Shown here one piece after another: positions 1 through 44,746 of a stretch of DNA of 44,746 nucleotides. The notes under the pieces were generated by a model. That model did not search any database. It saw only the letters and a program-made list of their open reading frames with translations, and was not told where the DNA came from. This DNA comes from Candidatus Limnocylindrales bacterium. Its GTDB lineage: Bacteria; Moduliflexota; Moduliflexia; Moduliflexales; JAUQPW01. A program made the translations under genes and the position numbers. The DNA lies in contig DATMBG010000036.1 in NCBI GenBank assembly GCA_035559535.1, forward strand, positions 124,001 through 168,746, in the 5' to 3' direction. Numbering within the stretch: the first letter of the stretch is position 1; the number at the start of each line of letters is the position of its first letter.

Positions 1-24
1 TTATTATAAACAGGCGTTGAGTTC

Positions 25-798
25 TCATGGGTTCCGTCTATATTTCCTTAAATTTTTGATCAAGATCTCCATATCTTTGGGGAGTTTGGCTTCAAAGGTT
101 ATTTCTTTGCCCTCCGTCGGATGCACGATACAGAGACTGCTTGCATGGAGAGAAAGTCGGGCCATAAGGGGTCTTTCGGGCTCATCTGATTTAGGCTTGA
201 AACCCCGCTTAAGCTGCGATAGGTATAAAACTCCCCGGTTTCCATATATAGGATCCACAGCTAAAGGATATCCAAAAGCTTGCAGGTGAATCCGTAGCTG
301 ATGGGTTCGCCCGGTTTTGGGTTGTAACCTGAGCAGCGTAAAACCAATAAACCGCTCCATCACCTCATAATCGGTGATAGCCTCCCTCCCTGCTTTAGGA
401 TCGATGCGCATCACTCCCTTTTTTTGGGGATCTGTTCCAATGGGGAGTTGGATGGTCCCCCGATCCTCCTTCACAACCCCTTCTACCACCCCTACATAGA
501 TTTTTTTTACCTCCCTGCGGAGAAATTGCTGGCATAACCTAGAATGGGCCTGGGCTGTCTTTGCAAAAATCACAACTCCACTGGTATCCCGATCAATTCG
601 GTGGACTATCCTTACTTTTTCAGGTAAAGGGGAACCTGAAGGAACAGAAGAGGAACCGAGATATTCATTGACCCTTGCAAACAGGGTATCTTCCTCTTTA
701 TTCCATCGCCCTGGAATAACCGGAAGCCCCGCCGGTTTATCTACCACGATAAGTTGGGAGTCTTCAAAAATAACACGGATTTCAGAATGAGACCTCAT
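25..798 (-). CDS. RluA-family RNA pseudouridine synthase
   Basis: Motifs VVDKPAG, HRIDRDTSG (catalytic Asp), TGRTHQLRIH, SLHA. Confidence 0.95.
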   Translation of the reverse strand: MRSHSEIRVIFEDSQLIVVDKPAGLPVIPGRWNKEEDTLFARVNEYLGSSSVPSGSPLPEKVRIVHRIDRDTSGVVIFAKTAQAHSRLCQQFLRREVKKIYVGVVEGVVKEDRGTIQLPIGTDPQKKGVMRIDPKAGREAITDYEVMERFIGFTLLRLQPKTGRTHQLRIHLQAFGYPLAVDPIYGNRGVLYLSQLKRGFKPKSDEPERPLMARLSLHASSLCIVHPTEGKEITFEAKLPKDMEILIKNLRKYRRNP

Positions 799-946
799 TC
801 TTTTACCAAACTTTTCACTGGACAGATGTGTCTAATTTTAATAAGCTTTGTATGGTTTACAAATAACATGTATACCTTTTTTAATGAAGAAGGTCAAGTC
901 CCTTCCCAAAGGGTTAAAGTAAAAAAATAATCATACGTGTTTACTA

Positions 947-1126
947 TACTTTTATATTTTTACTTTTTTTCATAAGTTATTGATTTTGTTTATCCAGGAA
1001 GGGTCAAGAAAAGTGTGGGAGTATAGGTGTAAATTCTCCTATCCTCCCATCCCCCCATACGCCCACACTCCCATACTTTTCTTTTCATGGCTTTTCGTGG
1101 CGTAAGGGCTAAAAAATGCAAAAGTA
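947..1126. repeat. Miniature inverted-repeat element with an internal octamer hairpin (family copy 1)
   Basis: Outer IR tacttttatatttt (947-960) / aaaatgcaaaagta (1113-1126); core TAAGTTATTGATTTTGTTTATCCAGGAAGGGTCAAG; octamer arms agtgtggg/agtatagg versus tcccatac/gcccacac; related sequence at 20931-21025 and 37180-37370. Confidence 0.7.
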
Positions 1127-1186
1127 GAGCAAAAAAGTACCCGGTCCAGGTTTCCTGGAAACGACACACAGAGGGGAGAGATCGTT

Positions 1187-3670
1187 ATGAAAAATAAAAA
1201 TTTGTTCGGTAAACTTCATAAGAAATTGTTGTTCTTTTTTTTATTGGTAGGACTTACACCGGTTATTATTGGAGGGATTATTGCCTATTATTATACCACT
1301 GGAATATTAAAAGAAAACGTTATCGGCGATTATCAACAATTGGTAGAAAACTCCGCCGACAGAATCACGATCTTTCTTCAAGAGCGTCTGCATGCCTTAC
1401 AGGTTTTATCCGATAATCCACTTATTCTTGGAGGCCTGAAATTTCCGGCGACTCTCCCCCGGGTGAGTGAATTTCTTAAAAGTTATGTGACCAGTTCTGG
1501 AAATTACTATCTACTTGCTCTTTTAGACGAAAACAGAAACGTTCTGGCCTCCAGCGAGACGACCCTTCAAACCGGAGAAATTTCAGAATTTCATCTGGAT
1601 ACCCGGGTGGGAGATTTTTACCCCTCTCCCCTTATTCAGAAACTGTTTCCCGATAGCAAAGGTTACACGTTAACCTTTTCCATCCCCATTACGAAGATTC
1701 AGGAAAAAGGAGGTTACCTGGTAGCTTTTTTGAAGTGGAGTAAAATAACTGAGAAAGTCAATGAGCTAAAGGCCACCCAATCCGAGCCCATCTGGATCCT
1801 TAACCAACAGGGCACTTACATCCTGCACCGGGATGAAAATAAAATCTGGAAGGAGCAAATTCCAGATGGGATTTCCACCCAACTGAAAAAGAACCGTAAT
1901 GGCTATTACATCGAAAAGGGAGAGTTGACGGTTTATATGCAGGATTTGAGTTATCAAGATTTAGGGGATTTAGGATGGACGGTTGGGATTTCCAAATCCC
2001 TGGCAACGGTTTTGGCCCCTGCCGAAGGAGTGAAATGGAGAATGTCAGGAGTGGTTTTGATCGCAGCCATTGGAGTTACTCTTCTAGCTCTTTTGATTGC
2101 CAGCGGTTTGTCCAGGCCGATCGTTTCCATGACGCAGGAGGTTCGGGCTTTTGTAGGAAGCACCATTCAGGATATAAATACCCAAAAGGGGGATGAGATT
2201 TCCATCCTGGCCGCTTCCCTCCGGGCCCTTATAGAATACCTGAAAGATATGGCAGCGGTGGCAACCCGGATCTCTCAAGGGGATTTAGACCTTCAAGTCG
2301 AGCCGAGATCTCAGCATGACACACTGGGGCATTCCTTTGCTCAGATGACCCAGTATTTGAAAAAGATGGCGGAGGTTGCCGATAAACTGGCCCGTGGGGA
2401 CCTCTCCCAGGACGTTCATCCTAAATCTGAAAAAGATGTTTTAGGCCTTTCTTTTAAGAATATGATCTCTCAGTTGAGAGAACTTGTCTCCCAGATTCAA
2501 CGTAATGCCGATCAGGTGAGATTAATCAGCACAGAGATTCTGACCAGATCTGATGAAGATTTAAAAACGGTGGAGAATATTACCTCTTCTGCTGAAGAAA
2601 CCTCCTCGGCCATGGCCGAAATGGGAGCCAGTGTGGAAGAGGTTGCCGAAAATACCCAGACGCTTTTTGCGGCTACCGAAGAGATTTCCTCTGCCGTCGA
2701 ACAAATGTTCGGTTCTATTCAGCAGGTTAATCAGAACTCGGAAAAACTTTCTGAATTGTCCGAGACCACAGCGGCAGCCATGAATCAGATGGTCCGCTCG
2801 GTGGAAAGGGTTGCTAAAAATGCAGAAGACTTCAAGCAGTTCTATCAAAAAACTGCCGAAATTGCCGTACAGGGCCAGGTTTCGGTACAACAGGTAATAA
2901 ATAGCATGGATAAAATCCGTCAGGCAGTGGCCTCGGCGACCCAAACGATTCAGAATCTGGAAACCAAATCCCAGGAGATTGGAACCATTCTGGATGTGAT
3001 CGATGGGATAGCGGATCAAACGGCACTGCTGGCTTTAAACGCCTCAATCCTGGCAGCCCAGGCTGGAGAACATGGAAGAGGTTTTGCCGTGGTGGCAGAT
3101 GAAATTAAAGAACTGGCCAACCGGGTAGCCGTATCTACGAAAGAGATTACCGGGATTATCCAGGGAGTACAGAAGCAGTCCCTGGAAGCCGTGCAGGAGA
3201 TCCGAGAGGGGAATCAGGAAGTAGATGAAGGGGTGAAATTGGTTCATCAAGCGGGACAGGCTCTGGATCGAATTACTTCGAGTGCAAAGAACTCATTGTC
3301 TGCTGCCAGTGAGATCGCTCAGGCGATCCAGGAACAAAAGGAGTCTACCCAGAAAGTTATGGTATCCATGGAAGAAGTCACGGAGCGGATTGCAGAGATC
3401 AATCGTGCGACCCAGGAACAGGAAAAAGGAGGATCTCAAATTCTACATGCAGTGGAAGGCGTGCGGAGCCTGGCAGAACAGGTAAAGCGGGCAACTTTGG
3501 AACAAACAAAGGGAGCCGGCCAGGTGAATCTGGCCATGGATGAGGTAAAACATCATATTTTGCAAAGCACTGCCAATGCCCGAGATTCTGCTCGAGCCGC
3601 CGAAGAGCTTTCTTCTCAGGCAGAAGCCCTGCGCCGGTTAATGGATCGGTTTATACTCACTCCGGAATAA
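1187..3670 (+). CDS. Methyl-accepting chemotaxis protein (dCache-like sensor, HAMP domains, MCP signal domain)
   Basis: Two TM helices flanking an extracytoplasmic domain, repeated HAMP-like segments, hairpin tip IADQTALLALNASILAAQAGEHGRGFAVVADEIKELA. Confidence 0.95.
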   Translation: MKNKNLFGKLHKKLLFFFLLVGLTPVIIGGIIAYYYTTGILKENVIGDYQQLVENSADRITIFLQERLHALQVLSDNPLILGGLKFPATLPRVSEFLKSYVTSSGNYYLLALLDENRNVLASSETTLQTGEISEFHLDTRVGDFYPSPLIQKLFPDSKGYTLTFSIPITKIQEKGGYLVAFLKWSKITEKVNELKATQSEPIWILNQQGTYILHRDENKIWKEQIPDGISTQLKKNRNGYYIEKGELTVYMQDLSYQDLGDLGWTVGISKSLATVLAPAEGVKWRMSGVVLIAAIGVTLLALLIASGLSRPIVSMTQEVRAFVGSTIQDINTQKGDEISILAASLRALIEYLKDMAAVATRISQGDLDLQVEPRSQHDTLGHSFAQMTQYLKKMAEVADKLARGDLSQDVHPKSEKDVLGLSFKNMISQLRELVSQIQRNADQVRLISTEILTRSDEDLKTVENITSSAEETSSAMAEMGASVEEVAENTQTLFAATEEISSAVEQMFGSIQQVNQNSEKLSELSETTAAAMNQMVRSVERVAKNAEDFKQFYQKTAEIAVQGQVSVQQVINSMDKIRQAVASATQTIQNLETKSQEIGTILDVIDGIADQTALLALNASILAAQAGEHGRGFAVVADEIKELANRVAVSTKEITGIIQGVQKQSLEAVQEIREGNQEVDEGVKLVHQAGQALDRITSSAKNSLSAASEIAQAIQEQKESTQKVMVSMEEVTERIAEINRATQEQEKGGSQILHAVEGVRSLAEQVKRATLEQTKGAGQVNLAMDEVKHHILQSTANARDSARAAEELSSQAEALRRLMDRFILTPE

Positions 3671-3969
3671 GGGAAGATTTCTTTTATCCCAAGATTAAAA
3701 TGTAAACAAACATGATACCCTGAAGGTCTTTTTCTTTCCAGGAGTTAGTCCAGGATTGTCATATGGAAAACCTTTTGTCAAGACTTATCCACCATTTATT
3801 ACCATCTAAAATGAATAAGCTACCTTTAGGATGTAAATAGGATATAAAATCCGTAAGAGGAAAGTGATAAGAAATTTTACCCCTCCCTTTTTTCTAACCG
3901 AATTGCCTTCAACATTTGTTTTTCATTTTTATTATAAATACAAAACGTAGGCTTAAGGATCCTTCTAAC

Positions 3970-3986
3970 CGTCGGGATTTTTTACA
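3970..3986 (-). promoter_or_regulatory. Putative PrsR-type enhancer box
   Basis: Reverse complement TGTAAAAAATCCCGACG matches the three 17-bp boxes upstream of the PEP-CTERM gene; lies about 130 bp upstream of a sigma-54-type site. Confidence 0.65.
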
Positions 3987-4065
3987 ATTTACTCAACCTA
4001 TAGGCTGAAAAAGAAGATTTTTTTCTTCCCACTTTACAAAATCTGTAAAACGAATTACTCAATAA

Positions 4066-4078
4066 AATCAATGGGTTA
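4066..4078 (+). promoter_or_regulatory. Putative IHF binding site
   Basis: AATCAATGGGTTA fits WATCAANNNNTTR and lies between the enhancer box and the sigma-54 site. Confidence 0.55.
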
Positions 4079-4117
4079 GATAGAGCATCTAAAAAATATT
4101 CAGAAAATTTATAATTT

Positions 4118-4133
4118 TGGCATAATTATAGCA
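4118..4133 (+). promoter_or_regulatory. Putative sigma-54 (-24/-12) promoter of the left glycosylation operon
   Basis: TGGCATAATTATAGCA = GG-N10-GC; the -12 half overlaps a 15-bp tandem duplication ttatagcatatttaa (4126-4140, 4142-4156). Confidence 0.65.
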
Positions 4134-4465
4134 TATTTAAGTTATAGCATATTTAATAGTTTTACTTTCCTTTTTATCTTCCCTTTTCCTTTGCTCATTT
4201 TTACAGATTAATTTTAATAAAATAGTTCTAATTAAGATATAATATTGATGTTTTGAAAAATTTTAACTTAGGATATAGATTTAAGGGTATACCTGTTTAG
4301 GTTAAACATATTTTTACGGTTTTTTTCACAAATTAATATAGCTCAGTAAAAGCCTTTTGGAGTTTCTCTCAGGGTTGGGAAGCCATTCAATTTAAGTTGC
4401 TTGCTTGAAGCAGGTCTCCGCAGTGCCACTAATCCAGGCTTTATCGCTGTAAACAGTTTATAGAC

Positions 4466-5242
4466 ATGCAAGAAAAAGATATCCAACCATTTATCATCCT
4501 TCCTACCTACAACGAGCGGGAAAACATTCACCCTTTAGTTCAGCGGATTATAGAAGTCGATCCCCGGTTTTGTATCCTCATTATAGACGATAACTCACCG
4601 GATGGAACTGGTAAATTAGCCGACGAGCTGGCAGAGAAATTTCATCAGGTCCATACTCTCCATCGAAAAACCAAAATGGGATTGGGAACGGCGTATATAA
4701 CCGGGTTTAAGTACGCTTTAAGCCAAGGGGCAGAGTATATCTTCGAGATGGATGCCGATTTTTCCCATGACCCCTCCTATCTTCCTCAATTCCTGGAAGC
4801 CATACAGGATTCGGATCTGGTGATCGGTAGCCGATATATAAATGGGATACGGGTTGAAGGATGGAGATTTCGACGCCTGCTGATGAGCAAGCTTGCCAAC
4901 ATGTATGCTTCTTATATCATGGTTCAGCCTATCTGGGACTTTACCAGTGGATTTCGGTGCTATCGCAGAGCGGTTCTTGAAAGGATTAACTTCGATGAGA
5001 TTCATTCCGATGGCTATGCCTTTCAGATTGAGATGGTTTATCACGTTTTAAAAAACGGCTTTAAAGTCAAGGAAATTCCTATTCTATTTCGGGAGCGAAA
5101 ACATGGATATTCTAAAATTTCAAGGAAGATCGTCTGGGAAGCCTTTTGGACGGTTTTAAAACTTCGGGCTCCCCTCAAAGTGATCCTCTACCATGCCAGG
5201 GAATTTTTCAAGGATGATAAAGAGACCCTCTTCAACAGGTAA
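4466..5242 (+). CDS. Polyprenol monophosphomannose synthase (DPM1/Ppm1-like GT2)
   Basis: LPTYNERENI, DDNSPDGTG, KMGLGTAY, FEMDADFSHDP, VIGSRY, DFTSGFRCY, GYAFQIEM. Confidence 0.9.
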   Translation: MQEKDIQPFIILPTYNERENIHPLVQRIIEVDPRFCILIIDDNSPDGTGKLADELAEKFHQVHTLHRKTKMGLGTAYITGFKYALSQGAEYIFEMDADFSHDPSYLPQFLEAIQDSDLVIGSRYINGIRVEGWRFRRLLMSKLANMYASYIMVQPIWDFTSGFRCYRRAVLERINFDEIHSDGYAFQIEMVYHVLKNGFKVKEIPILFRERKHGYSKISRKIVWEAFWTVLKLRAPLKVILYHAREFFKDDKETLFNR

Positions 5243-6764
5243 CTTTGTGGGTACTTTTCTATTGTCCTTTTTTACTTACCTGTGGACTTTGGCTCCCACC
5301 GTTATCTGGGGGGATAGCGCAGGTTTTGCCCTGGAAGTTCGTAGGTCCTCTTTAAGGATTGGTACGGCCAGTGATCATCCTCTTTATATTTTATTGGGAC
5401 GTATTTTTGCCAGGTTACCTGGAGAATTAGCCTGGAATCTGAATTTACTCTCTGCCCTCTTCGGAGCCCTGACGGTTGCTTTTATTTATGCAATTACCTT
5501 TAAACTAACCCATTCTCCCTCAGCCGGATGGACCGCTGCAACTGCCCTCTGCTTTTCCCATGCATTCTGGCTTCATGCCGTCATCACCGAGGTCTATACT
5601 TTACATGCCTTTTTCGTAGCTTTATTGATTTACTTGCTTCTGGTATGGCGAGAGCATCCTCAGACAAATTACTGGCTTTATCTCATAGGTTTCACTCTGC
5701 TGTTGGGGCTTACCAACCACCTGATTCTGGCTTCCCTCCTGCCGGCTTTAATTTACTTTATTGTGGTCACAGACCCCTCCCGAATTTTTAGTAAAAAAGG
5801 GGTTGTGAAGATGATAGGCTTTTGGGGTGTGGCCTTTCTCCTGTTTTTGATTTTCCCGGGAAGTTTTATAACCACCATCCAGAAATTATGGTTTGGTCCA
5901 CCTCCTATTTATCACTATTTTACCTTCCCCGAAGGAAACATCCTGATCAAGGAAGTCCTATTCTACTTTCTCTATTTAATGTATCAGTTTCCCTGGATTG
6001 GTTTTATCCTTGGTTTTTGGGGAATAAAAAGCCTGTTAGAAGTAGATGTGAAGACCGGGATTTTCCTGCTTCTGGCCATGGGGATCAACGGCCTGTTTTT
6101 TATAAAAACCACGGCATGGCCGAGTTTGGGTTCTACAAAGTATACCTTTTACATCTCTGATTATGTCATATTCTCTCTTTTTATAGGTTACGGAACCTTT
6201 GCCATAGTGTGGAAGTATGGAAAGTTTGGAAAGGGGTATAAAAAGAGGAAGACAGGTGGAAGGTTACAACCTTTTGACATCTCCGGATTCCTACCTCTCT
6301 TCCTCATCCTGGCGATCGTTGCTGCGCCTCTTCTAACTTACAACCTGACTCCTTATCTGGTAAAAAGCCTGCATATAGATCTTTTACACGCCCGGGAAAT
6401 CCCTTTTAGGGATAATACCGCTTTTTTTCTGAATCCAGGCAAACGTGGAGAATATGGTGCCAGAAGGTTCGGTGAAGAAGCCCTGCGAGTTGTCAAACCC
6501 GATGCTATTTTGATTGCAGATTATACTCCCTACACAGTGCTACTCTATTTACAGGAGATAGAGGCGCTAAGACCCGATGTAATCATCCTATCCAGTAATT
6601 TTTATGGAAGCTTGAAAGATCTGCAACCGATCGTAGCCGAACACTTTCCTGAACACCCTGTCTACCTGGCGGGTATCAATTCGGGATATTACAAGATCGA
6701 TAATCTTCAGAAAAACTTTAATCTGGTCCGGGTAGGACCCCTCTTTGAGGTAACCAAAAAATGA
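5193..6764 (+). CDS. DUF2723/TMEM260-like multi-pass membrane glycosyltransferase (GT-C fold)
   Basis: TLAPTVIWGDS, HPLYILLG, NLLSALFGA, FWLHAVITEVYTL, GLTNH pattern of DUF2723; many TM segments and a soluble C-terminal domain; start could be ATG 5214. Confidence 0.8.
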   Translation: MPGNFSRMIKRPSSTGNFVGTFLLSFFTYLWTLAPTVIWGDSAGFALEVRRSSLRIGTASDHPLYILLGRIFARLPGELAWNLNLLSALFGALTVAFIYAITFKLTHSPSAGWTAATALCFSHAFWLHAVITEVYTLHAFFVALLIYLLLVWREHPQTNYWLYLIGFTLLLGLTNHLILASLLPALIYFIVVTDPSRIFSKKGVVKMIGFWGVAFLLFLIFPGSFITTIQKLWFGPPPIYHYFTFPEGNILIKEVLFYFLYLMYQFPWIGFILGFWGIKSLLEVDVKTGIFLLLAMGINGLFFIKTTAWPSLGSTKYTFYISDYVIFSLFIGYGTFAIVWKYGKFGKGYKKRKTGGRLQPFDISGFLPLFLILAIVAAPLLTYNLTPYLVKSLHIDLLHAREIPFRDNTAFFLNPGKRGEYGARRFGEEALRVVKPDAILIADYTPYTVLLYLQEIEALRPDVIILSSNFYGSLKDLQPIVAEHFPEHPVYLAGINSGYYKIDNLQKNFNLVRVGPLFEVTKK

Positions 6765-7612
6765 AAAGAAATCTGGATGAAGGATTGGGTACTGTTTACG
6801 AGCGATTCATGTTGAATAACCTTTTTGATGAGCTATTGGCCACCTACCCCATCCATAATGTTCTGGAAGTCCCTATTTATGGCATGTCCGGGCTAACCGG
6901 GATCAACAGCCTTCATTTTGCGAAAAAAGGTTGTCGGGTGACCCTTGTGGATAAAGACCAAAACTGGCTTTTAGAAGCTCAAGAATTATGGAAGATGGCC
7001 GATTTAAAAGATCAATGTCAACCCATTTATCAAAAAGATCTATCCCGACTTCCCTTCAAAGAAAATAGTTTCGATCTGGTATGGAACTTTGCAGCCCTCT
7101 GGTTTGTAGAACAGGCAGAGTCCTTACTCCGGGATATGATCCGGGTATCCTCTAACCTGGTGTTGATAGCGGTTCCTAATCCAGGGCAGCCAGGATATTT
7201 TCTACGGAAATATTGCATAGATCCAGACTTTTTCAAACAGGTCGATGAAAAATGGGTTCGTAAGGATCGGATTTGTCGGGTTCTGGCATCGGAGAACCTT
7301 CAAATCATCCGACAGGGTATTCTGGATATTCCACCCTGGCCGGACACCTGCGTCCCCATTAAACACATACTTCAAAAGTTCGGGATTCGTCTGAAAGAGA
7401 ATCCTTCAACAGGATCCCCGGAAGGAGGCTGGACCTGGAATATCATGGATTACTACCTGGGGAGAAATCCTGGGCTTAAGGAAAAGGTGGAACGATTTTC
7501 CTTCCTGGAGAAATCTCCTCTTCCTTATTTCTTTAAGGCTTTATGGGCTCACCATCACTATATACTAGGTAAAAAGCCTTCTTATAAAAGAGCTTTGACG
7601 GTTCGTCTTTAA
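6761..7612 (+). CDS. Class I SAM-dependent methyltransferase
   Basis: VLEV...GLTG, VTLVD, DLSRLPFKENSFDLVWN; ATGA-style coupling to the upstream gene. Confidence 0.8.
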   Translation: MKRNLDEGLGTVYERFMLNNLFDELLATYPIHNVLEVPIYGMSGLTGINSLHFAKKGCRVTLVDKDQNWLLEAQELWKMADLKDQCQPIYQKDLSRLPFKENSFDLVWNFAALWFVEQAESLLRDMIRVSSNLVLIAVPNPGQPGYFLRKYCIDPDFFKQVDEKWVRKDRICRVLASENLQIIRQGILDIPPWPDTCVPIKHILQKFGIRLKENPSTGSPEGGWTWNIMDYYLGRNPGLKEKVERFSFLEKSPLPYFFKALWAHHHYILGKKPSYKRALTVRL

Positions 7613-7698
7613 TAAAAATTGTATAGAGTTATATAAAATATGATATATAGTTATATTATTCCTCTCTAAGATAAACAGGAGAACTTTAGGATTTTAAA

Positions 7699-8667
7699 AT
7701 GAAAAACCTGAAAGATCCTATAAAGTATTGCAGCGTGGGGATCATGGCCCATAATGAGGAGGCCAACATCCATCGTTTGTTGGAGGCTTTATTAAGGCAG
7801 AATCTGGAGGGGTATCATATTCAGGAGATAATAGTGGTTGCCAGCGGGTGCACGGATAATACCGAAGCCCTTGTAAGGGAATTTTGTGGCCAAGATGAGC
7901 GGATTAAACTCCTGGTTCAAGAACAGCGGGAGGGAAAGGCCTCAGCGATCAATCTCTTCCTTCAAGAAGCCAAAGCCGACATCCTGGTTTTAGAAAGTGC
8001 CGATACGATTCCTTCTCGGAATGCCATAAAAAATCTCTTAAAACCTTTCTCAGATCCTAGAGTAGGGATGACGGGAGCTCGATCTCGTCCCATTAACCAT
8101 TTAAATACCTTTATGGGATATTCCATCAACTTCCTCTGGTGGATGCATCACTACCTAGCCCTTAGCAAACCTAAACTGGGTGAGCTGGTCGCTTTCAGGA
8201 ATGTCATTAAAAGAATCCCATCGGATACGGCGGTTGATGAAGCGGCCCTGGAAGCCATCTTAGTTAGAGCCGGATATCAAATCCTTTACGTGAAAGATGC
8301 TATTGTACGAAATAAGGGTCCAGAAACCATCCGGGATTACCTGACCCAGCGGCGACGTATCGTTGCAGGACATAAACATCTCTACAGAACCCAGGGATAT
8401 GCTGTAGCATCCACCGATATCCGGCTGATTCTATCTATTCTTGTGAAGAAAGTTTATCTTCATTTGGAAATGATCCTTCGGCTTATAAAACAAAGGCGCT
8501 TTCATCGCCTGACAAAGTATTTATTCCTCCATCTTCGGCGAGTTCTTTATATTATCGGAGCTATCTTCCTGGAAATTCTGGGCCAGGGCCTCGGAGCTTA
8601 TGATTTTTACATTAAAAAGAAAAACCCTTTCATCTGGGATGTGGCCAGAAGTACAAAGAAAATATGA
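7699..8667 (+). CDS. Glycosyltransferase family 2
   Basis: VGIMAHNEE, SGCTDNT, GKASAIN, ESAD, QRRRI (QxxRW-like). Confidence 0.88.
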   Translation: MKNLKDPIKYCSVGIMAHNEEANIHRLLEALLRQNLEGYHIQEIIVVASGCTDNTEALVREFCGQDERIKLLVQEQREGKASAINLFLQEAKADILVLESADTIPSRNAIKNLLKPFSDPRVGMTGARSRPINHLNTFMGYSINFLWWMHHYLALSKPKLGELVAFRNVIKRIPSDTAVDEAALEAILVRAGYQILYVKDAIVRNKGPETIRDYLTQRRRIVAGHKHLYRTQGYAVASTDIRLILSILVKKVYLHLEMILRLIKQRRFHRLTKYLFLHLRRVLYIIGAIFLEILGQGLGAYDFYIKKKNPFIWDVARSTKKI

Positions 8668-9764
8668 TGAAAACCAACTTATTTTCTAAAATTTTGAGGT
8701 ACCCCCTCTTTAGAAAATTCGGGTTCCCCAATACCCTTCCGGTTAATTTAACTGTCAGCATTTTGTACTCATGTAACGCCCGATGCCAGACCTGTAACAT
8801 TTATAAAAAACGGGTTGATAATCTTACGGTCGAAGAATACGACAGGATCTTCAAATCCCTGGGTAAAGCGCCATTTTGGTTTACCATTAGCGGGGGAGAA
8901 CCTTTCTTGAGGAAAGATATTGTGGAAATCTGTCGGCGTGCTTACCGGCACTGTAAGCCGGGTATCATTAATATTCCCACCAACGGGATTCTTTATCGGT
9001 TTATTCCGGATAGGGTGGAACAGATCGCAAAGAGTTGTCCGGATAGCCAGATCATCATTAATCTTTCTCTGGATGAAATCGGTGAGCGGCATGATGAAAT
9101 TCGGGGTTATAAAAATAACTACCAACTGGCCTTAAAAACCTACCAGCAACTTAAAAATCTCGATTATCCCAATTTAACCCTGGGGATTCACACGGTTCTA
9201 TCCAAATATAACGTCCATAACATTTTCCCTATCTATCATGAATTGGACCGACTGGAGCCAAACTCTTATATCACAGAAATAGCAGAGGAGCGGATGGAGT
9301 TGGATACGGTTGGGTTGGATATTACCCCTTCCTATGAGGAATATGCCCAGGCAGTGGATTTTCTCACCAAAGAAATTGAAAAGAAGCAGTCTATCTCGGG
9401 TACTTCGATTTTCCATATTTCCAAGATTACCCAGGCTTTTCGGCTAGAATACTATCAGTTGGTAAAACAGATTTTGTTGAAGAAAACCCAGGTGATTCCC
9501 TGTTATGCCGGTTGGGCTTCTGCCCATATAGCCCCGGATGGAAATGTGTGGACTTGCTGTATTCGGGCCGAGAGCATAGGAAATCTTCGGGAATATGACT
9601 ATGATTTCAAGAAAGTATGGTCTAGCCCAAAGGCTGAAGAACTCAGGGCCAGTATTCGAAATAAGGAATGTTATTGTCCATTGGCCAATGCCAGTTACAC
9701 CAATATGTTATGTTCTGGAAGGACCATAACCCGGGTAATCTGGCGAATTCTGAAATGGATATAG
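8664..9764 (+). CDS. Radical SAM protein with SPASM/twitch-like C-terminal domain
   Basis: CNARCQTC (CxxxCxxC), SGGEPFLR, TNG; C-terminal CYAG...PDGNVWTCC...IGNL...CYC. Confidence 0.9.
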   Translation: MMKTNLFSKILRYPLFRKFGFPNTLPVNLTVSILYSCNARCQTCNIYKKRVDNLTVEEYDRIFKSLGKAPFWFTISGGEPFLRKDIVEICRRAYRHCKPGIINIPTNGILYRFIPDRVEQIAKSCPDSQIIINLSLDEIGERHDEIRGYKNNYQLALKTYQQLKNLDYPNLTLGIHTVLSKYNVHNIFPIYHELDRLEPNSYITEIAEERMELDTVGLDITPSYEEYAQAVDFLTKEIEKKQSISGTSIFHISKITQAFRLEYYQLVKQILLKKTQVIPCYAGWASAHIAPDGNVWTCCIRAESIGNLREYDYDFKKVWSSPKAEELRASIRNKECYCPLANASYTNMLCSGRTITRVIWRILKWI

Positions 9765-10762
9765 TTGTCAGTGGAGCCACAGGTTTTATTGGTTATAATC
9801 TGGTCCAGCACCTTTCTCAGCAGGGATTCAAAATCTCAGGACTCATTAGAAACTTCCATAAAGTGGATCTCTTAACCCAATGGGGTGTAGAGCCGGTTCT
9901 TGTAGATTTGCAGGATACAGATAAATTGAAGGAAGCTGTTCGGGGTGCAAAGGTGGTTTTTCACCTGGCCGCTTTGAGGGGAGAAGGATTCTGGAGTTGG
10001 GAAGAGTTTTACCGGGTAAACGTAAAAGGTACCGAGAATCTCTTAAAAGCCTGTTTAAATCAGGTTAACCATTTTATCTACTGTAGTTCGGTCAGTGTCT
10101 TCGGCCATTTTTGGCCAGGACCTGCCACGGAGAACTATCCTTACGCCCCGGTTAACAATTACGGACGATCCAAGGTTGAAGCGGAAAAGCTTGTATTTCG
10201 CTATTATCAAGAAAAAGATCTCCCTGTAACCATCGTCCGCCCGGTCATCACTTACGGTCCTCAGGATGTAAGTGGCATGTTAACCAAGTTAATTCGATTA
10301 ATCTATAGTGGGAAATACTTAACGGTTGGGAATGGAAATAATCGGGTCCATTTGGTTTATATTGATGATCTTATTCAGGGATTTGAACGGATCATGACCC
10401 AACCCAGGGCCGTGGGAGAGGCTTTTATTATCGCCGGAGAAAAGCCGATTACCGTGAACGAGCTGGTCGCCAAGGTAGCTTTCATTTTAAATAAGAAGGT
10501 ACCTCCTTTTCACGTTCCCCGGAGTTTGGCCAGAGGTATCGGATTTTGTCTTGAAAAGATTTTTGCAGCCGGAGCTTCTACCCGTCTTTCTTTTTTTAAG
10601 AAGGAACCTTTATGTACCCGAAGTAAGGTTGATATTATGACCGTGGATTGTTCCTATAGTATTGAAAAAGCCCGGCAACTATTGGGGTATCAACCTCGGG
10701 TCCCCTACGATGAGGGGATTCGATGGACTGTTGAGTGGTTAAGAACCGGCCGGCAGCTTTAA
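9755..10762 (+). CDS. NAD-dependent epimerase/dehydratase (extended SDR)
   Basis: GATGFIG immediately after ATG 9755 (start corrected from 9668), HLAA, YGRSK, RPVITYGP. Confidence 0.9.
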   Translation: MDIVVSGATGFIGYNLVQHLSQQGFKISGLIRNFHKVDLLTQWGVEPVLVDLQDTDKLKEAVRGAKVVFHLAALRGEGFWSWEEFYRVNVKGTENLLKACLNQVNHFIYCSSVSVFGHFWPGPATENYPYAPVNNYGRSKVEAEKLVFRYYQEKDLPVTIVRPVITYGPQDVSGMLTKLIRLIYSGKYLTVGNGNNRVHLVYIDDLIQGFERIMTQPRAVGEAFIIAGEKPITVNELVAKVAFILNKKVPPFHVPRSLARGIGFCLEKIFAAGASTRLSFFKKEPLCTRSKVDIMTVDCSYSIEKARQLLGYQPRVPYDEGIRWTVEWLRTGRQL

Positions 10763-10765
10763 TCC

Positions 10766-11686
10766 ATGAGTTTGATAACTATTTCAGTAGTTATCCCTTC
10801 TTATAACTCAGAGCAAACCATCCGCTCTTGCCTGGAGGCTATTTTAAAGCAAAAGCCAAGGGGAGCCTTTGAGGTTCTTGTGGTAGATAGTTCTACGGAT
10901 TCCACACCGGATATTATCCGACGCGAGTTTCCCACCGTCAAGCTCATTCATTTGGATGAAAAAGCGGATCCTGGGACGGCCAGAAATCTGGGGGTTAAAG
11001 AAGCACAAGGTCGCCTCATTGCCTTTGTTGACTCAGACTGTATCGCGGCTTCGGACTGGCTCTTAAAAATGGAGGAGGCCCATACGGGGGATATCGTTGC
11101 CGTCGGGGGGTCTATAGACAATGGAAATCCCCACAGCCTGATAAGTCGCGCGGGATATTTATGTGAGTTTAGAGATTTTTTACCTGGAATACCCAAACAG
11201 TTGGTCCAACACATCGCCACCGGTAATAGTTCCTATCAGAAGAGTGTCCTGGTTGAGAAGGGAGGATTCTTCGGAGAGTTCCAGGAAGATCTCCTGTTCA
11301 ACTGGCGGTTATCCCAAGAAGGGAAGAAGATTCTTTTTGACCCGACTATACAGGTTCACCATTTTCATCGGACCCATCTGAAGGATTATTTGAAGCATCA
11401 GTATAAAATCGGCAGAACAACCGTGCAGGTCCTGAAGAAAACAGATCTCCAGGGGTCCTTTATCGTCAGGCATCCGGTTCTGGCTGCAGGGATCTTACCG
11501 GTTCTACCCTTTGTCAAATTTATTCGGACGATTTACACATTTATCAAATTCCGATCTATCCACTCTTTAGGTCCTCCCCTGGTAATTCCCCTCTTTTGCC
11601 TGGGGCTTTTTTCCTGGGCATTGGGATTTGCCTCGGGAGTTTATGGTTCACCTTTTAAGATTAAAGGTGAAGATAAGAACCCTTAA
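10766..11686 (+). CDS. Glycosyltransferase family 2
   Basis: SVVIPSYN, VVDSSTD, ARNLG, FVDSDC, EDLLF; C-terminal hydrophobic helices. Confidence 0.9.
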   Translation: MSLITISVVIPSYNSEQTIRSCLEAILKQKPRGAFEVLVVDSSTDSTPDIIRREFPTVKLIHLDEKADPGTARNLGVKEAQGRLIAFVDSDCIAASDWLLKMEEAHTGDIVAVGGSIDNGNPHSLISRAGYLCEFRDFLPGIPKQLVQHIATGNSSYQKSVLVEKGGFFGEFQEDLLFNWRLSQEGKKILFDPTIQVHHFHRTHLKDYLKHQYKIGRTTVQVLKKTDLQGSFIVRHPVLAAGILPVLPFVKFIRTIYTFIKFRSIHSLGPPLVIPLFCLGLFSWALGFASGVYGSPFKIKGEDKNP

Positions 11687-11688
11687 GC

Positions 11689-13008
11689 ATGGCCACTAAA
11701 ATTATAGAATGGGATATTTCTCAACCCATTGTACAGGAAGTCTCAACGGCATCCCATACTTCGGCTTCTCAAATTGGAGGCCTGGAGGGGTATCAGAATT
11801 TGCAAGTACTGGTAAGAATGGGGAGGATTCCATTGGGCCTTGTAAACCTGAAGGTGGATTCTCCTTTTATAGAAGTCTCCATGCTACTTCGAGAAATCTA
11901 CCGACAATTGGGGCAGAAGATTTCCCTGGAATTAGCCAGAAGGCCATCTTTTCCAGGGAAAGGAGAAGCAAAGGAAAGGGAGGGAACAAAGGGAGATGAA
12001 AAGAGAGATGGCCTTTCCTCCTTTTCTCCTTTAGTTTCGGTCTGTGTCTGTACAAGGAACCGTCCTGACGATCTACGTCGTTGTTTAAATTCCCTTATCT
12101 TGCAAGACTATCCCAGGTACGAAATTCTGGTCATCGATAATGATCCTCCGACTTCAGTAACAAAGGAGCTTGTAATGGAGATGAAGGGTCGGCTTGAAGT
12201 TACTGCCATCCGGTATGTTGTAGAACCTCGACGGGGTTTAGATTTTGCCCGGAACCGGGCGATCCAGGAGGCAAGGGGAGAAATTCTATCTTATCTGGAT
12301 GACGATACGGTTGCAGATCCTGGATGGATCACGTCCATAGTCGAAAATTTTCAATCAGATCCCCATATCATGGGTTGTACAGGACCTAATTTGGCCTTGG
12401 AGATGGAAACCGAAGCCCAAGAACTCATGGAATTAAGAGGAGGTTATGGTCATTGGTTTGAAAAAAGGATCTATGAACTCAGCTCTCCGATAGGAAGTTG
12501 TTATCCTTGTAAACCTATCTTTGGAGCCGGATGTAACATGTCTTTTCGGAGAAAGATCTTTGATTTTGTGGGTCTATTTGATGAAGCCCTGGATACTGGC
12601 GTCCCTCTACCGGGGGGTGGGGATGCAGACATGTTCTACCGAATTATTCGGGCAGGCTATAAAATTGCTCAGGATCCTAGGGTCCTGGTTTGGCACCGCC
12701 ATCGACGGCATTATAAAGAGTTACGAAGTCAGTTATACCACTCTTGGGGTCGGGGATTTATGGCCTATCTGGTTAAATCGTATCTGACCGATAAACCCTA
12801 TCGAAAAACCATTCTATCTGCCATAGTAGTCTGGTATGGTTATCAGTTAATAACCCGAGTATTCGGGCGTTTACGGGGAAAATATGATTTTCCAATGGAC
12901 CTGATCCTTGCCGAATTTTTAGGAGGGATAGTAGGCCTTGGGAGTTATTTTACCTCCTGGAGACGTATAGCTAAAATAAAAGCCATAACCGACTCCTGTA
13001 AAACATGA
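11689..13008 (+). CDS. Glycosyltransferase family 2 with N-terminal accessory module
   Basis: SVCVCTRNR, IDND, GLDFARNR, YLDDD, GAGCNMSFRR, GGGDADM, WHRHRR; paralog of 21025-22227 and 23727-24935. Confidence 0.92.
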   Translation: MATKIIEWDISQPIVQEVSTASHTSASQIGGLEGYQNLQVLVRMGRIPLGLVNLKVDSPFIEVSMLLREIYRQLGQKISLELARRPSFPGKGEAKEREGTKGDEKRDGLSSFSPLVSVCVCTRNRPDDLRRCLNSLILQDYPRYEILVIDNDPPTSVTKELVMEMKGRLEVTAIRYVVEPRRGLDFARNRAIQEARGEILSYLDDDTVADPGWITSIVENFQSDPHIMGCTGPNLALEMETEAQELMELRGGYGHWFEKRIYELSSPIGSCYPCKPIFGAGCNMSFRRKIFDFVGLFDEALDTGVPLPGGGDADMFYRIIRAGYKIAQDPRVLVWHRHRRHYKELRSQLYHSWGRGFMAYLVKSYLTDKPYRKTILSAIVVWYGYQLITRVFGRLRGKYDFPMDLILAEFLGGIVGLGSYFTSWRRIAKIKAITDSCKT

Positions 13009-13014
13009 ACTCCC

Positions 13015-14643
13015 ATGAGTCCAGATAGATATACCGTAGAAACTCAACAGACAGGGAGAAGCATAAAGATCGTTTTAGGAATTCTGACCCTACTTCTCCT
13101 TTCAGGCGGGGTTCTGGAACTTTATTGGAGATACTGGGTTATTGTCCCTTTAGAACTCGATTCCCGTAAGGGTCTTGAAGATCTTGTCCTGGCCATGGAC
13201 AGTAAGGATAGAAATACCCGCTGGAAAGCCCTCTCTTTGCTGAGAGAAATAAAGTCGGAGGAAACTCTTCCCCTTTTTGTTAAGGCCTTACAGGATGAAG
13301 ACTTTCGTATACGTGAAGAGGCCGAGAAGGCTCTTCGAGAACTGAAAAGGGAAAGAATGATGGAGTCCCTTCGGTTGATTTTTAAAGAGAAGGATCCCAA
13401 AATACGCCTGATAGCAGTATCTATAGCCGTTTCTTTACTGGCAGGACCCTATGCAGAACCTGCCACCCAGTTCCTCACCTATGCCTTGGAGGATGAAGAC
13501 CGGAATGTCCGTAAAGCGGCTTTGTCTGGATTGGAAAAGTTGGGGTTAGAGAAAATAACCGAACCTCTTCTTAAAGCCTTGCAGGATAAAGACGAGGAAA
13601 TCAGCAAGAAAGCAGCCTCGGATTTACTCCTGGCCAGGCCCGACAACCTGATTTCATCCCTTATACCTCTGCTGAAGTCCGAAGACGTCGACCTTCGGTA
13701 TAAAGCTATTTCTCTACTGGGAGAACTCAAAATCGAACCGGCTCTGGAATTTCTCGTCCAGGCCCTGAAGGACCCGGTTGAGTCTATACGATGGACGGCT
13801 GTATCGGCTCTGGAGGATCTGAAATCAGATCGTTTAGTTGAACCCCTTATTCAGGCACTTCTAAACGATCCATCCGATGGAATCCGTTGGAAAGCGGCTA
13901 CTATATTAGGAAAGCTGAAATCCGACAAGGCCGTAGATCCCCTCATCCAGGTCCTCCTTCATGATAAAAATGAGGGAGTACGATGGGAGGCTTTAACTGC
14001 ATTGGAGGAACTGAAATCTGAAAAAGCCGTAGATTCTCTTATCTGGATTCTGCTGCAGGAGAAGAATTTAAGATGGGGAGCATTGTCGGCTCTCAAGAAA
14101 CTTAAATCCAAAAGGGCTATCGAACCGATTATCCAGATCTTGAAGGATGAAAATGCAGGGATACGTGGGGAAGCAGCAACGGTTCTGGGAGAACTCTGTG
14201 CAAACGCTCCACCGGGGTATCCAACTTGCGAGAAGGCAGTAATGCCCCTTATAGAAGGGCTTAAAGATAAAAATGAATGGGTTCGAGGTCATATGATCAC
14301 CGCCCTGGGGAATTTAAAGTCAAAGACGGCCACGGAACCTCTCCAGAAAATGTTAAACGATCAAGATTTCCAGATCCAGGAGAAAATTGCCTTTGCTTTA
14401 ACCCAGATAGATGCCGAGATGGGAATCTCTCTGCTGGATCATAGATCCATCTGGGTGGTTAAGGGAGCCTCAGAAGCCCTGGCCCAGATCGGCGATGAAA
14501 AAACCCTGGAAGCTTTAAAGAGCCTGGCTGTAGAGCAAAAATTTAACGGAAAAATTTATTATATCTCTATCTCCGATCTTATGGAAAGAATCCAATGGCG
14601 ACTAAAAGAGGAGAAAATTCGGGATGATAAAAATAAAAACTAA
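13015..14643 (+). CDS. Membrane-anchored HEAT-repeat (PBS lyase-like) protein
   Basis: Single N-terminal TM helix, then many ~31-aa repeats L.D....IR..A...LG.L.S..AV.PL. Confidence 0.88.
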   Translation: MSPDRYTVETQQTGRSIKIVLGILTLLLLSGGVLELYWRYWVIVPLELDSRKGLEDLVLAMDSKDRNTRWKALSLLREIKSEETLPLFVKALQDEDFRIREEAEKALRELKRERMMESLRLIFKEKDPKIRLIAVSIAVSLLAGPYAEPATQFLTYALEDEDRNVRKAALSGLEKLGLEKITEPLLKALQDKDEEISKKAASDLLLARPDNLISSLIPLLKSEDVDLRYKAISLLGELKIEPALEFLVQALKDPVESIRWTAVSALEDLKSDRLVEPLIQALLNDPSDGIRWKAATILGKLKSDKAVDPLIQVLLHDKNEGVRWEALTALEELKSEKAVDSLIWILLQEKNLRWGALSALKKLKSKRAIEPIIQILKDENAGIRGEAATVLGELCANAPPGYPTCEKAVMPLIEGLKDKNEWVRGHMITALGNLKSKTATEPLQKMLNDQDFQIQEKIAFALTQIDAEMGISLLDHRSIWVVKGASEALAQIGDEKTLEALKSLAVEQKFNGKIYYISISDLMERIQWRLKEEKIRDDKNKN

Positions 14644-15481
14644 AAGAATTTTTAACCAGGTTCCAAAGTCCAGTCGGATTACCATCCCATCTGAAAAAAC
14701 AAGCCTGGGGCAGGATTGCAAGGAAATTCTGGCCCATCGACAGATTATTAAAAATTTTGTGGGTCGGGACCTTAAAATTAAATACCAAAGATCCATTTTG
14801 GGTTTCTTCTGGACCTTACTTAACCCTTTATTAATGGTGGTTATCTATACCCTGGTCTTTTCAAAAATCCTTCAATTTAACATCCCTTTTTATCCGATTT
14901 TTATTTTAAGCGGTCTTTTGCCCTGGAATTTCTTTTCTCAATCCCTATCCATGGGTTCTAGATCTATAACAGATAATTCGGGTCTCATCAACCAGGTTTC
15001 TTTCCCCCTCGAAATCCTGACCCTCAGTACCATTTTATCTATCCTTGTGGATTTTATTGTGGAATTAGGACTCCTGATGGGTATCCTTTTCATTATGGAT
15101 TGGAATTTAAGTCCTGCCATGTTATTCTTACCGATTCTGATCGTTATAGAATTTATCCTAATTCTGGGTATCTCGTTGATACTGGCCACTTTAAATGTGT
15201 TTTTTAGAGATGTTCAGCATATTATTTCCATCTTGTTGACCGCCTGGTTCTTCCTGACCCCTATATTCTATACCTTTGAATCGGTTCCACCTCCGTACAG
15301 GCCTCTTTATAAGTTAAATCCCATGGCGGGGATTATTGCCGCCTTCAGGGATATTCTCTACTATGATCGCTTCCCCGCGCTCGATTTTCTAATTTATCCG
15401 GGTATCGTGTCGCTGGTGACCTTCCTGGCCGGTTATTTGATTTTTAAAGGTTTCAAAGGAGTTTTTCCCGAAGAAGCTTAA
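14624..15481 (+). CDS. wzm: ABC-2 polysaccharide exporter permease
   Basis: RDLKIKYQRSILGFFWTLLNPL, FFRDVQH, FFLTPIFY, LNPM. Confidence 0.92.
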   Translation: MIKIKTKRIFNQVPKSSRITIPSEKTSLGQDCKEILAHRQIIKNFVGRDLKIKYQRSILGFFWTLLNPLLMVVIYTLVFSKILQFNIPFYPIFILSGLLPWNFFSQSLSMGSRSITDNSGLINQVSFPLEILTLSTILSILVDFIVELGLLMGILFIMDWNLSPAMLFLPILIVIEFILILGISLILATLNVFFRDVQHIISILLTAWFFLTPIFYTFESVPPPYRPLYKLNPMAGIIAAFRDILYYDRFPALDFLIYPGIVSLVTFLAGYLIFKGFKGVFPEEA

Positions 15482-15499
15482 AGGAGTAAGGTACCTTCC

Positions 15500-16237
15500 A
15501 TGAAAGTGGTAGAATGCAGTCATCTTTCTAAGAGATTTAAAATCTATAAACGAAAACAAAACACCTTGAATGGATTTTTTGTGAATCTTTTTCATCCAAA
15601 TTCCTATGAATACTTTTGGGCTTTAAAGGATATAAGTTTTTCCGTCTCTCAAGGAGAAACCTTCGGGATTATTGGCCGAAACGGTTGCGGGAAGACAACT
15701 TTGTTTAAAATTATTTCACGAATTTTACCTCCAACCACAGGGACCCTTTCGATAGAAGGAAAAGTTTCTGCCCTGTTAGCTTTAGGAGCAGGTTTCCATG
15801 GAGAGTTAACGGGACGGGAAAATATTTATTTAAACGGGTCAATTCTGGGATTATCAAAAAAGGAAATCGATCAGAAAATCGAAGCCATTATTGATTTTGC
15901 AGAAATTGTCCGGCCCTTTATCGATACCCAGATTAAGCACTATTCCTCAGGGATGTATCTACGATTGGCTTTTGCAGTTGCCCTGAGTGTTAATCCCGAT
16001 ATCCTTCTGTTGGATGAGATTTTGGGAGTTGGTGATGCCGCATTTTGGTATAAGTGTTTTGATAAAATCACCGAATTTCGGGATCAGGGAAAAACTCTTC
16101 TTCTTATCTCCCACGATCTGAGTTTGATGGAATATTTATGCCATCGGGTTATCTGGATCGATGAAGGGGTTTTGAAGGAAGAGGGTCCTGCAAAGGAAGT
16201 GATAGATCACTATCGGCAAGCAGTGGTCCCTAAATAA
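15500..16237 (+). CDS. wzt: ABC polysaccharide exporter ATPase, no C-terminal carbohydrate-binding module
   Basis: FWALKDISF, GRNGCGKTT, ELTGRENI, YSSGMYLRLAF, LLLDE; only 245 aa. Confidence 0.93.
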   Translation: MKVVECSHLSKRFKIYKRKQNTLNGFFVNLFHPNSYEYFWALKDISFSVSQGETFGIIGRNGCGKTTLFKIISRILPPTTGTLSIEGKVSALLALGAGFHGELTGRENIYLNGSILGLSKKEIDQKIEAIIDFAEIVRPFIDTQIKHYSSGMYLRLAFAVALSVNPDILLLDEILGVGDAAFWYKCFDKITEFRDQGKTLLLISHDLSLMEYLCHRVIWIDEGVLKEEGPAKEVIDHYRQAVVPK

Positions 16238-16264
16238 ATTATCAAATAATGAAATGTGAGGTGT

Positions 16265-16304
16265 CAGAAATCAAGAATTCCAGGATTTCAGTTCTTGATT
16301 TTTG
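16265..16304 (+). terminator. Hairpin between wzt and the trifunctional gene (terminator, attenuator or processing site)
   Basis: cagaaatcaagaa / ttcttgatttttg, 13-bp stem with one G-U pair. Confidence 0.45.
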
Positions 16305-16345
16305 TTCCTTCAGGGTTCCTTACTCTCAGCTTAGCCGGAATAACC

Positions 16346-19300
16346 ATGCGTCCCAGTGTATCTGTGATTATACCTGCTCATAACGCAGCGGACACGCTGG
16401 CACAGACCCTTGAATCGCTTCTTGTCCAGACTGTTCCAGACTGGGAAGCCATTGTTGTCGATGATGGGTCGACCGACAGAACTGCCTTTATAGCTACTAG
16501 CTTTGCGGAACGAGATCCAAGGATACGTACTGTGAGCCAACTCCAGAAGGGTGCAGGGGCTGCCCGCAATGCCGGGATTCGCCTGGCCCATTTCGATTGG
16601 TTGCTCTTCCTGGATGCTGATGATTGGATTCTACCTCCTCTGCTGGAGCGGTTAACAGATGGCCTCATCGCCGATCCCGGTCTTGATGCCGTTCACTGCG
16701 GCTGGGCGCGTATTGCTCCCAATGGAGAAGTTTTCAGTGAGGAAGGCTGTACTCTATCGGGAGATCTATTTGCCAAAGCTGCCTGTAGATGCCCCTTCGT
16801 CATTCATAGTTGCATTGTACGTCGTTCGCTGGTTGAGATGGTGGGTGGCTTTGATTCTACCTTTCAGACGTGTGAAGATTGGGATCTTTGGCAGCGTATT
16901 GCCCGTACAGGGGCTCGTTTTGGGAGGATTCCGGATGTTCTCTCTCGATACCGTATGCGGGGCCATTCCCTCTCGTCCAATGTGCACCAAATGCTCACAG
17001 ACGGCCTTCGGGTCATTACTTTGGGACACTCCCGGGATCCCCGGGTTCCGAATCCAGATCCCGCCCATATGGATGGGTTACCTGTTGAAAACCTATCGGT
17101 TACAAAGGCCCTTTTCGTGATATGGTGGGCTTTCTTTTTGATCGGTTGTGGCCAGAATCCCAAACCCTTGCTTGGCAGGATAAAAGAAAACCGTTATCTC
17201 CCCCTCGATCCTCCTGTCATAGCTCAAATGATCTTCACAACCGTACCCCTGGCCCTATACAAAACGCCTTCTGCCTGGGTTGAGCTCTGGCCCTCCCTTG
17301 CCCGACCTATTGAAGAATTCTTACTTTCCCTTGAAGAACTGACTTCCCCTCCAGGTTTGATGCGCCGCTGTAGTACGATCCTGGAGCGGTTGATTCTGGA
17401 TTACTGGAGTGCCCATATAAGAGGGTCTAAGCCGCAGACACTTTCTATGGGAACGACCCATGCCGTCCGGATTGAGGTAACAGAACCAATTCCGGACCTT
17501 ATCATCCCGGCACCTGCTGAGCGTTTACATTGTACTGTCGAGCTTGAGGGCAAGTCTTTGGGCGTGATCGAACTACCAATTTGCGATGAATTGGTTTCCG
17601 CCCAGGTTCTTACCGATGCCATTGCAGCTAAATTTTTCTGGCCGATCCTTGGGAAGTTCTTTGAACGAACGATTTATCCCGGTGTGGAAATTCGGGAAAC
17701 TTCTAAAGGCTTATCCGTATGGCGTGGAGCTGTGCTCCTGGCAGAGGGACTCCCTAAACCGGAGTCCCAGACCTTTTTCCAGGAAATCCATGATCAAATC
17801 GGCTGGACCCTATTCTTGCAAGAAATCTGGGCACGCCCAGACTGGACCTCTTCCCATTTCTACGATCCCCAATCTGGGGACCAACCAGCCACACGACGCC
17901 ATAGGGTCGCTCAGACCCGTAATGGAAACAACTGGTTGACCTTGGAAGTTAGTGGAGATCTTCCCGATGTAGAAATCATGGATCAGAAGCTCAAAGTCAT
18001 ACCTACTGTTGGCGGTACCGCCCTGGGGATCGTAACGATTTCGGTCAAGGGGAACCTGATACGAGCTCAAGAATTACGGGCCGTTCTTACCACTGTTGGT
18101 GGCTTAGAATTGTGCCGTATGGCTGTACGGGAAGGATTAATTGGCAGGCCTTTCGAAGAAGCTGCATCTCTTCGGACACGCCTGGCTTCGGTCGCTCAGA
18201 AGAACTTCAGAAGCATAACTCCTAAAGAACCAAAGGAGGTTCTCCTGGTACCTGACTGGACCCAAACTGTAGCCCGTGCATTGTCCTGGGATAACCTAAT
18301 AAAACAACCCTTGAGAAGCGTAATCCTTGCCCGGCGAGCCCATGGTCGGATCGGAACCAGTGTCTGCCGACGGGCTTTACTTCCTGCGGCGGCTGCCCCG
18401 GATCTCATCAAAGCTGCCCTGGCTGCCGACGAGCCTGTCATTCAGATTCATGGGTTGAACAAGCAATCCAAACCGACCGTTCACCTGCAGAATCTACTCC
18501 GGCAGGGATGGAACCGGATTTGGCGTCGGAATCCAGGATACGAGGATACAGAACCTCCAGGGCGAGTAATCTACGTTCCAGACCTGCTTTGGCAACCATG
18601 TCGACACACGTCCGTATCCCCTGTGGAAACAAAAGGGTCTGATGAGGAACCTTCACCCCAGAAGAACCGACTTATGGGAGGCTCTTCCTATGATCGACAC
18701 TTCTTCGAGACCATATTCGTAACCCAATCCGATCCTTGGAGATACACCCATCCTTACGAACAGACCAAATACGAGCAAACCCTGGCCCTCCTTCCTACGC
18801 TATCCTTCGACAAAGCCCTTGAGCTTGCCTGTGCCGAAGGTCATTTTACAGTCCAACTGGCCCCTCGTGTCAGAAGCCTTATGGCCGCCGATATTTCCCA
18901 AACGGCACTGGATAGAGCCGCAGCGCGATGCTCAAATTGCAAGAACGTACAGTTCATACGACTCGACCTGACCAAGGACCCGTTGCCCGGTCGCTTCAAC
19001 TTGATTGTCTGTAGCGAGGTCCTTTACTATGTCGGCAGGAGGGATTCCCTGGAAGCAGTGGCCCGTAAGCTTGCCGATGCCCTGGAGCCTGGAGGCTACC
19101 TGATCTCAGCCCATGCCAACCTCGTTGTCGACGAGCCGGATCGTACCGGCTTTGATTGGAACCATCCGTTTGGGGCAAAGGTTATCGGCGAAGTACTGGC
19201 AAGTACACCTCCTCTTCGGCTTGTGAAGGAGCTTCGAACTCCACTTTACCGTATCCAACTCTTCCAACGACAATATCCGATACAAGGGACCTATGAATTG

Positions 19301-20140
19301 AGTTCTCACGGGCAAAATACGCCGGAAATCATAGAACTCCCGCAATCTACTCCTCTACCTCCTCATGTCGCGGCTCGGGTCCTCTGGCAGGGGGGCCGTC
19401 CAAAAATCTACGGTCCCCCACCGACTACTGTCACAGACCGGCTTCCCATCCTCCTGTATCACCGTATCACACCCGACAGTTCCTCCCTGCGTTATTGTGT
19501 AACCCCCCAAATGTTCGAAGAGCAAATCCGTTACCTGCACGAGACCGGGTTCTATAGCATCAGGTTGGAGGATTGGCATACGGCTATGGAAACCCGGCGC
19601 CCCTTGCCGGGTCGAGCCATACTCCTCACCTTTGATGACGGCTATGCCGATTTCCTGACGTATGCATGGCCTGTGCTGAAGCGTTATGGCTTCTCCGCCA
19701 TGGTCTTCCTGGTTGCAGAAGAAATCGGACGTTTGAACCGGTGGGAACTTTTTTATGGAGAAGCAGTCCCTCTGCTTCATTGGGATGAAATTCATCAACT
19801 CCAAAAGGAAGGGGTTGAATTTGGTGCGCATTCGGCCACCCATCGTCCTTTGACGGCACTTTCTATAACTGAGATTGTTCGTGAAGGGGCCCGCTCCCGG
19901 GCAATCCTCCAGCGAGGACTGGGCCGTCCCGTCACGTCCTTTGCCTATCCCTACGGGGAAGTCGACCCGGTCGTTCAACACCTCATAGGAGCCTGTGGCT
20001 ATATCTTCGGCCTGTCTTGCCGACCCGAACGGAGCAGGTTTCAGGATTCCTTACTTGAATTACCTCGAATCGAAGTGACCGGTTCAGATAATTTACAGAC
20101 CTTTATCTCAAAACTCAGTATTAAGCCCGATTCTTCTTAA
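16346..20140 (+). CDS. Trifunctional GT2 / NodS-like SAM methyltransferase / NodB-type (CE4) polysaccharide deacetylase
   Basis: N-terminal GT2 (SVIIPAHN, VDDGSTD, FLDADD, EDWDLW); NodS-like DPWRY...YEQTKY...ALELACAEGHFT...LIVCSEVLYY; CE4 motifs ILLYHR, TFDDGY, HSATH, FAYPYG, LPRIEV; start set at ATG 16346. Confidence 0.88.
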   Translation: MRPSVSVIIPAHNAADTLAQTLESLLVQTVPDWEAIVVDDGSTDRTAFIATSFAERDPRIRTVSQLQKGAGAARNAGIRLAHFDWLLFLDADDWILPPLLERLTDGLIADPGLDAVHCGWARIAPNGEVFSEEGCTLSGDLFAKAACRCPFVIHSCIVRRSLVEMVGGFDSTFQTCEDWDLWQRIARTGARFGRIPDVLSRYRMRGHSLSSNVHQMLTDGLRVITLGHSRDPRVPNPDPAHMDGLPVENLSVTKALFVIWWAFFLIGCGQNPKPLLGRIKENRYLPLDPPVIAQMIFTTVPLALYKTPSAWVELWPSLARPIEEFLLSLEELTSPPGLMRRCSTILERLILDYWSAHIRGSKPQTLSMGTTHAVRIEVTEPIPDLIIPAPAERLHCTVELEGKSLGVIELPICDELVSAQVLTDAIAAKFFWPILGKFFERTIYPGVEIRETSKGLSVWRGAVLLAEGLPKPESQTFFQEIHDQIGWTLFLQEIWARPDWTSSHFYDPQSGDQPATRRHRVAQTRNGNNWLTLEVSGDLPDVEIMDQKLKVIPTVGGTALGIVTISVKGNLIRAQELRAVLTTVGGLELCRMAVREGLIGRPFEEAASLRTRLASVAQKNFRSITPKEPKEVLLVPDWTQTVARALSWDNLIKQPLRSVILARRAHGRIGTSVCRRALLPAAAAPDLIKAALAADEPVIQIHGLNKQSKPTVHLQNLLRQGWNRIWRRNPGYEDTEPPGRVIYVPDLLWQPCRHTSVSPVETKGSDEEPSPQKNRLMGGSSYDRHFFETIFVTQSDPWRYTHPYEQTKYEQTLALLPTLSFDKALELACAEGHFTVQLAPRVRSLMAADISQTALDRAAARCSNCKNVQFIRLDLTKDPLPGRFNLIVCSEVLYYVGRRDSLEAVARKLADALEPGGYLISAHANLVVDEPDRTGFDWNHPFGAKVIGEVLASTPPLRLVKELRTPLYRIQLFQRQYPIQGTYELSSHGQNTPEIIELPQSTPLPPHVAARVLWQGGRPKIYGPPPTTVTDRLPILLYHRITPDSSSLRYCVTPQMFEEQIRYLHETGFYSIRLEDWHTAMETRRPLPGRAILLTFDDGYADFLTYAWPVLKRYGFSAMVFLVAEEIGRLNRWELFYGEAVPLLHWDEIHQLQKEGVEFGAHSATHRPLTALSITEIVREGARSRAILQRGLGRPVTSFAYPYGEVDPVVQHLIGACGYIFGLSCRPERSRFQDSLLELPRIEVTGSDNLQTFISKLSIKPDSS

Positions 20141-20927
20141 GGATGACCAAATCCTGTGCCCCAACCCAGGTTGCCGTACTTCCAGACCAAAGTCCTGGTA
20201 AAGGAGCCTGGACCAGTTCTAAACCTGCCTGAAGAGTAAAACGCTGGATCAGGCTAAATCGGTAGGCGGTCATTTGCTCGGGATTGTCTGGCTCTACAAT
20301 GGCAAAATCGTCATCGTAAGGCCCATAAGGATGATCAAAATTGAATAGGGGTCGTGCAAACCCAGATGGCCTGGGTTGTCCAGGTCGATAATTATCGAGC
20401 AGAAAGAAACTAAATACACAACGCCCACCCGACTTGAGAACTCGGGCTGACTCCCGGAAGTAGTTCAAAGTTGCCTCCGGTAACATATGGGTAAAGACAG
20501 AGGCCGCATAGACAATATCAAAGGTACAATCAGGATAAGGAAAGTGATACACTGCGGCAGATATCCGTCCGGCAGGATTATAACAGGTATTGTGGATATC
20601 GGCCCAGAGGAAACGGAAGTTCGGATAGGCCCTATGGAAAGTTTGCTCAAGAAATATAATTTTATTCCGGCAAATATCAAAACCCTCATAAGAGCCTTCT
20701 GAGGATAAAATATACCGTAAGGGAAAAGCGATTCGCCCGAGTCCACAGCCTATTTCAAGCACAGCACTCTGCCGGGTGATACCGCCATAGATACGGAGTA
20801 ACATACTCCATTCTTCCGCCCATCGGAACCACTCTTCAAGCACTTCAATACCCTCCTGACGCATTAGAGATAAAGGAGGAATAAGATCCGGTTCGTAGGC
20901 AATCTGAGGTTGATTGATAGCATTCAT
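20121..20927 (-). CDS. Class I SAM-dependent methyltransferase
   Basis: VLEIGCGLGR, GFDI, FDIVYAASVFTHM, RVLKSGG. Confidence 0.9.
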   Translation of the reverse strand: MNAINQPQIAYEPDLIPPLSLMRQEGIEVLEEWFRWAEEWSMLLRIYGGITRQSAVLEIGCGLGRIAFPLRYILSSEGSYEGFDICRNKIIFLEQTFHRAYPNFRFLWADIHNTCYNPAGRISAAVYHFPYPDCTFDIVYAASVFTHMLPEATLNYFRESARVLKSGGRCVFSFFLLDNYRPGQPRPSGFARPLFNFDHPYGPYDDDFAIVEPDNPEQMTAYRFSLIQRFTLQAGLELVQAPLPGLWSGSTATWVGAQDLVILKKNRA

Positions 20928-20930
20928 GAT

Positions 20931-21025
20931 AGTTATCGATTTTATTTATCCACGAAGGGTCAAGAAAAATATGAGAATATGGGGGTATGGGTGTAAATTC
21001 TCCCATACCCCCACACTCCCATACT
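20931..21025. repeat. Octamer-hairpin element (family copy 2)
   Basis: AGTTATCGATTTTATTTATCCACGAAGGGTCAAGAAAA followed by aatatggg/ggtatggg, loop TGTAAATTC, tcccatac/ccccacac/tcccatac; collinear with 975-1077. Confidence 0.75.
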
Positions 21026-22227
21026 CACAGTAGAGAGTTGGAGCGAACTTTACGATCATAGCGATAGGTGGCAAAATAGGTCCAAGGGGCATGTAGCATT
21101 CCCCATAGTTCCGCCCAGACCAGCCTGAGAGGAAAGGTATGCCGTCTCAATAAGCCTTTAACCAGGCGATTCAGAAGCCAGCCCACTATCCATTGCCATA
21201 AGGCAAAGTGGAGAACTTTACCACGTCCAACTTGACCTCTACGCCACACTTTGATGAGGTACACTCCAAACGCACATCCGTTATTATAAAGTTGCTGGCG
21301 CAGGCCATCCATATCTCGCCGATGCTGATGCCAGACTAAGGCCGTTGGCTCATAACGCAGCGTCAAACCAGCGGTAAGAATCCTGTGGAACATGTCCAGA
21401 TCACCTCCTCCTCGTGCAGGAGTACCCACATCCAGGGCCGTATCAAAGTTACCGACGATTTCAAAGACGTTTCGGCGAAAAGCCATATTAGCCCCAACCC
21501 CAACGGCATGCACGGCAATGAGGTCTTGGGGACGCAGGGTCTCACGCTGAAATTGGCGAGGTAGCATCCCTTTGCCCATACCACCGTATTGTTCAAATAG
21601 ATGTTGGGCAGGGGTCTCCAATTCAGCAGGCAGGACCAGCCCGGTCATGGCCGATACCTGCGGATCGGCAAACGCAGTAGCAACTCCCTGAAGCCAGCCC
21701 GGATCTACCCTTACATCGTCATCTACATAAGCGATAATGTCATATTGGGCTTCGGCTATACCCCGGTTACGTGCCCAGTTTAATCCGGGTCGATCTTCTC
21801 GTACAGAACGAAATGGCGTTTCAGATACCACCTCGGCCGTTGCTTGATCCCGGGAAGCATTATCCACCACAATCACCTCATACGTTTTATACTCGAGCCG
21901 GCTTAAGGCTTTGAGACACTGTCGTAAGGAATAGGCCCGATCCCTTGTGCAGACAACAATACTGATAGGGAGGTTTAAATCACAGGTAAATTCGGTTCTC
22001 CGTGCGTAGGTAGTTTGCTCTTCAGGGGAAATATTAAGTTGATCGGCAATAGCCTGCTCCAATTGACGGTGGGACAAGGTGACCTGCCAGGGACTTAAGG
22101 TAAGGTACAAAATCCCCAAGGGCCGTCTTCCGTTCCGTACCAATACAAACGCTTGTTGATAACCTTCCAATCCCCAAATCGGGGTTGAGGGTCGACTCAG
22201 ATCGTATTGGATGATATAAGTTCTCAT
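21025..22227 (-). CDS. Glycosyltransferase family 2 with N-terminal accessory module
   Basis: SIVVCTRDR, VVDNA, GLNWARNR, YVDDD, GVGANMAFRR, GGGDLDM; start set at MRTYIIQYD by alignment with paralogs. Confidence 0.9.
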   Translation of the reverse strand: MRTYIIQYDLSRPSTPIWGLEGYQQAFVLVRNGRRPLGILYLTLSPWQVTLSHRQLEQAIADQLNISPEEQTTYARRTEFTCDLNLPISIVVCTRDRAYSLRQCLKALSRLEYKTYEVIVVDNASRDQATAEVVSETPFRSVREDRPGLNWARNRGIAEAQYDIIAYVDDDVRVDPGWLQGVATAFADPQVSAMTGLVLPAELETPAQHLFEQYGGMGKGMLPRQFQRETLRPQDLIAVHAVGVGANMAFRRNVFEIVGNFDTALDVGTPARGGGDLDMFHRILTAGLTLRYEPTALVWHQHRRDMDGLRQQLYNNGCAFGVYLIKVWRRGQVGRGKVLHFALWQWIVGWLLNRLVKGLLRRHTFPLRLVWAELWGMLHAPWTYFATYRYDRKVRSNSLL

Positions 22228-22245
22228 GACTCCAAGGAGAGTAGG

Positions 22246-22338
22246 CTCCCACCTTGTCCCTCCCCCGCTTCGCAGGGGAGGGGACTTTGATGGCAACATT
22301 TCTTCCCCTGCCAAAGTGGGAGAAGGTCAGGGAGGGGG
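22246..22338. repeat. GC-rich REP-like double hairpin
   Basis: cccacct.g.ccctcccc...ggggagggga plus inverted ttcccctgc...gtgggagaaggtcagggaggggg; similar to elements at 32613-33590. Confidence 0.6.
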
Positions 22339-22414
22339 CCTGTTGACAGGTACTTCCCTAAAAAACCTACCTTGATTGGGGAGCGTTCCTTAAGTCAAGG
22401 CCATGGGGGGTTAA

Positions 22415-23710
22415 TCAGGAAGGGATATTTGCATCTTTCTTAAGTCCCCCATTCCTTTGTAAAGTCTGAGGTATCGGACTTGAGTGTTCCAGTTGATCTA
22501 GCATATATAAACCGAGGAGCATAGTTCCATATTGGTAAATCAGTGCCTCCCGAACATGAACAGGTCGTAGGGGCTCGGCACCGATCATCGGTGCAATACG
22601 GCCAAGGGGGATAGTGCCGTACCGCAAACGCACTGCGTCCACAGGATTTTCATTTAGAATCGCCTCAAGGCGTGGCATATCCGTGGCTACATCCAGTTCG
22701 ATTTCATGATAGGTGATTGGCTCCAGGGGGGCATCTTGCTGTAACCGCCGCAGAGCAGACAACGAGCCCAGTTCCCTCTTCACACCACGCCAATAGAAAT
22801 AACTATGCAAACAACCATAGATACGTTCCATCAGACTGGAAAATTTACAGGCCCTGGCAACACGAAGGGGCACCCGGAGTATTTGAGCCAGGAGCGTAGC
22901 CAGTACCGGCTGCCGCCAGAGCAGGTACCAAAGAGGTCGCAGAATTGGGCCTGAAACCGGTCGGCTTAGCGAAAACTCTCGAAACACCTCAGGATGTTTT
23001 TGTACGATTAAGGACTGACCCTGCCCTTCTGCGGTTGCCCTTTGGAGTGAGCGCTCCAAAGATAGTTCACCATGGTGAATACTAGCAGCTTCGCGTATGA
23101 AGCGAAATCGCACCCTCCGCTTCAGGAGTCGTATACCGAACTCGTAATCTTCACCGGCTTTCCCATGAAACCGCTCATCGAACCCTCCCAGGTCATTAAA
23201 TAACTGACGGGGCAATGAAACATTGCCCGTACAGAAATCCCAAAAAGTAAAACGATGGGAAGGTTGTGACCGGGCCTGGAATCCTTTATCCCACCAAAGC
23301 TTAACGGAGATTTCAAAGATATCCGTGATATTTTCACGGACAGCTACCGGAAAATAACCCAATACTACCCCTCCGGGATAGGCGGTATGGGTCGTGAGAT
23401 GTGCCCGAACAAGTTCCGGCGTTGCTTCCATATCATCATCCAGAAAGAGTAGCAAAGGCGCGGTAGCCAAACGGGCACCGTGGTTGCGAGCGGCAGCGGC
23501 TCCCAATGCAGGCTGCTCGACGAATATGAGGGTATAAGGTAACTGGAGTGACCGGACCACATCGGAGGTAGAATCCTGACATCCATCGGCCACTACAATG
23601 ACTTCATAGTCTTCAGGAGCAGTGGTCTGTTTTGCAAGGGCTCCTAACGTGCGAGGTAACATCTCGCTACGGTTGTGGGTCGGAATAATAATACTGATCC
23701 GTGGGGTCAT
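22415..23710 (-). CDS. Glycosyltransferase family 2 with C-terminal accessory module
   Basis: SIIIPTHNR, VADG, GAAAARNHG, FLDDD, TGNVS, GGFDE, GEDYEFG. Confidence 0.9.
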   Translation of the reverse strand: MTPRISIIIPTHNRSEMLPRTLGALAKQTTAPEDYEVIVVADGCQDSTSDVVRSLQLPYTLIFVEQPALGAAAARNHGARLATAPLLLFLDDDMEATPELVRAHLTTHTAYPGGVVLGYFPVAVRENITDIFEISVKLWWDKGFQARSQPSHRFTFWDFCTGNVSLPRQLFNDLGGFDERFHGKAGEDYEFGIRLLKRRVRFRFIREAASIHHGELSLERSLQRATAEGQGQSLIVQKHPEVFREFSLSRPVSGPILRPLWYLLWRQPVLATLLAQILRVPLRVARACKFSSLMERIYGCLHSYFYWRGVKRELGSLSALRRLQQDAPLEPITYHEIELDVATDMPRLEAILNENPVDAVRLRYGTIPLGRIAPMIGAEPLRPVHVREALIYQYGTMLLGLYMLDQLEHSSPIPQTLQRNGGLKKDANIPS

Positions 23711-23726
23711 AAGTTCCCTCCAAAGG

Positions 23727-24935
23727 TTATGTTTGGGGAGTTTTTACTCCAATCAACCGGGTCCTACGTTCACGACGACGGCTGATAAAATAGGCGTAGG
23801 GCGCAATGAAACAACCCCACAACTCTGCCAAAGTCATGGTCAGGGGATAAGCATCAGGATGGCGAAGCACTCCCAACCTGAGATGGCGTAAATGGTGATG
23901 GTGGAACCAGTACCAGGCCACCTGAAGCGCTTGGAGATCTCTATGTTGAAACAGGCAGCGAAGCAGGAACGCATAGGTTCCCACACTGTAACCATAAAGA
24001 GCTTTGCGTAACTCGCCGTAACTACGACGGTGGCGATGCCAGACTACAGCCGCCGGGTCGTATACAATCCGATAGCCGGCCCTCAATAAGCGATAAAAGG
24101 CATAGGTATCTCCACTGGACTGGGTCGCCGTCCCACCGTCAAGTTCCACGGCAAACAAACCGAGTTGATTCAGCAATTGCCGCCGAAATGCCATATTAGC
24201 CCCTGCTCCTACATTGGCTGCTGCAGCGGGTAAAATCGTCTGAGCTGTGAACTCACGTCGCCGGAAACCTCGCCCAAAGCCTCCATACTGCTCAAATAAT
24301 TCCTGGGCTTCGGTCTCCAGTTCAAAGGGCATTACCAGGCCCGTAACAGCAGCAACCTGAGGATCGACAAAGGGTCTAAGCATGGCTTTGATCCAGCCGG
24401 CTTCCACCACCACGTCATCATCGGTATAGATCACAACCTCACCTTTAGCCACCTGTGCGCCTCGGGTCCGGGCCCAGTTCAAGCCTTTACGAGGCTCAAG
24501 TACATAATGTACAGGATAGCCGGTCACCAAGCGAGTCGTGCTGTCATCCGAGGGGGCATTGTCAACGACAATAATTTCAGTGTCCTTCGTGGCTACAGTA
24601 CACAGGGTATCCAGACAACGGCGGAGGTCATCGGTACGGTTACGGGTGCAAATAACCACACTGGCCGATGGCAGCTTTTCTTCAAATACTGGTACTTCAG
24701 CAGAAGTAGGGAGTAGCTCATCAAGGGCAACAACCACAAGTGCTTTATCTAACTTCGCACTTGCCGCTCGCCAGAGATCGACGGCCGTAATGCGACCTCC
24801 CAGGATATCCATCTGTACCTGCCCTAGAGGTTTACCTCGCCAACGTAGCAAGATTAATGCGGTACGATACGGAGACAGATCCTGAATATCCTGGGGGCCA
24901 TAGGCTAAATCTACATCCAAAATTTTTGTGGCCAT
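23727..24935 (-). CDS. Glycosyltransferase family 2 with N-terminal accessory module
   Basis: SVVICTRNR, VVDNAP, GLNWAR, YTDDD, GAGANMAFRR, WHRHRR. Confidence 0.92.
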   Translation of the reverse strand: MATKILDVDLAYGPQDIQDLSPYRTALILLRWRGKPLGQVQMDILGGRITAVDLWRAASAKLDKALVVVALDELLPTSAEVPVFEEKLPSASVVICTRNRTDDLRRCLDTLCTVATKDTEIIVVDNAPSDDSTTRLVTGYPVHYVLEPRKGLNWARTRGAQVAKGEVVIYTDDDVVVEAGWIKAMLRPFVDPQVAAVTGLVMPFELETEAQELFEQYGGFGRGFRRREFTAQTILPAAAANVGAGANMAFRRQLLNQLGLFAVELDGGTATQSSGDTYAFYRLLRAGYRIVYDPAAVVWHRHRRSYGELRKALYGYSVGTYAFLLRCLFQHRDLQALQVAWYWFHHHHLRHLRLGVLRHPDAYPLTMTLAELWGCFIAPYAYFISRRRERRTRLIGVKTPQT

Positions 24936-25094
24936 ATGTCAATCTTTAGTCCTTAAATCGATACTTGAGCAGAGTATAGATCGAGCCAACTCCGCCCCTT
25001 CAGAATATTTTTATTATATTTTTCATAACCCCTTAAAACCAAATTAGGTAGATTTCATAAGTTTATCTCACAGGCTCCTTCATAAAGTATACTT

Positions 25095-25110
25095 TGCATA
25101 TGTTATACCA
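25095..25110 (-). promoter_or_regulatory. Putative sigma-54 promoter of the leftward GT2 operon
   Basis: Minus strand TGGTATAACATATGCA = GG-N10-GC, about 160 bp upstream of ATG 24935. Confidence 0.55.
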
Positions 25111-25335
25111 TTTAAAAGGGTCAACGCCATCCTCCAACCATCACACCTTGGTCGGTGGCCCCTTTTTCTCATTACTCCAGGACTTATTACCGACTGATCC
25201 TACCACATTGTTACTTTTCTGGGATTTGTATGAATAGGTCTCCTATCTAAAAGTTAGACGGTTCTTTGTAAAACAAAGGGGTTATAATCAACCCGATAGG
25301 ACGACCCTGGGGTCATCTAGCATTAAGGAGACTCC

Positions 25336-25351
25336 TGGCACCGCTATTGCA
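25336..25351 (+). promoter_or_regulatory. Sigma-54 promoter of the exosortase-epsI unit
   Basis: TGGCACCGCTATTGCA is an exact TGGCAC-N5-TTGCA consensus. Confidence 0.8.
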
Positions 25352-25430
25352 AAGTTACAGGATGAGTTTATGGAAGGGTCTAAATTATGACTAGGAACAT
25401 AACAAATTCTTCCTTGTTAGGATCTCAAAA

Positions 25431-26330
25431 ATGCGTTATACTATCCCTATAGAAAAAAGTTCTAAATCCGTATCTCATCCCTCCTGGTTGAAGAGAACTT
25501 CAGGTATGAGAATTCAAATCGGCGTTCTAGGTTTACTATTTCTTATTTTGTATTCGCCTCTCTTTCCTATGCTGGTTTACGATTGGAGCCATGACCCCAA
25601 CTACTCCCATGGATTTTTAATCCCTGTGGTTTCCGGTTACCTGGTTTGGCAGCAGAGAGAAAAGTTGGGGTTTCAGAAAGTGAGTCCTTCAAACTGGGGG
25701 TTAGCGATCACAGTTCTCGGCTTGATCCTTTACCTGGTTGCAAATATTGCAGCCGAACTTTATACCATGCGGGTATCTATGCTGATCGTTTTAAGTGGAA
25801 TTATTCTGGCTATATTTGGAAAAAATATCTTTAAGATCTTACTGTTTCCCATAGCCTATCTTCTTTTTATGATCCCGATTCCCTATATTATTTATAATTT
25901 GATCGCCTTTCCCCTTAAAATGTTTGTTACAGCCCAGGCCGAGACCCTTCTTCAGGGGATGGGCATCCCGGTTCTTCGGGAAGGAAATGTTCTTCATATG
26001 TCTACGGGTCCTTTAGAGGTGGTGGATGCCTGTAGTGGCATGAGATCTATCATGTCTCTCCTCGCTTTAAGTGCTGCTTTCGGATATCTTACCCTTAAAA
26101 CCAATTGGAAACGGATTCTTCTTTTCATTTCCGCCATTCCCATCGCTATATTAACCAATTTATTCCGTGTAACATTCACCGGTATCTTAGCAAACTCTTA
26201 TGGTCAGCGAGTAGCTGAAGGATTTTTACATGAATTCTCTGGCATGCTGGTCTTTGGAATGGCTTTGATTTGCTTATTCGGTGTAAGGGGTTTATTATCA
26301 TGGATCAAGCCACAAGAAACTTCCTTATAA
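25431..26330 (+). CDS. xrtA: Exosortase (EpsH/XrtA type)
   Basis: YSHGFLIP, FMIPIP, REGN, catalytic triad contexts ACSGMRS, NLFRV, FLHEFSG; multiple TM helices; exact subtype not determined. Confidence 0.88.
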   Translation: MRYTIPIEKSSKSVSHPSWLKRTSGMRIQIGVLGLLFLILYSPLFPMLVYDWSHDPNYSHGFLIPVVSGYLVWQQREKLGFQKVSPSNWGLAITVLGLILYLVANIAAELYTMRVSMLIVLSGIILAIFGKNIFKILLFPIAYLLFMIPIPYIIYNLIAFPLKMFVTAQAETLLQGMGIPVLREGNVLHMSTGPLEVVDACSGMRSIMSLLALSAAFGYLTLKTNWKRILLFISAIPIAILTNLFRVTFTGILANSYGQRVAEGFLHEFSGMLVFGMALICLFGVRGLLSWIKPQETSL

Positions 26331-26965
26331 TTTGTATACTCCTGGGCTTAACCACAGGGTACCTGCGACTCTTACCTCACGGTCAGGATATTCCTTTGCG
26401 TCAGGATATTCTCACCTTAAATACTCAAATCGGTGACTGGACAGGAAAACCTCATATTCCCTTCTCCCCTGAAGTCCTCGAAAAGCTCCGGGTAGATGAT
26501 TACCTTAATCGTAATTATCAAAATTCCAGAGGAGAAATGATCTCCCTCTATGTGGGCTACTATCGTAATCAACGCCAGGGAGATCTTATCCACTCCCCTC
26601 AACAGTGTCTGCCGGGTGGAGGATGGAACATTACAAAAAGAGAGATTATCTCCATTCCTATCCAGGACGGAAGACGTTCCCATCTTCGGGTCAACCGGTT
26701 TACCCTCCAAAAAGACGATGAAAAAATGCTGGCTTATTACTGGTATGAGGGTCGAGGAAGGACTTTGACCAGCGAGTACCTACAAAAAGTTTATCTTATT
26801 CTGGATGCCATCCGGTATAATCGAACCGATGAAGCGCTGATACGCCTCCTCACCCCCATTCGGAATGATAACCTGGCCGAAGCCGACCGAAACTTGCGGG
26901 ATTTTACCCAGAAAATAGCACCGATCTTGAGTAATCGGTACTTTCCACCTGCCCCTGGGGTTTAG
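26300..26965 (+). CDS. epsI: EpsI-family exosortase-associated protein
   Basis: IGDWTG, LYVGYY, IHSPQQCLPGGGW, YYWY, RTDEALIR; start set at ATG 26300. Confidence 0.9.
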   Translation: MDQATRNFLIICILLGLTTGYLRLLPHGQDIPLRQDILTLNTQIGDWTGKPHIPFSPEVLEKLRVDDYLNRNYQNSRGEMISLYVGYYRNQRQGDLIHSPQQCLPGGGWNITKREIISIPIQDGRRSHLRVNRFTLQKDDEKMLAYYWYEGRGRTLTSEYLQKVYLILDAIRYNRTDEALIRLLTPIRNDNLAEADRNLRDFTQKIAPILSNRYFPPAPGV

Positions 26966-26971
26966 TAGGGA

Positions 26972-26995
26972 AGTGTGGGGGTGTGGGAGTGTGGG
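26972..26995 (+). repeat. Left octamer array (RGTGTGGG)x3
   Basis: agtgtggg ggtgtggg agtgtggg, between the epsI stop and the four-helix-bundle RBS. Confidence 0.85.
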
Positions 26996-27023
26996 AGATG
27001 TTAACAGGAGGTGACTGAAGGGG

Positions 27024-27437
27024 GTGAAGCACTTTCGGCAGTTACGGGTTTATCAAGGGGCATTAGAAGCTGCGATGAAGATTTTTGAACTATCTAAAAA
27101 TTGGCCGAAAGAAGAACGATACTCTTTAACTGATCAAATTCGAAGGTCATCTCGTTCCGTATGCTCCAATATTACAGAAGCATGGTGTAAACGTCGTTAT
27201 GTGGCTCACTTTGTTAGTAAGTTAACAGACGCAGATGGTGAAGCTGCCGAGACCCAATCATGGCTTGACTTTGCTCTACGCTGTGGCTATATTTCTGAAA
27301 CAGACTTTATTGAACTAAATCAGTGTTATGAAGCCATTAGCAGTGGGTTAGTAAGGATGATGGCTGAAGCTGAGAAATGGTGCGGTCCTGCCTCTTTGTT
27401 GAAAGAGGACAGTGTTGATTACGAAATCAGCACTTAA
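27024..27437 (+). CDS. Four helix bundle protein (23S rRNA IVS protein / bAvd-like family)
   Basis: FRQLRVYQ, WPKEERYSLTDQIRRSSRSVCSNITEAW, EAAETQSWL; GTG start with AGGAGGTG RBS. Confidence 0.92.
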   Translation: MKHFRQLRVYQGALEAAMKIFELSKNWPKEERYSLTDQIRRSSRSVCSNITEAWCKRRYVAHFVSKLTDADGEAAETQSWLDFALRCGYISETDFIELNQCYEAISSGLVRMMAEAEKWCGPASLLKEDSVDYEIST

Positions 27438-27451
27438 TTTACTTCTCCACC

Positions 27452-27491
27452 CCCACACTCCCACACCCCCACACCCTCACACCCCCACACT
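27452..27491 (-). repeat. Right octamer array (CCCACACY)x5, inverted relative to 26972-26995
   Basis: cccacact cccacacc cccacacc ctcacacc cccacact, ending next to the prsT stop codon. Confidence 0.85.
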
Positions 27492-27492
27492 C

Positions 27493-30400
27493 TTACTTGG
27501 ATTCCAACTCCGCAATCAACTTCTTAGCTTCTTCCTTCTCCGGGAAATCCTGAGATAAACTCAGGGATTTTTTCAGCATCTGAAGGGCCTCGTCTTTTTT
27601 TCCCAGTTTGGAATAGGCCAACCCCAGGTGGTAATGAATGGTTGGGTGTTGGGGAGAAAGCTGAACGGCTTCTGCCAAAACTTTAGCCGCTTCCTCGTAA
27701 TTCCCTTTCTGGTAATAAATCCATCCCAGAGTATCAGCCACATCTCCCGATTTCGGTGCCAGGGTCCTGGCCTTTTGGGCAAAACGAAGGGCTTCATCAA
27801 TATTCTGTTTACTTTCGGCATATAACCAGGCCAGATTATTCAGAGCCGGGACCGAATTGGGGTCTATACCCAGTGCTCGAGAATAGGCTTCAATGGCTCG
27901 ATCCCTGTTTTTAGCTTTTTCATGGGCCTGACCCAGGGCCACATAAGCCGCTGCATACTTTGGATTCAATTCGATCACCTTCTCAAACTGTGGGATGGCC
28001 TGGGCGGTATCATTCTGTTCCATGTAGATACCACCTAAATTAAAATATGCTGCCGCTGCCTTAGGGTCGAGCTCAATGGCCTTTTTAAAATTTGAGGCCG
28101 CTTTGGTATAATCTTTCTGTTGACGATAAACCTCTCCCAGGAGGTTATAACCGATGGGATTTTTTGGATCCATGGAGATAACATCTTGAGCAGTCTGAGT
28201 AGCTTTTGCTATATTATTTTGAGATAAATAAGCACGAATCAAGAGTACCTTCGTTTCGAGCTGCTTGGGATCTTTTTTCAGGGATTCTTCCAATTCTTTT
28301 ACGGCCTGATCGTATTTTTTGAGGGCCAGATAGGCGGAAGCCAGTAGATTGTAGCCTATACTAGATTCCGGGATCCGCCTCTTCAGATCTTCAAAAGCTA
28401 CGGCCGCACTTTCATAATCCCCCTTTGCAGCGTACGAGCGTCCTAACATCTCGTACACCGGAGGTTGATCCGGATAAAGTTTAACGGCTTCCCGTGCTGT
28501 TTTAACAGCTTCATCCACATCTCCCTTCCGAAGATAAGCCTGAATCAGAAGGATATAACTCTGTAAGGATTTGCCTTCTTGAGCTGCCGCTCGATATTGC
28601 TGGATAGCCTCATCACTTTTACCTTCTGTTTCTTTGAGCTTTCCCAACTCCACCCGGGCCAGGGTCTGGGTAACCTCGGAGCCTTTCCCCAATAGATCTT
28701 CATATTGTTTGGCGGCTTTGTCTGTTTCTTTCAGGGTTACATAAAGACGGGCTAAATTAAGTTGGACTTCGGTGGAATCAGGGTTAACTTCCAGAACCTT
28801 TTCAAAGGCTTGCTGGGCGGATGCAAAATCCTTTGAAAGGATATAAGCCATTCCCAGCAAATTTAAAAGACTCACATCTTCCGGCTTATCTTTAAGCTCC
28901 TCCTGAGCTTTTTTAATTGCCTCTTCATACTTCTGCTGGGCCAGCAATAATTGAAGGGCAATTAAGGGTTGGTTGGGATTCAGCTCCAGAGATTTTTTAT
29001 AAGCCGATATGGCTTCATCCCGCCTGCCTAACCGCAGATAAGTTTCTCCCAGGCGGTTATACCCCACAGGAAGCTCGGGCAGCAAACGAACCATTTCGTT
29101 AAATTCGGCAAGGGCACGGGGGTAGTCTTGCTGAAGGGCATAAGCCAGCCCCAGAATTTCATGGGCCCCGGGGGGTGGCGAAACTGGATGCATGTTGATC
29201 ACTTCTTGGGCCGCCCGCATTGCCTCCTCTAAACGACCTTTCTTCAGATAGAGTTGTCCTAATAACAATAAAACTCCTTCTGATTTATTTTTCTGAACGG
29301 CGGCTTCATATTTTTTCAAGGCGTCTTCCCATTTTCCTTTTTCTTCCAGAAGTTGCCCTAAGGCAACAAGGGCAAACTGGTTAGAAGGATCCTGGTCCAG
29401 GATTTGCTGATATTGCTCGAGAGCTTTTTCCTTTTCTCCATTCCGAATGTAAACATTAGCCAGATTCAATCGGGCGGAAACGAACTGGGGGCTGATCTCT
29501 AGGGCTTTTTCAAATTGCTCTTTGGCCTGTCCTAACTCGTTTTTTCCTAAATAAGAAAGACCCTTCAAGTTAAACAGAACTACATTTTTGGGATCTATCC
29601 GGAGGCCGTTTTCACACTCAACCAGGGCTTTATCAAAAGCTTTCTGATCCAGGTAGGCCAGGATCAAGGCAATCCGAGTTCCGGTTTGATCCGGATCGAT
29701 TTTTAAAGCCGATTGATACTGTTGGACGGCTTCTTCCGGCTTGCCGGTTCGAAGATAATACGTTCCCAGGTTGGTGTAGGTGGTAACCAGATTCGGATCG
29801 ATTTCCCGGGCTTTATTAAACTGCTGCAGGCTTTTATCAAATTGTCCTTTACCCAAATAAGCCCTTCCAAGAAGATTATAGGCCATGGCATTGGAAGGTT
29901 CCAATTTGACCAGTTCTTCTCCGTGTCGAATGGCCTCATCAAACCAATTGTTCTCCAGGTTAAGAACGGTGAGTAGAAAACGCGCAGATGTGACCTTGGG
30001 ATTTAAACTGAGAACCTGCTCCATCTCTTCAATGGCCTGTTGGGGGTTACCTTTGGCATAATGGGCAAAACCCAGAAAATAATGCGCACCAATATGTTTG
30101 GAATTAATCTTTAAAGCTTGCTGTAATTCTGGAACTGCCGCATCCACTTTGCCCTGCTGGGTAAGAACCGCTCCCTTGAAATAATACCCCTCTGCGGAGG
30201 CGGGGTAGAGTTTTTTCAATTGCTCACTGAGTCGAAGAACCTCTTCATAATTTTTTTGATCCAGGTAAATACCTGCCAGCTTAACCCGGGCAGAGAATTG
30301 TTGAAAATCCAACTGCAAAACCTGCTTATACCTGGCTATCGCCTCGTCAAACTGCTTTTGCTGTAAATAAAGATCTCCCAGGGCGTATAACCCTTGTAGA

Positions 30401-31032
30401 TCCTTATCCTCGATTTTTAAAGCTTCTTCAAATTCTTGTTTTGCTTTTTCTAGATTATTGTCTATGGCATAAATTCGACCCAGATTAACATGGGCCGAGA
30501 CGAGTTGAGGGTTCAACTGGAGGGCTTTCTCAAAATAGGCTTTGGCTGATTTAAAATCCTCTCTCCCTGCCGAGATGATTCCGAGAACATCTAAAGCTTC
30601 TGCATTTTCTTTTTGAGAATCCTTGCTGAGAATCTTCTCGGCTTTTTCATAATCTCCCTGAAGAGCATAGGCTCTGGCCAGATAAATCGAGGCCTCCTCT
30701 GATGATAGGCCCGATTCCAGGGACTTCTCTATCTCCTGAACAGCCGTCCCGGCATCCCCCTTTTTTAAATAGACTTTTCCGAGTTGATAACGGGCTTCGG
30801 CATATTTAGGGTCTATCTTAACCGCATTCTTAAACTCGATAACGGCGGTATTCAAATCCTTTTTAGTCAGGTAATCTATACCTTTCTGATAATGCTCTCG
30901 TTTTTTAACCTCGGGATCTCCTGTACAGCCTATCAGTAATACCTTACAAAGAAGCAGAATAACAAAACTTTTCGGTAAATCCGGGATCCCGCGGAGGTAC
31001 CCAGAGTCCCTTACTTTTTCGTCCAAAATCAT
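27493..31032 (-). CDS. prsT: PEP-CTERM system TPR-repeat lipoprotein, PrsT-like
   Basis: Lipobox LLIGC, AVIEFKNAVKIDP, continuous TPRs, C-terminal LNNLAWLY...DTLGWIYY...YHLG; AGGAG RBS before ATG 31032. Confidence 0.8.
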   Translation of the reverse strand: MILDEKVRDSGYLRGIPDLPKSFVILLLCKVLLIGCTGDPEVKKREHYQKGIDYLTKKDLNTAVIEFKNAVKIDPKYAEARYQLGKVYLKKGDAGTAVQEIEKSLESGLSSEEASIYLARAYALQGDYEKAEKILSKDSQKENAEALDVLGIISAGREDFKSAKAYFEKALQLNPQLVSAHVNLGRIYAIDNNLEKAKQEFEEALKIEDKDLQGLYALGDLYLQQKQFDEAIARYKQVLQLDFQQFSARVKLAGIYLDQKNYEEVLRLSEQLKKLYPASAEGYYFKGAVLTQQGKVDAAVPELQQALKINSKHIGAHYFLGFAHYAKGNPQQAIEEMEQVLSLNPKVTSARFLLTVLNLENNWFDEAIRHGEELVKLEPSNAMAYNLLGRAYLGKGQFDKSLQQFNKAREIDPNLVTTYTNLGTYYLRTGKPEEAVQQYQSALKIDPDQTGTRIALILAYLDQKAFDKALVECENGLRIDPKNVVLFNLKGLSYLGKNELGQAKEQFEKALEISPQFVSARLNLANVYIRNGEKEKALEQYQQILDQDPSNQFALVALGQLLEEKGKWEDALKKYEAAVQKNKSEGVLLLLGQLYLKKGRLEEAMRAAQEVINMHPVSPPPGAHEILGLAYALQQDYPRALAEFNEMVRLLPELPVGYNRLGETYLRLGRRDEAISAYKKSLELNPNQPLIALQLLLAQQKYEEAIKKAQEELKDKPEDVSLLNLLGMAYILSKDFASAQQAFEKVLEVNPDSTEVQLNLARLYVTLKETDKAAKQYEDLLGKGSEVTQTLARVELGKLKETEGKSDEAIQQYRAAAQEGKSLQSYILLIQAYLRKGDVDEAVKTAREAVKLYPDQPPVYEMLGRSYAAKGDYESAAVAFEDLKRRIPESSIGYNLLASAYLALKKYDQAVKELEESLKKDPKQLETKVLLIRAYLSQNNIAKATQTAQDVISMDPKNPIGYNLLGEVYRQQKDYTKAASNFKKAIELDPKAAAAYFNLGGIYMEQNDTAQAIPQFEKVIELNPKYAAAYVALGQAHEKAKNRDRAIEAYSRALGIDPNSVPALNNLAWLYAESKQNIDEALRFAQKARTLAPKSGDVADTLGWIYYQKGNYEEAAKVLAEAVQLSPQHPTIHYHLGLAYSKLGKKDEALQMLKKSLSLSQDFPEKEEAKKLIAELESK

Positions 31033-31198
31033 AATAAACTCCTTCCGAATGGGAAGATCTGTCCGATCCTCAGGCAAATCCTGACCTTCCCCGGTTAATT
31101 GATTTGATGGAAGATGAATGTAAAATTTTATATTAAAATAACCAGGATTCGGGTCGGAAACAAGTTCTATTTCTTCTGGCTTTATCCAGTCGTTCAGA

Positions 31199-31467
31199 TG
31201 TAAAAGATATCGACGCTTAAAAGACGGGAATTTTTACCTGAAAAAGGCTTTTGGTAGAATAAACCCTTTTTTTTTAAAAGCTTATCCAGAAAAGGCTAAA
31301 ATTAAGGGCTCTAAAAAAAATGTAAAGAAACTCGACAACCCTCCCAAGTTACTTTTGTAAAAGATTTCCTGAAAAGCCCGAACTATTTCCTTTTTTAAGG
31401 TTTAATCTGAGATTAATAAAAAGGAGAACATAAAAAGGCGTCCAAAAATTTGTAAAAAAAATCGACG
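31199..31467 (+). promoter_or_regulatory. Three PrsR-type enhancer boxes
   Basis: TGTAAAAGATATCGACG (31199-31215), TGTAAAGAAACTCGACA (31321-31337), TGTAAAAAAAATCGACG (31451-31467). Confidence 0.7.
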
Positions 31468-31702
31468 ATGGGGATTTTAAAAGAAATAGCTTTTTCTGAA
31501 TCTTAAAAGTAAGAAGCGAGAGGTGAAATTCCAGATCTATAAGGGTTTGGAACGAATAAGATACGAATTGAGACCCCCGGTTCCCGGCGGATCCCCTTTC
31601 TGAAGATTCCTTGGGGTTATACTGCTTCAAAGTCTTAAATTTTATAGACCTGTCGGAGAATCCCATGGTATTTCCTCTACTTATCTCCATAAAGTTTGCT
31701 CC

Positions 31703-31718
31703 TGGCATATGAGATGCA
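31703..31718 (+). promoter_or_regulatory. Sigma-54 promoter of the PEP-CTERM gene
   Basis: TGGCATATGAGATGCA = GG-N10-GC, about 100 bp upstream of ATG 31822. Confidence 0.75.
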
Positions 31719-31821
31719 TAATACATAATAGCAGTTAGTAAGACGAACTAAATTAACAGGCAGTCCTTCACACAAGAAGAAAAATAAATCTTCGTTGAGA
31801 TCTAGTGAGGAGGAATAACCC

Positions 31822-32538
31822 ATGAGAAATTTCATGAAAGTACCCATTTTAACAGAACGATTTTTCTTAGGAATTATTGGTCTTGGTTTGGTTTTAAGTT
31901 TGCTGGTTTTTGCAACCCCCGTACAGGCTACCACGCTTGATTTTAATATCGCACCTCCCACGCCGGGGACTATCTCCTATGGTGGTGGTTCGAGTTCCCT
32001 GGTGGGAACAGGGATTGAGGTAGACACCATAACGGGTTTAGGGACTCCGGCGAATAACAACGTCACGGTCACCTGTGTAAGTTGTACCCTGACTTTCACA
32101 ACCGGTTCATCTACCGGTCCTTTGACCTGGAGTGGTGGGACTATTACGGTCACAGGAGGTGTGGATTTCAATGGTGGAGGTATTGGTCCAGGAGATATTC
32201 CTACCGGGACCACACTATTAACAGGAACGTTTCAAACTGTCTCTGTAATCCCGTTTCCAGGAGGTTTCAATATTGCTGCTTCTGGATTTACGGATACGAA
32301 AGATCCTACCTTAACGGGTTTTTATGGTTTGGATCCCAGTATTCCGTTCTATAGTGGAAATTTCAACATTAGTTTTAATACCTTATCTACGGTAACACCG
32401 GGTAATGCCTTTACCAGTACCCAGGTTCTCAGTGGCGATATTACCAACATTCCGGTTCCTGAACCGGGTTCGTTGCTCCTTCTAGGTTCTGGTTTAGCAG
32501 GTTTTGGAGCCTGGAGATTGAAAAGATCTAAGAAATAG
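31822..32538 (+). CDS. PEP-CTERM sorting domain protein, Thr/Gly/Ser-rich
   Basis: N-terminal signal peptide (ATPVQA), C-terminal VPEPGSLLLLGSGLAGFGAWRLKRSKK; GAGGAGG RBS. Confidence 0.95.
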   Translation: MRNFMKVPILTERFFLGIIGLGLVLSLLVFATPVQATTLDFNIAPPTPGTISYGGGSSSLVGTGIEVDTITGLGTPANNNVTVTCVSCTLTFTTGSSTGPLTWSGGTITVTGGVDFNGGGIGPGDIPTGTTLLTGTFQTVSVIPFPGGFNIAASGFTDTKDPTLTGFYGLDPSIPFYSGNFNISFNTLSTVTPGNAFTSTQVLSGDITNIPVPEPGSLLLLGSGLAGFGAWRLKRSKK

Positions 32539-32542
32539 AAGG

Positions 32543-32601
32543 TTAAAAAGATAAAGGGTCGATAGAGATTCTGAATTTCTATCGGCCCTTTATCTTTTTA
32601 A
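32543..32601 (+). terminator. Intrinsic terminator, probably bidirectional
   Basis: aaaaagataaagggtcgataga / tctatcggccctttatcttttt long stem directly after the stop codon. Confidence 0.8.
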
Positions 32602-32612
32602 ATCTTACCTTA

Positions 32613-33590
32613 GGCCCTCCCCCTCGGCCCCTTCCCCACGCTGTGGGAGATAGGAACAGGCCGCTCCCACCCCTACACCCTTCGCCCATAGCATGCTTCG
32701 CTTTACCCCTATCTTTTTAATTCAGAACTTCATTCGGTTTAAAGCCCTGAAAGGGCGTCTTCCTATACCTGGAGCATCGGCCCATGACATGAAGTTAAAA
32801 CTACATAGCACAACCCAAGGGTTTTGAGCTCCGTTAGCAGCGTTCAGTTTATAGCCCAACGTAACCTCTTTCAAACTCCCCAAGCTCTGTCCAGAGCGGT
32901 CTGTGAAACAGGACGCCCCTCCCCCATCCTGACCCTCCCCGTTCACGGGGCTAACCATTACCCATATTTTTTCATTTCGAGGGATTGATAGCGGGCTCAG
33001 CTAGCCTGTTGGTTGAATAGCAAATATTGTCAACCGGGACGGTTGGCCTGCCCTTTGCGTATTCGGGGTCATTGAAAGGTATGGTAGGCCAAGCGTCTCG
33101 CTTGTCCTGGTCAACCGGGACGGTTAACCTACCCCTATTGTCAACCGGGACGGTTAACCTACCGGACTAACCGTTTTGAGCCCCATCCCCCCAAATCAAA
33201 AAATGTGGGTAAAGATAAGGTTCACGGGGAGGGAGAGGGAGCTTTTAGGGGTAGGTTTTTTCTAACCTAACCCCCTTCCTGCGCCGGGAAGGGGGAACTT
33301 GGGGATAACCTGAGTCCCAACTCTCCCCTTCTTTACGAGGGAAGGGGAGTCGGAGGGGTTAGGCCCAAAAAACCTGCCCTTGTAAGGGGAGAGAGAGGGT
33401 TGGGAAGGAGAGCAGAACGGTAAGGAATGCGACATTTTTATGTAGAATGGGTATAAGCCTACGACGCGGGAGAGGATGAGTTGGAGGGGAGGGCAGAACC
33501 ATTCTTTCAAAACTGTGGGAGAGGGGAACAGTCTACCTCCACCCTTACACCCCTCTCCCGCAGCGTGGGAGAGGGGTTGGGGGTGAGGGG
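32613..33590. repeat. Cluster of several REP-like palindrome families
   Basis: Ends are mutually inverted (ccctcccc...cccacgctgtgggaga versus tctcccgcagcgtgggagagggg...gtgagggg); internal agccctgaaagggcg-type and cccccttcc...ggaagggg hairpins. Confidence 0.65.
32951..33219. mobile_element. MITE (269 bp) with ~27-bp imperfect TIRs and 10-bp target-site duplication
   Basis: Left ctaaccattacccatattttttcattt versus right reverse complement cttatctttacccacattttttgattt (22/27); gttcacgggg at 32941-32950 and 33220-33229. Confidence 0.8.
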
Positions 33591-33642
33591 GAATTACACA
33601 GAAACTTTACAAGGTAGTAAATGCTGAAAGTAGGCGTATATT

Positions 33643-34518
33643 CTAAAAAAAGCTTTTAGGAACCACAATGAGATCTCCCGGTTGAAGCAGGATATTTTTT
33701 GAAATATCCCCTTTTAAGATATCTTTAACTTTCACTTTAATTTCCTCAACCTTATCCCCCTTCCTTCGAACTACTTTAACCTTATTACCGCTGGCATAGT
33801 CTGTAAGCCCTCCGGCCTGCAGTATAACATCTAAAATTTTTAATCCTTCCCGATAGGGAACGGTTTGAGGGGCTTTGACTTCTCCGACAATCTGAACCGA
33901 GGGCCCTACGACGATAGCTCCGGTAGGACTGCCGGGGATTCCGGGATTTACGGGACCTATGGCAATCGGGGGGATGAAGATGGTGTCATTGGGTTCAACT
34001 ATGATATTTTGGCTCATGTCTCCTTTCATGACCAAAGCATACATATCAACAGGAAGCCTTTGATTGTTTCGGATAATATAAGCATCCTTCAAATTAGCAT
34101 TCTGATCAAGGCCCAATTGAAGCAGGACCCGAAGGAGTGGGGTTGGACCTTGCAGGCTGACAATGGTTGATTTGACGCCTCCCCCCAGAACAGAAATCTT
34201 ATAATTTTTGGCATCCTTTACGATAACCGTTACGTCGGGATATTGGATATACTTTTCGAGTTCTTTAGTCAGATATTCTTTCAGACTACTGGCCGTGAAG
34301 CCGCTGGCCTGAATATCTCCCAAAAGAGGAAACGTGATTTTACCATCGGGACGAATGGTGAAATCCCGGCTCAGGTCCGGGTTACGTCGGACGATCACTT
34401 CAATGATATCTCCCTCTCCAAGGACATATTCATCTGCAGCACAAACCCAAAAATTATCCGAAAAAACAGCCAAGAAGATTGTGGCAAATAAAACAACCAA
34501 TTTGATCCAGTTTTTCAT
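33643..34518 (-). CDS. Polysaccharide biosynthesis/export protein (OPX/Wza family; Poly_export plus SLBB domains)
   Basis: YVLGEGD, IRPDGKITFPLLGDIQASG, VGEVKAP, AGGLTDYA, LQPGDLIVVP. Confidence 0.9.
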   Translation of the reverse strand: MKNWIKLVVLFATIFLAVFSDNFWVCAADEYVLGEGDIIEVIVRRNPDLSRDFTIRPDGKITFPLLGDIQASGFTASSLKEYLTKELEKYIQYPDVTVIVKDAKNYKISVLGGGVKSTIVSLQGPTPLLRVLLQLGLDQNANLKDAYIIRNNQRLPVDMYALVMKGDMSQNIIVEPNDTIFIPPIAIGPVNPGIPGSPTGAIVVGPSVQIVGEVKAPQTVPYREGLKILDVILQAGGLTDYASGNKVKVVRRKGDKVEEIKVKVKDILKGDISKNILLQPGDLIVVPKSFF

Positions 34519-34589
34519 AACAATTACCTTTAGTAAACCAGAAAACCCCTTTTATTTAAAACGGAGGTTTCTGGTCTTTTTATTTAACC

Positions 34590-35813
34590 TCATCTTGATT
34601 TTGAAACCGATTCAAAAACTTCCAGGACCTTCCCGGCTACACCCTGCCAGGTATTTTGACGGGCGTAGGCAACCATCTTTTCGGAATCCCATTCGGTTTT
34701 TAATCCCTGTTCAATCTTTGCAGCAAGGGCTTCCACACTCCGTTCCTCTACGAGAAGCCCGTAATCGGGTGAGCAAATGACCTCGGGAGTGCCCCAGACC
34801 CGTGTGGCGATAACAGGGACCCCACAAGCGAGAGATTCAAAACAAACGTTTGGCCAGCCTTCCCGTGAACTTGCTAAACAGAACAGATCTGCAGCACTGT
34901 ACCAGATACGAAGTTCATCGGGTGGTTTAGGACCGGCAAGCAGAACATGGTTTTCAAGTCCCTGTCGGATAGTCCTTTCCTCAAGATATTTTCTGAAATC
35001 CCCTTCATGGGTATTACCTCCTACGATAACCAGCAAAAGATCTTCCTCTCCTTTTTTGATTAATTCCTTCATGGCATCTATCAGCAAATGAAACCCTTTC
35101 CGTTCACACAGATGCCCTACCGAGAGAATAATTCTCCTATCCAGGGGTAGATTTGCTACCTTTCTTGCTTCCTGCTTATTCACCGGGAAGAATCTAAACA
35201 AATCCACGCCGTTGGGGATAACCGTTATCTTCTCTTTCGGAATACCTAACTGGATAGAGGCTTCCTTAAGGGCCTGGCAGACGGCGATAATCCGGCCTGC
35301 TTTTAACAGGGTTTTTTGAATAAGCCGACGGCGTAGAGGGTACCGGGGCAGGAGATTAATATCACTTCCTCTGATGGTTATGGTATAAGGTTTGTTAAAG
35401 GCACGGGCCAGCAAATAACCTGCGTATCCATCCGGGTACGCATAATGTGCATCGATCAGATCAAAGGGGAAACGGCGTTGTAATTTCTTGATCGTACCAT
35501 AGGCCCCCAGGAAGATCCAGAGTCCGTCAAGTATTTTTCCCACCTCCGGGAAAAGGAAAAAACGGGGATGGCTCACGTGCAGGTTTTCCATCCACTCCTC
35601 CCGTTGGACCTGGGAATAGGGATAGTACTGCTTCATGAAAGGAAAAGGTGGAAACCAGGGGACCGGTGCCACAACCTTTAATTCACACAATTTCGCCACT
35701 TCCTTCATCCGGGCCTTAACAAAAAGCCCATGTAGAGGAAAACAATGATTAGGAAAAAGGGTTGTAAAGGTAAGGATTTTCAAGTTATTTGAACTCATCG
35801 GCGTTGATTCCAT
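34590..35813 (-). CDS. Glycosyltransferase family 4 (TuaC-like)
   Basis: IDAHYAYPDG, RGSDIN, IPNGVD, RKG, REGWPNVCFESLACGVPV. Confidence 0.92.
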   Translation of the reverse strand: MESTPMSSNNLKILTFTTLFPNHCFPLHGLFVKARMKEVAKLCELKVVAPVPWFPPFPFMKQYYPYSQVQREEWMENLHVSHPRFFLFPEVGKILDGLWIFLGAYGTIKKLQRRFPFDLIDAHYAYPDGYAGYLLARAFNKPYTITIRGSDINLLPRYPLRRRLIQKTLLKAGRIIAVCQALKEASIQLGIPKEKITVIPNGVDLFRFFPVNKQEARKVANLPLDRRIILSVGHLCERKGFHLLIDAMKELIKKGEEDLLLVIVGGNTHEGDFRKYLEERTIRQGLENHVLLAGPKPPDELRIWYSAADLFCLASSREGWPNVCFESLACGVPVIATRVWGTPEVICSPDYGLLVEERSVEALAAKIEQGLKTEWDSEKMVAYARQNTWQGVAGKVLEVFESVSKSR

Positions 35814-37155
35814 ATCGTTTTAACAGGTCGTGAAAAGTGGGTCGACTGACCTCTATCTCTCGAGCTGCCTGGGTGATATTCCCTTTATTTCGCCGTAATG
35901 CCTGAATAATCAGGTCCCTTTCTGCTCGCTCCCGGACTTCTTGCAGGGTTAAAATAGAGCTGGTTCCCGTGCTGAGGTCAAGGTCCTGAGGCAGGATGAC
36001 TTTATCTTGAGCCATGATAATCGCGCGTTTTATCTTATTCTCTAATTCCCGTATGTTTCCAGGCCACTCATACTCCAACATGGCCCGCATCGCTTCCTTT
36101 GAAAACCCTCGAATTGCCTTCTTATGCTCCTGGCTAAATTTATTCAAAAAATGGGTCGCCAGCAAAATAATATCATCTCCGCGCTCCCGTAACGGAGGAA
36201 GAGTTATGGAGACTTCACTCAGGCGATAGTACAGATCCTCTCGAAAGTTTCCTCGCTCCACTTCCTTCTTCAAATCTCTATTCGTCGCTGCCAGCACCCG
36301 AATATCCAGTTTAATGGGCTGTCTTCCTCCAACCCGTTCGATCTCCCGCTCCTGCAAAAACCGTAACAGCTTTACCTGCAAAAGAGGGGACAACTCCCCA
36401 ATCTCATCTAAAAAAACGGTTCCCCCATCGGCCACTTCAAGCTTCCCTTTCCGTGTCGTATACGCTCCTGTAAATGCCCCCTTCTCATAACCAAATAACT
36501 CACTCTCCAGCAAATTCTCAGGAATCGCCCCACAATTAATCGTTATAAAAGCCTTCCCACGCCTTAAACTCTGATAATGGATCGCCCGGGCTACTAACTC
36601 CTTCCCCGTCCCACTCTCCCCATAAATCAGGACCGTTACATTCGTCGGTGCCACCCGCTTCAATAATCCAAACATCTCCCGTATCTGTTCACAGTTGCCC
36701 AGAATGTCTTCAAACTTGCTCTCCCCTTCCACCTTCCGCTGCAACGCCAAATTCTCTTGCTCTAATCTCTGCACATGAAACGCTCGCCGGATAATCACCT
36801 TTAACTCTTCCACATTGATCGGTTTCTGATAGTAATCATGGGCCCCCATCTTGATGGCTTTGAGGGCATTTTCTTTGGATTCGTTGCTGGTCACGATGAT
36901 AACCTTCGTCTGAGGGCTCATCTCTACGGCCTTTTGCAGCAACTCCAGACCCTCTTCACCACCCGGAGAGGGAGATAATCCCAGATCCAGCAGGAGGATG
37001 TGGGGTTTTTCGGTTTTTAAGAGTTTCAGGGCGATGTCTTCATTTTCGGCCAGCAGGACGTGATATTCCTCGGAAAGGGCCCATTTGATCTGTTTCCGGA
37101 TGGGTTCTTCGTCATCTACGACTAAGATTCTGGCTTTTTCTTGATCTGTTAGCAT
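35785..37155 (-). CDS. prsR: PEP-CTERM-box sigma-54 response regulator
   Basis: Receiver (VVDDE, LLDLGL, GAHDYYQKP), AAA+ (GESGTGKE, GAFTGA), Fis-type HTH; downstream of prsK. Confidence 0.92.
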   Translation of the reverse strand: MLTDQEKARILVVDDEEPIRKQIKWALSEEYHVLLAENEDIALKLLKTEKPHILLLDLGLSPSPGGEEGLELLQKAVEMSPQTKVIIVTSNESKENALKAIKMGAHDYYQKPINVEELKVIIRRAFHVQRLEQENLALQRKVEGESKFEDILGNCEQIREMFGLLKRVAPTNVTVLIYGESGTGKELVARAIHYQSLRRGKAFITINCGAIPENLLESELFGYEKGAFTGAYTTRKGKLEVADGGTVFLDEIGELSPLLQVKLLRFLQEREIERVGGRQPIKLDIRVLAATNRDLKKEVERGNFREDLYYRLSEVSITLPPLRERGDDIILLATHFLNKFSQEHKKAIRGFSKEAMRAMLEYEWPGNIRELENKIKRAIIMAQDKVILPQDLDLSTGTSSILTLQEVRERAERDLIIQALRRNKGNITQAAREIEVSRPTFHDLLKRYGINADEFK

Positions 37156-37179
37156 AGCTTAAAGAATTGTTTCCACTTT

Positions 37180-37370
37180 GAGACGCGGAGTTTCGGGACA
37201 TGGGGGCGCGGAGACAGAATTTCCCCTGTTTCCGTGTCCCATTGTCTCCCAGTCCTAAAGTCCCCGCGTCCCCCCATGTCCCCGCATCCCCATGTCTCAG
37301 ATATGGCCCTTCGTGGATAAATAAAATCAATAACTTACAATAACTTAACTTACGAGAAAATGCAAAAGTA
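37180..37370. repeat. Octamer-hairpin element (family copy 3, inverted) between prsK and prsR
   Basis: ggcccttcgtggataaataaaatcaataactta and aaaatgcaaaagta (37357-37370) match copy 1; hairpin made of different octamers (gtccccgc/atccccat versus gagacgcg/ggacatgg). Confidence 0.7.
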
Positions 37371-37380
37371 TCGTATTTTT

Positions 37381-39477
37381 TTACTTCGGGAGTTTTATTG
37401 TAAAGGTACTTCCTTTTCCCTCTTCACTTTCTACTTCGATCTTTCCTCCATGGGCCTCTATAATGGTTTTACATTGATACAATCCGATTCCCAAACCATT
37501 TTTCTTGGTTGTTTTAAAAGGCTTGAAAAGAGAGTTTTCTATAAACTCTCGAGACATCCCACGGCCATTATCTGATACTGCTAGGGTAATCCATCCATCT
37601 TCACAGGAGGTTCTTACCCGGATCTCACCTTTTTCTTCTATAGCCCCTGCTGCATTCAATAACAGGTTCATCAGGACATTCTGGATCTGCTCAGAATCCA
37701 CTTTTATCTGGGGAACTACCCCCAAGTCTTTAACAACCGTAACTTTTTTATAGCTACTTAACTGAAATTTAGAAATAATCTCCTCGACCAGTTGATTAAG
37801 GTTCTCCTCTTTAAATTCTAACTTCAACTTATCGGGCGTCGCCGAGAGCTTGGTGGTCAGATCCCGCATTTTTGAAACCAGATCCGACATCATCTTGAGT
37901 ACATCCTGTTGAAATTCTGGATCCCGCATACGCTGGTCGGTGGCATTTTGAAGAACCAGAGAGAGCATATAAATATAATTTTTGATATCATGAATGACGA
38001 AGGAAGAAAGTCGATGAAAAGTTTCCATTTGCTTTGCAGCAATGGATTCTTGAGACAACTTCGCAATAAGGATATTGCTGGCAACTTGATTGGCGATAGT
38101 CTTGAGAAGTTCATAGTCTGCGTAGGTATAAGTTCCGGTGGTTAGCTCCTTACTTAAGGTCATCAAACCGACCAGGGTTTGTCCACTTATCAAAGGCAGA
38201 CAAACGGTTGCCTTCGTTTCTTTGAAAAAATCCTTATTTTCTTCATAAATAGCAGAAAGTCTTGGATCCTTATCCAGGTCTTGAGTGCTTATCAAAGCCC
38301 CTGTGTCCTTGAAATAACGGATGAGGCTGTTATTTCCTTTTATCTTTATAGAGGTTTCTGAGATGTTCATGCCTTTGGCCAGATAGAATTCATTTTTCTC
38401 CTCATCATAGAGCCAGAGGGTGATATAATTTACCCATATGGTTTTGGCCAGGAGATCGATAATAGCCGGGAGAAGTTCCTTCAAGGATATTTTGGAACTA
38501 AGCCCTTCGGTAAATTCCGACCACTTTTCCCGGTAGTCATATTTGTTTTTATAAAAATTTTGACTGATATAAAGTTTAACTTTTCGTCGAACATTTTCCG
38601 ATAGCAAAACTATTACCAAAATTAAAGTTGTGATAAAGGTAAATAAAACAGGTAAAGAAACGCTTTCTCTCCCGCCAATATATCGCATAAGTTGGCCGGC
38701 GAGTCCCAGTATCAAGAGATAGACACCGACGATTGAAACGGCTAAGGAACGGTAAACAACTTGCCTGGAGACGAAGACGTCTACATCCAGAAGTCTATGT
38801 CGGACAAGGGAGAAGGCAATCAGAACCGTAGAGATAAAGATAACGCCCGAGATGGCCGGAAGAAAACCCAGGTTGAGTATCGAGAAAAGGAGGTACTGGC
38901 TACTCAGGTAGATGAAAAAAGCAAAGATCGCTCCAACTCCTACGGCGGTATATTTAATTTTCCACCTATTCACCGCAGTTGAAGCACGAAGGGTACTTTC
39001 TAAATTTACCAGAATGCTTAGAGAAGTAAGCAGGAAGAAAATGTAAAAATAATACCCAACTCGACCCAGGAAAAGAAATTCTCCAGGGGATTGTTCCGGG
39101 AGGGCCCAGACAAATCCATCAGACCAGATAAAAGCAAGAAAAGTGAAAGTGATAAGATACACTCCCAGAATAACCCACTTCCATTTGGTCAGGAGTTGGG
39201 GATAATTACTCCTGGAAAAAGTTAGACTAAAAAGCAACCAGTTAGGAGCCGCAAGGCTTTCTCCAACCAAAGCCAGCCGTTTCCAGAAAAGCACTGAAGC
39301 CATCGACGAGGAAACAGAGACCATTAAATTCCCGAATTCTATAATAGCTAAGGCCAGCATCCCAAAGGAAAAGCTTCGGTTGACGATATGCTTAGAATTT
39401 CTGGAAAATACAAATAAAGCCAGCCCTATACAGGTTATAAGACTGAATGTAGAGAAAATAAGCCCGATAGATGACAT
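37381..39477 (-). CDS. prsK: PEP-CTERM system histidine kinase
   Basis: Multi-TM N-terminus, NLESTLR, FYKNKYDYREKW, GAF domain, H-box SSFVIHDIKN, DNGRGM, GLGIGLYQCK. Confidence 0.93.
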   Translation of the reverse strand: MSSIGLIFSTFSLITCIGLALFVFSRNSKHIVNRSFSFGMLALAIIEFGNLMVSVSSSMASVLFWKRLALVGESLAAPNWLLFSLTFSRSNYPQLLTKWKWVILGVYLITFTFLAFIWSDGFVWALPEQSPGEFLFLGRVGYYFYIFFLLTSLSILVNLESTLRASTAVNRWKIKYTAVGVGAIFAFFIYLSSQYLLFSILNLGFLPAISGVIFISTVLIAFSLVRHRLLDVDVFVSRQVVYRSLAVSIVGVYLLILGLAGQLMRYIGGRESVSLPVLFTFITTLILVIVLLSENVRRKVKLYISQNFYKNKYDYREKWSEFTEGLSSKISLKELLPAIIDLLAKTIWVNYITLWLYDEEKNEFYLAKGMNISETSIKIKGNNSLIRYFKDTGALISTQDLDKDPRLSAIYEENKDFFKETKATVCLPLISGQTLVGLMTLSKELTTGTYTYADYELLKTIANQVASNILIAKLSQESIAAKQMETFHRLSSFVIHDIKNYIYMLSLVLQNATDQRMRDPEFQQDVLKMMSDLVSKMRDLTTKLSATPDKLKLEFKEENLNQLVEEIISKFQLSSYKKVTVVKDLGVVPQIKVDSEQIQNVLMNLLLNAAGAIEEKGEIRVRTSCEDGWITLAVSDNGRGMSREFIENSLFKPFKTTKKNGLGIGLYQCKTIIEAHGGKIEVESEEGKGSTFTIKLPK

Positions 39478-39622
39478 ATCTAACCCTTTGAGGTAAATTA
39501 ACTTACTGCACGATTCTGTTTTTTTAGCCGGTTATAAATGGGTTTTGTTTAGGATTGAATTGATTATTAGTTTTTTAACTTTCTCATAAAGCTTCTATTT
39601 TTGCAAGTAAAAAATCACCATC

Positions 39623-39839
39623 GTAACTGTAACAATTTCTTATGAAAATCGCCTTACGATTTTCACGCTTTGTGGCGACCCAACGGGTCATGACTGTTTA
39701 GTAAGTGGAAAAAACACCCCCCTGGCCCCCCTCCAGGAGGGACTTCAGCAGCAGCAACCCTACGTCAGTCCCTCCTGGAGGGGGGCCAGGGGGGTGTTCA
39801 GACAGAAAAAAGTGACATCTACTGAATTGTTACAGTTAC
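39623..39839. mobile_element. MITE (217 bp) with perfect 15-bp TIRs and 9-bp target-site duplication
   Basis: gtaactgtaacaatt (39623-39637) / aattgttacagttac (39825-39839); atcaccatc at 39614-39622 and 39840-39848; internal perfect 32-bp inverted repeat 39713-39744 / 39767-39798. Confidence 0.88.
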
Positions 39840-39869
39840 ATCACCATCTGAATTTGGATCGACTGGGTT

Positions 39870-39938
39870 CTGAGCCTGTGGAAGAGAGAATCTTTCGGGG
39901 TTAGCAGCGAAGAATTCACCCTTCGACCCAGCCCAGGG
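39870..39938. repeat. Degenerate REP-like pair
   Basis: ctgagcctgtggaag ... cccttcgacccagcccaggg resembles the CTGAGC.TGTCGAAG / CTTCGACA.GCTCAG palindromic repeat type. Confidence 0.4.
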
Positions 39939-40043
39939 TGAGACAGGAGGTCCCCTTCGAGATAAAAAAGATACCCCGGAAAGTCCTCTAGAGAAAGTCA
40001 GCAGGTATTCAGTAGGTTAAGTATCCCGCTTGATATAAAAAAG

Positions 40044-41501
40044 CTATTCTTTACGATCCGGGACTTTCTCGAAGATGGCGATAAGTGAGAGAGGTGGAAG
40101 TGGAAGCCAGGATTCCATTCTTCTGAACAGTGGGACCAGGAGATTTAACATTTTGATTTGTCCGAATCCGAAGGTTTTTTGTGGCAAGACCTGACCGTTT
40201 AGCCACCATCCGATCACACCGGCTCGATTGAATTCCAACACTTCCTGGACGTGGAAACCGGCCTTTATTCCCACAGAGATCAATTGTTCTTTGGTGTATC
40301 GCCGGTAGTGTCCCAGAACCCGGTCTAAACTTCCGTAGAGGTTGGGTCCTTGTGGAACCAGAACGATGGCCCGTCCTTTATCTTCTAAGACATTTCGGAT
40401 GTTTTGTAAGGCAGCAACATCGTCCTTTACATGTTCAATAACGTTGAGACAGATGACTGTATCAAACTGTTGACCTTTGGGAAAGGAACCCGGATCGGTC
40501 ACATCTGTGAAGGTGACGTGAAGATAGGGTCGAGTGGAACAGAGTTTACGAAGACTGTCTAAATACAGCGGATTAACATCAGTTGCCCAATAGACTGGCT
40601 GAGGGGTCAGATTTAGCGTTATATTCCCGATTCCGGCTCCGATTTCCAGAACTCGTTTCCCGATGTAGGGTCGTACCGTATCTGCCATCCAGCGTGTGAA
40701 TCTTGGAGCCCGGTTCAGGCGAGCCAGAATTTCACTTCCATATTTATCTGCCGTATAGATTTGATCGGAAACCGCGTATTTGAGGATAGCTCCAAGCGCC
40801 AATAGTCCATCTTTCCAGTTGATCTTTTTGCCTTCCTGATAAGTTCGACCCGAGTAACTGATAGGGACCTCGAAGATACGGGCCCCCCGTTTCGCCAATT
40901 TGATGGTTATTTCAGGTTCTATGCGAAAGTCACAACTCTCCAGGGGGATACTCTTTAGAAGCGAGGTTCGGACCATTTTGTAACATGTTTCCATGTCTGT
41001 AATGTTGAGATCACAGACCAGGTCACAGAGGAAGGTAAGGAGACTATTCCCCAGAGCATGGCGGAAGAAGAGGACCCGCTTAAATTCACCGGCTAAAAAA
41101 CGGGATCCGAAAACTGCATCTGCATCTTCCTCTAAAAATAGAGGAATCATTTTCAATAAATCCCGGGGATGATACTCCAGATCTGCATCATGGATCACCA
41201 CCAGTTCGGTATCTACATACTCAAGACCGGTTCGGATGGCAGCTCCTTTTCCCTGGTTTTCTTCATGATGGAGGAATATCCATTCGAATTTAGGGCTCCA
41301 GGGATTTGCTTCCCAGGACTTTTGGAATTGTTTTAGCGAAGCTTCCGTTTGATCGGTGGAGTAATCGTCAACCACGATCACCTTGATCCGGCTTAATAGG
41401 GGTGACTCACCGAGTACCTGAAGGCGGTTGAGACTTGCCTGAACCAGGTACTGCTCATTGTATACAGGTACGATAATGGAGAGGGTCGTACTGGTTGCCA
41501 T
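40044..41501 (-). CDS. Bifunctional DPM-like GT2 / class I SAM methyltransferase
   Basis: IVPVYNE, NQGKGAA, HDADLEY, VFGSRF, TDMETCYK; C-terminal VLEIGAGIG, FDTVICLNVIEH, GHYRRY; GGAG RBS. Confidence 0.9.
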   Translation of the reverse strand: MATSTTLSIIVPVYNEQYLVQASLNRLQVLGESPLLSRIKVIVVDDYSTDQTEASLKQFQKSWEANPWSPKFEWIFLHHEENQGKGAAIRTGLEYVDTELVVIHDADLEYHPRDLLKMIPLFLEEDADAVFGSRFLAGEFKRVLFFRHALGNSLLTFLCDLVCDLNITDMETCYKMVRTSLLKSIPLESCDFRIEPEITIKLAKRGARIFEVPISYSGRTYQEGKKINWKDGLLALGAILKYAVSDQIYTADKYGSEILARLNRAPRFTRWMADTVRPYIGKRVLEIGAGIGNITLNLTPQPVYWATDVNPLYLDSLRKLCSTRPYLHVTFTDVTDPGSFPKGQQFDTVICLNVIEHVKDDVAALQNIRNVLEDKGRAIVLVPQGPNLYGSLDRVLGHYRRYTKEQLISVGIKAGFHVQEVLEFNRAGVIGWWLNGQVLPQKTFGFGQIKMLNLLVPLFRRMESWLPLPPLSLIAIFEKVPDRKE

Positions 41502-41771
41502 ACATTCTCCTCTTTTTTAATGAAGGGCTATGAGAATCTTTGGGATTAATACCTTTCGACTTATTACCAAACCAATCGCTTCGCTCCTGCCATTATCGGC
41601 GATGACAGGCCGGAGTATCCTTTTCAACTTGGAAAGGTATTACTCTACCCTCATTCAGGGGCTTTTATTGTAAAGACTTCCTGAAAGCCTATGGAAGAAA
41701 TATAAGAGTTTTAGGAATAGAGCGTCAACCAGAATTTTGAGTTGGCGAAGAATTTAGGAAGGTTTTTAAAG

Positions 41772-41798
41772 CCCCCGAGGCTTTCAGAACCTCGGGGG
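41772..41798 (-). terminator. Hairpin downstream of the large mosaic gene
   Basis: cccccgagg / cctcggggg 9-bp stem about 30 bp after the stop; weak U-tract. Confidence 0.45.
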
Positions 41799-41827
41799 AA
41801 GGGGTGGAAGTTTTTGGGCAGGAACCT

Positions 41828-44746
41828 TTACCTTATTCCGGTAAAGTTTACGACCATATCCGTCATTAAATCGGCTAAAGGCTGAGTTCTAGGATTAAAC
41901 AGGTACCTTTCTTTAGATGGCGTCAGGGTATAGTCCCCACCCTGGGTCAGACCTTCAAACCTATAGTTTCCATATCTATCGGTTTGAGTGGTCTTAACTT
42001 GCGTTCCACTGAGGGTTATACTAACCCCTTTGATAGCTCTACCCAGCATGTCTTTTACCTGGCCTGAGATGGTCACAGACTTTAAGGTAAAGGTTGTATT
42101 TGAAGCTGGAACTGGTGCAGGGGTGAGGGTGGAAGCCAGCTTATTGAAAAGGATGTGCCAGCTTCCATCTTTGGGTCGCCAAACTGCTATATCGGCCTTC
42201 TTATCCCCATCATAATCTCTAGGTACCGGAATATCTTGGGATAGCCCATAGGGTGTTATTTTAATTCCGCCGGTGGATAAGAGAATGTACCAGGTTCCCG
42301 TACTGGGGCGCCAAACCGCCATATCGGCCCTTCCATCCCCATCATAATCTGCAGGTACCGGAATATCTCCGTTCTGTCCCCATATCACTCTTATTATATC
42401 TCCTCCATGGGACGGTATGACAGCCCATCCACCTGTAGAAGGTCTAAAGATAGCCATATCGGCAATTCCGTCTCCATCATAGTCACCTGGAACTGGAATA
42501 TCTGAAGAACTTCCAAATTTCTGGATCAGGGATTTACCTGAGGATCTCAAAATGTACCAGGTTCCCTGGGAAGGTCGGAAAACTGCAAAATCCGCTCTTC
42601 CATCCCCATCATAATCTTCAGGTACCGGTTTATCGCCAGATGTTCCCCAGGTTTGGATGATAGGATTACCGGTGCTAAGGGCTACATACCAATTTCCTTC
42701 CGTGGATCTCCATCCGGCAACATCCGCTTTTTTATCTCCATCGTAATCTTCAGGTACCGGTTTATCGCCAGATGTTCCCCAGGTCAGGGAAAGCTCATTG
42801 GAGTCAGAAGCTGGCGTTGGAATCGGCGTTGGAGTCGAAGCAGGTTTAGGAGTCGGGGTTGGGGTCGCAGTTGGAACAGATTTAGGCTTCTCAATTGGGG
42901 TTGCAGTCGGCTTAGGTGTGGGCGTTGGAGTTGAAGCAGGTTTAGGAGTCGGCGTCGGGGTCGGTGTCGAACTAGAAACAGGAGTTGGAGATGGAGGAAC
43001 AGTCCCTAATACGGTTGGTGAACCACCATTTTCAAAAATAGCATAGGTATATTGCAATTCGCCTTTATTATAGCCGAGATAGAAATTACCTGATGAGGAG
43101 TCGAAGATCGTATCGATGAAATGCCCAACTTGAGTATCACTTGCAGCCCGTTTTACGGGTTCTCCGTAAATACCTTTTGTACCACGATTAAAGAAGTATT
43201 TTGCCCGGTCGTAGAGTGTACGATCACCGGTATATTTATATCCACGCACTAATATATTCACCAGAGATTCTGTATAGACAGGATCCCAGAATGTAACCGG
43301 CGTTTGTGCAGAATATTTTTGCCAGGATTGACCATTTTTTACTCCAAACCAGCTTGAGGTATATTGATAGACCGGATCAAGTCCATATTTATCAACGAAC
43401 CGTGCCATGGCGATCATGCGATTCCTAAGTTCCGCTCGCCCTGTGGTTCGATAGGCGTGCTCGAAGGCTTCACCTAATATACCAAGTGAAAATGAAGACT
43501 GCATCCGCACACCGCTGGCATAGGTACCTGCTCCTGCCACATAATCCGTCTGCCAATCTCCTACAAAATACATACCGTAATTAGAGTCCCAATCAGGGGA
43601 TTGTAACCAAAGATCGATGAGCTTATCACGTAAATCGATCCAACGTTGTTTTTTGGTAACCTCTGCAAGACGGGTGATAAGGAGTAAATGCCGTGCAGGT
43701 TGCCGGGCCCCATAGTATGACATACTAAATTGTCCTGGCACCGGATAATTGTTGTTGACTCTCTTACTCCAGATGGCTTCAATATCTGCACCAATACTTT
43801 CTGCTGTAGTCAGTGCCTTTGTATCACCTGTATATTCGTACCAGGCAAGTAATCCCCATCCATAGGCATGATCCAACCCAAACGCATCACGATCATAACA
43901 ATAGGTTGTATAATAATCACCTGGACACGTTAACATCACATTCTCAAAATAATTCGCCCAGGCAGTTGCCCGATCTAAATATCCTTTTTGCCCGGTGCGA
44001 CGATACATCATGAGGTAGGTCCATAAATCATCTCCCTCCGTCTCTCCATGAATATCCGGGTCACTCACAACATAAGTAGAGTCTGAAGGGAAGTTCGGCT
44101 CCTGGGAAGTATTCCAGGTCCATCCCCATGATCGGTAAGTGTTTTTCTCATCCTGTAGTGACGGCATAAGAACTCCGCCTATCTGGGTTGATCCAGAAGA
44201 GGGTGGTGGAGTAGAAGAAGGAGTAGAGGTAGGAGTAGGAGTTGGGGTGGGAAGAACTGTAGCTGTAAGGGTCATAAAGGTCTGGTCGGTGGACACTGCC
44301 AGGTTCCCTGCGGCATCAGCAGAACTTACCCGATAGTGGTAAAGGGTGTTAGCATTGAGGCCGGAGAGGGTAACCGAGTGGCTGGTCAGGAGTGTGGAGT
44401 TGAGAGGAGTAGAATTTCCATAGCTGGTGGTAGGCCCATATTCTACTTTCGTGGTAGAAGGAGTATTTGTGGTCCATGAAATGGTAGCTGAATTTGCGGT
44501 AATGGAGGAAACGAGGATATTCGAGATTATGGGAGCCGATGTAGAAGGAGTACCCCCTCCATAGCGGTAAGCCCAGGTACGTCTACCTGAAGCAGAATCT
44601 GCAAGAAAAATAAATACGTTATCTACCGGATCATAATCCAGTGCATGAAAAGCCAAAGTACCCACAGAACTCCCAGCAGGTTGGGTTTGCATAATTCGAC
44701 TTGCCCAGGTCTTGGTAAGGGGATTGTAGGCATAGAAGACTCCGTT
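41828..44746 (-). CDS. Large mosaic, probably secreted protein, 5' truncated by the window: Fn3 domain, Pro/Thr linkers, putative alpha/alpha-toroid carbohydrate-active domain, five FG-GAP-like repeats, C-terminal carboxypeptidase-regulatory-like beta-sandwich
   Basis: Frame is open to 44746 (NGVFYAYNPLTKTWASRI precedes M44692); ATISWTT...YG...HSVTLSGL...YHYRV; five DYDGD..AD motifs; ISGQVKD...TDRYGNYRF. Confidence 0.8.
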   Translation of the reverse strand, partial: NGVFYAYNPLTKTWASRIMQTQPAGSSVGTLAFHALDYDPVDNVFIFLADSASGRRTWAYRYGGGTPSTSAPIISNILVSSITANSATISWTTNTPSTTKVEYGPTTSYGNSTPLNSTLLTSHSVTLSGLNANTLYHYRVSSADAAGNLAVSTDQTFMTLTATVLPTPTPTPTSTPSSTPPPSSGSTQIGGVLMPSLQDEKNTYRSWGWTWNTSQEPNFPSDSTYVVSDPDIHGETEGDDLWTYLMMYRRTGQKGYLDRATAWANYFENVMLTCPGDYYTTYCYDRDAFGLDHAYGWGLLAWYEYTGDTKALTTAESIGADIEAIWSKRVNNNYPVPGQFSMSYYGARQPARHLLLITRLAEVTKKQRWIDLRDKLIDLWLQSPDWDSNYGMYFVGDWQTDYVAGAGTYASGVRMQSSFSLGILGEAFEHAYRTTGRAELRNRMIAMARFVDKYGLDPVYQYTSSWFGVKNGQSWQKYSAQTPVTFWDPVYTESLVNILVRGYKYTGDRTLYDRAKYFFNRGTKGIYGEPVKRAASDTQVGHFIDTIFDSSSGNFYLGYNKGELQYTYAIFENGGSPTVLGTVPPSPTPVSSSTPTPTPTPKPASTPTPTPKPTATPIEKPKSVPTATPTPTPKPASTPTPIPTPASDSNELSLTWGTSGDKPVPEDYDGDKKADVAGWRSTEGNWYVALSTGNPIIQTWGTSGDKPVPEDYDGDGRADFAVFRPSQGTWYILRSSGKSLIQKFGSSSDIPVPGDYDGDGIADMAIFRPSTGGWAVIPSHGGDIIRVIWGQNGDIPVPADYDGDGRADMAVWRPSTGTWYILLSTGGIKITPYGLSQDIPVPRDYDGDKKADIAVWRPKDGSWHILFNKLASTLTPAPVPASNTTFTLKSVTISGQVKDMLGRAIKGVSITLSGTQVKTTQTDRYGNYRFEGLTQGGDYTLTPSKERYLFNPRTQPLADLMTDMVVNFTGIR

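Follow-up and report, generated by a model that had tools for sequence, protein, structure and literature searches.

A Ppm1-type synthase gene and the gene for a TMEM260-like transferase without TPR head a glycan-export operon beside an exosortase locus

What would a bacterium mannosylate with a relative of human TMEM260 whose gene overlaps that of a Ppm1-type polyprenyl-phosphate-mannose synthase and lies in one locus with an exosortase? The window, that is, the whole stretch of 44,746 nucleotides analysed here, raises this question. Human TMEM260 is the enzyme that O-mannosylates the IPT domains of proteins in the ER (PDB 9rql/9rqm/9rqn; PMC10214176; accessible text of preprint 10.64898/2026.03.17.711096). 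The first-pass annotation took the bacterial pair for a candidate protein O-mannosylation pathway coupled to PEP-CTERM sorting and added that it was aware of no such pathway characterised in bacteria; on the latter point our literature search agrees, in that the papers it reached describe no bacterial member of the family. Of the proposed pathway, the Ppm1-type synthase adjoining a TMEM260-like GT-C transferase and the sigma-54/box regulation common to the pair and a PEP-CTERM gene are retained here; the coupling to PEP-CTERM sorting and the protein acceptor are not supported. The reading that we tentatively put forward is that synthase and transferase form a module of lipid-mannose donor and periplasmic transferase, whose acceptor is probably the exported glycan of its own cassette.

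Two open reading frames on the + strand, 4466-5242 (258 aa, P0001) and 5193-6764 (523 aa, P0002), lie exactly where the pair had been placed. They overlap by 50 nt, or by 29 nt with the public-record start of P0002 (residue 8, nt 5214), and are the first two of 12 ORFs that run along the + strand from 4466 to 20140 with gaps of at most 87 nt (Table 1). The operon holds five GT2 domains, an SDR enzyme, methyltransferases, Wzm/Wzt and a deacetylase, and no O-antigen-ligase-like gene was found among the scanned ORFs of the window. Between 3600 and 21000, scans for sigma-70 promoters (29 vs 25.8 expected by chance) and terminators (20 vs 21.4 expected) stayed at chance level, and Rfam gave no credible match on 3600-4600. 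In the same locus as this glycan operon lies an XrtA/PEP-CTERM core system: the exosortase scores 230.1 bits against TIGR02602 (cut-off 105.55) and 214.9 against the XrtA model (208), EpsI scores 140.8 bits against a cut-off of 42.8, and the export protein is also above its cut-off.

Table 1. Features of the window (positions in nt unless stated)
Feature	Position	Strand	Remarks
16-nt box GTCGGGATTTTTTACA	3971..3986	+	candidate PrsR enhancer site (Haft motif 1 type, TTTACA end)
Inverted repeat TTTACA-N5-TGTAAA	4033..4049	.	68-79 nt upstream of -24 element
Sigma-54 type -24/-12 promoter TGGCATAATTATAGCA	4118..4133	+	332 nt upstream of first start codon
21-kb accessory glycan cassette	4140..25117	.	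absent from same-genus G001
Dpm1/Ppm1-type polyprenyl-phosphate-mannose synthase (P0001)	4466..5242	+	GT2, 258 aa, no membrane segment
TMEM260-like GT-C without TPR (P0002)	5193..6764	+	523 aa; public-record start 5214
P0002 codon Asp41	5313-5315
P0002 codon His62	5376-5378
P0002 codon Asp443	6519-6521
P0002 Rossmann-like periplasmic domain	residues ~395-523
SAM methyltransferase (Methyltransf_11)	6761..7612	+	start overlaps GT-C gene stop by 4 nt
GT2	7699-8667	+
Radical SAM/SPASM	8664-9764	+
SDR epimerase/dehydratase	9668-10762	+
GT2	10766-11686	+
GT2	11689-13008	+
HEAT-repeat protein	13015-14643	+	membrane-anchored
Wzm permease	14624-15481	+	polysaccharide-type ABC exporter
Wzt ATPase	15500-16237	+	polysaccharide-type ABC exporter
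GT2-methyltransferase-polysaccharide deacetylase fusion	16256..20140	+	1294 aa, last operon gene
Sigma-54 promoter	25336-25351	+
Exosortase	25431-26330	+
EpsI	26270-26965	+
PrsT TPR lipoprotein	27493..31077	-	TIGR02917, 769.7 bits vs 312.2
Boxes upstream of PEP-CTERM gene	31199, 31321, 31451	-	31199 with 1 mismatch
Sigma-54 promoter upstream of PEP-CTERM gene	31703-31718
PEP-CTERM protein	31822..32538	+	238 aa, substrate proposed in first-pass annotation
PrsR, sigma-54 two-component regulator of PEP-CTERM system	35785-37155	-	TIGR02915, 597.8 bits vs 502.6
PrsK, sigma-54 two-component regulator of PEP-CTERM system	37381-39477	-	TIGR02916, 477.2 bits vs 300

The presumed donor synthase P0001 is a GT2 enzyme of PF00535 (E 1.5e-30), and its closest solved structure is the Dol-P-Man synthase of Pyrococcus furiosus (5mlz; E 5.7e-35, residues 8-231), with which it has in common the catalytic domain and the DAD motif (MDADFSH aligned to MDADLQH). 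ArnC is its second-best solved relative (E 4.5e-11). The archaeal P. furiosus enzyme bears C-terminal membrane helices, whereas P0001 stops at residue 258 without them, and a scan for hydrophobic segments found none in it. Its best 120 listed homologues are 61-80% identical and, where named, are dolichol-phosphate mannosyltransferases or polyprenol monophosphomannose synthases. No NCBIfam equivalog cut-off was reached, the top model being AglJ (68.7 bits vs 325); homology suggests that the sugar is mannose.

P0002 stands above the gathering threshold of PF11028, the TMEM260-like family (83.9 bits, cut-off 24.2; E 1.6e-23), its residues 54-194 matching positions 12-174 of the 179 in the profile; it scores 38.9 bits against PMT_2 and has at least eight hydrophobic segments. 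In a profile search of solved structures, human TMEM260 was the sole sequence match (E 7e-26), and neither ArnT nor an oligosaccharyltransferase was found. The AF2 model (pLDDT 84.3, pTM 0.87) has a GT-C fold, with Z of 21.6-22.7 to PglB, STT3, AglB, ArnT, Pmt1/2 and ALG12; PglB, STT3, AglB and ArnT are tied at Z of about 22, covering residues 9-521, and the top Foldseek match is ArnT (E 3.7e-08, TM 0.56). Since the TMEM260 structure is in neither fold listing (Foldseek vs PDB, VIA-align wide), the ranks of ArnT and TMEM260 are not comparable, and the fold searches establish the GT-C fold only. The ESM Atlas holds many bacterial clusters of the TMEM260/DUF2723 family. Longer TMEM260-like paralogues of 690-732 aa from the same phylum, which retain GVAHPPGYPL, REGY and WGD, are thereby closer to TMEM260 than P0002 is. 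A single-protein search of genome contigs with P0002 found no relatives, and the related loci discussed below come from an alignment-based search instead. One 781-aa ORF, P0019, offered itself as an ABC_tran-DUF2723 fusion and hence as Rosetta-stone evidence; we rejected it, its ATPase signature being gone after Walker B, and count what looks like a frameshift read-through as adjacency only.

How much of the human active site does P0002 keep? The accessible text of the TMEM260 preprint (10.64898/2026.03.17.711096) places Asp52 in the first luminal loop and reports D52A to be inactive; it assigns functions to His67 (sugar-recognition motif), Arg264 and Tyr267 (donor loop) and Arg355 (membrane helix 10), makes Asp441 of the Rossmann-like luminal domain the catalytic base towards the peptide hydroxyl, and describes the TPR domain as necessary and sufficient for peptide recruitment. 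The Asp of the WGDS motif of P0002 (residues 39-42), which the first-pass annotation had singled out, aligns with D52, and this residue, D41, is invariant in 25/25 orthologues and in 7/7 short and long forms. Common to both proteins, besides PF11028 membership, the GT-C core and this Asp, is a Rossmann-like domain after the last membrane helix: the profile of the C-terminal domain of P0002 has residues 415-469 of TMEM260, in that domain, as its top PDB match (E 0.0027), and D443, invariant in the family alignment, corresponds to D441, HMMER placing it one column off and MAFFT, by way of the long forms, in the column of their WGD, which is aligned with G440-D441.

The sugar-recognition segment of P0002, by contrast, differs from that of TMEM260. 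HMMER and MAFFT both align H67 with Thr58, so that His67 is not conserved in position; an invariant His62 follows four residues later in a DHP motif, and the long paralogues keep their GVAHPPGYPL. By MAFFT, R264 falls on the variable His241 and Y267 on Tyr242, the family majority, in a loop much shorter than that of the long forms and uncertain in its alignment, and in a weak profile alignment R355 falls on Thr318, two residues after a nearly invariant Lys316. With 523 aa against 707, P0002 is also without the TPR domain: Pfam gave no TPR match, and the chain stops at residue 523 directly after the alpha/beta domain. Its donor, as the adjacent synthase gene implies, would be a lipid-phosphate-mannose, as in TMEM260, and its gene, unlike the human one, sits inside an operon with a polysaccharide-type ABC exporter.

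The sigma-54 -24/-12 pattern TGGCAY-N5-WWGCW occurs three times in the window (4118, 25336, 31703; shuffle mean 0.18, with three reached in 0/100 shuffles), each time upstream of a + strand unit, namely the glycan operon, the exosortase gene and the PEP-CTERM gene. The claim that one enhancer box precedes both operon and PEP-CTERM gene holds to the extent that, besides the sigma-54 sites, a 16-nt box GTCGRNWTTYTTTACA is found upstream of the operon at 3971 and upstream of the PEP-CTERM gene at 31321 and 31451 (exact) and at 31199 (one mismatch); the box pattern was derived from those same sites, which makes its count in the window circular. In the whole 5.6-Mb genome the pattern has four exact matches, of which a single one falls outside the window, some 300 nt from a further PEP-CTERM gene and on that gene's 3' side. 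The two upstream regions have no exact common word of 12 or more bases, and the box emerged after anchoring on the published TTTACA. According to the accessible text of Haft 2006 (PMC1569441), the sigma-54 site of PEP-CTERM genes is preceded by a 17-nt motif with TTTACA at its end; the operon's spacer from TTTACA to the -24 element, 68-79 nt, is inside the range given there (32-92), and its promoter-to-start distance, 332 nt, exceeds the maximum given (221). In the 420 nt upstream of the operon promoter there are five TTTACA/TGTAAA hexamers against a shuffle mean of 0.65. The homologous predicted promoter in G001, a genome of the same genus, drives a PEP-CTERM gene. Upstream of the Ppm1 gene in L057 we found a relaxed -24/-12 match only (TGGTAT-N5-TTGCT, at 253 nt) and no exact box, and the promoter and box search in G002 found nothing.

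G001 lacks the whole of 4140-25117, retaining a 77-nt relic of window 6014-6090; its exosortase, EpsI, PrsT, PrsK, PrsR and PEP-CTERM genes are kept, with a nucleotide identity of 88-93%. The two congeners thus differ in the cassette as one block, present in one and absent from the other, with the PEP-CTERM machinery constant. Across the phylum an exosortase is found in 9/9 genomes and the short TMEM260-like form in 4/9, and the proposed coupling to PEP-CTERM sorting fails this co-occurrence test as an obligate link: five of the nine have an exosortase without the short gene, G001 among them with no TMEM260-like gene at all. In other phyla, six of ten genomes with orthologues have an exosortase, taken as a bare proportion; none was found in the remaining four, two of which carry the gene on contigs of more than 5 Mb. 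Exosortase, EpsI, PEP-CTERM and export genes were found in the flanks (within 10 kb) of 0/48 related loci, and a motif scan of the source genome gave only about four candidate PEP-CTERM ORFs. The PEP-CTERM protein of the window is indeed Ser/Thr-rich, as had been supposed, at 24% Ser+Thr.

Within the phylum, synthase and transferase travel together. Eight of its nine genomes have both a TMEM260-like gene and a Ppm1 orthologue (identity 60% or more), and G001 alone has neither; in L057 (80% and 65% identity) the pair lies side by side, and in G002 they are two genes apart. In the source genome PF11028 is represented by a single gene and Ppm1 by a single close match, all other GT2 matches being at most 34% identical. 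From these single genes, their matching presence, the adjacency in L057 and the proximity in G002 we draw the link between P0002 and its donor. P0001 relatives at E<=1e-40 occur in 9/10 other genomes carrying orthologues. Synteny with L057 extends to 10 operon genes, the order of the block 7699-14643 being identical; the methyltransferase gene downstream of the GT-C gene is absent there and again follows it in G002, where no Wzm/Wzt match was found in the 60 kb searched. The related loci compared number 48 after removal of redundancy. Eight of them have a Wzt-type ATPase (at least 40% identity) no more than 10 kb away, which in L011 and L069 immediately precedes the GT-C gene; three have a Dpm1-like GT2 within 3 kb; and five have the gene of a large TPR protein within that distance, which in L002, L010 and L011 directly adjoins the GT-C gene. 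The upstream neighbour in L006 is a 1036-aa Ig-like/Fn3 protein, and neighbours at other loci include pyruvyl transferase, GT4 enzymes and a WecA-type transferase. A Pfam tally of the 102 ORFs within three genes of 18 orthologues (radical SAM 6, TPR 4, GT2 4, pyruvyl transferase 3) yielded no dominant family, the neighbourhoods being heterogeneous.

Most characterised bacterial pairs of a GT2 and a GT-C modify glycans or lipids. In ArnC/ArnT and GtrB/GtrC, a GT2 lipid-phosphate-sugar synthase and a periplasmic GT-C modify lipid A or exported O-antigen, and the present pair would take the same two steps, a cytoplasmic GT2 loading polyprenyl phosphate and a GT-C transferring outside the membrane, in the setting of a glycan export locus. 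P0002 is close to ArnT in fold, as P0001 is related to ArnC; differences are that P0002 has no sequence-level match to ArnT, that P0001 is without the membrane helices of GtrB and ArnC, and that the operon has no evident gene for a flippase of the GtrA or ArnE/F kind. Actinobacterial Ppm1, together with Pmt (GT39), carries out protein O-mannosylation and also feeds lipomannan mannosyltransferases. There too, a soluble Ppm1-type catalytic domain supplies polyprenyl-P-mannose to a periplasmic GT-C; here the GT-C belongs to PF11028 rather than PF02366 (PMT), and the organism to a small candidate phylum.

The gene identities, the operon, the promoter sites and the pattern in which the cassette is present or absent are established by the analysis; which sugar the lipid carries, its flipping, its transfer in the periplasm and its acceptor we infer along the following lines. 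The sigma-54 promoter and PrsR-type box would switch the operon on together with the exosortase and PEP-CTERM genes; P0001 would make polyprenyl-phosphate-mannose at the inner face of the membrane, and the lipid-sugar would be flipped across. The 12-gene operon would build a glycan and export it through the Wzm/Wzt transporter, and P0002, using its GT-C core and Rossmann-like "palm" without TPR "fingers", would transfer the sugar on the periplasmic side, giving the exported glycan of the same 21-kb cassette a mannose branch or cap after export. On this reading the pair resembles ArnC/ArnT or GtrB/GtrC in its mode of action and would not be a pathway dedicated to glycosylating PEP-CTERM proteins. 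A glycan acceptor is suggested by the GT2 and Wzm/Wzt content of the operon, by the synteny in L057, by the behavior of the cassette as a unit and by the Wzt genes near 8/48 loci, as well as by the lack in P0002 of the part of TMEM260 that recruits peptides; it agrees with the gene context no less well than a protein acceptor does. Against it stand the G002 module, with no Wzm/Wzt match in 60 kb, and the heterogeneity of the neighbours, in which the top Pfam family accounts for 6/102 ORFs.

Other objections to a glycan acceptor are at the same time arguments for protein O-mannosylation, which we consider rather unlikely: polyprenyl-P-mannose from the Ppm1-type synthase would let the GT-C add single mannoses to Ser/Thr of secreted proteins, such as the PEP-CTERM protein (31822-32538) or a Pro/Thr-linker protein (41828-44692). 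The only solved protein, and the sole characterised relative, that P0002 matches by sequence is a protein O-mannosyltransferase; D41 and D443, the counterparts of D52 and of the catalytic base D441, are invariant, and the Rossmann-like domain by itself finds that of TMEM260 first in the PDB. The promoter type and box are common to the operon and the Thr/Ser-rich PEP-CTERM gene, and in G001 the homologous predicted promoter stands before a PEP-CTERM gene. The TPR genes near the GT-C in 5/48 loci could supply peptide-binding "fingers" in trans, a part that might be played here by the HEAT protein 13015-14643 and in Acidobacteriota by the adjacent TPR proteins, and L006 adds its Ig-like/Fn3 neighbour. 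Weighing on the other side are the missing TPR domain, the alignment of H67 with Thr58 and of R264 with the variable His241, the five phylum genomes with an exosortase and no short form (among them the sister G001, which is without the cassette alone), the four of ten orthologue-bearing genomes in which no exosortase was found, the absence of PEP-CTERM system genes from the flanks of all 48 loci, and the few candidate PEP-CTERM ORFs in the genome. In its most far-reaching form, which seems to us decidedly unlikely, this reading would make the locus the first case in bacteria of protein O-mannosylation of the TMEM260 type, with a dedicated Ppm1 and a TMEM260 "split" over two proteins, one comprising the GT-C core and the catalytic palm and the other the peptide-binding helical-repeat module, switched on by PrsK/PrsR together with the exosortase and mannosylating Thr/Ser-rich PEP-CTERM or other matrix proteins before they are sorted into the exopolysaccharide layer.

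It is highly doubtful that the GT-C adds mannose to a lipid of the membrane or to a glycolipid anchor, like ArnT or PimE, or moves a Wzm/Wzt-exported lipid-linked glycan en bloc, like PglB or AglB. The Foldseek rank of ArnT, the tie of PglB, STT3, AglB and ArnT in fold, the lack of an O-antigen-ligase-like gene among the scanned ORFs and the Wzt-type ATPase directly upstream of the GT-C in L011 and L069 would fit such a role, but fold libraries without a TMEM260 structure make the rank of ArnT no fair contest, the profile search matches TMEM260 and neither ArnT nor the oligosaccharyltransferases, and the Ppm1 partner, dedicated and co-inherited as it is, suggests that a monosaccharide phosphate serves as donor. 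It is very improbable that the two proteins are mere neighbours, P0001 serving other GT-C enzymes, or that P0002 uses another lipid-linked sugar. The genome does contain 29 PMT_2-type GT-C matches and about 19 weak Dpm1-like GT2 paralogues, P0001 is below every NCBIfam equivalog cut-off, the sugar-recognition segment of P0002 is unlike that of TMEM260, and only 3/48 loci have a Dpm1-like GT2 within 3 kb; yet the genes overlap in one operon, have identical presence and absence across nine phylum genomes, lie next to each other in L057 and close together in G002, and the named enzymes among the best 120 listed homologues of P0001 are mannose enzymes.

The literature found by our search assigns no substrate to any bacterial TMEM260/DUF2723 member, and the present locus is an unusually clean test case, with a genome that holds a single Ppm1 gene and a single TMEM260-like gene, a promoter defined as of the sigma-54/PrsR type, and a sister species that is a natural "knock-out" keeping the rest of the exosortase locus. 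The identity of the acceptor would show whether the split active site of the animal enzyme evolved on glycans or on proteins and, for floc- and biofilm-forming bacteria, whether it is the matrix proteins or the matrix polysaccharide that bear lipid-derived mannose.

Two overlapping genes head the operon, sharing 50 nt, or 29 nt when P0002 begins at residue 8, as its public record has it; intergenic gaps within the run are at most 87 nt. The first-pass annotation had called these genes a GT2 and a DUF2723 protein, and profile searches agree: P0001 matches PF00535 (E = 1.5e-30), and P0002 scores 83.9 bits against PF11028 (cut-off 24.2) and 38.9 bits against PMT_2, with no NCBIfam match. We consider it well supported that the pair forms a module of a lipid-phosphate-mannose synthase and a periplasmic GT-C enzyme. 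P0001 has no hydrophobic segment, and among solved structures it comes closest to the Pyrococcus furiosus Dol-P-Man synthase (5mlz, E = 5.7e-35; DAD motif aligned), then to ArnC (E = 4.5e-11). Every one of the 8,000 candidates scored for P0001 passed E ≤ 0.001, giving it at least 8,000 homologues; the top 120 of these 8,000 share 61-80% identity with it, and where a source gives them a name it is dolichol-phosphate mannosyltransferase or, once, polyprenol monophosphomannose synthase.

Features of the window and of related loci. Coordinates without a prefix are window positions; G000, source genome; G001, same-genus (sister-species) genome; L, fetched related loci.
Feature	Coordinates	Strand	Description
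Cassette	4140-25117		21-kb glycan region
Operon	4466-20140	+	12 ORFs
P0001 ORF	4466-5242	+	258 aa
P0002 ORF	5193-6764	+	523 aa
Operon ORFs 1-3		+	GT2, TMEM260-like GT-C, Methyltransf_11 methyltransferase
Operon ORFs 4-6		+	GT2, radical SAM/SPASM protein, SDR
Operon ORFs 7-9		+	GT2, GT2, membrane-anchored HEAT-repeat protein
Operon ORFs 10-12		+	Wzm, Wzt, 1294-aa GT2-methyltransferase-deacetylase fusion
-24/-12 sites	4118; 25336; 31703		Before operon, exosortase gene and PEP-CTERM gene, respectively
Promoter region with G001 homologue	3671-4139		
GT-C segment with G001 relic	6014-6090		77 nt
Avd-like gene	27024-27437		Four-helix bundle (TIGR02436), between EpsI and PrsT
Second AglJ/PpgS-like GT2	40044-41501	-	Methyltransferase-fused, adjoins PrsK
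Secreted-looking protein	41828-44692	-	954 aa; Fn3-like N-terminal region, long Pro/Thr/Ser linkers, six DYDGD-type repeats
Dispersed repeat	1011-1084; 39781-39840		About 70 nt
G001 PEP-CTERM gene	L129:1655-2491 = G001:C151:60154-60990	-	278 aa
Fourth box copy, region	G000:C35:4917-5850		
PEP-CTERM gene near fourth box	G000:C35:5215-5850		
Second exosortase-like match	G000:C22:219633-220489		33.7 bits (weak)
Wzt-like ATPase/GT-C loci	L010:9000-13862; L011:9011-13685; L069:5794-8127		Acidobacteriota-type
GT-C/Dpm1-like genes, examples	G000:C40:30529-45018; G000:C45:22295-28794		

Among all solved structures, the sole sequence match of P0002 is human TMEM260 (E = 7.4e-12 with the single sequence, 7e-26 with a profile of 25 orthologues). 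Its AF2 model is a GT-C fold (pLDDT 84.3, pTM 0.87) that resembles PglB, STT3, AglB, ArnT, Pmt1/2 and ALG12 at Z scores of 21.6-22.7, with ArnT the top Foldseek match; since the TMEM260 structure is absent from the results of both fold libraries, fold searches cannot distinguish TMEM260 from ArnT. Papers on TMEM260 (the preprint 10.64898/2026.03.17.711096 among them) place D52 and H67 in the first luminal loop and R264 with Y267 in the donor loop; they also point to R355, assign the role of catalytic base to D441 of the Rossmann-like luminal domain, and report that the TPR domain is both required for recruiting the peptide and enough to do so. The Asp of WGDS, which had been singled out for comparison with TMEM260, is D41 of P0002; it is invariant and does align with D52. 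When only the last 140 residues are made into a profile, the top PDB hit is the Rossmann-like domain of TMEM260 (residues 415-469; E = 0.0027), and invariant D443 shares a column with D441 when aligned via longer bacterial forms, or lies one column off by HMMER alone. As for the other features, Thr58 aligns with H67, with an invariant His62 four residues later, the variable His241 aligns with R264, Y267 has a possible match in Tyr242, R355 has no clear counterpart, and the TPR domain is missing. Because longer paralogues in the phylum (690-732 aa; none in the source genome) retain GVAHPPGYPL, REGY and WGD, P0002 falls in a branch of the TMEM260 family that has diverged and lacks the TPR. The ESM Atlas holds bacterial clusters of both short (~480-510 aa) and long, TPR-bearing forms; no bacterial member of TMEM260/DUF2723 is described in the literature we found on the family, judged partly by title.

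The remainder of the window encodes a full XrtA/PEP-CTERM system (exosortase, EpsI, PrsT, PrsR, PrsK, export protein and PEP-CTERM protein, each above its NCBIfam cut-off). Matches to the -24/-12 pattern TGGCAY-N5-WWGCW number three across the window, against 0.18 in shuffles, and each stands before a + strand unit. According to Haft 2006 (PMC1569441), PEP-CTERM genes carry a 17-nt motif, with TTTACA as its last bases, 32-92 nt upstream of their sigma-54 site. In this window the -24 element of the operon is 79 nt from TTTACA and 68 nt from TGTAAA; for the exosortase gene the corresponding distance is 63 nt (one TTTACA-type copy), and for the PEP-CTERM gene it is 246-376 nt (three copies). The proposal that one enhancer box precedes both the operon and the PEP-CTERM gene is borne out, as a 16-nt box, GTCGRNWTTYTTTACA, and a -24/-12 site stand before each; the pattern, which was derived from those very sites, has four exact matches genome-wide, the fourth about 300 nt past the 3′ end of another PEP-CTERM gene. 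Elsewhere in the genome, the second exosortase-like match adjoins a 917-aa ORF with a PEP-CTERM-like tail.

Window positions 1-4139 and 25118-42990 have collinear counterparts of 88-93% identity in the sister-species genome (G001, 97% complete), which lacks the cassette. The homologous promoter there drives a PEP-CTERM gene without a homologue in the source genome, followed by a GT-C relic at 96% identity and then the exosortase gene. The cassette is thus an accessory part of the exosortase locus, and its loss or replacement involved the whole of it at once. Other differences lie outside it: the Avd-like gene is inverted in G001 and only 53% identical as protein between flanks of ~90% nucleotide identity, and the repeat region of the secreted-looking protein is rearranged (several overlapping BLAST pieces). 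The dispersed-repeat stretch at 1011-1084 matches ~35 places in G001 at 74-91% identity. The second AglJ/PpgS-like GT2 is kept there despite the absence of the cassette, and a related GT2 stands divergent beside the GT-C gene at locus L058.

The phylum is small (nine species genomes), and eight carry a Ppm1 orthologue (≥60% identity) and eight some TMEM260-like gene. G001 alone lacks both; in a set of related genomes this counts as one loss, so the link is suggestive only. Ten operon genes stand in the same order on a metagenome contig (L057; 65% and 80% identity), the methyltransferase missing; in G002, another genome of the phylum, Ppm1, GT2, SDR, GT-C, methyltransferase and GT2 genes adjoin PrsK/PrsR, and the 60 kb fetched there gave no match to Wzm/Wzt. 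Outside the phylum, P0002 orthologues (25-45% identity) come from MAGs labelled Acidobacteriota, Nitrospirae, Latescibacterota, Chloroflexota, Planctomycetota and others. We counted neighbors at 48 non-redundant loci where the match spans almost the whole protein and the flank reaches 6 kb or more, after removing 11 duplicates and the shorter loci. A Wzt-type ATPase (≥40% identity) lies within 10 kb in eight, directly upstream in L011 and L069 (that of L010, at 40%, falls marginally below the threshold); a Dpm1-like GT2 lies within 3 kb in three, and PrsK/R-like genes occur in two. At the Acidobacteriota-type loci L010, L011 and L069, the Wzt-like ATPase gene that immediately precedes the short TMEM260-like one has no Wzm-like permease ORF beside it, and in L010 and L011 a ~750-aa TPR protein after the GT-C gene completes a three-gene unit. 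Among 10 other orthologue-carrying genomes, P0001 relatives (E ≤ 1e-40) occur in nine (raw count). An exosortase occurs in six (raw count), in three of them on the same contig, 20-55 kb from the GT-C gene; it was not found in four, two of which hold the GT-C gene on contigs of more than 5 Mb.

The acceptor is where readings diverge. The pair had been proposed as a protein O-mannosylation pathway coupled to PEP-CTERM sorting, and several observations speak for protein as substrate: P0002 is homologous to a protein O-mannosyltransferase and conserves the catalytic Asp of the palm domain, the operon is co-regulated with a Thr/Ser-rich PEP-CTERM gene, and PrsT-like TPR protein genes lie within 3 kb of the GT-C gene in 5 of the 48 loci (directly adjacent in L002, L010 and L011). 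Even so, we find protein O-mannosylation somewhat doubtful, and PEP-CTERM proteins improbable as its specific targets. Co-occurrence did not bear out an obligate coupling: exosortase is present in all nine phylum genomes versus the short form in four, and exosortase, EpsI, PEP-CTERM or export genes are found in the flanks of 0 of the 48 loci. A lipid acceptor or an en-bloc role for P0002 we judge quite improbable. Mannose is predicted from homology, P0001 reaching no NCBIfam equivalog cut-off; that the sugar is another, or that the pair is not coupled, strikes us as very unlikely.

Our own preference, held tentatively, is that P0002 would act on the cassette's own glycan product. Gene context favors it, through the ABC-exporter operon, gain and loss as a unit, and recurrent Wzt and glycan-enzyme neighbors, as do the missing TPR domain and the diverged sugar-recognition segment. 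Systems of the ArnC/ArnT and GtrB/GtrC type offer a model for comparison. The 5.6-Mb source genome has 29 PMT_2-type GT-C matches and ~19 weak Dpm1-like GT2 paralogues, and several such genes lying side by side suggest that this bacterium maintains many separate lipid-sugar glycosylation modules.

Follow-up and report, generated by a model that had tools for sequence, protein, structure and literature searches.

Six segments in five enzymes encoded in the window, the 44,746-nucleotide stretch of contig DATMBG010000036.1 from a Candidatus Limnocylindrales bacterium that was analysed here, are confirmed as copies of one domain of about 75 residues, for which neither an annotation nor a solved analogue was found. 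Docking or oligomerisation is the reading that we favour among those weighed: with a probability of roughly 0.4, the module is one accessory domain of Wzm/Wzt-pathway enzymes, serving as surfaces that hold the catalytic units together. The ordering of soluble glycosyltransferases (GTs) in ABC-transporter-dependent polysaccharide pathways is known for a few enterobacterial models only. If the module has such an assembly role, its sequence would help to predict which enzymes make up a complex and to engineer glycan assembly lines; if it binds a shared substrate, it would represent a new carbohydrate- or lipid-carrier-recognition fold. Either way, it deserves a family entry and a structure.

The first-pass annotation of the window had proposed six such segments in five enzymes, and every one was found where it had been placed, with the proposed residue pattern recognisable in both alignments of the segments. 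The proposed absence from the other GTs of the window extends to the whole 5.6-Mb genome, in which only the six copies score. The P0001 copy, which holds a 12-residue insertion in its first loop, was scored at E 5.8e-10 by a profile of 336 copies. For P0003, the start was taken at the ATG at 22227, matching its orthologues. The two copies of P0002 lie in a tandem block, in which a meander of three strands, together with two helices, separates module a from module b.

Module copies, host gene and neighbouring transporter genes in the window.
Feature	Positions	Strand	Remarks
N-terminal module of GT2 P0001	11689..11961	+	residues 1-91; gene 11689-13008
Wzm-like ABC-2 permease and Wzt-like ATPase	14624..16237	+	directly upstream of P0002
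P0002 host gene	16256..20140	+	GT2-methyltransferase-deacetylase protein
Tandem-module block of P0002	17435..18190	+	residues 394-645; conserved whole
Internal module a of P0002	17453..17671	+	residues ~400-472, numbering from GTG at 16256
Internal module b of P0002	17933..18136	+	residues ~560-627, numbering from GTG at 16256
N-terminal module of GT2 P0003	21991..22227	-	residues 1-79; gene 21025-22227
C-terminal module of GT2 P0004	22481..22705	-	residues 336-410; gene 22415-23710
N-terminal module of GT2 P0005	24702..24935	-	residues 1-78; gene 23727-24935

That the six segments align as one domain, as had been suggested, is significant once relatives are added but not from the window sequences alone, where likeness across the three position classes did not reach significance. 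Pairwise BLASTP joined copies only within a class, the three N-terminal ones at E 1e-11 to 3e-3 and the internal pair at E 8e-4. In a search of 27,640 genome ORFs, profiles built from a single class did not find the other classes at E<=1. A word-indexed homologue search with the P0003 N-terminal module alone returned nothing but the query. Adding relatives joined the classes in hhalign profile-profile comparisons: N-terminal and internal profiles with no sequences in common matched at 96.7 % (P 4.4e-10), C-terminal and N-terminal profiles at 84.8 % (P 6.5e-6), in register over 65 columns, and C-terminal and internal profiles at 82 % (P 1.1e-5). None of 100 column-shuffled controls matched these scores (maximum 16, compared with the observed 31-50). 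A profile containing no C-type copies matched the P0004 copy from end to end (E 0.008 in 39,031 ORFs) and recovered its C-type orthologues at E 4e-4 to 0.017, all seven of them at the correct place.

The C-terminal segment of P0004 is the copy for which a chance or convergent likeness, outside the family, might be considered, since the profiles from the window alone fail across classes, this copy carries an additional helix, an Atlas structure search started from it misses the N-type proteins, and its own E-value with the C-type copies left out is no better than 0.008. We give this explanation hardly any credence, because the profile-profile matches are in register and unequalled by shuffles, and because the orthologues are recovered in place by a profile that was never shown a C-terminal copy. 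N-terminal and C-terminal copies also share three small clusters at Atlas feature similarities of 0.82-0.88, which serve as leads only.

The description of the module as unannotated holds for Pfam and NCBIfam. No model covers it in the five window proteins in Pfam-A 2025 (E<=1) or NCBIfam 20.0 (E<=0.01), and no family model covers it in 34 database relatives scanned at E<=1e-6; every family match, in the window proteins and in these relatives, falls within a GT2, methyltransferase or deacetylase region. For the aligned part, the Atlas result was 'no family over half', the PDB returned neither a sequence match nor a resembling solved fold, and a full-text literature search found the domain nowhere described. 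A PDB search with the whole P0004 model gave GT-A matches only, each leaving the module uncovered, and the chain alignments to TarS, TarP and RmlT, which are polymer-acting GT-A GT2s, all miss residues 336-410. The accessory domains of TarS, TarP and RmlT mediate oligomerisation; they are fixed in position, whereas the module described here is N-terminal, C-terminal or in tandem.

In the predicted fold of the module, beta1, beta2, beta3 and a short beta4 form a small antiparallel sheet, against which a single helix of 24-28 residues packs. The two internal copies (pLDDT 94) share their element order with the C-terminal copy (pLDDT 91-96) in AlphaFold2 models, except that the latter has an additional helix inside the first loop. 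In the model of the P0002 tandem block, module a forms strands 7-14, 28-37 and 40-48 and helix 56-79, module b forms strands 167-171, 185-192 and 200-203 and helix 211-234, and the block as a whole is a single compact body (pLDDT 94.2, pTM 0.90). The modules of P0004 and, in an Atlas model, P0005 are predicted to pack rigidly against their own enzymes (pTM 0.89 in each case). Among the 336 copies, conservation falls on glycines, a proline, hydrophobic residues and, in beta1, an acidic residue (D/E in 95 % of copies) that is the sole conserved polar position; this pattern points to a structural or interface domain rather than a catalytic one.

Small beta/alpha units of similar size that often occur in tandem as one body are also found in CBS/Bateman pairs (PF00571), and the module could accordingly be pictured as a regulatory ligand-binding pair whose two-copy cleft binds a nucleotide-type effector. 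The compact tandem model and the beta-alpha-beta-beta-alpha order of the C-type copy agree with this picture, and CBS domains are the nearest Atlas structures of that copy. However, their TM values of 0.35-0.44 stay below 0.5 (the N-type proteins were not retrieved in that search, TM <= 0.43), PF00571 is absent from P0001-P0005 at E<=1, and the models show no first helix in the N-terminal and internal types. The family also shows no conserved ligand-type residues and many of its proteins have one copy only, so that a CBS-like role is very improbable.

All host enzymes qualify as GT2s by a PF00535 GT-A domain with DxD. P0001, P0003 and P0005 are MftF-like GT2s with an N-terminal module, and P0004 is a K4CP/EpsD-like GT2 with a C-terminal one. 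Matches to TIGR03965 (MftF) are restricted to the GT part, and with 94.4 bits for P0001, 135.7 for P0003 and 133.5 for P0005 all three fall short of the curated cut-off of 280 bits; neither this genome nor 14 control genomes yielded an MftF scoring above it. P0002 combines a GT2 (residues 36-240), a helical region, the two modules, a NodS-like methyltransferase (825-981) and a polysaccharide deacetylase (1063-1290). The Wzm/Wzt pair upstream of it defines the pathway type as ABC-transporter-dependent polysaccharide synthesis. The window Wzt (245 aa) has only the ABC_tran domain and lacks Wzt_C, the C-terminal carbohydrate-binding domain that characterises the terminator-recognising subtype, and a Wzm/Wzt pair including Wzt_C adjoins module-bearing GTs in all four other loci examined (L008, L012, L015 and L017). 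The module is a constant accessory domain of cytoplasmic Wzm/Wzt-pathway enzymes that form a conserved set spread by horizontal transfer; Thiocapsa marina and Oscillochloris trichoides are among the bacteria with the cassette.

Clustered at 50 % identity, the family comprises 1271 clusters or more. Across it the module is N-terminal, internal or C-terminal and flanks four enzyme types, namely GT2, NodS-like methyltransferase, deacetylase and sulfotransferase. Of 80 loci fetched, 18 bear the module, and 14 of these have two to four copies; among the 150 best database proteins, 127 have two to five. Each enzyme of one conserved cassette carries the module. In 62 of 143 cases the gap between modules equals one GT2 unit, and P0008 consists of five module-GT2 units, such multi-unit fusions keeping the module in each unit. 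Candidate stand-alone module proteins of 63-196 residues were rejected as fragments on contigs of only 0.5-2.5 kb, and two of the short matches co-cluster with GT2s of 398 and 408 residues.

No module copy was detected at E<=0.001 in eight other genomes of the organism's phylum (completeness 77-97 %). The six copies cluster with same-position copies from other phyla and not with one another, and are therefore old paralogues inherited with their host enzymes. The earlier label 'mobile' suits the family at large, with its three positions and four enzyme types, but not this genome.

How the module might act in assembly can be outlined as follows. The modules would be surfaces by which catalytic units grip one another, within one chain in the tandem block of P0002 and between chains by pairing of the C-terminal module of P0004 with the N-terminal module of P0003; such pairing would produce a multi-enzyme polymerisation and modification complex, a known requirement of this pathway type. 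In line with this, the tandem pair is modelled as one rigid body, and the modules occur in sets with none elsewhere in this genome, although co-occurrence in a locus is not independent evidence because it largely reflects common descent of one cassette. C-type and N-type copies are moreover adjacent in natural in-frame fusions of the form GT2-Cmodule-(~25-30 aa)-Nmodule-GT2 (L013, L085, P0022 and P0138), which unite P0004-like and P0003-like enzymes. In all five close homologues of P0004 examined that lack the module, the GT2 is fused directly to a deacetylase; as the deacetylase resides here in P0002, the association of P0004 with a deacetylase may be made in trans via the module-bearing P0002.

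Complex prediction for full-length P0004 and P0003 gave a score of 0.47 (runs 0.47, 0.48 and 0.32; best of three controls 0.00), which concerns the full-length pair and does not locate the contact surface on the modules. Contact agreement between runs was at least 88 % and partner pLDDT at least 84. In a benchmark of 157 solved complexes and 215 mismatched pairs, 116 of the former and two of the latter reached the mark applied to such scores; those that did so with a score of 0.60 or less were only 18 of the 157, but both passing mismatches. The prediction lends weak support to binding of P0003 by P0004, but a pair of GT2 folds might also obtain such a score by resembling solved GT2 assemblies.

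Two further observations count against assembly surfaces and fit a different role: the retention of the module in every unit of fusions is unexpected for a mere tether, and its predicted rigid packing on its own enzyme differs from flexibly tethered classical docking domains. Both would be explained if the module were an integral substrate-side domain of each catalytic unit that does not bind other enzymes, but positions or binds the growing lipid-linked glycan or shapes the acceptor site or membrane-proximal face. The four accompanying enzyme types would act on one glycan. Mutual information (MI) across 139 module-GT2 units linked module residue R31 with E178, five residues past the DDD motif, and Y23 with E207 (z 4.6-5.5, with a top overall z of 10.5), an exploratory result from few and related sequences that is a lead only. 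In contrast, the family has a single conserved polar position and no cluster of conserved basic or aromatic residues such as the binding of pyrophosphate, lipid or sugar would call for, and one GT site would not account for the tandem pairs in P0053, P0087, P0108 and P0129, which have no GT2. We regard a substrate-side role, such as the shared acceptor-binding module proposed in the first-pass annotation, as a live alternative that is somewhat less probable than assembly.

Assembly surfaces, the reading we prefer, agree with the description in PMC11231755 of ABC-transporter-dependent O-polysaccharide assembly in multiprotein complexes with catalytic modules variably split over single- and multi-module proteins. 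The systems treated there, WbdA (recruited by WbdD), WbbB and Klebsiella O4/O7, share the pathway type with the present locus, where Wzm/Wzt adjoin the genes; they likewise have GT modules fused or split among proteins, a need for complexes and a multi-domain modifying enzyme with a methyltransferase (PMC11231755). Those systems rely on a ruler formed by a coiled coil, together with a recruitment region, whereas here an alpha/beta domain of about 75 residues is repeated per unit (PMC11231755). Terminator proteins of this pathway type employ non-catalytic spacers (PMC11231755), and by analogy with their rulers the module could be a purely structural element, a spacer or stabiliser with neither a specific partner nor a ligand; in P0002, for instance, it could be a rigid block that sets the distance from GT2 to methyltransferase and deacetylase. 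The compact, confidently modelled tandem block and the dominance of hydrophobic residues and glycines in the conservation of the family would suit a spacer, yet single terminal modules on GTs of about 400 residues and position classes deeply conserved across phyla are left unexplained, which makes it improbable.

A works-like analogy is offered by the docking (communication) domains of PKS/NRPS systems, although their enzymes and chemistry are unrelated to the glycan enzymes here. In both cases small terminal elements sit on successive enzymes, the proteins are separate or fused, and C- and N-terminal elements are adjacent in the fused forms. PKS/NRPS docking domains are short and flexibly tethered, whereas rigid packing is predicted for the module, which is also kept in fusions. 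On a stronger version of the assembly reading, which we consider rather unlikely, the module would be a new connector class for bacterial glycan assembly lines whose position classes (N-terminal, C-terminal and tandem a/b), each conserved across phyla, would encode the enzyme neighbours in the Wzm/Wzt polymerisation and modification complex, as docking domains do in PKS/NRPS systems; natural fusions would then reveal cognate enzyme pairs.

The five window glycosyltransferases that carry the module, an unannotated domain of ~75 residues, have GT2 domains by Pfam and NCBIfam, with an additional methyltransferase and deacetylase in the trifunctional protein P0002, and a scan of all five gave no match in either database over any of the six segments. 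For P0002, homologue consensus suggests a start at ATG 16346 (MRPSVSVIIP...) rather than at GTG 16256. The first-pass annotation had located the six segments correctly, and its alignment is confirmed by a single register common to all. Likewise, as it had stated, the module is missing from the remaining GT2 and GT4 genes of the window, and no seventh copy was found in the 5.6-Mb genome.

Module-bearing genes, domains of P0002 and module-less relatives of P0004
Feature	Position	Strand	Remark
P0001, GT2 gene	11689-13008	+	
P0002, GT2 gene	16256-20140	+	
P0003, GT2 gene	21025-22227	-	ATG at 22227 agrees with orthologue starts
P0004, GT2 gene	22415-23710	-	
P0005, GT2 gene	23727-24935	-	
NodS-like methyltransferase of P0002	residues 825-981		Pfam/NCBIfam
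Polysaccharide deacetylase of P0002	residues 1063-1290		Pfam/NCBIfam
Module-less GT2-deacetylase relatives of P0004	match at 10001-~11700		loci L018, L024, L041, L048, L069

Among the window copies, BLASTP linked the three N-terminal ones pairwise (E 1e-11 to 3e-3) and the two internal ones of P0002 with each other (E 8e-4), with no link between position classes, and one-class window profiles did not find the other classes at E<=1 in 27,640 six-frame genome ORFs. From the window sequences alone, similarity beyond chance is only partly established. Because the classes were left unjoined, relatives were fetched: P0004 as query against species genomes yielded 80 loci, and iterated profiles over 39,031 ORFs (these loci plus the present genome) collected 31 N-type, 12 internal and 9 C-type copies. 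Profile-profile comparison joined N-type with internal copies without shared sequence (96.7%, P 4.4e-10), C-type with N-type (84.8%, P 6.5e-6, 65 columns in register) and C-type with internal copies (82%, P 1.1e-5). None of 100 column-shuffled controls came near the real class-versus-class scores (control maximum 16 versus 31-50). Moreover, a profile of 292 copies excluding all C-type ones matched the P0004 segment over its full length (E 0.008) and six C-type orthologues (E 4e-4 to 0.017); a seventh, in locus L072, reached only E 0.3. We estimate a probability of about 0.9 that all six segments form one family.

AlphaFold2 models agree with homology of the copies. For the P0002 tandem block (residues 394-645, 46-row alignment) the model reached pLDDT 94.2 and pTM 0.90; each module is predicted as three beta strands followed by a short beta4 and a helix of 24 residues. 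The C-terminal copy of P0004 (pLDDT 92.2, pTM 0.89 for the protein) has the same predicted order, with an additional helix in the loop that joins beta1 to beta2. A contrary result came from an Atlas structure search with this copy: all its rows were CBS/ASCH-like (TM <= 0.46) and N-type proteins were absent, as would be expected if the segments were not one family, a reading that the joined profiles and the shuffled controls make very unlikely. The Atlas feature search led from the C copy to three small clusters that the N copy had also retrieved (0.82-0.88, lead-level scores). Across 336 copies, G37 (89%), G33 (73%), P12 (58%) and hydrophobic core residues are conserved, and the sole conserved polar position is a D/E in beta1 (95%), a profile that would fit a structural or interface domain.

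A 47-copy profile gave 1271 matches at E<=1e-3 (290 at E<=1e-10) in 1.84 billion representative proteins. The best 150 proteins carry one (23), two (111), three (14), four (1) or five (1) copies, a count biased toward multiple copies as these lift the ranking score. Of 293 copies, 95 sit at the N terminus, 31 within 60 residues of the C terminus and the other 167 inside the chain; 143 gaps between consecutive copies include 62 of one GT2 unit, 56 tandem (45-109 residues) and 8 adjacent (<45). Architectures in 34 scanned relatives include (module-GT2) x 2-5, the P0002 type (GT2-module-module-NodS methyltransferase-deacetylase), module-module-methyltransferase-deacetylase without GT2, module-module-deacetylase and GT2-Cmodule-Nmodule-GT2; Atlas added sulfotransferase-deacetylase proteins with the module. 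The module is an unannotated, widespread, non-catalytic accessory domain of glycan-assembly enzymes, for which no solved analogue was found. Apparent stand-alone module proteins were rejected as fragments at contig ends. The metagenome protein P0008 (2213 aa, 7.7-kb contig) strings together five successive module-GT2 units in a single polypeptide, one every 442 residues, and may be either a genuine giant polymerase or an artefact of assembly.

The docking or oligomerisation role proposed in the first-pass annotation is plausible but unproven; we regard module-mediated assembly or pairing of enzymes as the favoured but tentative reading, and wholly infer how it would work. In its favour, the P0002 tandem pair is modelled as one rigid body, C- and N-type copies adjoin in natural fusions of P0004-like and P0003-like enzymes, and P0004 homologues without the module are direct GT2-deacetylase fusions in all five cases examined (~565 residues, 27-30% identity, polysaccharide deacetylase). 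ABC-transporter-dependent pathways of this type work via multiprotein complexes with variably fused modules, according to PMC11231755. For full-length P0004 and P0003, complex prediction with controls lends assembly weak support, scoring 0.47 versus 0.00 for the best control, the interface not being part of the output; runs (0.47, 0.48, 0.32) had at least 88% of contacts in common and partner pLDDT of at least 84. Among solved complexes 116 of 157 attained the mark, as did 2 of 215 mismatched pairs; just 18 of the 157 and both of these mismatches did so at 0.60 or under. Against assembly, no unit of the multi-unit fusions has lost its module, and modules appear rigidly packed on their own enzymes in the models. 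Both observations suit equally well an integral substrate-side accessory domain, for which co-variation of module R31 with E178, beside the DDD motif, is an exploratory lead; we consider such a domain somewhat less likely than assembly. A spacer or stabiliser is improbable, and a Bateman-like ligand sensor very improbable.

In a tree of 47 modules, copies cluster by position class across genomes and not by genome (supports: C 100/98, internal-a 100/99, internal-b 96/80), the P0005 module with first-N-GT orthologues (88/86) and those of P0003 and P0001 with second-N-GT orthologues (90/85). Therefore the six copies are old paralogues travelling with their enzymes and not recent insertions. The block with P0002-P0005 (16001-24000) has 49-54% GC versus 40-47% in its surroundings, and 8 further genomes from the same small phylum gave neither module nor cassette; thus the cassette was probably acquired horizontally.

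Modules occur in 18 of the 80 fetched loci, 14 of them with 2-4 copies. A recurrent gene order runs N-type GT2, C-type GT2, (Wzm, Wzt) and a further N-type GT2, and the trifunctional protein is encoded close by; this arrangement is present in Thiocapsa marina, Oscillochloris trichoides, Bryobacteraceae/Solibacteraceae, Gemmatimonadaceae and other MAGs. Wzm (permease) and Wzt (ATPase) lie directly upstream of P0002 in the window, where Wzt (15500-16237, +; 245 aa) lacks the carbohydrate-binding Wzt_C domain, whereas all four other module-bearing loci examined (L008, L012, L015, L017) have Wzm together with a Wzt that carries it. P0002 combines GT2, NodS-like N-methyltransferase and NodB-type deacetylase, the trio decorating Nod factors. 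A possible role is chain-end modification, with P0002 adding a terminal amino sugar, deacetylating it and N-methylating it.

Between P0001 and Wzm/Wzt lies a gene for a 542-residue all-HEAT-repeat protein (13015-14643, +), which is unusual among glycan genes and may act as a scaffold. Upstream, the sugar cluster encodes a radical-SAM/SPASM protein (8664-9764, +) and a TMEM260/PMT_2-like membrane glycosyltransferase (5193-6764, +). The module-bearing genes are flanked by a PEP-CTERM/exosortase EPS locus (25431-26965, +; 31822-32538, +; 33643-39477, -) with EpsH and its DUF3485 partner, a PEP-CTERM protein, a Wza-like exporter, a GT4, a sigma-54 response regulator and a 7TM-GAF histidine kinase. 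A 23S rRNA intervening-sequence-protein gene (27024-27437, +; four-helix bundle, bAvd-like) sits between the exosortase pair and the gene of a 1194-residue TPR protein.
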